The notes under the pieces were generated by a model. It was not told where the DNA came from. It saw only the letters and a list, made by a program, of their open reading frames with translations, and did not search any database. From NCBI GenBank assembly GCA_051008185.1, contig JBPCXW010000046.1, positions 1 through 42,730 of the forward strand: DNA of 42,730 bases. The letters are read 5' to 3'. The position numbers and the translations under genes are program-made. This stretch comes from Gammaproteobacteria bacterium. GTDB lineage: Bacteria > Pseudomonadota > Gammaproteobacteria > Eutrophobiales > Eutrophobiaceae. Shown one piece after another: positions 1 to 42,730 of the stretch (position 1 is its first letter; each line of letters starts with the position of its first letter).

Positions 1-154
1 CGCCCCGCACGGGGCGCGACGCCGGCAGGATCGCCGGCAGGCCTGCGAATATCTGTTTCAATCCACGCGCCCCGCGCGGGGCGCGACCCAACACAATGCA
101 CAGAGTTAGTCTTACCAGTAAGTTTCAATCCACGCGCCCCGCACGGGGCGCGAC
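1..154 (-). CRISPR. CRISPR array (type I-C repeat family), truncated by the left window edge
   Basis: The 33-nt repeat GTTTCAATCCACGCGCCCCGCACGGGGCGCGAC occurs at 55-87 and 122-154, with a partial copy at 1-20. Unique 34-nt spacers lie at 21-54 and 88-121. The reverse complement ends in ATTGAAAC, typical of I-C repeats, so the array is transcribed on the minus strand like the cas genes. The leader-proximal repeat is 122-154. Confidence 0.95.
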
Positions 155-326
155 ACTTCCATTGTACTATTTTGATTCACAAGCACAAATGGAACTATGC
201 CCGCTAACCTCTAGCCAGCGGGTCAAAGTCATTCTAAATTGTTAAAGATCTAAATTCAGCCTCAACTATTCAATATCTTATACATCGCTAACCCTACCTG
301 AATTTATGAGAACCGACAGTTAGCGA
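155..326 (-). promoter_or_regulatory. CRISPR leader (AT-rich, between the cas2 stop and the first repeat)
   Basis: A non-coding AT-rich stretch sits directly between cas2 and the first full repeat. Its position upstream of the array on the minus strand fits a leader. Confidence 0.7.
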
Positions 327-620
327 TTACAGAATCAGGGGGTCTCTCACTGCATCAACTACAGGTTTTGCACCATGATGCTCAACCCTCTGCCTACCCT
401 TCTTACCCAGAAAATAGAATCTCAGACTATCTTCCTCCGGATCATATATTTCCGTCAGTTCGTTTTTCAACATTGCGAATTGGCCCGGGTCCACTTCACA
501 TTCAAACACTGAATTTTGTACCCGCATACCGTAATCTTGGCAGGCCTTTGCAATTCGACGCAACCGTCTTCGTCCCTCCGCGGTAACAACACTAACATCA
601 TAGGTGACTAATACCAGCAT
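327..620 (-). CDS. cas2: CRISPR-associated endoribonuclease Cas2
   Basis: 97 aa. It starts MLVLVTYDV with an SVFEC motif, both typical of Cas2. It lies immediately downstream of cas1 and next to the array. Confidence 0.93.
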   Translation of the reverse strand: MLVLVTYDVSVVTAEGRRRLRRIAKACQDYGMRVQNSVFECEVDPGQFAMLKNELTEIYDPEEDSLRFYFLGKKGRQRVEHHGAKPVVDAVRDPLIL

Positions 621-622
621 TG

Positions 623-1639
623 CTATTTTGTCGTGTAGGGCGGATAAAATTCAGTGTCACCACGGAGATGCCTTGCCAGCAACATTGCCTGTGCGTGCGG
701 CAGCAAACCAATCGGCACGGATTCTTGTAAATAGGGGTGCATGATTTCCACCTGTTTACGATCCTGCCAAGATGTCAGGAATTCCTTGCGGGCGGTTTCT
801 GTTAATTTAACTGCGCCACTGGCTTCGTTTATAAAATCATTTAATTTGAATTGTTGACGGTTGATAAGTGTCAACACAAAACGATCCGCCCATGCTGCCC
901 GAAATTCTTCCAGCAAATCCAGTGCAAGACTTAGCCTGCCCGGTCTGTCCTGATGCAGGAACCCCACATAAGGATCTAACCCTACGCCTTGCAAGGCCGA
1001 CGCACATTCGTTGGTAATCAATGAATAGGCAAATGACAGCAAGGCATTAACCGGATCTGTGGGCGGCCTGCGTACCCGGCCACCGAACGCAAACCCGTGC
1101 CCGCGTAGTAATTTATCGAACACGCTAAAATAAGCACCGGCCGCATCGCCTTCCATGCCTCGCGCCTCCTCCAATGAGTCAGCCTGCCGCATCCGTCTAA
1201 GGCTGGTCGCCAACTTTTCTACCGCAGACTGTATTGCAACATTCTCGCCATGATTGCGTATCTCCCGCATTAGCACGGAGCGGCTGTTAGCAATCTTCGC
1301 CGCCAACATAAGGCGCGCTATGGACAGGGATTTTTCAGAATCGTCCGCCCAGCGGTACTGGGTTCTGCGCAGTAATACATTGCCAGTCTGTTTCCCCTGC
1401 ACATTCGCCAGGAACTTGCCATACTCAGTGTAAAACGCCAGCCCGATACCCTGCTCGCCACAGTAACCCATCAGGAACGGGGATACGGAAACCTGACCAA
1501 AACACAGGATATTGTTGATAGTCAAAGCGGGGAACTGGCCCACTTTTTCATCTCCGTTTTTAATCACTATGGTTTCTCTTTCCTTGTGGAGATAGGATTC
1601 CTGACGGGTGATATACAGTGTATTAATGAGTTTCTTCAT
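623..1639 (-). CDS. cas1: CRISPR-associated integrase Cas1 (I-C type)
   Basis: 338 aa. The N-terminus reads LYITRQESYLHKERETIVIK. It sits between cas4 and cas2, and its start overlaps the cas4 stop by 4 nt (ATGA). Confidence 0.93.
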   Translation of the reverse strand: MKKLINTLYITRQESYLHKERETIVIKNGDEKVGQFPALTINNILCFGQVSVSPFLMGYCGEQGIGLAFYTEYGKFLANVQGKQTGNVLLRRTQYRWADDSEKSLSIARLMLAAKIANSRSVLMREIRNHGENVAIQSAVEKLATSLRRMRQADSLEEARGMEGDAAGAYFSVFDKLLRGHGFAFGGRVRRPPTDPVNALLSFAYSLITNECASALQGVGLDPYVGFLHQDRPGRLSLALDLLEEFRAAWADRFVLTLINRQQFKLNDFINEASGAVKLTETARKEFLTSWQDRKQVEIMHPYLQESVPIGLLPHAQAMLLARHLRGDTEFYPPYTTK

Positions 1640-2262
1640 GCGCTGTACAACTGATCAATATAGGTTTTAGATGCATCTTTGCGAAACAGATCAGGTTCGC
1701 ACAAATCAACCAGTGAGCAGGCACGGCAACGCTTTTTATCTTTTATCGGCAGTGGCGTTTTAGCGGATGCCTTCAGTTCATGGGCTGCAACAATCACTCT
1801 CCGGGTTTCATCGCGCAGACGATCATCAAAAACAATATTTTCCCGCCGTCGCGCTTCCCAATACCATATCGCCCCTTCATTCACGGATACAGAGCGCATT
1901 TCCTCAAGACACAATGCCTGGGCGCAAAGCTGTACGCGATCCCAGTCCTGAACCTTGGGCTTACCGCGTTTGTATTCCACTGGGAAAAGTTTGAGGTCAT
2001 CTCCCTCCACAATTTCAAGCAAATCCATTTTGCCCTTGAGCCGATAATGTTGTGATTCAAGCAAGACACCACGCTCATACCTGACTTCACCCCGTTGCTC
2101 CGCGATACCGGAATCGACTCTTTCGTGCAGGATATTACCTTCCGCAGTGAAGCGATTGTCTGCCCATACCTGCTCAATGTGAACCAGTGCGAATTGCCTC
2201 GGACAAACTGCATAATGCCGCAAGGCAGATAACATCAGGTATTCGGTGTTATCGTTATTCAT
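1636..2262 (-). CDS. cas4: CRISPR-associated RecB-like exonuclease Cas4
   Basis: 208 aa. It has one N-terminal Cys (VCPRQF) and a C-terminal CRACSLVDLC cluster, the 4-Cys Fe-S pattern. An EYK nuclease motif (PVEYKRGK) is present. Confidence 0.9.
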   Translation of the reverse strand: MNNDNTEYLMLSALRHYAVCPRQFALVHIEQVWADNRFTAEGNILHERVDSGIAEQRGEVRYERGVLLESQHYRLKGKMDLLEIVEGDDLKLFPVEYKRGKPKVQDWDRVQLCAQALCLEEMRSVSVNEGAIWYWEARRRENIVFDDRLRDETRRVIVAAHELKASAKTPLPIKDKKRCRACSLVDLCEPDLFRKDASKTYIDQLYSA

Positions 2263-2417
2263 AGAATCAGGGCAAAGGCGGACGGATGTTTATTACAAAT
2301 CATCTAAAATCTGAATTATGCCAAGATGTTGACGAGTTGCCTGCTCCTTCAAGCGAAAGCGCAGGTCTTCGCAAAGATTCTTGATGACTTAAAAGGTTGT
2401 ATGAGTCTCCTCAATGT

Positions 2418-3257
2418 TTAGAAGCCATCAATTTCTTCAGGGACCAAATCAGGCAAATTATTTAGCTCATAACCACCATCGGGATTTACCTTAAGTGTTC
2501 CATGTACTTTTGCAGACGAATATTGTCCCGATGGACAATTATGCTTCCACCAGATTACCTTTTCTATAATCATGCTTCCCTCTGGTCTCGCGGATGAAGC
2601 ATCACCTTCAAACAGTCGAGGCAATACACTTTTGATTTTTTCGGCATCATCATCGCTAAAGCCTGTCCTCTCGGCCAGTTGTGGTGTCATGGCACCAAAT
2701 GTTACATAAACGGCCTGATCAACACGGTGCTTCATACCCATTGTATCTGAGCTTTTTTTGCTCCCGTCGCCTTCGCCACTAACGCTCTTTGTGATTTGTG
2801 TACTACTGACACTTATCGGATTAACACTAAAAGCGGATTGAATAGTTACAGGACCGCGAATGGGTATAGATATGCCGTCTTTTGACTCACTTTTGAATGC
2901 AAATAACTGTCCAAATGAACGAACATCGATCCATTTTTCATTAGCAAGGCGCGCAGTTTCTTCTGGCGTCGTTTTCTTTACATTAAACGCATCTTTACCC
3001 AAACCGAATTCTTCCGATTCTGCACGTTCTTTAAGGCTTGGCATGCCATCTGTCTTTTTTTCGTCAGACTGCACGAAAATAGATTCTTCATTGCTCTGCA
3101 ACCGATCCCGAATTTTACGCTTGAGACAGACATCTGATACTTCACCATAACCTCCGTAGTCGGTTCTTGGTCTATTGCCATTAAGTGGGTCGCCATTAGG
3201 GTTCGCATTCTTCACGCTAAAAATAAGCGCAAAATCAATCTTATTTGTCAAACTCAT
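2418..3257 (-). CDS. cas7: Cascade backbone subunit Cas7c (Csd2)
   Basis: The sequence MSLTNKIDFALIFSVKNANPNGDPLNGNRPR is the classic Csd2 N-terminus. I chose the start at 3257 because AGGAG lies 6 nt upstream. The track ORF extends to 3359 inside cas8c, and 3263 is an alternative start. Confidence 0.9.
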   Translation of the reverse strand: MSLTNKIDFALIFSVKNANPNGDPLNGNRPRTDYGGYGEVSDVCLKRKIRDRLQSNEESIFVQSDEKKTDGMPSLKERAESEEFGLGKDAFNVKKTTPEETARLANEKWIDVRSFGQLFAFKSESKDGISIPIRGPVTIQSAFSVNPISVSSTQITKSVSGEGDGSKKSSDTMGMKHRVDQAVYVTFGAMTPQLAERTGFSDDDAEKIKSVLPRLFEGDASSARPEGSMIIEKVIWWKHNCPSGQYSSAKVHGTLKVNPDGGYELNNLPDLVPEEIDGF

Positions 3258-3669
3258 TTTCATCTCCTGTTTCAGTTGAATCTGTTTGGTGCTTCTCTTT
3301 TTTATTTGAAGAACGTAGCTCAAGCCTCTGACAATGAAAAGCCAATAAAAATTCCCCACTCAAAGGCTTATCGCGGGTAAAATCACCTTCACTAAACATA
3401 CGCATCACTTCGTCAAGAAGTGATGTCATGTTATGCAAAAAGCCACCATATCTATTATTTTTAAGCCGTTGCATATAGGGCTGTAATGCCAACTCAATAT
3501 TACGCCATGTCGAATATGGGCGGTCAGCAAACCTCTGCATAAGACGGGCTGCGGTTGTGCTGCGTTTCTCATCTGCTATGTACAACGCCCTATCCTCAAT
3601 ACGTTCAGCGATTGCCAGCAATCTACCGTAAAGATAATCACGGGAGTTATTTTCTCGTTCGATCGTCAT
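3241..3669 (-). CDS. cas11c: Putative Cas11c small subunit, translated from an internal start within cas8c
   Basis: An in-frame ATG at 3669 (MTIERENNSRDYLYGRLL...) is preceded by AAGGAG with a 6-nt spacer. It yields a 142-aa helical C-terminal product. Internal translation of Cas11 from cas8c is established for type I-C. Confidence 0.6.
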   Translation of the reverse strand: MTIERENNSRDYLYGRLLAIAERIEDRALYIADEKRSTTAARLMQRFADRPYSTWRNIELALQPYMQRLKNNRYGGFLHNMTSLLDEVMRMFSEGDFTRDKPLSGEFLLAFHCQRLELRSSNKKEKHQTDSTETGDENEFDK

Positions 3670-5241
3670 CTTATACTCCTTACTTGAATGTCTTTTGCAA
3701 TATCCCCTGTACAATGCACAGGCGATGCCTAAATTCCTTTCCCACTGCTCATCCTTTTTGTACGAACCGCGATTGCTTGCCCTGTGAACGGACAACCGTA
3801 CCATATCAGCAGGAAAAGGCCTGCCTCCAACAATACACGGCAAAATGCGTTCGACAGTATTCTTTTTTAGCTTTGGAACACGCTCGGCAGTATTCTTTTG
3901 GGGTGCGTCGCCGATTGTAGCTCCATAAATAGAATCAAATATCGAATGAACAGACGGGGCGCGAACCACCCATTGCACTTGCTCATCTCGAAAAACGCGC
4001 TGAAACCAAGAGAAATCATCATGCCATGTAGAAATTTGATTAATGTACTCTTCTGGAACGAATTCTTGGTAATAAGTAATAGCCATGCGGCCTGATGTAG
4101 CCGAGTCCAGCCCCATGATGGTGATATGGTCAGTGTCTTTCAAATTCGCCCTGTAGCCCAGCATATATTTCTGAAGGCCAAGCGAAAACCTTTGCCCCAT
4201 ATCACTTCCATGATCCAACGCCTCACCTTGATCAGATTGCTCTGGTGTCTCCTCAAAATCAAGAGGAATCTCTGCCAGAGGTTGCGGTATTTCTTTGCAC
4301 GATACGGTCCATGCAACAATCACCTGATCCCCATTACGGAAACCTTGCCTTGATATCAGCCACCGTAGTGCGTTATGCGCTTTCTGAGTAACCTCATAAG
4401 AAACACCAACAGATTGGGCTCCCTTTACTTTAATGCTTTTCTTGTTATCAGTAAATCTTCCTCTAAAGGTATATCCGGTGTCATCATTTGAGGATACAAT
4501 TTTTGCCTTATCACCCGTATGCCTAAGCTTAGCAGGGTGATTGACAGCCAATGCAGTTTTCTTACCAGTGATATAGCACAACCCTTCAACACGATTATCA
4601 TGTTTTGACAGATCAAAATCTATCCAATGCCGTTGAATCTCGGGATCCTTCCAGCTTTCACTGACTGGCTCGCCAGCAATTTCTATGTTCCAGCATACGA
4701 GAGCACTCCCCTGTTCTAATGCCCCTCCTGGCTTTGGCAACACCTTGAATATCAACGGCGTATTTTCTTTCTTACCGTTCCATTGGCGGAGTAATTTACC
4801 ATTATCATCTGTATGCAAAACTTTGGCGCTTATCAAGTCTTGCACAACAGTGCCTCTTTCCACATATTTCTTTACGGCTTTAACCTTTTCAGGAACATTT
4901 TCTGATTCGCACCAACTGCTCAATTGCTTATAATAGTTATCATAATATGCTTCCTTTGAACTTCCATACTTGGCATAGTCTTTCGCAACATACTGAATTT
5001 TATCTGCAAGTGGGTGAGGTGGTATTTTACCGGTTCTTCCAGCAGACTCCTCAGTTGCGGGCAAAACTATCCGTGTTTTTTCCAAAACATCGGCATGCTT
5101 AAAATCACCATCGCCATTGATTGTGATTTTTATGTGGGCATTCTGTGGCGTGTGACAGATAGGCATTAATTTATCTTCCCCAGGTAGATCAAGGGACATT
5201 CCCGACTCATAAGTGTCATACAGTCTTTTCATCCAGCTCAC
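3241..5241 (-). CDS. cas8c: Cascade large subunit Cas8c (Csd1)
   Basis: 666 aa. It sits between cas5c and cas7c in the canonical I-C order, and its start overlaps the cas5c stop (ATGA). Confidence 0.85.
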   Translation of the reverse strand: MSWMKRLYDTYESGMSLDLPGEDKLMPICHTPQNAHIKITINGDGDFKHADVLEKTRIVLPATEESAGRTGKIPPHPLADKIQYVAKDYAKYGSSKEAYYDNYYKQLSSWCESENVPEKVKAVKKYVERGTVVQDLISAKVLHTDDNGKLLRQWNGKKENTPLIFKVLPKPGGALEQGSALVCWNIEIAGEPVSESWKDPEIQRHWIDFDLSKHDNRVEGLCYITGKKTALAVNHPAKLRHTGDKAKIVSSNDDTGYTFRGRFTDNKKSIKVKGAQSVGVSYEVTQKAHNALRWLISRQGFRNGDQVIVAWTVSCKEIPQPLAEIPLDFEETPEQSDQGEALDHGSDMGQRFSLGLQKYMLGYRANLKDTDHITIMGLDSATSGRMAITYYQEFVPEEYINQISTWHDDFSWFQRVFRDEQVQWVVRAPSVHSIFDSIYGATIGDAPQKNTAERVPKLKKNTVERILPCIVGGRPFPADMVRLSVHRASNRGSYKKDEQWERNLGIACALYRGYCKRHSSKEYKMTIERENNSRDYLYGRLLAIAERIEDRALYIADEKRSTTAARLMQRFADRPYSTWRNIELALQPYMQRLKNNRYGGFLHNMTSLLDEVMRMFSEGDFTRDKPLSGEFLLAFHCQRLELRSSNKKEKHQTDSTETGDENEFDK

Positions 5242-5963
5242 GACAAATTCTCTTCGTTGCTTACTTGCTGCAGGTTATTTCCAATCCCAAACTGCTTTGG
5301 GTGCATCTCGCGAATGTCGCGAGCAATTTTGCATTGCTCCGGTCGGGGAAACTCTACAATTCCCCTTTTCATCGTCGCATGCCATAAACGACTGCGTAAC
5401 ATGTTTACACCAGTCTCATCTGGGTAATCAAAGCTATGGAACATCAATCCAAATCCCAACTCATCTATCTCATCATACTTTCCAGACTCCTCCCCAAATT
5501 CACAAGGCTCAACATAAGCTTGGCAATCTCTCGTGCCGAGAAAAATATCTTGTCTTCCACCCTTGTCGATTGAGCGTTTAGCGATTGCGTAGTGCTTTCC
5601 GTCAATGTAGTCAGATGCCAACTCAGAGCGGTATTTATTCTGCTCAAAGTGGGCTTGGACCTGATACTCAACATCGCGCAAAAAGGTGTAAATCGCCAGA
5701 CTGTTCTTCTTCTTACCACCCCCAAACACTAACGGCTTTGTCCCCTTGGTTTGTGTCCTCATTGGATTCATAACCCTGACTTTGTCAACAACCCAGATAA
5801 ATGTTGGCTTCCAATAGATTGACTTCAATATGCCTTTGACCGCCTCATAAGTAGGCAGATGATAGGAACATTTCTCCCCGCCGATCTTGGTAACAGGATC
5901 GGTAAAGAGAGCGTACTTGCCGTACACTTTGAAGCTGACGCTGTTTTTAGGGGTTTCGTGCAT
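5238..5963 (-). CDS. cas5: Cas5c (Cas5d) pre-crRNA endoribonuclease / Cascade subunit
   Basis: 241 aa, placed directly after cas3 and before cas8c. The N-terminus VSFKVYGKYALFTDPVTK is typical of Cas5. No cas6 is present, as expected for I-C. Confidence 0.88.
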   Translation of the reverse strand: MHETPKNSVSFKVYGKYALFTDPVTKIGGEKCSYHLPTYEAVKGILKSIYWKPTFIWVVDKVRVMNPMRTQTKGTKPLVFGGGKKKNSLAIYTFLRDVEYQVQAHFEQNKYRSELASDYIDGKHYAIAKRSIDKGGRQDIFLGTRDCQAYVEPCEFGEESGKYDEIDELGFGLMFHSFDYPDETGVNMLRSRLWHATMKRGIVEFPRPEQCKIARDIREMHPKQFGIGNNLQQVSNEENLS

Positions 5964-5972
5964 GCCTGTTTA

Positions 5973-8381
5973 TTACTCCGCTAACAGAAAACTCATTTTC
6001 GAGCGTTTTTGCTCCGACAGCCCAAGTTCGTCACAATAATACTCCTCTTTCAGGAAAAAGATACCTTCCCCCTCCTGTGTTTCAAGCACTGCTTCACTTT
6101 CCTTTAGCCGCTCCCATGTTTTGGGAAACACATTAACACTATACCGCTGGGCCTTTTTCAGCAAGTCCCGATACCGCTTCGCGTCAAACTCCTTGGCAAC
6201 CTGACACAGCCCTACTCTGACCTCCGCCCCTTCGCTGCCATAAGGCACGATGACCGCTTTCGTTGGTGAATCGATGGCCTTGAATACCTTCCCGGCCGTC
6301 ATAAATGACTGTCTCAATAAGTGCGAGTTTTCCGCTCCGCCAGTATTGAGGCGATTGCCGCCCAACAAATTTAATAGGGTATCGTCCCTGCCCGTCTCCC
6401 TGCGAGGGATAAGATACGCCATCTCATTAGAACGGTCAAAAAAATAGTATTTGAAATACCGCTCAATCGCATCAGGTGCTAAAAAATCATCGAAAGGTTC
6501 GTCCAAAACACGCATAGCCTTATCTCTGCCAACCTTTATATCCGGCAAGAGATCTATAGACTCTTGATCTGGGTTTATCACAGTCACTTCCGCACTATTC
6601 ATTAAGCCGTTTCTGTTGCACCGCCCGGCCGCCTGAGCGACGGAATCAAGCCCTGCGAGAAAACGTATGACTGACGCAAAGTCGATGTCCACACCAGCCT
6701 CAATTAACTGCGTACTAATACACAGCACGGGCAGTTTCTCATCCAGCCGCTTGCGAATTTTATCCAAAATATCCTTGCGATGGGCCGGGCACAGGTTGGT
6801 GCTCAGATGAAACACATCGTTTCCATTGATGTATTCGCTTACCTTGCGATAAAGGTTTTGCGCCCATGCTTTGGTATTGACGATAACAAGGCAACTTCCC
6901 TTTGCTTTAAACTCGGCGATTGCCAGATTTGCAATCTCGTTCTCTCTCCAACCCGAAGCCTTGCATTTGTTTGCAATTGTGGTTCGTTGCAGTTTTTTGA
7001 ATAAATCAGAAGTATCCTCTGCCAGCTCATTTTGACTTGGAATGTAGATTTGCCCTTTATCAGGGCATTTAAGCCGATTCAATAGCGGCTGGGTAGCGGT
7101 GCAAAGCAGGGTGGTTGCTTTGCAATATTCCGTCAGAAAATTGATGGCATTGCAAAACAGATGTACGCAGTTAATCGGCAGCGTCTGAATCTCATCAAAT
7201 ATCAGCACGCTATTGGCAAGCTGATGCATTTTTCTTGCACCACGTGTGCCGCCTGAAAACAGCACATCCAAAAACTGCACCATCGTCGTCATAATGATTG
7301 GTGCATCCCAATTTTCGCTAGTCAGTTTGCTATGCCAGGTTTGGTTTTCTGGTTCCAAGTTGGAATGCTGCTCTAGAACCCATGGGAATGGGTCGCTTGG
7401 ATGCTCAATTAACTCCCTGATTGCTTTTGCGTTTTGCTCAATGATTGAAGTAAACGGGATTACATAAATAATCCTGTCTAGGCCATGCTTTTCTGCATGG
7501 TGCAAGGCGTAGCGAAGACTGGCATAAGTTTTCCCGCCGCCTGTCGGCACGGTGAGGGTATAGACTCCTTGTTTGTCATCGGCCCGCCTTTTGCAGTCAT
7601 CTGATATTTGCCTGCGTATGCTGTCTATTGGTTTATCCCTGTTCATATTGCGAATCGCCTCTTCAATCCTGTGAATTGCAATCTGCCATTCGGGAGTACA
7701 GTTCCGATGCCTTGTGTTTCCCTCATTCTCGGAATCGGCGCTATCGATCCGATCAGCATCCACAAGGCAACTGAATAGCATTCTGGCCCATAATCCTTGA
7801 TGGAACTGCCATATTGGTAGGGGTACTTCGCTCCCATTTAAACTCGCTAGTTTGTTAATTTCTTCGACAACTTTCCCGAGTAATTTTTTGTTAAGAAAAG
7901 TATCAATTTTCTCAAGATACTCTTTGGGAGCATTATCAACGCACTCTGTCTTGTGGGTTTTGTCATCAGGTTTGTTAATCCTGCCATCGAAGTTAAATTT
8001 ACCATCGGGCTTAAAACAATCTATAAGACCGCTATGATGAGATGCAATACAGAGAGATAGTATCTGGCCAACAAGCTGACCGGACTTCCCCTTATTTTTG
8101 CAATAATCCCAAATAATCTGAGCACCAGCGGTGGAGTGGTCAATCTTCCCCTTGCGCCCTCGAAAATCAACATACTCATCTTCATCTGGATTTATTTCAC
8201 CCACTGCCGATTGAATATAATTTTGAAATTCTTCGCTAAATTTACCAAAATCGTGTAGCAATCCAATCAATTGCCCCACATCGCCAACATTGATTTTTGC
8301 TGCAAAACACTTAGATTTATCGCCAACACCATTTAAATGATCTATCAGCGACTGATTGCTATGTGCGATATATTTATTCAT
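5973..8381 (-). CDS. cas3: Cas3 HD nuclease / SF2 helicase
   Basis: 802 aa. HD motifs are present (LIDHL, LLHDFGK, ASHHSG). Walker A reads TVPTGGGKT and the DExx box reads FDEIQT. It is the first gene of the cas operon. Confidence 0.95.
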   Translation of the reverse strand: MNKYIAHSNQSLIDHLNGVGDKSKCFAAKINVGDVGQLIGLLHDFGKFSEEFQNYIQSAVGEINPDEDEYVDFRGRKGKIDHSTAGAQIIWDYCKNKGKSGQLVGQILSLCIASHHSGLIDCFKPDGKFNFDGRINKPDDKTHKTECVDNAPKEYLEKIDTFLNKKLLGKVVEEINKLASLNGSEVPLPIWQFHQGLWARMLFSCLVDADRIDSADSENEGNTRHRNCTPEWQIAIHRIEEAIRNMNRDKPIDSIRRQISDDCKRRADDKQGVYTLTVPTGGGKTYASLRYALHHAEKHGLDRIIYVIPFTSIIEQNAKAIRELIEHPSDPFPWVLEQHSNLEPENQTWHSKLTSENWDAPIIMTTMVQFLDVLFSGGTRGARKMHQLANSVLIFDEIQTLPINCVHLFCNAINFLTEYCKATTLLCTATQPLLNRLKCPDKGQIYIPSQNELAEDTSDLFKKLQRTTIANKCKASGWRENEIANLAIAEFKAKGSCLVIVNTKAWAQNLYRKVSEYINGNDVFHLSTNLCPAHRKDILDKIRKRLDEKLPVLCISTQLIEAGVDIDFASVIRFLAGLDSVAQAAGRCNRNGLMNSAEVTVINPDQESIDLLPDIKVGRDKAMRVLDEPFDDFLAPDAIERYFKYYFFDRSNEMAYLIPRRETGRDDTLLNLLGGNRLNTGGAENSHLLRQSFMTAGKVFKAIDSPTKAVIVPYGSEGAEVRVGLCQVAKEFDAKRYRDLLKKAQRYSVNVFPKTWERLKESEAVLETQEGEGIFFLKEEYYCDELGLSEQKRSKMSFLLAE

Positions 8382-8552
8382 TTATTCCGAGGGAGGGCGC
8401 AATGCGGCGGCTATCATTAGCAAGAGACAAACCACCGCAGGAATTGATAACCAAGGGTCGGCGAGCCACGCAAGTAATACCAATACCAGTAGTGCTAAAC
8501 CAGCGATGAAGCCTCCAACTAGAGCAATTATAAGGCGTAACAAATCAATCAT
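8382..8552 (-). CDS. Unlisted small hydrophobic ORF (56 aa, two predicted TM helices)
   Basis: Hand translation gives MIDLLRLIIALVGGFIAGLALLVLVLLAWLADPWLSIPAVVCLLLMIAAALRPPSE. The TAA stop at 8382-8384 directly abuts the cas3 ATG at 8379-8381. The start lies 18 nt after the HIRAN gene stop. It is below the 60-aa cut-off of the ORF track and has only a weak SD. Confidence 0.45.
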   Translation of the reverse strand: MIDLLRLIIALVGGFIAGLALLVLVLLAWLADPWLSIPAVVCLLLMIAAALRPPSE

Positions 8553-8570
8553 TATGGGCCGTTTCCGTAA

Positions 8571-8987
8571 TCACATCCCCGAATCATGCCATACCTCCAG
8601 CGCAATCCGCTCCCAAGGGTTATGCGATTCATTCATAGCAACAATAACCCCATGTAACCTGTTCCCCCTGTCCATCATCTGCGAGACAGCGGTATTCTCC
8701 TGCCGCGGCAGATGGCCGAGCATATTGCCATGCCACCAGACCTCAACTGCTCGTCCGTCATGTTTATTCCATGGCGCACGTCGCAAGCCTACCTTGTTTC
8801 CGGGCTTCATACGCGGCCACAACCTCTCTCCCTCATAGAACTGAAAACCCGCCAACGGGGAGACCTGAACAAGAAGCGGGCGGCTATTGCCACCGCTGTT
8901 TCGCTTGTGCTTTTTACCCATAGCCAGTGGGCTCAGACCCAAGCCCACTGCGCCAATCAGTGTTTTGATAAGGTTGCGTTTGTTCAT
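8571..8987 (-). CDS. HIRAN-domain protein with an N-terminal signal-like (Tat-like KR) peptide
   Basis: 138 aa. GGAGG lies 7 nt upstream of the ATG. The N-terminus MNKRNLIKTLIGAVGLGLSPLAMG looks like a signal peptide. The core LAGFQFYEGE...GNKVGLRRAPWNKHDGRAVEVWWHGNMLGHLPRQEN...MDRGNRLHGVIV matches the HIRAN pattern. Confidence 0.65.
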   Translation of the reverse strand: MNKRNLIKTLIGAVGLGLSPLAMGKKHKRNSGGNSRPLLVQVSPLAGFQFYEGERLWPRMKPGNKVGLRRAPWNKHDGRAVEVWWHGNMLGHLPRQENTAVSQMMDRGNRLHGVIVAMNESHNPWERIALEVWHDSGM

Positions 8988-9072
8988 TGTGGAACCTCCA
9001 AAATTAAAATTTCCGCCGACTTATACACCCGCCGGTGGCTCTATACATAAGTCCGCCACCTACATTCTTGCT

Positions 9073-9180
9073 TTATTTACAAAGTCGGCTTAGAACGGCG
9101 AGTAATTGTTCTATGGGCAAGGCAAACTCTTGAATCTCTGCTTCTGTAAGCATAGTGAATTCTTTCTCCCGTTGCCAGTT
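9073..9180 (-). pseudogene. Orphan fragment duplicating the 3' coding end of the Fic gene
   Basis: The minus-strand frame reads ...NWQREKEFTMLTEAEIQEFALPIEQLLAVLSRLCK*. The REKEF(T/I)MLTEAEIQE part is encoded by a 45-bp copy (9127-9171) of the Fic gene's 3' end (10285-10329). An in-frame stop lies just upstream, so it is not an intact gene. Confidence 0.5.
9127..9171. repeat. 45-bp direct repeat, copy A (43/45 identical to 10285-10329)
   Basis: Copy A is ctcTtgaatctctgcttctgtaagcataGtgaattctttctcccg and copy B is ctcCtgaatctctgcttctgtaagcataAtgaattctttctcccg. Confidence 0.9.
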
Positions 9181-9200
9181 TGTGTGCTGACCTAGTGCTT

Positions 9201-9298
9201 ATGAGACCAATCAGCAATGGCCCCCCACCGGAGCCACTGCGGGCTACGCCCTTGTGCCACCGGCTCCCCCTCAAGGGGGGAGCTATTCGTGTTGGTGT
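9201..9298 (+). repeat. Intergenic nested-palindrome repeat element, half copy
   Basis: atgagaccaatcagcaatggccccccaccggagccactgcgggctacgcccttgtgccaccggctccccctcaaggggggagctattcgtg matches the left arm plus the first hairpin of the elements at 20249-20403 and, inverted, 15176-15331. Confidence 0.85.
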
Positions 9299-9307
9299 AA
9301 AATGAAA

Positions 9308-10243
9308 TTAGGCATGGTGCATTATCCCCCTTGCCAGTTGCCAGTCCAGCCGTCTGCGGTACATTCCGTCTTTTCTGATGCCCTTGTAGCAGGTCAGAAG
9401 CACATCATAAGTGGCCTCGCGGAAATGTTTGAGGCATTCGTTCCATTTGTCTATATGCACATCACCGGCGAATTTTACCTTTGTTATGTGTCTGCCGGTT
9501 GGCTTGACATTGTAAGCCGCCAACTCCTCAACCTCACAGAAGCGAATTGACGCAGACTGTATATTGTCCAACGCAATCAGGCCGACATTGCCACAAGGAT
9601 CATTGAACCGAACATCCGGGCCATCGGGAACCGGCTTGAGCCGCTTGGCTTCAAGCTGCGCCAATGTGCCTATCTTTTTGGAGTCTGACCAGACGACGGT
9701 GGATTGAGTTTTTTCGGGACGGAACAGGGCAAGGCCGACGGGATGCCCTGTGTCATTGAACATTTTTGGTGTCAGTGACACAAAATCCGTTAGCCTTTCA
9801 CGAAAAATTCTCGCCCTGATAAACGATTCGGGCACAAGTATCGCAACATAGCCGCAATGTGCAATGCACTTCTCCAGCGCAAACTTGTACAGGTCATCGT
9901 GTCGGCAATCGGGATACGGCAAACCCCGGATAGTGGCACTATTTTTTGCCAGCCAGGGTGGGTTTGTAATACACACATCAAAGCCCGCGGGAAAATCGCC
10001 CAGTGTGTCACGCTGCTTCACCCGGTTGGCCGCCGGAACAATGTCATAAGACGAAAACCTGTCACACAGCCCCATTCTCTTTAAGTAGTCAATCAAACTA
10101 TTGCTTCCGGCAAACGGTTCCAGAATGCGGGACGATGGCAGGTCCGCCGCCTTCGCCCAATCAAGAAACGCCTGATGTCCAAAAGGGCTGGACGCCGTGT
10201 AATATCTGCCTTCCCCTATTTTGTTGCTTGACTTGTATCTCAT
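9308..10243 (-). CDS. N6-adenine-type (gamma-class) SAM-dependent methyltransferase
   Basis: 311 aa. Motif I reads ILEPFAGSNSL and is followed about 50 aa later by motif IV, ITNPPWLA. AGGAGG lies 6-7 nt upstream. The ATG overlaps the Fic TAA stop (TAATG). Confidence 0.7.
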   Translation of the reverse strand: MRYKSSNKIGEGRYYTASSPFGHQAFLDWAKAADLPSSRILEPFAGSNSLIDYLKRMGLCDRFSSYDIVPAANRVKQRDTLGDFPAGFDVCITNPPWLAKNSATIRGLPYPDCRHDDLYKFALEKCIAHCGYVAILVPESFIRARIFRERLTDFVSLTPKMFNDTGHPVGLALFRPEKTQSTVVWSDSKKIGTLAQLEAKRLKPVPDGPDVRFNDPCGNVGLIALDNIQSASIRFCEVEELAAYNVKPTGRHITKVKFAGDVHIDKWNECLKHFREATYDVLLTCYKGIRKDGMYRRRLDWQLARGIMHHA

Positions 10244-11844
10244 TAACTATCCTCCTGAAACACCTGTTTATACTTATTCTCTATCTCCTGAATCTCTGCT
10301 TCTGTAAGCATAATGAATTCTTTCTCCCGCGCGCGTTTTGAAAGTTTGCCTTTGCTCTGGGTCAGGAAGCGAATTAATAAATCAACCTGCTTGTCCGGCA
10401 TATCAATATGGCCTCTAATAAAATTGCCTAGCAGGTCATATTTTGCAAGGTGGTCAACTTCTTCGGGCAAGGTTTTATTGATGGTCTCTTCAACGCACTC
10501 AAAGAAAAATTCTGCTTGCTTCGTCGCATCAAAGTAGCGGTATAAATCCATTGTCTCATTCAGAACATTAATATTGTTCTTGTCTGTCGGGCGCCATTTG
10601 ATTAGCCCAAGCCTGGGCTTTGAATGCTGCTCCAGTATCAATCTGTAGTCATCAATCCGTTGCAGGATGATGGCGGAAACCGGAAAAATGAGGCCTTTGG
10701 GTACGAAGCCTTTCTCCGCCAGGATGTGATGAAACAAGTAGCGGTGGATGCGGCCGTTACCGTCCTCAAACGGATGAATGAAGACGAAGCCAAAGGCGAC
10801 GAGTGTTGCCATGAGTACGGCGTCGTAGTCACTGGCGGCAAGTAGCTGATATGTTTCCATCAAGCCGGAGAGCAGGCTTTTAATGTCTTCGGGGCGTGCC
10901 GAGATGTGGACGGGCACTGGCATACCGGTTGTACGATCATGATCGCCGATGAAACCACCCTCAATGCGGCACCCCGGTAACATAAAACGTTTATCTGCGA
11001 TCACGACCTGCTGGAGATGTTCCAACTCTTCAATACTCAGTCGGCGTTGGCCTGCTTCGCCGATCATCCGGCTCCAGCGCTCTATGCGGGTATGGGGCGG
11101 GGTTTCTCCTTCAATGGAGTGTGAGGCTTTGGAATCCTTGAGCAACAGAAAGGCGGCGGCACGGGCCAACAAGTCTGCATGGGTTTTGCCGATGTGGTTT
11201 ATCGCGACTTGTGCGAGATCCATCTCAATAAATCGGTCGAGCTTGTCGGTGCGCCGAATGAGCGGGCAAAAATGTTGTGTGCCGGGCAGGTTGTTGCGGA
11301 TACGGTGGCGCCTGGACACGCGGGATGGCCCGGCATATTGCAGAGTATCATTGAGCAGAGGGGTAAAGTTGCCCTTGGTTGTATCAGCAATATCCAGTGC
11401 TTCTTCGCAAAGCCATTCATATAAAAACCAGATTCGTCGGCTGTAAGCGCCTGTTGGTTCTGTTTTAACAAGGGCTGCTATGTCTTGTGGTTTGACTCTC
11501 TCAAACAAGGCCTTGAGTACTGCCAGATCAATGCCTTCGTACTTGAGTGCAAAAGTGAGATGGCCGCGCAAACTGTCTTCCGGTTTGTGACGGGGTGTGA
11601 ACAGGTGCCAGCGGTCGTTGTTGTGCCGCTTGTGCCTTGTGCCGATGGCGCAAAGGTAATCCGGTGCCACGACTACCAGCTCGTGCCTCGCGATGAGGGC
11701 GGCGTACCCAGCGAGGGTGGCGCCATCTTCCAATGCAGGGAAGGCATGAAAAACAGGGTTCAACTGTGAATTTTGATTGTTTTCGGCCATTAGCGTGACA
11801 TGCTGATTTCCTGCATCATGGCATGAAAAACGATTTCTATCCAT
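10243..11844 (-). CDS. Fic/DOC family protein (AMPylase-type Fic domain)
   Basis: The canonical Fic motif HPFEDGNGRIHRYLFHHIL is present. The start is uncertain: ATG at 11844 (M1) or 11790 (MAENNQ...). The repeats at 11822-11884 overlap the longer 5' end. Confidence 0.88.
   Translation of the reverse strand: MDRNRFSCHDAGNQHVTLMAENNQNSQLNPVFHAFPALEDGATLAGYAALIARHELVVVAPDYLCAIGTRHKRHNNDRWHLFTPRHKPEDSLRGHLTFALKYEGIDLAVLKALFERVKPQDIAALVKTEPTGAYSRRIWFLYEWLCEEALDIADTTKGNFTPLLNDTLQYAGPSRVSRRHRIRNNLPGTQHFCPLIRRTDKLDRFIEMDLAQVAINHIGKTHADLLARAAAFLLLKDSKASHSIEGETPPHTRIERWSRMIGEAGQRRLSIEELEHLQQVVIADKRFMLPGCRIEGGFIGDHDRTTGMPVPVHISARPEDIKSLLSGLMETYQLLAASDYDAVLMATLVAFGFVFIHPFEDGNGRIHRYLFHHILAEKGFVPKGLIFPVSAIILQRIDDYRLILEQHSKPRLGLIKWRPTDKNNINVLNETMDLYRYFDATKQAEFFFECVEETINKTLPEEVDHLAKYDLLGNFIRGHIDMPDKQVDLLIRFLTQSKGKLSKRAREKEFIMLTEAEIQEIENKYKQVFQEDS
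10285..10329. repeat. 45-bp direct repeat, copy B (inside the 3' end of the Fic gene)
   Basis: See copy A at 9127-9171. The two copies bracket the methyltransferase gene and the half repeat element. Confidence 0.9.
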
Positions 11845-11917
11845 GAAAAACGATTATATTTCGGCTTTTTTGTGAAAAATGGTTATTTTGGGCCATCCCC
11901 GTCCCGACAACTACTAC

Positions 11918-12817
11918 TTACACCAAAAAGAATGTCGCCAGTAAAGGAATATAGTGATCCAGCAGCAGGAAAGCGAACAAGCCCAGCAGATACCAGATAG
12001 AGAATGAAAACGTTTGCATCGCGACACGGTCGTCCCGTGTTTTTATCAGCTTCAATGTGTAGTACAAAAAGATCAGGCCCAATACCACCGCGCCCAGCAG
12101 ATAGCACAGGCCGCTCATCAGGGTGAGGTAGGGTAGCAGGCTCACTATGAAAAGGATCAGGGTGTAGAGCAGGATCTGTAGTTGGGTGAATGCGGTGCCG
12201 TGGGTTACCGGTAGCATCGGGATGTCGGCTTTGGCGTAGTCCTGCCTGCGATAGACGGCCAGTGCCCAGAAGTGTGGCGGTGTCCAGGCGAAGATGATCA
12301 GGAACAGCAGCAGGGCGTGCGGGTCCAGAGAGTTGCTTACCGCCGCCCAGCCCAGTACCGGGGGGGCGGCACCGGCGGCACCGCCGATGACGATGTTTTG
12401 CGGGGTGGCGCGTTTCAGGTACATGGAATAAACCACGCCGTAGCCTATCAGGGAGAACAGGGTCAGTACCGCGGTAAAGGTATTGACGAACAGGATCAGG
12501 ATTAGCATGGAGGCCAGGCATAATGTCGCCGCGAATATCAGGGCGTGTCTTGTTGTCACACTGCCGCGCGGCAGGGGGCGGGATTGGGTGCGTGACATGA
12601 TGCTGTCTATCTTCTCATCAACTACATGATTGAGGGCCGCTGCCGAGGCGGCGGCGAGGCCGATGCCGATTGTGCCGGCAATCAATATCTCCCAGGGCAC
12701 CATTGCCGGTGTTGATAACAACATTCCAACGACGGCGGTGAAGACGATCAAGGCAACAATTTTGGGTTTGCACAGGGCCAGATAACTGTGCCAGCTTGTT
12801 GTGGCGGTGTTATTCAT
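11918..12817 (-). CDS. cyoE: Protoheme IX farnesyltransferase (heme O synthase)
   Basis: 299-aa polytopic membrane protein. It carries UbiA-family motifs (NHVVDEKIDSIMSRTQSRPLP and YSMYLKR) and lies directly downstream of ctaA in the oxidase cluster. Confidence 0.9.
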   Translation of the reverse strand: MNNTATTSWHSYLALCKPKIVALIVFTAVVGMLLSTPAMVPWEILIAGTIGIGLAAASAAALNHVVDEKIDSIMSRTQSRPLPRGSVTTRHALIFAATLCLASMLILILFVNTFTAVLTLFSLIGYGVVYSMYLKRATPQNIVIGGAAGAAPPVLGWAAVSNSLDPHALLLFLIIFAWTPPHFWALAVYRRQDYAKADIPMLPVTHGTAFTQLQILLYTLILFIVSLLPYLTLMSGLCYLLGAVVLGLIFLYYTLKLIKTRDDRVAMQTFSFSIWYLLGLFAFLLLDHYIPLLATFFLV

Positions 12818-13805
12818 GGTTGAAAGTCTGGTAGCTGAAATAAGTAATAGTAACTACGCTCAGCAACAACAGTGCCGCCATGCCATTGTGCGCCACTGCC
12901 ATTGTCAGCGGCAACACCATCACGACATTGCCTATGCCCAGCGTGATCTGCAGCGCAAGCAATGACAGCATGATGATGGCGAGGAGTCTTGCCAATCTGT
13001 CGCCGATGCTGAACAGGCGCCATGCCAACAACAGCCCGGCCAACAAGACCAGTAGCGCGCCGACGCGGTGGGTCAGGTGTATTGCCGTTCGCGCCGCGGC
13101 GTCCAGGATGCCGCCTTCGTAATCCAGCCCCGCTTCGCGCCAGAAGACAAACCCCTGCACAAAATCAGTCGGCGGTAACCAGATGCCATCGCGACAATCA
13201 GGGAACGACGGACAGATCAGGGCGGCGTAGTTGCTACTGGTCCAGCCGCCGAGAAAAATTTGCAGGGTCAGGACGGCCAGCATCAGTAGGGCGGCGGGTT
13301 TTGCCGCCGTCATCTTCGCGGTGCTTTGCCCGGGCGGGCGCATCTGCTGTAACAACAGCAGCAACAACAGGGACAGTATAGTCATGCCGCCCAGCAGATG
13401 TGCGGAGACGATTAGCGGTTGCAGTAACAGGGTCACCGTCCACATGCCCAGCAGGCCTTGCAGGATCACCAGCACCAGAACGGTCAGGCTGAGTGGAAGA
13501 TGTTGTCGGCGGTTCAGGGCCGCCAGCACTGTCAAGGTGAGGATCAGCAAACCCAGACCGCCGCCGCCATAGCGGTGGATCATTTCACGCTCGGCCTTGC
13601 CTGCATCATAAGGCCGCTCGGGGTAGGCCGCGTTGATCGCTGCGGCTTGATCCGCCGCCGGTGCCAGTAGCTGCCCGTAACAGCCCGGCCAGTCCGGGCA
13701 GCCGAGGCCGGCATCCGTCAGGCGCACCCAGGCACCCAGCACTACTACTGCATAGGTCACGCACAAGGCCAGCACGGTGAGCAGCCATAACGAATCGGGT
13801 TTCAT
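12810..13805 (-). CDS. ctaA: Heme A synthase (COX15/CtaA)
   Basis: 331-aa multi-TM protein with a conserved GCPDWPGCYG motif and His-containing helices (IHRYGG, HLTHR). It is adjacent to cyoE. Confidence 0.82.
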   Translation of the reverse strand: MKPDSLWLLTVLALCVTYAVVVLGAWVRLTDAGLGCPDWPGCYGQLLAPAADQAAAINAAYPERPYDAGKAEREMIHRYGGGGLGLLILTLTVLAALNRRQHLPLSLTVLVLVILQGLLGMWTVTLLLQPLIVSAHLLGGMTILSLLLLLLLQQMRPPGQSTAKMTAAKPAALLMLAVLTLQIFLGGWTSSNYAALICPSFPDCRDGIWLPPTDFVQGFVFWREAGLDYEGGILDAAARTAIHLTHRVGALLVLLAGLLLAWRLFSIGDRLARLLAIIMLSLLALQITLGIGNVVMVLPLTMAVAHNGMAALLLLSVVTITYFSYQTFNHE

Positions 13806-13806
13806 C

Positions 13807-14415
13807 TCAGCCCAGCCGCGAGTATTTCAATAAGCGGGTCATGTCTTTGATGATGCCGCGCGGATCGATCCCGGGTTCATACATCATCATCAGGTTGCCC
13901 AGTGGGTCAATAAGATAAAGACGCTGGCGGGAAAACGGCTGATCCTCCGGCCGGATTTGAAACAGGCCCTGATATTCCGGCTTGTCCAGCAGGCCGTAAG
14001 ACAGCATGAGCTGGCCCTGATAATCCCTGATCTGCTGGGCGTTGAACAGGTCGGTGCCGTCTGCGGTATGGATTACCACGCGTTGCACCCGGTGGGCATA
14101 TTTGTTCGTGGCCAGTCTGATCTGCCGCATCCTGTAGATGTTTTGTTCGCAGTCCCGATCACAGGGGCCGTCCAGTAGATAGACCAGACTCCATTTGCCA
14201 TGCAGAAAAAATTCCTCCGATCCGGGGGCGGCGGGGTTGTACAGTTGAATATCCTCCAGCGGCCGGGGCGGGTCAATCAACTCGCCGTTATGCGCTATCT
14301 TGATCTTGCTTACATCGGTAAAGCTCAGCAGATACCAGGAGAGGGCAAAAGGTGCCACGCATACGGTCAGTAATAGTAGCAAGGTGAATAATTGTTTTCG
14401 TTGTTCAGGTGTCAT
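13807..14415 (-). CDS. Membrane-anchored SCO1/SenC-like thioredoxin-fold protein (oxidase biogenesis)
   Basis: 202 aa with an N-terminal TM. A CxxxC motif (GPCDRDCEQ) follows GKWSLVYLL. It sits between SURF1 and ctaA. Confidence 0.5.
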   Translation of the reverse strand: MTPEQRKQLFTLLLLLTVCVAPFALSWYLLSFTDVSKIKIAHNGELIDPPRPLEDIQLYNPAAPGSEEFFLHGKWSLVYLLDGPCDRDCEQNIYRMRQIRLATNKYAHRVQRVVIHTADGTDLFNAQQIRDYQGQLMLSYGLLDKPEYQGLFQIRPEDQPFSRQRLYLIDPLGNLMMMYEPGIDPRGIIKDMTRLLKYSRLG

Positions 14416-15136
14416 CTTCTGTCTGCTTTTTAATCGTTACAAGAAAATAGATTATCACCAGGGCAACGGCCAGAAAAAACCATTGGAAGGCATAACCCAG
14501 ATGTCTGTCGCGCCCGAAACCGGGGGTCTGCCATGCGCGAAAAAATCCTTGCGGTGCCGGTGGTTCAAGTCTCACCACATAAGGCAACAACGGCCAGTTA
14601 TGCCGTGCGGCGATCTCTTCAATGACCAAATCCTGAACCCGGATGATATTGTCCGCCAGTCGCTCGGCCACATTCTCACCCAGCAACACGACCCGCGGCG
14701 GCGGTTTGATTACACCGGTCAGTGTCAGTTCCTGCTCCGGCGTGACAAAAGACGGGGCCTGTGATCGATCCGGTTGTTGCGGCACCCAGCCCCGGTTGAG
14801 CAGCACCTGATCGCCGTCGGCAAGTATGAACCGCGCATACACATAATTACCGGCGCGCCCCGACAGGGTTTGATTGTCCAGCAGATAAAGTGTGTCCGTA
14901 TCGTAACGGCCGCGCAGGACGGCCCGCCGCCAGAGCATCTGTTCCTTGTCGTGTTTTTCCGCGCCCGCCGTGTTGAGATTGATAACCGGTCTGTCAATCC
15001 GCGCCTGATATTGCCGGGACAATGCCTGTTTCTGATCGGCCCGGTCAAGCTGCCAAAACCCCAGCGACAACAATAGCCATAAGGCCGCTATCGCGATCAG
15101 GGTGGGCAACAGACGCGGCTTGAATGTTCGGCGCAT
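14405..15136 (-). CDS. SURF1 family cytochrome oxidase assembly protein
   Basis: 243 aa with N- and C-terminal TM helices. LGFWQLDRADQK and LNRGWVP are SURF1 signatures. Confidence 0.82.
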   Translation of the reverse strand: MRRTFKPRLLPTLIAIAALWLLLSLGFWQLDRADQKQALSRQYQARIDRPVINLNTAGAEKHDKEQMLWRRAVLRGRYDTDTLYLLDNQTLSGRAGNYVYARFILADGDQVLLNRGWVPQQPDRSQAPSFVTPEQELTLTGVIKPPPRVVLLGENVAERLADNIIRVQDLVIEEIAARHNWPLLPYVVRLEPPAPQGFFRAWQTPGFGRDRHLGYAFQWFFLAVALVIIYFLVTIKKQTEDDT

Positions 15137-15175
15137 TGCCCTTCAACCGGCAAGCTCGCGTGACTGTGGCGGATT

Positions 15176-15331
15176 GTCCCCCCACCAAAGCAGGCTTCGC
15201 CTCCTTTGGCTCCCCCTCAAGGGGGGAGCTATTCGTGCCAGTGTTACTGCTCCCCCCTTGAGGGGGAGCCGGTGGCACAAGGGCGTAGCCCGTAGTGGCT
15301 CCGGTGGGGGGACATTGCTGATTGGTCTCAT
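15176..15331 (-). repeat. Intergenic nested-palindrome repeat element, full copy (inverted relative to 20249-20403)
   Basis: The outer arms are gtccccccacc...ggtggggggac. The two inner hairpins are gctccccctcaaggggggagc and gctccccccttgagggggagc. The element lies between SURF1 and the divergent DUF2909-like gene. Confidence 0.88.
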
Positions 15332-15417
15332 ACGCACTAATCCGCTACAACAACTGTTTTATGCAACAAAACAGACTATACTCATCCCCCGAACCTCTCT
15401 TGTGAGTCCTGTCTGCT

Positions 15418-15657
15418 GTGTTACTGTTTAAAATCGTCATTGGCTTGATCCTGTTGTTCATCCTCGGCTCGCTGGCTGCGGGGATGTTTTTTCTGATTCG
15501 GGACAAGGGGCAGGGTACCAGAACGGCAAAATCCCTGACCCTGCGTATCGGTCTGTCCATCGCCCTGTTTATCCTGCTCTTTATCGGTTTCTTCGCAGGC
15601 TGGATCAAACCGCACGGGATCAGCGGACAACAGACAGAAGAAAAGATGTTACCTTAG
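15418..15657 (+). CDS. Twin-transmembrane-helix small protein (DUF2909/HIG1-like)
   Basis: 79 aa with two TM helices (IVIGLILLFILGSLAAGMFFLI and IGLSIALFILLFIGFFAGW). It is embedded in the oxidase cluster on the opposite strand. Confidence 0.6.
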   Translation: MLLFKIVIGLILLFILGSLAAGMFFLIRDKGQGTRTAKSLTLRIGLSIALFILLFIGFFAGWIKPHGISGQQTEEKMLP

Positions 15658-15658
15658 C

Positions 15659-16552
15659 TTATAGCCAGTAGACAAATATAAACAGCCCCAGCCAGACCAC
15701 ATCTACAAAGTGCCAGTACCAGGCCACACCCTCAAACGCAAAATGGTTTTCTTTGGTGAAGTGACCTGCCATCGCGCGAAACAGGATAACCAGTAACATA
15801 GTCGCGCCCATCGTGACATGGAAGCCGTGGAAACCCGTTAGCATAAAAAAGGTTGAGCCGTAAATGCCGGAATTCAGGGTAAGACCGAGGTCCTGATAGG
15901 CATGAATATACTCAGCCGCTTGCAGGGCGACGAAGATAAATCCCAGGGCCACCGTCGCAAACAACCACCAGCACAAACCGTTGCGATTGCCCTTCTTCAG
16001 ATCCCAGTGAGCAAAAGTAACCGTGGCACCACTGCTCAACAAGATGGCGGTATTGAGCGCGGGGATGCCCCAGGCCGGGATGACTTCCTTGATCAGGGTG
16101 TATTTGCTCGTCGCCGCATTGGCAATCATGTCCGGCGTGGTCAGCAACGGCCAGATCGCTTCAAAGCCGGGCCAGAGAAACTCATTGGTGGCCGCCCCGG
16201 TGCCTACGCCGCCCAGCCAGGGCACCGAATAAACCCGCGCATAAAACAGGGCACCGAAAAAGACGGCAAAAAACATCACCTCGGACAGGATGAACCAGCC
16301 CATGCCCCAACGAAAACTGATATCCACCTGTTGATTGTAGCGACCGGCCAGACTCTCGCCGATGACATCATGGAACCAGCTGTAAAACATATAAAACACC
16401 GCGGCGATACCCATGCCGAGCAGGAATGTGCCGAACCCGGAGCCGTTAAGCATAACGGCCGCCCCGACAAAGGACAGGAACAACGCGACCGAGCCGACCA
16501 CCGGCCAGCTGCTGGGTTCGGGAATGAAATATGTACCGGAAGAACTAGACAT
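15659..16552 (-). CDS. coxC: Cytochrome c oxidase subunit III
   Basis: 297-aa, 7-TM protein with GFHGFHV and WYWHFVDVVW motifs. Confidence 0.93.
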   Translation of the reverse strand: MSSSSGTYFIPEPSSWPVVGSVALFLSFVGAAVMLNGSGFGTFLLGMGIAAVFYMFYSWFHDVIGESLAGRYNQQVDISFRWGMGWFILSEVMFFAVFFGALFYARVYSVPWLGGVGTGAATNEFLWPGFEAIWPLLTTPDMIANAATSKYTLIKEVIPAWGIPALNTAILLSSGATVTFAHWDLKKGNRNGLCWWLFATVALGFIFVALQAAEYIHAYQDLGLTLNSGIYGSTFFMLTGFHGFHVTMGATMLLVILFRAMAGHFTKENHFAFEGVAWYWHFVDVVWLGLFIFVYWL

Positions 16553-16581
16553 AAGCTATCCTCATCATTGTAGTTATTCTG

Positions 16582-17154
16582 CTAAGAGCTGGTGTTATCT
16601 TTTGCACCAGACTGTTTCTGCGCGACCTTGGCCTGATCGGTAATATCAAAAAAAGTATAGGACAAGGTCAGCGACGAAAACCGTTTCGGTAAATCGGTAT
16701 CAACAATAAACCTCACCAACACCTCTTTACTCTCACCCGCCTGTAACAACTGCTCGCTAAAACAGAAACATTCTGTTTTATTGAAATATATCCCGGCCTG
16801 CGCCGGCGAGACGCTCGGGATCGCACGGCCAACCACCGGCCTGTCCGATTCGTTGCGCACGATGAACACGGCCTCCGACATCTTGCCGGGATGCACCCGC
16901 AACTGCCGGTTCACCGGCTTGAACTCCCAAGGTATGTCCCGCACATTGGTATCAAACACGACCGTAACCAGACGCTCATCGTCGCGCGTAATGTCACGTG
17001 CCTCGGTTTCGCTGATCCCGACCACCTTGCCCCTGCCGGTCAGGTCGCAATAGGCCTCATACAGCGGCACTAGCACATAACCGAAACCAAACATCACGAC
17101 GACGACCAGCGTCAGTCGGGTTACTGTTTTGGTTATCTTTGTTTGCGCCATCAC
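16582..17154 (-). CDS. ctaG: Cytochrome c oxidase assembly protein CtaG/Cox11
   Basis: 190 aa with an N-terminal TM. The CFCF copper-binding motif is present (FNKTECFCFSEQ). Confidence 0.88.
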   Translation of the reverse strand: MMAQTKITKTVTRLTLVVVVMFGFGYVLVPLYEAYCDLTGRGKVVGISETEARDITRDDERLVTVVFDTNVRDIPWEFKPVNRQLRVHPGKMSEAVFIVRNESDRPVVGRAIPSVSPAQAGIYFNKTECFCFSEQLLQAGESKEVLVRFIVDTDLPKRFSSLTLSYTFFDITDQAKVAQKQSGAKDNTSS

Positions 17155-17163
17155 TATTACTCG

Positions 17164-17295
17164 CTATACATGCAACAAAATAAAACCCAGATAAATCACC
17201 GCGGCCATAGTGCCGAGAGCCACCGCCAGCCTGATGTTCGCCCGCTTGCGGCGGGCGGCGGCGTCATCTCCAATCCGGTTTGGTTCAGTTATCAT
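17164..17295 (-). CDS. Small single-TM protein between coxA and ctaG (cytochrome oxidase small assembly protein-like)
   Basis: Hand translation gives MITEPNRIGDDAAARRKRANIRLAVALGTMAAVIYLGFILLHV (43 aa). It fills the coxA-ctaG gap, leaving 9 nt on each side. It is below the ORF-track cut-off. Confidence 0.55.
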   Translation of the reverse strand: MITEPNRIGDDAAARRKRANIRLAVALGTMAAVIYLGFILLHV

Positions 17296-17304
17296 CGGTC
17301 TCCG

Positions 17305-18927
17305 TTATGAATGGGCGGTCGCCGCATTCACCTGCGGCGGCGTGGTAAAAGTATGAAACGGTGGTGGTGACGGCAAAGTCCATTCCAGACCTTTGGCGCC
17401 TTCCCACACTTCCTGCGAGGCCTTCTCGCCGCCGCGCACACATTTGATCACTATCCAGACAAACAGCAACTGACTCACGCCGAACACAAAGCCGCCTACG
17501 CTGGAGATCATGTTCCACTCAGTGAACTGGATATGGTAATCCGGGATCCGCCGCGGCATACCGGCCAGACCCAGAAAGTGCTGCGGGAAGAACAGTACGT
17601 TCACTGAAATGGCTGAGACCCAGAAATGTATCTGGCCCAGTCTCTCGTCGTAGTGATATCCGGTCCACTTCGGCAACCAGAAATAGGCTGCTGCCATTAG
17701 CGCAAAGACGGCGCCGGTCACCAGCACATAATGGAAATGCGCGACAACAAAATAGGTGTCGTGATATTGGAAGTCCGCCGGGGTGATGCCAAGCATCAGG
17801 CCAGAGAAACCGCCGATGGTGAACAGGAACACAAACGCAAGCGCAAACAGCATCGGGGTCTCAAAGGTCATGGAGCCGCGCCACATGGTGGCCAGCCAGT
17901 TGAATATCTTGACACCGGTGGGCACCGCGATGGACATCGTGGCATACATGAAGAACAACTCCCCGGCCAGCGGCATGCCGACAGTGAACATGTGGTGCGC
18001 CCAGACAAAGAATGACAGAAAGGCAATCGCCGCCGTCGCATAAACCATTGAGGAGTAACCGAACAACGGCTTACGGGCAAAGGTGGGGATGATCTGCGAG
18101 ACAATGCCGAACGCGGGCAGGATCAGGATATACACCTCCGGGTGACCGAAGAACCAGAAGATGTGCTGGAACATTACCGGATCACCGCCGCCCGCGGCGA
18201 TAAAGAAACTGGTGCCGAAATACTTGTCTGTCAGCAACATGGTGACCGCACCGGCCAGCACCGGCAGGGAGGCGATCAGCAGGAACGCGGTGATGATCCA
18301 GGTCCAGACAAACAGGGGCAGTTGCATAAAGCCCATGCCCGGGGCGCGCATGTTAAACACCGTGGCGATGATGTTGATGGCACCCATGATGGAGGAGATC
18401 CCGAGAAAATGTACGGTGAAGATCAGAAAGGGAAAGCCGTCCCCCAACTGCGAGACCAGCGGTGGATACATGGTCCAGCCACCGCTGGGCGCGCCGCCTT
18501 CCATGAAAAACGTGCCCAGCAACATCGCGAACGCGAACGGCAGGATCCAGAAACTCATATTGTTCATGCGTGGCAAGGCCATATCCGGCGCGCCGATCAT
18601 CATCGGCACCATCCAGTTGGCCAGCCCAACGCCCGCCGGCATCACTACGCCAAAGATCATGATCAAGGCGTGCATCGTAGTCATGGAATTGAAAAACAGC
18701 GGATCAACAAACTGTATCCCCGGCTGAAACAACTCGGCCCGGACTACCATGGCCATCGCACCACCGACAAAAAACATAATCAGGGAAAACACCAGATACA
18801 TCGTGCCGATGTCTTTATGGTTGGTAGAAAACAACCAGCGGCCTATGCCTGTTGGTTTGTGGTCATGGTCGTCGTGGTGGTGATCATCGTGATGATCAGC
18901 ACTATAACTTGGTGTCTCAATGCTCAT
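17305..18927 (-). CDS. coxA: Cytochrome c oxidase subunit I
   Basis: 540 aa. Motifs include [25 protein letters not shown] and HHMF...VAHFHYV. Confidence 0.97.
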
Positions 18928-18976
18928 ATTTGTATCCTCTCATCAGATCTCTGGATGTTGTGACACTTTACTCTTG

Positions 18977-20170
18977 TTATCGTTTCGCGGCAATGTCGGC
19001 GGGCTGCACCCTGTCACCGGTGTCATTGCCCCAGGCATTACGCTCATAGGTAATGATCGCGGCCAAATCAACATCGCCCAGTTGCGGCCCGAACGCCGCC
19101 ATTGCAGTGCCCGGCTTGCCGTGCATCACGATATCAATATGCCCGTCAACCGGCCCGGTGGCAATCGGGCCACCGGCCAGCGCGGCAAACGCGCCGGGGA
19201 TCCCCTTGCCGTCTGCCTGATGACAGGCCTGGCAAAAGGTGGCGTAAGATTCTTTTCCCCTCTCCATTAATTCGTCCATGCTCCACTCGCGGTCGGCACC
19301 GGCGTTCGCATCATCGGCGGCGACAAGCATATCGCCCACCCAGTCAAAGTAGGCATCCTCGGACACGGCCTTCAAAACTATCGGCATGAAGCCGTGATCG
19401 CGGCCGCACAACTCGGTGCATTGGCCTCTATAAGTGCCTTCCTCTTCTATCACCGCCCAGGATTCATTGATGAAGCCGGGAATGGAATCGCGCTTCCAGC
19501 CCAGTGCCGGCACCCACCAGGCATGGATAACATCCGCCGCCGTGGTGAGAAAACGGATCTTGCTGCCTACCGGCACGACCAAAGGCTTGTCCACATCCAG
19601 CAGATAATGTTCCACGCTGGCAGGGTCAAGCCCGGAATTGAGTTGCCGGATCTCGTTGCTCTTGCTATCCAGAATACTGAAAAACTTGAAGCCTTCATCC
19701 ATATACTCATATTCCCACTTCCACTGATGGCCTGTGACCTTGATGGTCATGTCGGCATCACCTGTCGCTTCCATTTCAATCAGGGTTTGGGTGGCGGGGA
19801 TGGCCATAATGATAAGGATAACTATCGGGATGGCAGTCCAGATCAATTCCAGTCCGGTGTTGTGGTGAAACTGCGCCGCAACCGCCCCTCTGGATTTGCG
19901 GTGACTATAAATGGACCAGAACATGATGCCGAATACCACCACGCCAATGGCGCAGCAGATGTAAAAGATCAGCATATGCAGATCATAAACTTCCCGGCTT
20001 ATCTCGGTAACGCCCCGGGTCATATTGAGTCCGTATTCGGCATGGGCGAGTGGAGAGAACAACATCGCAACAAATGATACAGCCGTTACACGACAACTAT
20101 TCATCAATTTGTTCAGTTTCAATTTTTTTTCCGACATGCTGTTTTCCTCAGCGTTACTTTTTGTGTTCAT
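18977..20170 (-). CDS. coxB: Cytochrome c oxidase subunit II with a fused C-terminal cytochrome c domain (caa3-type)
   Basis: 397 aa. The CuA site reads HAWWVP...CTELCGRDHGFM. The C-terminal heme-c motif CQACH is followed by a Met ligand region. Confidence 0.94.
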   Translation of the reverse strand: MNTKSNAEENSMSEKKLKLNKLMNSCRVTAVSFVAMLFSPLAHAEYGLNMTRGVTEISREVYDLHMLIFYICCAIGVVVFGIMFWSIYSHRKSRGAVAAQFHHNTGLELIWTAIPIVILIIMAIPATQTLIEMEATGDADMTIKVTGHQWKWEYEYMDEGFKFFSILDSKSNEIRQLNSGLDPASVEHYLLDVDKPLVVPVGSKIRFLTTAADVIHAWWVPALGWKRDSIPGFINESWAVIEEEGTYRGQCTELCGRDHGFMPIVLKAVSEDAYFDWVGDMLVAADDANAGADREWSMDELMERGKESYATFCQACHQADGKGIPGAFAALAGGPIATGPVDGHIDIVMHGKPGTAMAAFGPQLGDVDLAAIITYERNAWGNDTGDRVQPADIAAKR

Positions 20171-20248
20171 GTTTGGTTATTGATCACTGCGGCGGCAATA
20201 TGCCCCACACCGATACCTGATGCAAGCCCGCGTAGCGGATCAGTACTT

Positions 20249-20403
20249 ATGAGGCCAATCAGCAAGTCCCCCCACCGGAGCCACTACGGGCTACGCCCTT
20301 GTGCCACCGGCTCCCCCTCAAGGGGGGAGCTATTCGTGCCGGTGTTATTGCTCCCCCCTTGAGGGGGAGCCAAAGGAGGCGAGGCCTGCTTTGGTGGGGG
20401 GAC
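20249..20403 (+). repeat. Intergenic nested-palindrome repeat element, full copy
   Basis: It lies between the bioD stop and the coxB start. The architecture matches 15176-15331 (inverted), and the left half matches 9201-9298. Confidence 0.88.
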
Positions 20404-20430
20404 GGGGCGGCCCCCTGCCATCTCTTCGCC

Positions 20431-21129
20431 CTACAATACACCCTTGACCGGCAAGCGGTCAATATGTAGCCGGGCTGAGTCCGGGCTTTCCGGTGCGGCT
20501 GTCTCATTATGCGGCATCAGCCCGATAAACGGTGCGGCTATCGCCGCCTGCAGGCAGGCGATGGTGGCATCGGGCTCGGTATAGGCGGGATCAATCTGAT
20601 TGGCCACCCAGCCCGCCAGTTGTCGGCCCGAGGCCGTGATGGCCTGTGCGGTCAGCAAGGCGTGGTTGATACAGCCGAGGCGCATCCCGACTACCAGCAC
20701 TATCTGTAAATCCAGCCTGTCCGCTACCTCCGCCCAGCTGTTGCCGCCGCCCAGCGGCACCAGCCAACCGCCGGCCCCCTCAACCACGACCACATCCGCA
20801 TCGCCGCTGATGCGGGCATAACAGTCGGCGATGTGGGTCAGCTTGATGTCCGTCCCGTCTGCCGCCGCGGCGATATGCGGGGCGATGGCGGGGGCGAACG
20901 CGTAGGGATTGATGTCGGCATAGTCCAGTTGTGTCGAGCAGCGGGCCTGGATCTGCACGGCATCGGCATTGCGCCATCCGGCGGGGCTGGTCTCACAACC
21001 GCTGGCCACCGGCTTCATCCCATTGACGCGCAGGCCCGCCGCCTGCAATCGCGCCATTAACGTCAGGGCGAACCGGGTCTTGCCCATCGCCGTGTCGGTG
21101 GCGGTAACAAACAGGCCGTTAGCTGCCAT
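20431..21129 (-). CDS. bioD: Dethiobiotin synthetase
   Basis: MAANGLFVTATDTAMGKT is a P-loop-like BioD N-terminus. The start is taken at 21129, with 21135 as an alternative. The track ORF is extended 5' into bioC. Confidence 0.88.
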   Translation of the reverse strand: MAANGLFVTATDTAMGKTRFALTLMARLQAAGLRVNGMKPVASGCETSPAGWRNADAVQIQARCSTQLDYADINPYAFAPAIAPHIAAAADGTDIKLTHIADCYARISGDADVVVVEGAGGWLVPLGGGNSWAEVADRLDLQIVLVVGMRLGCINHALLTAQAITASGRQLAGWVANQIDPAYTEPDATIACLQAAIAAPFIGLMPHNETAAPESPDSARLHIDRLPVKGVL

Positions 21130-22012
21130 CGGCATCACGGTGTTTGATCGCGGAGAGCGGGATGGCGACGCTGTCTCCCGCCGCCTGTCGCCGTTGCTGT
21201 TGATGTTGCGGCACCCAGGCATGACCATAGACCACCTCAAAGGTGGCCGGTAATGTGGCTTCGGAACACTGCCGTTGGTATGCCTCGGTCATGCGCTTCA
21301 ACATCGCCGGGGTGGTCAATGACTTGCGTTGCCCGAGATTGGTGTTGCTGGCGCCCAGTGACTTTAACTCCTGCAACAGGCTTCGCACATCCTGATACAG
21401 CAGGGTGAACCGCTCTGTCTCCAGCACCGGCTCGGTAAAGCCCGCCCGTATCATGCCGTCGCCGATGTCGTGCATATCCATGAAGGCATTCACATGGATA
21501 TGATCATCCACCGCGCGCCAACTCTGCCGCAGTTCCGACAAGGTGTCGGGGCCGAAGCTGCTGAACAGGAACAGGCCGCCCGGTTGCAATACCCGCAGAC
21601 ACTCCTGCAACGAGCGCTGCGGATCAACGACCCACTGTAGCATCAGGTTGGAGACGGCAAGGTCAATGCTGGTATCGCGCAAGGGCAGAAACTCCGCATC
21701 GGCGCAGACATAACGTTGTCGGGAGAAAAACCATCGCGCCTGCTGTCGTGCCTGACGCAGCATGTTTGGCGCGCAGTCCAGTTGAATGACCCGGCCTCGG
21801 CGGTAACGCGCCGCGATATGCCGCCCGACAAAACCGGTGCCGGAACCCAGGTCCAAACTGAGTGCGGGTTTGATGCGGATGTGATCCAGCCGTTCCAGCA
21901 GACGCGTCCCGACCACTCGTTGCAACTGCGCCACCTTGTCGTAACCGGCGGCGGCAGTATCAAAGTTGCGGCGTATCCGGGCCCCGTCGCGTTGATAGCC
22001 GTCGGTGATCAT
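21119..22012 (-). CDS. bioC: Malonyl-ACP O-methyltransferase
   Basis: 297 aa with the SAM motif LDLGSGTG. It sits between bioF and bioD, and its start overlaps the bioF stop (ATGA). Confidence 0.85.
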   Translation of the reverse strand: MITDGYQRDGARIRRNFDTAAAGYDKVAQLQRVVGTRLLERLDHIRIKPALSLDLGSGTGFVGRHIAARYRRGRVIQLDCAPNMLRQARQQARWFFSRQRYVCADAEFLPLRDTSIDLAVSNLMLQWVVDPQRSLQECLRVLQPGGLFLFSSFGPDTLSELRQSWRAVDDHIHVNAFMDMHDIGDGMIRAGFTEPVLETERFTLLYQDVRSLLQELKSLGASNTNLGQRKSLTTPAMLKRMTEAYQRQCSEATLPATFEVVYGHAWVPQHQQQRRQAAGDSVAIPLSAIKHRDADGS

Positions 22013-23172
22013 TGCGCGGCACAGAACCGGTGCAATTCATCCAGCAGGCGTTGCAACTGCTCCGGCGTATGCGCGGCGTTCAGGCTGATGCGAAGTCGCT
22101 CCGTGCCGGCGGCCACGGTGGGTGAGCGGATTACCCCTGTGCGGATCCCCTGCTCGGCGAGGAACCGTCCAGCTTGCATTACCTGTTCATTGCCCGGTAG
22201 TAGCAAGGCCTGAACCGGGGTGTCTGATGGCAGTATCGTTAGCCCGCGCTCGGCGGCGCCCCGGCGGAACAGCGCGATCAACTGCCGCAATGTCTGTCGC
22301 CGCCAGTCCTCCTGTGCGAGCAGTTGCAAGGCCTTGTCCGCCGTGGCGGCCAGGGCCGCGGGTAAGGCGGTGGAGTAAATGTAGCTGCGGCCCTGTTGCA
22401 GGATCAGCTCCACCAGATCGCGGTCACCGGCGATGAAGGCACCATGCACGCCTGCGGCCTTGCCCAGTGTCGCGATGATCAACGGCACCTGTTGTTCGGA
22501 CAGACCGAGTTGCGCCACGGTGCCGGCGCCGTTGTCACCCAACACGCCGAAGCCGTGCGCGTCATCCACGGCCAGAACGGCATCGTGTTGTTGGCACAGT
22601 CGCGCCGCCCCGGCGATGTCCGCCACCACGCCGGACATACTGAACACAGACTCGGTCACCACCAGCGCACCGGGCGCGGCGGTTTGTAGCAGGCGCGCGA
22701 GGTCTGTTGTTTGCAGATGGCGGTAGCGTTGTAGTCGTGCTGCTGTCAGGCGACCGGCATCTATCAGTGAGGCGTGATTGTGTTTGTCCATGATCACATT
22801 GGCGTTGCGGTCGGCGGCAAGGGTGGTGACCAGTGCCAGATTGGCCAGATAGCCACTGGAGAACAACAGGGCGCGGGAGCGGCCGGTCAATTCGCAGATG
22901 TGTTGTTCCAGTTGTCGGTGGGCGTTGCTGTAACCGCAGATCAACGGCGAGCCGCCGCTGCCGATGCCGTAACGAGCGGCGGCGGTTTGCAAGGTTTGCA
23001 CCAGCCTCGCGTCATTGGCCAGGGCCAGATAATCATTGCTGCAAAAATCCAGTGGCTTGCCGCGCTGGCGGTCGGCGGCGGCCTCGGGAAAGATCAGTTC
23101 GCCGACGCGGGTCAGGCCGCGCTGGTGAATGGCATCAAGCCGTCGGCGCGGCCATTCGCGTGCGGCCATCAT
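22009..23172 (-). CDS. bioF: 8-amino-7-oxononanoate synthase
   Basis: It belongs to the PLP-dependent alpha-oxoamine synthase family ([10 protein letters not shown] and a TLGKA Lys). The start is taken at the ATGATG at 23172/23169, which overlaps the bioB TGA. The track ORF is extended 5' into bioB. Confidence 0.9.
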
Positions 23173-24170
23173 TGTTGTGATGAACTGATCCCCAGACGCG
23201 CGAACAGGGCGCTGTCTTTTCCGTACTGAGGGTTTTCGGTGGTCAGTAATTTTTCGCCATAGAAAATGGAGTTGGCACCGGCGTGAAAACACAGGGCCTG
23301 CAGACTGTCATCCATGCCGCTCCGGCCTGCCGACAGGCGCACCCGTGCGGCCGGCATCAGGATGCGCGCCACGGCCACGGTCTTGACCAGATCGAACGGA
23401 TCAAATCCGGAGTCTGGTTGTAGTGGTGTGCCTTCTACTTTGACAAACAGATTGATTGGTACGCTTTCCGGGTGTCGGGGCAGGTTGGCCAGGGTTTGTA
23501 ACATACTCGCCCGGTCCGCCAGGGTTTCGCCCATGCCGAGGATGCCGCCGCAACAGACATTGATGCCGGCGTTGCGTACGTGTCCCAGTGTCTCCAGCCG
23601 GTCGGCGTAGGTGCGGGTGGTGATGATCTTCTCGTAATACTCTGCCGAGGTGTCAAGGTTATGGTTGTAGTAGTCCAGCCCGGCGGCGGCCAGTCGCTCG
23701 GCCTGATGTTGTTCCAGCATGCCGAGGGTCACGCAGGACTCCAGGCCGAGGGACTTGATGCCTTTGATCATCGCTTCCACCTGTTGCAGATCCTTGTCTT
23801 TGGGGCTACGCCAGGCGGCACCGAGACAAAAGCGGCCGGCACCGTTTGTCGCCGCCTCTTGTGCGGCGGCCATGACTTCTTCATAAGCAAGCAGGGGTTC
23901 GGCTTCAACGCCGGTCTGGTAGCGGGCGCTTTGCGGACAATAGGCGCAGTCTTCCGGGCAACCGCCGCTTTTGATATTCAGCAAGGTGCTGAGTTGTACC
24001 TCGTTGGGATTGAAGTGCCGCCGGTGCAGGCTGTGGGCGCGATGTAAAAGATCGCTGAACGGTAATTCATACAGGGTTATAATCTCATCTTGCCCCCAAT
24101 CGTGACGGGGGATATCGGATGCGACAGGCTCAGGAAGATCAAACTCATGAACAGGATGAATGGACGACAC
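23169..24170 (-). CDS. bioB: Biotin synthase (radical SAM)
   Basis: 333 aa with the [11 protein letters not shown] radical-SAM cluster motif. It is the first gene of the bio operon. Confidence 0.95.
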
Positions 24171-24221
24171 AGGATGACTCCGGCAAGGAATGGTCAGGCG
24201 ATCGTAAATGGCTGGAGGTAT

Positions 24222-24254
24222 TTGTCAACCCCGGGATGGCGTGATGGTTGACTA
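24222..24254. promoter_or_regulatory. Candidate BirA operator (bioO-like inverted repeat) in the bioB/comF divergent region
   Basis: The site reads TTGTCAACC-N15-GGTTGACTA, with 8 of 9 positions forming the inverted repeat. Half-site sequence and spacing resemble the E. coli-type bioO, TTGTAAACC-N(14-16)-GGTTTACAA. It lies 52 nt upstream of the bioB ATG. Confidence 0.5.
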
Positions 24255-24261
24255 CTTGCTT

Positions 24262-24939
24262 ATGTTGAAACGACTACTGCCGGCCCGGAGTTGCGTCTTG
24301 TGCGCCCGGCCCGACCGGGGACACGGGATCTGCGATGCCTGCATACAACAACTTCCCGCTATTACCCAGGCCTGCCCCGTTTGCGGGATTCAACAACGAC
24401 ATGACTGGCCCTGTGGCGATTGCCTCAGTGCGCCGCCGGATTATGATCGCTGCATCGCCGCGCTGGATTATTGCTACCCGGTCAATCGGCTGGTGCAACT
24501 GGCGAAATATCACGGCAGGCTAGACGTGCTGACTTTTCTAAGCTCGCAACTGGTGCCGCGTCTGCGGCAACTGGAGACCCTGCCGGATGGTCTCATCCCG
24601 GTCCCGCTACACCCGCGGCGGCATTGCTGGCGCGGTTACAATCAGGCCGAGCTGATCGCCACCCGGCTAAGCCGTGATCTGAACATCCCCTGCTTCAACC
24701 AGACCCTGCGGCGCGCGCGCGCCCCAAAGGAACAGGCGGCGTTGCAGCCGAGACAACGGCAGCACAATGTGAAAGGGGCGTTTCATCTGCGGGCCTTGCC
24801 GGCCCGGGATTATGTTGCGGTGATTGATGATGTGGTCACGACCGGTGCCACCGGTAATGAGATCGCCCGTCTGCTGAAACAGGCGGGGGTGCGACGGGTG
24901 GAGATCTGGTCGCTGGCCCGGGCCGCGCAATTGCTGTGA
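24262..24939 (+). CDS. comF: ComF family protein (phosphoribosyltransferase domain)
   Basis: N-terminal Cys pairs are present (CVLC...CDAC, CPVC...CGDC). The C-terminal PRTase motif reads VAVIDDVVTTGAT. I prefer the ATG at 24262 so that the operator-like repeat stays intergenic. The track start is 24208. Confidence 0.72.
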   Translation: MLKRLLPARSCVLCARPDRGHGICDACIQQLPAITQACPVCGIQQRHDWPCGDCLSAPPDYDRCIAALDYCYPVNRLVQLAKYHGRLDVLTFLSSQLVPRLRQLETLPDGLIPVPLHPRRHCWRGYNQAELIATRLSRDLNIPCFNQTLRRARAPKEQAALQPRQRQHNVKGAFHLRALPARDYVAVIDDVVTTGATGNEIARLLKQAGVRRVEIWSLARAAQLL

Positions 24940-24941
24940 AG

Positions 24942-28509
<3,568 letters not shown>

Positions 28510-28515
28510 GCGGCC

Positions 28516-29616
28516 TTATAACCGCATAGGCATAACGACATAGAGGCAACTATCGTCTTTCTCGCCGTATAACTGGCAACTACTGTCGGAATTCAGGATG
28601 GCAATGATTGCATTGTCTCCCTTGATATTGCTAATGGCATCAAGCAGATAGGAGACATTGAAGCCTATTTCCACCTCTTCCCCCTCGTAGTTAACCTGCA
28701 TTTCCTCCTCGGCCTCCTCCTGCTCGGGATTATGTGCCAGGGCGCGCAATTTTCCGGCTGAGAGCACGATCCGCACCCCGTGGTATTTCTCATTGGACAG
28801 GATGGATGCCCGGGTCAGGCTTTGCCGCAATGCCTCCCGGTCGGCCGTGACCGGGGTCTTGCTACGCTCGGGGATAACGCGCTTGTAATCGGGGAACTTG
28901 CCGTCTATCAATTTGCTGGTAAATACTTGATTTTTCATGGTAATTCGCACGTGGTTCTTGCTCAGGGTCAGGCTGACATCGCTGTCGCCCTCATCCAGCA
29001 GGCGGCTGAGTTCCAGCACCGCCTTGCGCGGCACGATCAGTTGCCGTTCCTCTTTGGTGCCCGTGTTGAGGGCCATTTCAGCCAGGGCCAGGCGGTGTCC
29101 GTCCGTCGCCACCGCCCGCAATTTGGTGCTTTCAAACTCCAGTAGCAGACCATTCAGGTAAAAACGCACATCTTGTTGCGCCATCGCGAACGACGTTTTG
29201 TCCAGTAAGGCCTTGAATTCAGACTGTTTTACCTTGAGCTCAAGCTCGCCCTTGACCGACTCAATCTGCGGAAACTCCTGCGCTGGCAAGGTGCTCAGGG
29301 TAAAACGGCTCTTCCCGGACAGCACCATCGCCCGCTCATCCGTCACCGAAAACCCGATATCCGCCTTGTCCGGCAGGGTTCGGCAAATATCCAGCAATTT
29401 ACGGGCGGAAAGCGTGATCTCCCCAGACTCATTGAAGTTCCCGGCAATGGTGGCGGCCAACTCAACCTCCATATCCGTTCCTACCAGCCGGATCCCGTCT
29501 TTGCTCACATTCAGCAATAAATTAGACAAGATCGGCAAGGCCTGGCGTTTTTCAACGACGCCGCAGACATTCTGTAGTGCCGGCAAAAGTTCTTCGCGTT
29601 TAATAGTAAATTTCAT
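28516..29616 (-). CDS. dnaN: DNA polymerase III beta sliding clamp
   Basis: MKFTIKREELLPALQNVCGVVEKRQALPILSNLLL is the canonical N-terminus. The track ORF carries a 26-codon 5' extension that I rejected. Confidence 0.96.
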   Translation of the reverse strand: MKFTIKREELLPALQNVCGVVEKRQALPILSNLLLNVSKDGIRLVGTDMEVELAATIAGNFNESGEITLSARKLLDICRTLPDKADIGFSVTDERAMVLSGKSRFTLSTLPAQEFPQIESVKGELELKVKQSEFKALLDKTSFAMAQQDVRFYLNGLLLEFESTKLRAVATDGHRLALAEMALNTGTKEERQLIVPRKAVLELSRLLDEGDSDVSLTLSKNHVRITMKNQVFTSKLIDGKFPDYKRVIPERSKTPVTADREALRQSLTRASILSNEKYHGVRIVLSAGKLRALAHNPEQEEAEEEMQVNYEGEEVEIGFNVSYLLDAISNIKGDNAIIAILNSDSSCQLYGEKDDSCLYVVMPMRL

Positions 29617-29745
29617 ATTTAGATACCTGTTGTTTTTTATTATAAGCCGTCTGTTTATGTTAGTAGTTTGAAATACCTCACTGAAATCAATCAATTATGC
29701 CCGGTTTATCCGATGAACTTCTGGGCAATCTAACCTTGTCCAGCC

Positions 29746-29810
29746 TGTGGATAACTTGTGCCACTTATTTTCAACAATTTGTAGTAGCAGCTTATCCACA
29801 GTTTATCCCA
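29746..29810. promoter_or_regulatory. DnaA-box cluster in the dnaA-dnaN intergenic region
   Basis: Perfect 9-mers TGTGGATAA (29746-29754) and TTATCCACA (29792-29800) are present. A degenerate TTTATCCCA (29802-29810) follows directly. An AT-rich stretch lies at about 29617-29700. Confidence 0.75.
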
Positions 29811-29811
29811 T

Positions 29812-31158
29812 TCAAGCTGTCAGTGTTTTGATCAGATTGTTGTAATCCTCCTCTATCTTGGTCTCCGTCTGCCGCAACTCGGCTATTTTGCGGCAGCCAT
29901 GCAACACCGTGGTGTGATCCCGGCCGCCGAAGGCGTCCCCGATCTCGGGCAGGCTGTGATTGGTCAGTTCCTTCGCTAGTGCCATGGCCATCTGCCGCGG
30001 CCTCGCAACCGAGCGGCTACGCCGTTTTGACAGGATATCCGCTACCCTGATCTTGTAATACTCGGCGATGATCTTTTGAATGTTCTCCAGGGTGACCTGC
30101 CTGTCCTGCAGCAACAGCAGGTCCCGTAACGCACTCTGGCAGAACTCCAAATTGATGGGCTGCCCGGTCAGATTGGAACTCGCGACCACCCGGTTCAACG
30201 CCCCTTCCAGTTCGCGCACATTGGAGCGAAACCGCTTGGCGATAAAAAAAGCCACTTCGTCCGGCAGGGCGATGCCATGATACTCCGCCTTGGTCTTGAT
30301 GATGGCGACACGGGTTTCCAGTTCCGGCGGATCAATGGCGACGGTGAGTCCCCAACCGAAGCGCGACTTCAATCGTTCTTCCAGCCCCGATACTTCTTTG
30401 GGATATTTATCACAGGTCAGCACGATCTGATGCTCACCCTCCAGCAGGGTGTTGAAGGTATGGAAAAATTCTTCCTGGGAATGATCCTTGCCGGCAAAGA
30501 ATTGAATATCATCTATCAACAACACTTCCAGCGAACGGTAGTAACGTTGGAACTCATTGATGGCTCCGTACTTCAACGCCTTGACCATGTCAGCCACAAA
30601 GCGTTCCGAATGCAAATAGGCGATGTTGGCTCCCGGTTTTTGTTTTTCAATCGCCTGACCGATGGCGTGCATAAGATGTGTCTTGCCCAACCCGACACCA
30701 CCGCAGATAAATAACGGGTTATAAGTCTGGCCAGAGTTTTCTGCAACTTGTTGGGCCGCCGCTTGTGCCAACTGGTTTGATTTACCGGCGACGAAAGAGT
30801 CAAAAGTAAAATTGCGGTTAAGGCTGCTGGCGCGTTTACTACCGGCCGGCTTGACCGGCGGAGCCACCGCGGCGTTGGCGGCGACACGGCGTTCAGCAGG
30901 GATTTCTGCGGTATCCTGCGTCTGGCTACCGACGCTCAGGGATAATTTAACCTGTCCGGCACCGTTGTCGTTTTGCAGTAATTCCTCTATGCGTTGTCGG
31001 TATTGCTCGTTGATCCAATCCACTATAAAGCGGTTTGGCGCAAGCAACCGCAGGGAGTCCTGATCCTCTATCGCGTGCAACGGCCTGATCCAGGTGTTGA
31101 ACAGTTGCGGCGATAGTTCGCCTTTAAGTTGTTCCAGACAGGAATCCCATACAGACAT
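29812..31158 (-). CDS. dnaA: Chromosomal replication initiator DnaA
   Basis: 448 aa. The AAA+ Walker A reads [10 protein letters not shown] and Walker B reads LLIDDIQF. The C-terminal DNA-binding helix reads [10 protein letters not shown]. Confidence 0.97.
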
Positions 31159-31468
31159 CAGTTAAATTACTCCCCTCAGAGAAAAAACACGGATGAAAAA
31201 ACGAAGTGTCCAGCCTACTCCGATTGTAAAAAATTATCCACGATTCTTTTTTTAGTATTTATGCCAACAAAAGATAAAGAAAATTCCGATGTCGGGAAGT
31301 ATTCCACAGACCCACCCCGGTTTCAAACATTGTTTTACATCCGAAAGCCGTGTTATTTTTTTGCAGCGCACCGCATTAGGGGCACAACCGGATAAAATTG
31401 AATTGACAAACACGGACTTACATGGATAAGATGAACAAACTTTACAAAGCGACACAACAGGAAACACG
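31159..31468. promoter_or_regulatory. rpmH-dnaA divergent intergenic region (dnaA promoter; candidate oriC location)
   Basis: This AT-rich 310-bp region contains a near-consensus DnaA box TTATCCACG (31234-31242). Weaker boxes are TATTCCACA (31300-31308) and CATGGATAA (31421-31429). Gene orientation switches here, with minus-strand genes to the left and plus-strand genes to the right. Confidence 0.5.
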
Positions 31469-31603
31469 ATGAAACGCACATATCAACCGAGTAACCTCAA
31501 GAGAAAACGGCTTCACGGCTTTCGTGCCCGTATGCAGACAAAGGCCGGGCAGCAGATTATCAAGTCACGCCGGGCCAAGGGCAGAAAGCGGTTATCTGCC
31601 TGA
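31469..31603 (+). CDS. rpmH: 50S ribosomal protein L34
   Basis: Hand translation gives [44 protein letters not shown] (44 aa). It is below the ORF-track cut-off. Confidence 0.95.
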
Positions 31604-31607
31604 TACG

Positions 31608-31994
31608 GTGACTGCGGGGCAAGCGGCCGGCGGGGCGGCGCTGTTGCAACGGCAACACAAACTCACCCGGCGGGCTGAATTTGATCGCGTCTTTTCAAGC
31701 TCTTGCCGCTCCAGAGACGCTTGTTTTGTGGTGCTGGCAAAACGCAACAACAAGGATTATGCCCGGCTGGGGATGGTGGTGTCTGCCAGGGCCTTGCCGC
31801 TGGCCGTTGGTAGAAACCGGCTCAAGCGCTTGATAAGAGAAGGCTTTCGCCAGCGACAACAACAACTTGCCGGCCTGGACATTGTTGTGATGGCGCAAAA
31901 AAACATAGCAAAGATCAATAACGAAGGGATTCAGGCCTCCCTCTCCAAACACTGGGAAAAAACAGTAAGGTGCAAAGACTCATCATCGGCATAA
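31608..31994 (+). CDS. rnpA: Ribonuclease P protein component
   Basis: Motifs include KLTRRAEFDRVF and AVGRNRLKRLIREGFR (the RNR motif). There is no in-frame ATG after rpmH. GTG at 31608 or TTG at 31644 is the likely start. The track ORF (31524) overlaps rpmH. Confidence 0.85.
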   Translation: MTAGQAAGGAALLQRQHKLTRRAEFDRVFSSSCRSRDACFVVLAKRNNKDYARLGMVVSARALPLAVGRNRLKRLIREGFRQRQQQLAGLDIVVMAQKNIAKINNEGIQASLSKHWEKTVRCKDSSSA

Positions 31995-32179
31995 TCAGGT
32001 TATATCAACTCTGTCTGGCTCCCTATCTTGGTCAGCGTTGTCGTTTCCACCCACATTGTTCCCGTTACGCGATTGAGGCGTTGCGGAAACACGGGGCGAT
32101 CAAGGGGCTGTGGCTGACCCTGCGGCGCCTGTGCCGTTGTCATCCCCTGTGTCTGGGCGGGCCGGACCCGGTGCCCTGA
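31970..32179 (+). CDS. yidD: Membrane protein insertion efficiency factor YidD
   Basis: 69 aa, reading IRLYQLCLAPYLGQRCRFHPHCSRYAIEAL...CHPL. Confidence 0.92.
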   Translation: MQRLIIGIIRLYQLCLAPYLGQRCRFHPHCSRYAIEALRKHGAIKGLWLTLRRLCRCHPLCLGGPDPVP

Positions 32180-32183
32180 GCCG

Positions 32184-33845
32184 ATGGATACGACACGCCT
32201 GATCCTGATCACCTCCCTGACCCTGGTGTCGCTACTGCTGTACGAGGCCTGGCAGCGGGACTACGGGTTGCGTGTTGTGCCGCCTCCGACGACGGCGGAC
32301 GGTGCGGCAGCGGTGCCACCGGACTTGCCCCCGGGTGCCGATGAGATTCCCGCGATGTCGGAGGCCGCCGAGTCGCCCGCCATCAGCGAGACGGTGCCGG
32401 AACAACAATCGCAAGCGGACTATATTGATGTCTATACCGATGTGCTGCACCTGAAGATCAACAAACGGGGCGGCGCGCTTGAGTACGCCGAGTTGTTGCA
32501 ATACCCGGTTGAGGTGAAGCAACAGGATGTGCCGGTGGTGTTTCTGGATAACAGCAACAGTCTGGTGCATGTCATTCAAACGGGGTTGCTCGGGCAATCC
32601 GCACCCAATCATCAGGATCGTCTCACCGGCACTCAGGACGAATACCGCTTGCAGGACAGGGATGAACTGCGGGTCCCGCTACACTGGCAGGATGCGAACG
32701 GGGTGACGGTCAGCAAGGTCTTTGTCCTGCGCCGCGGTAGTTACCTGATTGATATTGATTACCAAATCAACAACCCCTCCAGCGAGCCCTGGGTGGCCAG
32801 CACCTATTCACAGATCAAACGGGATACCGCCGGCACCGGGCGCAAGCTGGTTTATACCTACACCGGCGCGGTGATCTCCAGCCCCGAAGATCGTTACAGC
32901 AAGATAGACTTTGATGAGATAGAAGAGCAGGACCTGTCCCTGTCAATCAAAAATGGTTGGGCGGCGATGTTGCAACACTACTTCGTCTCGGCCATTATCC
33001 CGACGCTCTCCGACAGTGCTTATCAGTTTTCCACCAAGGCACTGAAACGCAATCAATATCTAATCCGCGCCGTGTCACCACTACAACGAGTTGAAGCCGG
33101 TGCCGAGGGCCGCCTGAATAGCCGGGTCTATGTGGGCCCGAAACTGCAAGAGCAACTGGCCGAGGCCGCAGAGGGTCTGGAGCTGACGGTTGATTACGGC
33201 ATCTTGTTTTTCATCGCCAAGCCGTTGTTCTGGTGTCTGGCCAAATTTCACGAACTCACGGGCAACTGGGGCTGGGCCATCATTCTGGTGACCATCGTGC
33301 TAAAGCTGTTGTTCTTCCCGCTGTCGGCGGCGGGCTATCGCTCCATGGCAAACATGCGCCGGGTGCAACCCCGGATGATGGCAATGAAGGAACGCTATAA
33401 AGATGATCGCAACGGTCTGAATCAGGCCATGATGAAATTGTACAAAGAGGAAAAAATAAATCCGTTCGGCGGTTGTCTGCCTATTCTGGTACAGATCCCG
33501 GTATTCATCGCCCTGTATTGGGTGTTGCTGGAAAGCGTGGAATTGCGTCAGGCGTATTTCGCATTGTGGCTGGTTGATTTATCCAGCCCTGATCCGTACT
33601 GGGTGCTACCCATCATCATGGGTGCCACGATGTTGATCCAGCAAAAACTAAACCCGGCACCGATGGATCCGTTACAACAAAAAGTGCTGATGATCATGCC
33701 GTTCGCCTTTACCATCTTTTTCGGTTTCTTCCCGTCCGGCCTGGTGTTGTATTGGGTGGCCAACAACATCCTGTCCATTGCGCAGCAGTGGCAAATCACG
33801 CGCGGCCTGGAAAAGGCAGGGCTGGCCGCTGGCACCAAAAAGTAA
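32184..33845 (+). CDS. yidC: Membrane protein insertase YidC
   Basis: 553 aa with a large periplasmic domain. The C-terminal core reads NWGWAIILVTIVLKLLFFPL...GCLPILVQIPVFIALY. Confidence 0.96.
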   Translation: MDTTRLILITSLTLVSLLLYEAWQRDYGLRVVPPPTTADGAAAVPPDLPPGADEIPAMSEAAESPAISETVPEQQSQADYIDVYTDVLHLKINKRGGALEYAELLQYPVEVKQQDVPVVFLDNSNSLVHVIQTGLLGQSAPNHQDRLTGTQDEYRLQDRDELRVPLHWQDANGVTVSKVFVLRRGSYLIDIDYQINNPSSEPWVASTYSQIKRDTAGTGRKLVYTYTGAVISSPEDRYSKIDFDEIEEQDLSLSIKNGWAAMLQHYFVSAIIPTLSDSAYQFSTKALKRNQYLIRAVSPLQRVEAGAEGRLNSRVYVGPKLQEQLAEAAEGLELTVDYGILFFIAKPLFWCLAKFHELTGNWGWAIILVTIVLKLLFFPLSAAGYRSMANMRRVQPRMMAMKERYKDDRNGLNQAMMKLYKEEKINPFGGCLPILVQIPVFIALYWVLLESVELRQAYFALWLVDLSSPDPYWVLPIIMGATMLIQQKLNPAPMDPLQQKVLMIMPFAFTIFFGFFPSGLVLYWVANNILSIAQQWQITRGLEKAGLAAGTKK

Positions 33846-33856
33846 TCCCGCCGCCG

Positions 33857-35194
33857 GTGGAGCAGACAGACACCATCGCCGCGATAGCCACGCCGCCCGG
33901 GCAGGGCGGTATCGGCATCATCCGCATCTCCGGGCCCGGCAGTGTTGATATCGCCAGACAGATCACCGGCGTTGATCCCGTGCCGCGGCAACTGCAATTT
34001 TGTTCGTTTCCGGATTCCGCCGGCCGGATTATTGATAACGGCATCATGTTGTATTTTCAGCGACCGGCATCCTACACCGGCGAAGAGGTGATTGAGTTAC
34101 AGGGACACGGCGGCCCGGTGGTCTTGACGATGTTGTTGCAACGGGTAATCCAGTGCGGTGCCAGACAGGCGAGGCCGGGCGAGTTCACCGAGCGGGCCTT
34201 TCTGAACGGCAAACTGGATCTGGCCCAGGCGGAGGCGGTGGCGACATTGATCAGTAGCCGGTCAGAGCAGGCGGCGCGTAATGCCTTCTCTACTCTGGAG
34301 GGAGTCTTCTCCGGGTTGGTTGATGAGTTACAGCACAAACTTATTGATGCCAGGGTGTATGTAGAGTCCCTGCTGGACTTTCCGGAAGAGGAGGTTGCCA
34401 CTTATGTCGCCACCGAGCTGGCGCAGCGTCTGGATGTCTGCCAGACCGCGACCGACACCTTGCTACGCCAGTCAAGAAACAGCAGGCTTTATACTCAGGG
34501 TCTGCAGATAGCCATCATCGGACGGCCCAACTCAGGCAAATCCACACTGCTCAACCGCCTGTGCGGCAGCGAGCGCGCCATTGTCACCGAGCAACCCGGC
34601 ACCACCCGCGACACGCTGGAAGAAGAGATACTGATCCACGACATCCCGTTCCGCCTGATAGATACCGCCGGCATCCGCGCCGGTTCCGATGCGATAGAAA
34701 CCGAGGGCATCAGCCGCGCCGTAACGGCCGCACAGCAAGCGGACATTATCCTGCTGGTGATCGATCTCAGTGCCGAACCGGTTGCCGACACGATGCTGGA
34801 AGAGAAGATAGATAACGATGACAACAGACTGATACGGGTTCATAATAAAATCGATCTGCTGGACATACAGCCGCGTGGCGACGAGGCAGAGGTTTATATC
34901 TCGGCGCAGACCGGGGCCGGTCTTGATCTGCTCCGGCAAACCATCGTTACACGGGTCAGCGACGGGCAGGAAACCGACACCCGGTTTGCGGCACAGCAAA
35001 GACATATATCCGTACTACAACAACTTGAGCAGCAACTACAGACAGCACGGCAACGGTTTGAACAAAACAAGGCACTGGAATTACTGGCCGCCGACTTGCA
35101 GCAGATGCAACAGGAGCTGGGCACGATCAACGGCGAGTTTGCGGCAGACGATTTGCTTGGCGAGATTTTCTCCCGCTTCTGCATAGGAAAATAA
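33857..35194 (+). CDS. mnmE: tRNA modification GTPase MnmE (TrmE)
   Basis: Motifs include DTIAAIATPPGQGGIGIIRISG, the G1 motif GRPNSGKST, and the C-terminal FCIGK. There is no ATG, so I chose the GTG at 33857 by alignment with the usual N-terminal length. The track ORF overlaps yidC. Confidence 0.93.
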   Translation: MEQTDTIAAIATPPGQGGIGIIRISGPGSVDIARQITGVDPVPRQLQFCSFPDSAGRIIDNGIMLYFQRPASYTGEEVIELQGHGGPVVLTMLLQRVIQCGARQARPGEFTERAFLNGKLDLAQAEAVATLISSRSEQAARNAFSTLEGVFSGLVDELQHKLIDARVYVESLLDFPEEEVATYVATELAQRLDVCQTATDTLLRQSRNSRLYTQGLQIAIIGRPNSGKSTLLNRLCGSERAIVTEQPGTTRDTLEEEILIHDIPFRLIDTAGIRAGSDAIETEGISRAVTAAQQADIILLVIDLSAEPVADTMLEEKIDNDDNRLIRVHNKIDLLDIQPRGDEAEVYISAQTGAGLDLLRQTIVTRVSDGQETDTRFAAQQRHISVLQQLEQQLQTARQRFEQNKALELLAADLQQMQQELGTINGEFAADDLLGEIFSRFCIGK

Positions 35195-35196
35195 TT

Positions 35197-35580
35197 ATGA
35201 GCATTCATACAGAAACATCAGTCGGTGAATTCCTGGACAAGCTGACCATCCTGAAACTAAAACTGGACAAGGTAGAGGACGGATCCAAGCTGGAAAATAT
35301 CAGGAAGGAACACGACACCCTTGTCGCCAGCTGGAATGCTTCGTCCTACAGCCGCATGGATCTGGATGAAGAGCTTGCCGCGCTGAAAAAAATCAATGCG
35401 GAGCTATGGCAAATGGAAGAGGACATTCGCGCCAGAGAGCACAACGGAGAGTTTGACAAAACCTTCGTTCGTCTGGCCCGCGCGATCTACAAAAAGAATG
35501 ACGAACGCGCGGCGATAAAAAAACGCATCAACGAAAAAACAGGCTCAACACTGACGGAAGAAAAATCATACGATAGCTGA
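35197..35580 (+). CDS. Conserved helical hypothetical protein (possibly DUF6165-like)
   Basis: 127 aa, starting 2 nt after the mnmE stop. Pattern: GEFLDKLTILKLK...ELWQMEEDIRARE...LARAIYKKNDERAAIKKRIN...EEKSY. The family name comes from memory only. Confidence 0.55.
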   Translation: MSIHTETSVGEFLDKLTILKLKLDKVEDGSKLENIRKEHDTLVASWNASSYSRMDLDEELAALKKINAELWQMEEDIRAREHNGEFDKTFVRLARAIYKKNDERAAIKKRINEKTGSTLTEEKSYDS

Positions 35581-35594
35581 CAGAGGAATAAATC

Positions 35595-35990
35595 ATGACA
35601 AAGAAGATCGCCGATCCGGAAACAAACAAACGCAACGTATCAGCATTCTACGAATTGATGTTCAACGAATGCCGCCCAAGAGAGGCGATTGAAAAATATG
35701 TCGGGGACGAATACATCCAGCACAACCCCCACGTGCGATCAGGCAAGGACGGTTTCATAGAATATTTTGAACGAATGGCTACCGAGCACCCGGGCAAACA
35801 GGTCCGGATAAAAAAGGCATTCGCCGAAGCAAACCATGTCATCCTGCACTGCCACCAACTTTGGCCCGGCGGAAAAGAATACGCCGGCATTGACATCTTC
35901 CGGCTTGATGACAACGGCAAGGTCGTTGAACATTGGGACGTGCTACAGGAAATGCCGGAAACCAGCGCCCATGACAATGGGATGTTCTAA
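35595..35990 (+). CDS. SnoaL-like / NTF2-fold family protein
   Basis: 131 aa. Pattern: NKRNVSAFYELMFNECRPREAIEKYVGDEYIQHNP...DIFRLDDNGKVVEHWDVLQ, typical of SnoaL-like polyketide-cyclase-fold proteins. Confidence 0.68.
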   Translation: MTKKIADPETNKRNVSAFYELMFNECRPREAIEKYVGDEYIQHNPHVRSGKDGFIEYFERMATEHPGKQVRIKKAFAEANHVILHCHQLWPGGKEYAGIDIFRLDDNGKVVEHWDVLQEMPETSAHDNGMF

Positions 35991-36028
35991 ATATATATCT
36001 GGGTTAGGACACCTTTGGTGAGGCTAGT

Positions 36029-36787
36029 TTAGTCTGGCTTCTGGCCTCGTGTGGCGCTGTCCAGTTTATACAAATGGTGCATCACCGCGTCAATTCCGCC
36101 AGTGATAAGCGATAGCTGTTCGTGCTTTGCTTCCATGAGTATCGCGTATGCCAAGTCAAAATGTTCGCCGGTCGTGATTTGATAGGTTTCCATAAGATCG
36201 TTTAGAGTATCGGTTTCATCCATATCTAGATAGTCCGCAATATCGATGAATGTTTTCATATCAGGGTACTGTTCAAATATCCCGTCCAAAACGCTATCCG
36301 CTATTTTTATTCCTTCTGTGTCGACCTGCTCAAAGAGTGACATGACCCGCTCAAACGAATATTCATCAGTTCCAAGATTGAGTTCCTCTGCAAGAAGTTG
36401 GTGAATCATTTGGCTAGCGTCCTCGCCACTTTGATTCAGGCGACCGGTCGGATTCCCTTCTTTATCTCGGTAAACCGTACAACCGGCGTGAACCTTGCCC
36501 AAGAGAGGAGCTATCTTTTGGGCAAGGTCGCCGACCTTTACAGGGTCCAGAAAATCGAAGCACCCAGGTTGCGTTGCAGACATCCAAGACAGCACGTCCC
36601 CGTACCAAATGGGCTCGGAACGTTTCGAAGTATTAGAGTAAACATTATTGCAAAACATGTCGGCAGTTCCATTGTCATAAAGCTCAACAATTATGTGGTA
36701 ACCAGTACAGGTGGTCACAGCGGCAGCAGCATAAAATGATCCGAAGTCGATTTGAATAGTTGGGGTAATTGCCGTAACTGTTTTCAT
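36029..36787 (-). CDS. Hypothetical soluble protein with an acidic C-terminal half (operon gene F)
   Basis: 252 aa with no TM and no recognisable catalytic motif. It is the last gene of the six-gene minus-strand operon. Confidence 0.6.
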   Translation of the reverse strand: MKTVTAITPTIQIDFGSFYAAAAVTTCTGYHIIVELYDNGTADMFCNNVYSNTSKRSEPIWYGDVLSWMSATQPGCFDFLDPVKVGDLAQKIAPLLGKVHAGCTVYRDKEGNPTGRLNQSGEDASQMIHQLLAEELNLGTDEYSFERVMSLFEQVDTEGIKIADSVLDGIFEQYPDMKTFIDIADYLDMDETDTLNDLMETYQITTGEHFDLAYAILMEAKHEQLSLITGGIDAVMHHLYKLDSATRGQKPD

Positions 36788-36824
36788 TAGAGGGTGTAAA
36801 GTTTCCTATGTAAATTGATCTTAA

Positions 36825-37001
36825 TCATCGGGCCTTTTTGCGAAAGACGAAAAACCTCTTGATCTTTTGGACTATGGCATACAATCTATTTTTCCATGGA
36901 GAAGAGGGCGGAATAAGACGCTGTTGCAACAGGGCTGTAATAGTGCTGTCTAGTTGTTGGAGTACTTTTTCATACTCGTCTGCTAATTTTTTCTCCACCA
37001 T
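36825..37001 (-). CDS. Small helical protein with a basic tail (operon gene E)
   Basis: MVEKKLADEYEKVLQQLDSTITALLQQRL...KRFFVFRKKAR. The start at 37001 lies 7 nt after the gene D stop. The alternative start at 37049 overlaps gene D by 41 nt. Confidence 0.45.
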   Translation of the reverse strand: MVEKKLADEYEKVLQQLDSTITALLQQRLIPPSSPWKNRLYAIVQKIKRFFVFRKKAR

Positions 37002-37008
37002 TGAGTTA

Positions 37009-37641
37009 CTACCTAAATATCGGACAAAAGCCGACCTTATCGCGCACAAATTCGATTACATTTCCATCAACCTTGGCTTTGTTGATGGTAGCCATTAATC
37101 GGCATTCCTCGCCGTGTTGAATGTTTTTAGATGTAATTATGCGGCGACCAAAATTTAGAAACTCATCTTTTGACATTTGTTCTGTGGGGAAGTCTTTAAG
37201 AATGGATAGGGCACCATTCAGAGCATCATTTACAATTTTTGCATCTCTTTCCCAGTCTCTGTTTGGTCTGATACTGAATGAATCGGCATCAGGATGATAG
37301 GTTATGTCGTAGGCAAAGTAATACTTCCGTTTTCCGGACCTCAGCCAGCATGGCAAGCAACCAATTTTGCCTACCAGACCTTCGCCTTCCCCGCCTTCGC
37401 CTTCCTTACCTTCGCCTTCCTTACCTTCGCCTTCCTCACCTTCGCCTTCCTCACCTTCGTCGCCACCTATACCTGTCGTATCCTCTACGGGTTCGGGTGG
37501 TGCGAGGTCGTCTTTAAATCTGGCGAGCTCTAAAGTCTTGGCCATCAACAACAGGAGGATAATGGTTGCTAGAATCAACATAATTTCGGTTTGCGTGAGG
37601 GCCAAGACTCCTTCTCGGCGTTTCAGCAGACGCACACTCAT
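37009..37641 (-). CDS. Single-pass membrane protein with an acidic EGEGx repeat linker and a C-terminal CxxC-containing domain (operon gene D)
   Basis: 210 aa. The TM region is LTQTEIMLILATIILLLLMA, with an acidic residue at its entry. It is followed by GDEGEEGEGEEGEGKEGEGKEGEGGEGEG and then a globular domain of about 120 aa (CLPCW...). The start overlaps the gene C stop (ATGA). Confidence 0.7.
   Translation of the reverse strand: MSVRLLKRREGVLALTQTEIMLILATIILLLLMAKTLELARFKDDLAPPEPVEDTTGIGGDEGEEGEGEEGEGKEGEGKEGEGGEGEGLVGKIGCLPCWLRSGKRKYYFAYDITYHPDADSFSIRPNRDWERDAKIVNDALNGALSILKDFPTEQMSKDEFLNFGRRIITSKNIQHGEECRLMATINKAKVDGNVIEFVRDKVGFCPIFR
37378..37464. repeat. In-frame 15-bp tandem repeat (about 5.8 copies) inside gene D
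   Basis: The units accttcgccttcc(cc/tt/tc) lie at 37378, 37393, 37408, 37423 and 37438, with a partial unit at 37453. They encode EGEG(K/E) pentapeptides on the minus strand. Confidence 0.92.
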
Positions 37642-38807
37642 TTGTTATTCCCTTCCTGCTCTATGTTTTGAGCAATGGTGCGGAGGTCCTTGGCTATCTG
37701 ATCCAGATTGTCAATTCCTCCCAGTGCTAACTTGGCTCCGGTAATCAGCCGTCCGTAAAGACGGTGGGTTTCTTCAAGTGCCGTTTGTGCGGCCTCATCG
37801 AATGCACGGCGGTAGCTTTCCTTTATTTCAGCAATGGATTTCACGTCACTCCGAATAGTCTTGATGAGATCATCAAGGGCATCTCGCGCTTCGTGCATTC
37901 GTTGCACGTCATGTTCGGCATTACCTATCAATGCCGTTTGTTCTTTCGATATCGTCTTCAGGGCTTTGTTCAGGTTTTCTACTCCTTCGGAAAATGCCTG
38001 TACAGTGTCGTTTATAGCGTTCAGGGAGGACAGAGCGTGCCTCACGTCCTCAACACCGGTGGTGGTTGCTTTTGTTGCCGTGTTCAATTCTTCCAGAGAC
38101 TGAGAAAACGCCTGATTAACGCCTAAAACGGCTGCCCGATGTTCATCTAGGGTTGCTTGTAGTGCTTCACGCACATCATCAAAGTGCGTTTTCTGGAGCG
38201 ACTCTGCGATTCGCGCACTGAAGTCTTCCAGCACACTCCCCAGCGCATTGCTCATCGCGCGCCCAATCTTTTGAGTCTCTTCCTCAGTCCGCCTGGAATA
38301 TGTACTCATCGCATTCGTTACTTGGGACATGGTTTGCTCTACGCCGGTAACACACTCATTCACCTGAACGACGGCAACTTCCAACTCCGTGGCAGCGACA
38401 GCCGCTTTTGTCACAGCCCTGTCAAATTCATCTTCCGGAGGTTTCCACCCATGAGTTAGCCCGAATCGCCAGATCATGCCAACCACACTGGTTCCGAGAG
38501 CTATCCCCACTGTTGTGAGTAGCGGAAGCAAGTCGCCTCCTTTGTTGGATAGCAGGGAATCTGTATCTAGCATCAACGACCAAGTGATGACTGCCAGCGT
38601 ATAGACGAATCCGATAAAATAGCAGTTATCCCCTACTTCGTAACGATGAGCAAGATCGGCTTCATCCTTGGTGAGAAATGCGTAAAGGGAAAGCAGAAAG
38701 CTCAATACGAGCAATCCCCACCATTCCGCTCGTATAGGGCGAAAAATGGCTGAAAGAGCAATGCCTACCACGCAGTAGAACACCGGATAGTTGAGTAGAG
38801 CCTTCAT
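37638..38807 (-). CDS. Four-TM membrane protein with a long (about 270 aa) alpha-helical/coiled-coil C-terminal domain (operon gene C)
   Basis: 389 aa. Hydrophobic segments are YPVFYCVVGIALSAIF, WWGLLVLSFLLSLYAFL, CYFIGFVYTLAVITWSLML and LLPLLTTVGIALGTSVVGMIWRF. The remainder is helix-forming and low in Pro/Gly. The start overlaps the gene B stop (ATGA). Confidence 0.7.
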   Translation of the reverse strand: MKALLNYPVFYCVVGIALSAIFRPIRAEWWGLLVLSFLLSLYAFLTKDEADLAHRYEVGDNCYFIGFVYTLAVITWSLMLDTDSLLSNKGGDLLPLLTTVGIALGTSVVGMIWRFGLTHGWKPPEDEFDRAVTKAAVAATELEVAVVQVNECVTGVEQTMSQVTNAMSTYSRRTEEETQKIGRAMSNALGSVLEDFSARIAESLQKTHFDDVREALQATLDEHRAAVLGVNQAFSQSLEELNTATKATTTGVEDVRHALSSLNAINDTVQAFSEGVENLNKALKTISKEQTALIGNAEHDVQRMHEARDALDDLIKTIRSDVKSIAEIKESYRRAFDEAAQTALEETHRLYGRLITGAKLALGGIDNLDQIAKDLRTIAQNIEQEGNNK

Positions 38808-39601
38808 TTACACACCGCCGGACTCCACTCTATGGACGCACCAAGTTCCGAGAAATAATTCTTCCAGAAAAGAATATGGTCCTCGTTGTTTTGCACAGAG
38901 CGGGCCAGATCACCCGTTCGTTTGAGGTAGAGAACTTCCACTTCCACGTCTGACAGTGAAAATTGCGGGAAATCCCGCCCATGAATTGAATTCCGCCAAA
39001 CCTGAAAGTCTGCACCATCACGGTAATGTGAGTATTCCGGCGGGGTGTGCTGTAGCATGTCCGATATCACAATCAAACGGCGTTTTTTTGTGGGGTCATC
39101 AAAATTTCTGTCCAGTGCTACCGCCTTAATCATCTCGTGAATCGGCGAGGTAGTATGAGGAGATGTTTGTATTAGGCGTTTGATTGCGGCCGCCATTGGC
39201 TTTTGGAACTTCTCCTCAAACCGCCGTTGTACCCATTCGGGATTCTGTATCAATGGATTGGCTTTGCCGGGAGAGCATAGTGCGATTTCAGGTGCTGGCA
39301 AAGTCAAGTTGTTTTCATGGAGAATAAATATCCCAACCCACTCGTCATGATCAGGTTGCTTTAGCAGGTTGTTTATTATTTCCTCTTCAACCTTTTTCGC
39401 TTGGCTCTCGCATAGTCGGTCGGTTGCGTCTAGTAGCACAGCAGTGCGAGGATAGTTTCCATCTTCGGGGCACAGGGTGAGCGGGTCGTAATTTTTTCCT
39501 CCGGCTACAATTTTTACGATAATGACGATGACAATCAACAATACGCTCGTCAAAGCAATAACGGCAACTCTCCGGTCTTTACGTTGCTTTTCCGTAGGCA
39601 T
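38804..39601 (-). CDS. Membrane-anchored protein with a degenerate vWA-like (Rossmann-like) domain (operon gene B)
   Basis: The TM is VAVIALTSVLLIVIVIIVKIV. It is followed by TAVLLDATDRL ... TTSPIHEMIKAVAL ... RRLIVISDMLQH, which resembles vWA strands and MIDAS positions. The ATG at 39601 overlaps the gene A TAA (TAATG), and 39643 is an alternative start. Confidence 0.6.
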   Translation of the reverse strand: MPTEKQRKDRRVAVIALTSVLLIVIVIIVKIVAGGKNYDPLTLCPEDGNYPRTAVLLDATDRLCESQAKKVEEEIINNLLKQPDHDEWVGIFILHENNLTLPAPEIALCSPGKANPLIQNPEWVQRRFEEKFQKPMAAAIKRLIQTSPHTTSPIHEMIKAVALDRNFDDPTKKRRLIVISDMLQHTPPEYSHYRDGADFQVWRNSIHGRDFPQFSLSDVEVEVLYLKRTGDLARSVQNNEDHILFWKNYFSELGASIEWSPAVCK

Positions 39602-40902
39602 TATGTCAATTCGCGTTGGATTTGTTCTTTTTCTTCTTGGCATTCCTTCTGCAATGATTCTTTCTCCGGCCTGATTTCATCGCATTCTGCTTTCAAGCGA
39701 CGACTTTCTTCATCCAATCCGTGAAATTCGTTTTCATCAGGGAATTGTTCGAAATAGGGTGGAGCAGAATCAGCACGAATCTCGCTATTCGCTTGACGGT
39801 AAACCACAAGTAAGCTCTCAGCCAACTGCGATGTTTGGGCGGACAGGTGCGCGCCCCCGGCTTCTTGTCGAAAGGCGTTAAATTTACTATTCATGGTGTT
39901 AACGGCACGGTCTATATCTTCACTGACTTTTTGCAGTTTCACATTCCTATCGCTCCGTTGCTTTTCCAGAGCATTCAGCGCGTTTTTATAGTTCTCTCTT
40001 GCGTTTTCCTTTTGACGCAACATCGTGCCAAACCCGGGATAACGGTCATCATACTCATAACCTTTCCAAAACCCGATGAAAGCGCAGAAAACACCTACGA
40101 TCATCAGCAGAAAAGCCTCTGGCGTTACAATCAATCCCCAAAAGTCCAGATGTTTCAAGCTATCCAAAGCTGCCCCCCATGCTTCAAATGCCAGCTTCTC
40201 AGGCAGTACGGCTCCACGCAACAAATCCAGATGTCCCCGGTACAAGGCAGACAGGCACACAACCACCATGCATACCAGAACGAAAGTCAAAGACAGAAGG
40301 ACCCCTGCTAATTTTTTCGCCGGATCACAATGACCAGCGTAGCGTAACCCCAGTACGCCACCTAGAAATGCACATCCCACATTAGCGAAACTAAAAAAGA
40401 ATGCGAAAAAAAATCCCCCCGCCAGTCCATATTCCGATGCGGAAGCGAAAAAATAGCTATTAAATAATCCCTCGACAATCACAACAAAGAATGCCCAAAC
40501 GGTTTGGGTAAAGCGGTCACCGCCTGATGCTTCTCGCTGAAGCCTATTGTCGGCCTTGAACTTTGCGTAGGCGGCGGATGTCTGGTTTATCCCTTTATCA
40601 AGAGCTTCCAGTACGTTCTTGGAGACTGGCGGAACACTAGCCATAATAACTTGCCGTTGCTTACGGCCCCTTGCAAGCGTTTCGCTACAATTTTGAATTG
40701 AGTCCTTGGCATTTTGGCAGAGAACATCAAGCGCATGAAGGGCTTTTCTTGCTGCTTTTTTAGCTTCCTCCACAGCCCCAATTTCTGCGCCAGTCAAGCC
40801 GGTCGCGTCCTGTGCAGGCATACCAGCAAGCGCATTCTGCTGGGCAGCCTCCTTAAGCCCTAGCTTCTCGGCCAATTCATTGGTTAGTGCATTGATGTCC
40901 AT
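39601..40902 (-). CDS. Polytopic membrane protein with charged coiled-coil-like N- and C-terminal domains (operon gene A)
   Basis: 433 aa. Four central hydrophobic segments are present (VWAFFVVIVEGLFNSYFFA, GGFFFAFFFSFANVGCAFLGGVLGL, LAGVLLSLTFVLVCMVVVCLSALY, AFLLMIVGVFCAFIGFW). They are flanked by helical, charged regions of about 140 aa each. Confidence 0.7.
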   Translation of the reverse strand: MDINALTNELAEKLGLKEAAQQNALAGMPAQDATGLTGAEIGAVEEAKKAARKALHALDVLCQNAKDSIQNCSETLARGRKQRQVIMASVPPVSKNVLEALDKGINQTSAAYAKFKADNRLQREASGGDRFTQTVWAFFVVIVEGLFNSYFFASASEYGLAGGFFFAFFFSFANVGCAFLGGVLGLRYAGHCDPAKKLAGVLLSLTFVLVCMVVVCLSALYRGHLDLLRGAVLPEKLAFEAWGAALDSLKHLDFWGLIVTPEAFLLMIVGVFCAFIGFWKGYEYDDRYPGFGTMLRQKENARENYKNALNALEKQRSDRNVKLQKVSEDIDRAVNTMNSKFNAFRQEAGGAHLSAQTSQLAESLLVVYRQANSEIRADSAPPYFEQFPDENEFHGLDEESRRLKAECDEIRPEKESLQKECQEEKEQIQRELT

Positions 40903-41089
40903 GTTGTTTATTTTCGGCTATGTGGTGGGCGAAATCAGAAACCGCTAGGGTCAATCGGACATTATACTTAAACCTTACCCAGAAAGGGGGAGTGACCAAA
41001 TCTGACCATAATTGACGGATTTTATCCGTTTTTTGGTGTATTATCCACCTTAAAGCAGGTATCATTGTCAAAAATTGGCGGAGAATCGT

Positions 41090-42217
41090 ATGTTGCTGGA
41101 ATTTGGTGCGAAAAACTTCTATTCCTTTGATGAGGGATTTGAAGCTTCATTTCGTTTGAATAACAACTGCCCCGTAGATATTTCAAAAGGGTTGGAAGCC
41201 TCCACGGTTATGTGTGTAAAGGGCGCGAATGCAAGCGGCAAAACCAATGTTTTGCGAGTGCTCGCGTTTTTGGTAGAGTTTTGTTGCAACTCATTTTCTA
41301 AAAAACCAGAGGAGAAAATCAAGGTAGTCCCACATTTTTCAAAACAGGCCTTAAGCGAGTTCTATATTGTGTTCAGCGTCAATGGAAGCGAGTACAGGTA
41401 TGAATTGGCTGTGTCCCCCGAAAAAGTTGATCAGGAAAAATTGTTCCTAGATGGCACTTTGGTTGTAGAAAGAAACAAAAATGAGTTTGTTTCTTTAAAA
41501 AAGGAATTTGATTCTCTCGAGACAGTTAAGTTAAGAAACAACGCCTCGTTTATAAGCACTGCGAATCAGTATGAAGTAGAAGCAACTAAAGATATTTATT
41601 TTGCATTCTGGCTCTTTGTTGTGAGTGTTGAGGATGTTGGGAGAAAGCCTCCTATAAGCTACCAAGATATTTCATGGGTCTATCATAAAGATGAAGTTAG
41701 TTTCAGGTTTGCAAAAGATATAATCAGCAAATGTGATCTAGGCGTTAAGGATATAGAAATAGTCAAGAAAGAGAATGAAAAGGGAGAGCAGATACATAGC
41801 CCTGTCTTTTCACATCAGACCAGGCAGGGAACACAAAAGCTTTCTTATGATTCCCAATCAAGCGGCACAAAAACGCTGTACGATTATTTGCTTTTATATT
41901 CTACAACTTTAGAAGATGGTAGAGTTCTGGTTCTTGATGAGTTTGATATAAATCTCCACCCGCATATCTTGCCCCTTTTGGTTGATCTTTTTGATAAGCC
42001 GGAGACAAACCCCCAAAAAGCCCAGCTAATTTTTACCACCCATAATTCAGCCATTATGGATGACTTGGGGAAATATCGGACATTGATGGTTCAGAAGAAA
42101 AATAACACCAGTTTTGTATATCGGCTTGATGAAATACCAGGGGATATGCTGAGGAATGACAGAAAAATCACCCCTTTGTATGAGGCAAGAAAGATAGGCG
42201 GGGTTCCCATAATTTAA
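41090..42217 (+). CDS. ABC-type (AAA_21/AAA_15-like, COG1106-like) ATPase
   Basis: The N-terminus MLLEFGAKNFYSF is typical. Walker A reads GANASGKTN, the signature-like motif SQSSGTK, Walker B/D-loop LVLDEFDINLHPH, and the H-loop FTTHNS. The ATG at 41090 has GGAG 7 nt upstream. The track uses a TTG at 41075. Confidence 0.8.
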   Translation: MLLEFGAKNFYSFDEGFEASFRLNNNCPVDISKGLEASTVMCVKGANASGKTNVLRVLAFLVEFCCNSFSKKPEEKIKVVPHFSKQALSEFYIVFSVNGSEYRYELAVSPEKVDQEKLFLDGTLVVERNKNEFVSLKKEFDSLETVKLRNNASFISTANQYEVEATKDIYFAFWLFVVSVEDVGRKPPISYQDISWVYHKDEVSFRFAKDIISKCDLGVKDIEIVKKENEKGEQIHSPVFSHQTRQGTQKLSYDSQSSGTKTLYDYLLLYSTTLEDGRVLVLDEFDINLHPHILPLLVDLFDKPETNPQKAQLIFTTHNSAIMDDLGKYRTLMVQKKNNTSFVYRLDEIPGDMLRNDRKITPLYEARKIGGVPII

Positions 42218-42690
42218 TGAGTAGGTTTTATAACAAGGATAAAAAGGAGTTTTTGCAAAATCTTCCCTCGGATTCGCTTGAAGGGGAAACATGCACGATA
42301 CCGGCGCGGCTGAAATTTAATTTCTCGCTTCTGGATATTTCTCAAAAAGGAACAGAATCATTTGAATCTCTTCGTGAAGGGCAGAGAAAGAAACTAATCA
42401 AAAAGATCGTTGAGCTGTCTCGGGAACCACGTCGGCATTGGGAGGAAGAAAACCTACTTGCTATCTATGGAGAATTTCCCACTAAAAAATCAAACTTCAA
42501 GCACCCCAAACACGTCCCGCATGATGTGGAGTGGGCTCGATTCAGGATTGAGAGCGATTTTCGGTTGGCCGGGTTTTTTGTGCCGAAAAATTTTCACGAC
42601 AAAGAGCATGAGAAATTGAAGGTACGTTTTGATAGCAATACTTTTTATGCAGTTTTTATCGATCCGGAACATAACTTTTACAAGCAGTAG
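42217..42690 (+). CDS. Small basic protein of unknown function, translationally coupled to the ATPase (candidate effector/partner)
   Basis: 157 aa. The ATG overlaps the ATPase TAA (TAATG at 42215-42219). No TOPRIM (DxD), HNH or Walker motifs are visible. Confidence 0.6.
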   Translation: MSRFYNKDKKEFLQNLPSDSLEGETCTIPARLKFNFSLLDISQKGTESFESLREGQRKKLIKKIVELSREPRRHWEEENLLAIYGEFPTKKSNFKHPKHVPHDVEWARFRIESDFRLAGFFVPKNFHDKEHEKLKVRFDSNTFYAVFIDPEHNFYKQ

Positions 42691-42730
42691 CCAACTCTGT
42701 CACTTCCCCAACCGATCAACTTCCTTAACC

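Follow-up and report, generated by a model that had tools for sequence, protein, structure and literature searches.

Within the window (the whole 42,730-nucleotide stretch of DNA analysed here), ORF calling confirmed, coordinates included, all six minus-strand ORFs (A–F) that an earlier sequence-only reading had described. A hydropathy scan placed four TM segments in A, one in B, four in C, one in D and none in E or F, in agreement with the topology first assigned (A 4, B anchored, C 4, D single-pass). The features considered are as follows.

29812-31158: DnaA, verified against PDB sequences
33752-35194: MnmE, verified against PDB sequences
36029..36787, minus strand: ORF F, 252 aa, acidic, no TM segment, an orphan
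36825..37001, minus strand: ORF E, 58 aa, no TM segment, a possible small accessory gene of the closest subclade only
37009..37641, minus strand: gene D, 210 aa, whose N-terminal TM segment is joined by an acidic Gly/Glu spacer to a ‘PCW’ domain at the C terminus
37378..37459, minus strand: 15-nt tandem repeat, 5.5 copies, coding for the GEGEE/GEGK spacer of D (TRF score 136)
37540..37605, minus strand: D residues 13-34, TM helix LALTQTEIMLILATIILLLLMA, with motif [LF][TS]xxE
37638..38807, minus strand: gene C, 389 aa, four TM segments, then a long helical tail
about 37641-38453, minus strand: helical, predicted cytoplasmic tail of C (AF2 and positive-inside count)
38463..38522, minus strand: C residues 96-115, TM4 motif LLxTVGIALGTSVVGMxxRF (two family alignments)
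38595..38633, minus strand: C residues 59-71, where TM3 begins, with motif GDNCYFIGFVYTL (two family alignments)
38804..39601, minus strand: gene B, 265 aa, anchored by an N-terminal TM segment, its vWA domain facing the periplasm
about 38807-39484, minus strand: vWA domain of B (AF2 and Foldseek)
39601..40902, minus strand: gene A, 433 aa (ORF calling and TM scan)
40903..41074, no strand assigned: divergent A/abiLi intergenic region, by its position the presumed operon promoter region
41075-42217, plus strand: AbiLi ATPase (PADLOC AbiLi E 5.2e-63; Pfam AAA_21 E 1.7e-37)
42217-42690, plus strand: 157-aa AbiLi partner, second gene of an AbiL-type pair

Stop and start codons overlap at the A/B (ACATAATGCCT, TAATG), B/C (AAATGAAGG, ATGA) and C/D (AAATGAGTG, ATGA) junctions, and gaps of 7 and 37 nt follow at D/E and E/F; all of these, read from the window sequence, match the original description, and the start codon of B agrees with the NCBI annotation. 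The A–F block has a G+C content of 0.476, compared with 0.568 for 12000-35194, which upholds the AT-richness earlier noted from spot counts of 21/60 and 36/60 (both exact on recount); it lies in a low-G+C island beside a defence gene pair. The order A-B-C-D is constant in all 16 complete related loci, answering an earlier call to look for conserved synteny outside this genome; across these loci the genes mostly overlap or almost abut, and identity falls from 62–69% to ~22–28%. Conservation is established for a unit of four genes, the membrane operon A-B-C-D; the tightly coupled, undescribed membrane operon that had been suspected is real, conserved and without annotation. This widespread unannotated inner-membrane system spans more than 1,000 protein clusters. 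Window-type C occurs in 7 of 185,579 species genomes, and the cassette is carried by 18–24 of 72,556 plasmids, including rhizobial chromid-like megaplasmids; searches of a phage collection and of viral contigs did not turn it up.

Gene A consists of a cytoplasmic coiled-coil N-arm, four TM helices (residues 137-153, 163-184, 195-225 and 254-281, hydropathy scan) and a cytoplasmic coiled-coil C-arm. A phmmer search of 1.84 billion cluster representatives returned 1778 matches at E<=1e-3 and 36 at E<=1e-30, counted in clusters at 50% identity, and no relative of A was found in Pfam, NCBIfam (June 2026), PADLOC, PHROGs or PDB; judged by sequence similarity, A founds a large superfamily of ~1,800 clusters with no annotated relative. 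Almost invariant in A are E144 and N148 (TM1), H191, a D286-x-Y-P-G motif and R369/N372/R376. For B, the domain earlier called vWA-like is established as a vWA fold by its AF2 model (pLDDT 88.4, pTM 0.81) and by Foldseek, in which nearly all of the top 50 PDB matches are vWA-fold domains (E 4e-5 to 2e-3), among them TFIIH p44, the Sec23/24 trunk, an integrin I domain and BatB. D58, D61, S152, S180, D181 and C44/C109 are invariant in B and T60 nearly so; the MIDAS-like site is degenerate (D-x-T-D rather than D-x-S-x-S), and B had no match in Pfam (VWA models included), NCBIfam (June 2026), PADLOC or PHROGs.

The TM segments of C span residues 5-25, 29-47, 64-80 and 93-112 (hydropathy scan), and its AF2 model comprises a TM bundle (pLDDT ~90) followed by ~265 residues of long helices, all-helical like the tail of ~270 aa first noted. 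Since AF2 splits this tail into three to four helices, a folded bundle is possible in place of an extended tail, a point against the motor reading. The positive-inside count favours an N-in topology with a cytoplasmic tail, and the acidic loop between TM3 and TM4 is predicted to lie in the periplasm, as a motor reading would have it. C homologues form 78 clusters, with tails of 225–399 aa across the family. Topology and invariant residues are established: D60, Y63, G66, F67, T70 and L71 in the TM3 motif, which distant cassettes keep as AGDNLYYLGFLYTL, and A103, L104, S107, G110, M111 and R114 in TM4. We propose T70 as a pore-lining threonine and S107 as a second pore-lining residue; their spacing of 37 residues equals that of the ZorA pair T147-S184 (PMC11946911), and the C-family HMM aligns S107 with TolQ T178, ExbB T181 and MotA T209, and G110 with the conserved glycines TolQ G181, ExbB G184 and MotA G212.

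Kinship of C and D with motor subunits became detectable only with the C tail removed and distant cassette members used. Among 10 tail-less C queries, Pfam MotA_ExbB was the top match for L014 (E 8.5e-4, residues 82-127 against profile 58-104), L017 (E 2.9e-3) and L019 (E 0.13), and ZorA was the only PADLOC family matched (L003, a close relative, E 1.3e-3, residues 79-131 against profile 143-195; L017, E 0.015); every one of these library matches lies below the curated threshold. In Foldseek against PDB, ~18 of the 43 top matches of the C model are ExbB, TolQ, MotA and ZorA chains, at non-significant E values of 0.2–1 and with large rmsd. Window C itself gave no MotA_ExbB or ZorA TM match even at E<=10 (Pfam, PADLOC), so that its link to MotA/ZorA is transitive, by way of distant C proteins with which it shares motifs and BLAST matches (E 2e-12 to 2e-6). 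Full-length C yielded sub-threshold coiled-coil matches only, all in the tail (Pfam, NCBIfam June 2026, PADLOC, PHROGs), where ZorA comes alongside many other coiled-coil proteins, and a C profile was negative against PDB (hmmsearch) and TolQ (hhalign). We regard C as a very divergent relative of the ZorA/MotA/ExbB-like subunits.

The start of D overlaps the C stop (ATGA), which couples the two translationally. Motif [LF][TS]xxE is present in 21/21 aligned D sequences from close and distant cassettes, and we propose its glutamate, E19 (codon 37585-37587), as the ion-binding acid; a TM Asp has been described as universal in 5:2 motors (PMC11946911), and the Glu of D counts against a motor reading. 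The acidic repeat linker remarked on earlier is encoded by the 15-nt tandem repeat at 37378-37459, and the spacer is Pro-rich or coiled-coil instead of acidic in homologues. The ‘PCW’ domain carries two invariant Cys; window D had no recognisable peptidoglycan-binding domain and no match in Pfam, NCBIfam (June 2026), PADLOC or PHROGs, and an HMM of the D N terminus had no significant match to TolR, ExbD or MotB. Proteins at the position of D in four alphaproteobacterial cassettes (Rhizobium, Sinorhizobium, Paracoccus) and in L015 end in an OmpA domain that passes the Pfam cut-off (PF00691, E 1.7e-6); the D proteins of L018 and L017 match ZorB weakly. These OmpA domains at orthologous positions are established, as are the remote MotA/ZorA signals, and we regard D as a very divergent relative of the ZorB/MotB-like axle/anchor subunits. 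The sequence-only reading had seen no recognisable family and no match to Zorya or Tol/Exb: A, B and D indeed lack library matches, and the gene set as a whole (A, vWA protein B, C and D) still fits no named system, but C and D are not family-less, being a very divergent ZorA/ZorB (MotA/MotB, ExbB/ExbD)-type pair.

An exported thermonuclease (SNase) adjoins the cassette in 6 of 16 loci, its gene overlapping the D stop in L017, and at least seven other loci have RM, TA, HEPN-NTase, AbiEii, Type ISP, CHAT, DUF4041 or NERD genes within 10 kb; in the window the defence neighbour is AbiL. Against a defence role, the L012, L019 and L022 cassettes are set among housekeeping or transport genes, and that role is read from gene neighbourhood only. 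We lean, with slightly better than even confidence, towards A-B-C-D being a new Zorya-like motor-based system for envelope surveillance against phage or incoming DNA; the defence function is inferred, and so are the motor's stoichiometry and rotation and the parts played by A and B, as follows. C and D would form a highly divergent ZorAB/MotAB/ExbBD-type ion-driven stator, C5D2 by analogy, with a pore lined by the last two TM helices of C through a ring of T70 and S107 and holding the TM helices of a D dimer, in which invariant E19 would bind the ion. The variable spacer and C-terminal domain of D would reach a periplasmic anchor, by an OmpA peptidoglycan-binding domain in distant cassettes and by the ‘PCW’ domain in the window, and the helical tail of C would project into the cytoplasm like that of ZorA. 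B would place a vWA ligand-binding domain at the periplasmic membrane face, and A may be the partner or effector that reads the C tail. By analogy with Zorya, envelope perturbation would cause D to engage its anchor and ion flow to turn C around D; the tail would transmit the signal, with A, and in many relatives also the exported thermonuclease, as output.

The likeness to Zorya lies in the last two TM helices of C with their Thr/Ser pair 37 residues apart, in the long helical cytoplasmic tail of variable length, in a translationally coupled D with an N-terminal TM acid, spacer and periplasmic anchor (OmpA-like in distant cassettes), in the frequent association with a nuclease and defence islands, and in ZorA as the only PADLOC match of tail-less C domains. 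The cassette differs in that its sequence similarity is below threshold; C has four TM segments and neither the membrane-proximal cytoplasmic domain nor the beta-hairpin of ZorA; D uses Glu, not Asp, and in the window has the ‘PCW’ domain in place of a peptidoglycan-binding domain; partners precede the motor in gene order and are a novel 4-TM coiled-coil protein (A) and a periplasmic vWA protein (B), not ZorC to ZorG; and the nuclease is an exported SNase, unlike cytoplasmic ZorD and ZorE, which argues against the Zorya-like reading. Inner-membrane-tethered vWA proteins beside TolQ-like motors, of unknown function, have been proposed as force transducers through synteny and structure modelling (Mol Biol Evol 2025, PMC12204202), and we count them as a precedent for the Zorya-like reading; B, too, is a periplasmic vWA protein anchored in the inner membrane, with a 5:2-motor-like gene beside its own. 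The published families, however, pair with bona fide TolQ homologues and feature an SHLS/His TM motif together with a long linker, or else a vWA protein that itself bears a TolR-like Asp helix (PMC12204202). B shows neither motif and hardly any linker; the cassette has its acid-bearing helix on D instead, and A is invariably present as a fourth protein.

It is possible, if on the unlikely side, that the divergent 5:2 motor and vWA protein form a non-immune, Tol/Ton/Agl-like envelope machine bringing proton-motive force to the periplasm, with possible roles in envelope maintenance, adhesion or extracellular DNA processing or uptake with the exported nuclease. The force-transducer proposal for tethered vWA proteins and TolQ-like motors (PMC12204202) fits such a machine, as do the TonB/TolA-like spacers of D (Pro-rich, helical or acidic), a nuclease that is exported, not cytoplasmic, the several loci among housekeeping or transport genes and the chromid-like megaplasmids; the patchy spread of window-type C, variable flanks, low G+C, frequent RM/TA/Abi neighbours and a B linker too short for the outer membrane do not. 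With the 5:2 ion-driven motors compared (MotAB/PomAB, ExbBD-TonB and TolQRA; Pfam MotA_ExbB, PF01618), the cassette shares sub-threshold MotA_ExbB matches of the C family across the two pore-lining helices, the S107/G110 alignment with TolQ, ExbB and MotA, numerous ExbB and TolQ chains among the Foldseek neighbours of C, TonB/TolA-like D spacers and, in relatives, a MotB-like OmpA domain; it differs in that C misses the Pfam threshold and bears a long cytoplasmic tail, D has Glu for Asp, TonB, TolA, Pal or flagellar partners are missing, and its distribution is accessory and patchy. To our knowledge, such a long cytoplasmic tail is so far found only in Zorya, which further counts against an envelope machine.

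We consider it improbable that the stator likeness of C and D is a coincidence of hydrophobic and coiled-coil composition and that A–D are an unrelated membrane complex, such as a pore-forming abortive-infection or membrane-stress module with a vWA sensor. Although the MotA_ExbB/ZorA matches are all sub-threshold and none comes from window C directly, its Foldseek E values exceed 0.1, its profile is negative against PDB and TolQ, D has Glu where Asp is expected and the ZorA tail matches have much coiled-coil company, six independent weak signals converge on a single family and a single pair of helices. They come from Pfam, PADLOC and Foldseek, from the HMM placing S107 directly on the pore Thr in each of three proteins, from a partner of OmpA/MotB type in orthologous cassettes and from the conserved TM acid. 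Moreover, the 10 tail-less C queries matched no PADLOC family besides ZorA.

More doubtful still is a genuine six-gene system with E and F integral, F being for example a local effector that replaces the thermonuclease. Both ORFs lie on the same strand behind short gaps, and F sits downstream of D, where L017 has its SNase; in L001, the closest locus, a 58-aa ORF directly after D can be aligned with E along its whole length, with a BLOSUM62 local score of 69 and, by blastp against a small database, 35% identity at E 5e-6. E is nevertheless missing from all other loci checked and has no annotation at NCBI, whose record passes straight from locus tag 02310 (F) to 02315 (D), and F had no similar sequence in the 20 related loci compared, in plasmids or in PDB; the matches of both to Pfam, NCBIfam (June 2026), PADLOC and PHROGs were all insignificant. 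The six-gene unit first proposed was not upheld: because A–D alone are conserved elsewhere (16/16 loci), ‘six-gene operon’ overstates it, and F probably lies outside the conserved system.

That the cassette is an already named system (Zorya types I–III, the Bat/MoxR aerotolerance operon, Kiwa or Tol-Pal) is exceedingly improbable: C/D is ZorAB-like and BatB is among the nearest bacterial structural neighbours of B, but A–F gave no match to ZorC, ZorD, ZorE, ZorF (DUF3348) or ZorG (DUF2894) in Pfam and PADLOC, nor to MoxR, DUF58, KwaB, TolB or Pal in Pfam, NCBIfam and PADLOC, the ZorA, ZorB and TolQ models stay below threshold, none of the six proteins has a name in NCBIfam as of June 2026, and RefSeq labels the Rhizobium and Paracoccus copies ‘hypothetical protein’. 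With the Bat/MoxR (Bacteroides aerotolerance) operon, whose BatA/BatB are TM-anchored vWA proteins, the cassette shares a B that matches BatB (3ibs) in Foldseek; it differs by lacking MoxR ATPase, DUF58 and TPR (BatC/E) genes, and B fails the Pfam VWA models and has the degenerate MIDAS described above.

Around the operon, a single sigma-70-like match lies on the minus strand at 41047-41019 in the A/abiLi intergenic region; promoter-like sites in 40903..41074 were not enriched over shuffled sequence, so the promoter is placed there by position only. Among the conserved origin-proximal genes noted earlier, MnmE and DnaA are verified. The divergent ABC-ATPase pair, noted as a kind common in defence islands, begins with AbiLi (PADLOC E 5e-63), and this AbiL-type pair (41075..42690, plus strand) is context, outside the system.

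All 16 complete loci related to the window keep four of its genes in the same order (A-B-C-D), usually overlapping or nearly abutting, and A-D can therefore be regarded as a functional module under purifying selection. In the window, this module opens a minus-strand run of six ORFs, which ORF calling places where the sequence-only reading had put them:

39601-40902, minus strand: gene A (ACR2P9_02330), four transmembrane (TM) segments
38804-39601, minus strand: gene B (ACR2P9_02325), one TM segment
37638-38807, minus strand: gene C (ACR2P9_02320), four TM segments
37009-37641, minus strand: gene D (ACR2P9_02315), one TM segment
36825-37001, minus strand: gene E (unannotated), no TM segment
36029-36787, minus strand: gene F (ACR2P9_02310), no TM segment

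The TM counts (hydropathy scan) and the junctions read from the sequence (TAATG at A/B, ATGA at B/C and at C/D, gaps of 7 nt at D/E and 37 nt at E/F) are likewise as first described, and the NCBI record lists A, B, C, D and F as hypothetical proteins. The proposed six-gene operon, in turn, gives way to a four-gene core with local additions. L001, the closest locus, alone has a plausible counterpart of E (58 aa, same position). For F, no relative turned up in the 20 related loci compared, in plasmids or in the PDB, and the family libraries gave no significant match. Small unannotated or hypothetical ORFs (75–117 aa) also lie inside or just after several distant cassettes, in the C-D gap, after D, or beside a thermonuclease (SNase) gene:

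L021, 8827-9054: small cassette ORF
L014, 4323-4568: small cassette ORF
L018, 14351-14656: small cassette ORF
L020, 11766-12119: small cassette ORF

Loci for the synteny comparison were fetched via relatives of C, B and A. They comprise close relatives (L001, L002, L003, which shares a contig with L008, L004, L007, L009, L010, L012 and L013), distant relatives at roughly 22–34% identity (L014, L015, L017, L021 and L022) and three annotated alphaproteobacterial plasmid loci (Rhizobium johnstonii 3841 pRL11 RL_RS31080-31095, Paracoccus yeei pTT13-1 and S. fredii pSfreNXT3b). The encoded proteins span about 430–570 aa (A), 235–282 aa (B), 290–515 aa (C) and 270–400 aa (D). Homologues of C form 78 clusters among 5.8 billion proteins, none of them named. 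The window-type subfamily is rare: it was found in 7 of 185,579 species genomes, each of them a MAG, and the names of several refer to sponge-associated or marine lineages. A metagenome scan contributed one further locus only, a short one. Of 72,556 plasmids only 18–24 carry the cassette, most of them megaplasmids of rhizobia and Paracoccus, and no relative of C or A was found in the viral contigs and phage collection searched. For the A superfamily, a phmmer search of 1.84 billion cluster representatives returned 1,778 matches at E ≤ 1e-3, of which 918 reach E ≤ 1e-10 and 36 reach E ≤ 1e-30, and each of the eight distant A relatives with inspectable context belongs to this four-gene cassette.

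Full-length searches of Pfam, NCBIfam, PADLOC and PHROGs returned coiled-coil noise for C and no significant match for A, B, D, E or F, and profiles of the C TM domain, B, D and A had no meaningful match among all PDB sequences. June 2026 NCBIfam and RefSeq names for members are "hypothetical" or merely "OmpA family protein", and no description of the A-B-C-D gene set was found in the literature searched (Zorya-like, MotAB-like, vWA with thermonuclease). The claim that the operon belongs to no recognisable family survives for A, which has no relative in Pfam, PADLOC or the PDB, but not for C and D, which matches of tail-less C relatives and the OmpA-bearing D proteins of distant cassettes mark as a probable divergent ZorAB/MotAB-type pair. 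This motor likeness is hidden in full-length searches because the C tail attracts coiled-coil noise.

The AF2 model of C consists of a four-helix TM domain (pLDDT about 90) followed by an entirely helical tail, which measures 225–399 aa across the family. Counts of K and R across 77 C homologues (7.7 basic residues inside versus 1.85 outside) favour an orientation with the N terminus and tail inside, and the acidic TM3-TM4 loop is predicted to be periplasmic and the tail cytoplasmic. Conservation centres on GDNCYFIGFVYTL in TM3 and TVGIALGTSVVGMxxRF in TM4, with D60, Y63, G66, F67, T70, L71, L96, A103, L104, S107, G110, M111 and R114 as invariant residues; T70 (TM3) and S107 (TM4) are unchanged in all 77 sequences. 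In distant cassettes, whose C proteins are linked to window C by BLAST (E 2e-12 to 2e-6), the motifs become AGDNLYYLGFLYTL and FGIA(L/V)(S/T)(T/S)TIxGxxLR.

Upon removal of the tail, Pfam MotA_ExbB was the top match for three distant C proteins (E 8.5e-4, 2.9e-3 and 0.13), with TM3-TM4 aligned to about positions 50–107 of the profile. PF01618 scores of distant cassette C proteins (19.5, 17.8 and 12.5 bits) lie under the gathering score of 22.9, and window C has no PF01618 match, either full-length or, at E ≤ 10, tail-less. ZorA models were the only PADLOC matches of ten tail-less C queries, among them the C protein of L003, a locus of the window's own subfamily (E 1.3e-3, profile 143–195), and that of L017 (E 0.015). 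Matches to the ZorA HMM are weak, at E 2e-5 to 1e-3, and lie mainly in the tail; those in the TM region occur in relatives, not in window C. Foldseek comparison of the C model with the PDB placed ExbB, TolQ, MotA or ZorA chains in about 18 of the best 43 matches, all of them single-chain matches at E 0.2–1, none significant. In the MotA/TolQ/ExbB family, two successive TM helices line the pore, and each has a conserved Thr/Ser turned towards the acid of the partner subunit. S107 aligns with TolQ T178, ExbB T181 and MotA T209. In the Zorya structure, ZorB Asp26 touches ZorA Thr147 and Ser184, and a tail follows the last TM helix (PMC11946911); the T70-S107 spacing in C is the same 37 residues, again followed by a tail. 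A first guess that C TM4 corresponds to TolQ TM2 (GLFGTVWG motif) was abandoned, as Pfam and HMM alignments place TM4 on the last pore helix.

D, which is translationally coupled to C, combines a TM acid, a spacer and, at orthologous positions, an OmpA domain of MotB/ZorB type. The motif [LF][TS]xxE marks its N-terminal TM helix in 21/21 sequences, with an invariant acidic residue at the corresponding place. In 5:2 rotary motors (MotAB, ExbBD, TolQR, GldLM, ZorAB), five A-type subunits enclose the TM dimer of two B-type subunits. The single N-terminal TM helix of the B-type subunit carries, near its cytoplasmic end, a conserved Asp that has been called universal (PMC11946911), whereas this residue in D is Glu (E19). 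The spacer is an acidic GEGEE repeat encoded by a 15-nt tandem repeat in the window, Pro-rich (TonB-like) in L002 and L004, and a long coiled coil elsewhere. It leads to a C-terminal "PCW" domain of about 115 aa with two invariant Cys, replaced in L015, L018, L019 and L020 by an OmpA peptidoglycan-binding domain (L018, Pfam 28.7 bits against a cut-off of 27.2; L018, L019 and L020, RefSeq "OmpA family protein"; L015, by sequence). The D proteins of L018 and L017 also match ZorB weakly. Window D matched neither OmpA, ZorB nor the PDB, and no peptidoglycan-binding domain is recognisable in it. Comparisons of the D N-terminal HMM with TolR, ExbD and MotB, and hhalign of the C and D profiles with E. 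coli TolQ and TolR, were not significant, and the C profile found no motor match in the PDB. Resemblance of the D N terminus to a type IV pilin (LTQTEIML versus FTLIELM) was dropped, since D lacks the conserved Gly −1 with Glu +5; the OmpA/MotB-type domains of orthologous D proteins also speak against it.

Each of these lines is weak singly, and window C is linked transitively, yet all point to one family and to the same pair of helices. We therefore favour interpreting C and D as a probable divergent ZorAB/MotAB-type pair, and the window's locus as a Zorya-like system putatively based on a 5:2 motor. Replacing a family-less operon with this motor reading is arguably the more interesting outcome.

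B had been described as vWA-like, and its AF2 model indeed adopts a vWA fold (pLDDT 88.4, pTM 0.81). Foldseek gave 37 matches in the PDB at E ≤ 1e-3; nearly all of the best 50 listed (E 4e-5 to 2e-3, probability about 1.0) have a vWA fold, among them TFIIH p44/Ssl1, the Sec23/24 trunk, Rpn10, integrin I domains, BatB, TEM8 and CLCA1. Sequence models do not see this fold, and the Pfam VWA models were unmatched. A canonical vWA MIDAS comprises D-x-S-x-S, a Thr and an Asp. B carries D-x-T-D in place of D-x-S-x-S (D58-A-T60-D61-x, the fifth position being unconserved and R in the window); D58, D61, S152, S180 and D181 are invariant and T60 nearly so, all at MIDAS places, with S152 and D181 in the expected loops. 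Given the basic N terminus, single TM helix, near absence of a linker and two invariant Cys, the vWA domain of B probably sits against the inner membrane on its periplasmic side. The possibility that A and B form a second motor-like pair was rejected, as the B TM helix has no conserved polar residue.

A places four TM helices between two cytoplasmic coiled-coil arms. Its near-invariant residues are E144 and N148 (TM1), H191, R369/N372/R376/P381 and a D286-x-Y-P-G motif directly after TM4. Three A-family proteins, window A (residues about 255–376), P0151 and P0153, gave weak PADLOC matches to the membrane region of LeoBC/LeoC from the Eleos dynamin-like system (E 3e-4, 3e-3 and 9e-3), which could be remote homology of the TM4 and DDPYPG region or composition noise.

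Among named systems, the window locus resembles Zorya most in its working, and fails to qualify as Zorya on partner genes and HMM thresholds. Zorya types are distinguished by ZorC and ZorD (type I), ZorE (type II), or ZorF/DUF3348 and ZorG/DUF2894 (type III) (PMC8565338), and no PADLOC or Pfam match to any of these five proteins was found in A, B, E, F or the distant cassettes. The partners are instead a vWA protein that probably faces the periplasm, a novel 4-TM protein and, in some relatives, an exported nuclease. Compared with ZorA, C has one extra TM helix and lacks the membrane-proximal cytoplasmic domain, and window D lacks the OmpA-like C-terminal domain of ZorB. The earlier statement that the locus matches neither Zorya nor Tol/Exb thus stands for partner genes and model thresholds, but overlooked the probable ZorAB/MotAB-like character of C and D. 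We classify A and B as two wholly new partner families of the putative Zorya-like, 5:2-motor-based system. The vWA/TolQ families of PMC12204202 were ruled out, since both the SHLS/His motif and an Asp helix are missing from B, and so was a Bat/MoxR vWA operon, which would pair vWA genes with a MoxR AAA+ ATPase and DUF58: A-F and the 16 related cassettes contain no ATPase of any kind and no DUF58.

If C and D are such a motor, a peptidoglycan- or envelope-anchored, ion-driven C/D unit might signal through the C tail to the cytoplasmic arms of A, with the B vWA domain as sensor of a periplasmic ligand or damage. Output would occur at the membrane and, in many relatives, also be nucleolytic, in the periplasm. 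We infer subunit stoichiometry and rotation, what A and B each do, and a function in defence. A Pfam SNase gene adjoins the cassette in 6/16 loci:

L001, 10339-10887: SNase gene
L015, 5911-6249: SNase gene (fragment)
L017, 5385-5927: SNase gene, its start overlapping the D stop (translationally coupled)
L018, 13398-14141: SNase gene
L020, 12216-12872: SNase gene
L021, 3957-4505: SNase gene

Each of the five full-length copies has a signal peptide or TM anchor and is thus exported. The window has no SNase, and orphan F takes the downstream position.

A defence role we infer from gene neighbourhood alone. Neighbours within 10 kb of the cassette include AbiL (window); an AAA_15 ATPase and DUF3226 (L001); HEPN/NTase, HicB and a methylase fragment (L002); a C5 methylase, HATPase_c_3 and an NTase (L003); HicB, an N4/N6 methylase and AbiEii (L013); a Type ISP restriction enzyme (L014); CHAT, DUF4041 and Phd/YefM (L020); and a NERD protein (L021). 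L012, L019 and L022 have housekeeping or transport surroundings. The main rival to defence is a non-immune envelope machine, which is supported by a published proposal that vWA proteins tethered to the inner membrane act as force transducers next to TolQ-like motors (PMC12204202).

More broadly, the cassettes may represent an unannotated, widespread class of ion-driven 5:2 motor systems (at least 1,700 A clusters at 50% identity), a proposal we hold tentatively and would sooner doubt than assert; it would unite a tailed ZorAB-like stator, a periplasmic vWA sensor, a 4-TM coiled-coil protein and often an exported thermonuclease, with a Glu-based ion relay. To our knowledge, the known 5:2 ion-driven motor classes are a handful (flagellar stators, Ton, Tol, Agl and GldLM, and Zorya), and we know of none but Zorya that is tied to immunity or has a long cytoplasmic tail. 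If the proposal is true, the cassette would be a proton-motive-force-driven immune system or other machine that acts, from the periplasmic side, upon incoming foreign DNA or a damaged envelope. A second class with a tail would make this motor type a more general signalling device than Zorya alone suggests, and would give comparative leverage on the readout of tail rotation and the sensing of envelope perturbation. Because no family protein has a Pfam, NCBIfam or PADLOC model, such loci are missed by current defence-finder pipelines. Direct testing is feasible, as the family is large and its hosts include culturable, tractable species (Rhizobium johnstonii 3841, pRL11 RL_RS31080-31100; Paracoccus yeei).

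The window derives from a MAG and is a complete contig of 42,730 nt whose core is a replication-origin region. Its genes include DnaA (29812-31158, E 6e-115) and MnmE (33752-35194, E 2e-109), both matched against solved homologues. The reader's spot G+C counts (21/60 and 36/60) were exact, and the low G+C content extends to the A-F block as a whole (0.476 versus 0.568 in the core at 12–35 kb). Promoter and terminator scans gave no excess over shuffled sequence. Two small plus-strand genes between mnmE and the island (35197-35990), encoding a DUF6165 protein (Pfam E 3e-13) and a SnoaL-like protein (E 7e-13), have a G+C content of 0.49, so the low-G+C region begins directly after mnmE. The divergent defence-type ATPase that had been suspected proved to be AbiLi (41075-42217, PADLOC E 5e-63), followed with a 1-nt overlap by a 157-aa ORF that matched no model and is assigned as AbiLii by position alone; the contig ends 40 nt past this pair, so the island may continue. 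The other low-G+C flank (623-8381, minus strand, G+C 0.47) is a closely packed gene run. The features concerned are:

41075-42690, plus strand: AbiL-type pair, AbiLi being an ABC/AAA_21 ATPase (PADLOC E 5.2e-63), context only
5973-8381, minus strand: Cas3 (phmmer versus PDB, Cas3-HD, E 7e-88)
3241-5241, minus strand: Cas8c/CT1133-family protein (E 4e-4)
10243-11844, minus strand: Fic (AMPylase)-domain protein, 533 aa (FICD and SoFic matches, E 2e-7)

Cas3 and the Cas8c/CT1133-family protein identify the 623-8381 flank as a type I-C-like CRISPR-Cas module, which, together with the AbiL-side island, sets the origin region between two defence islands; the Fic-domain gene separates this module from the core.
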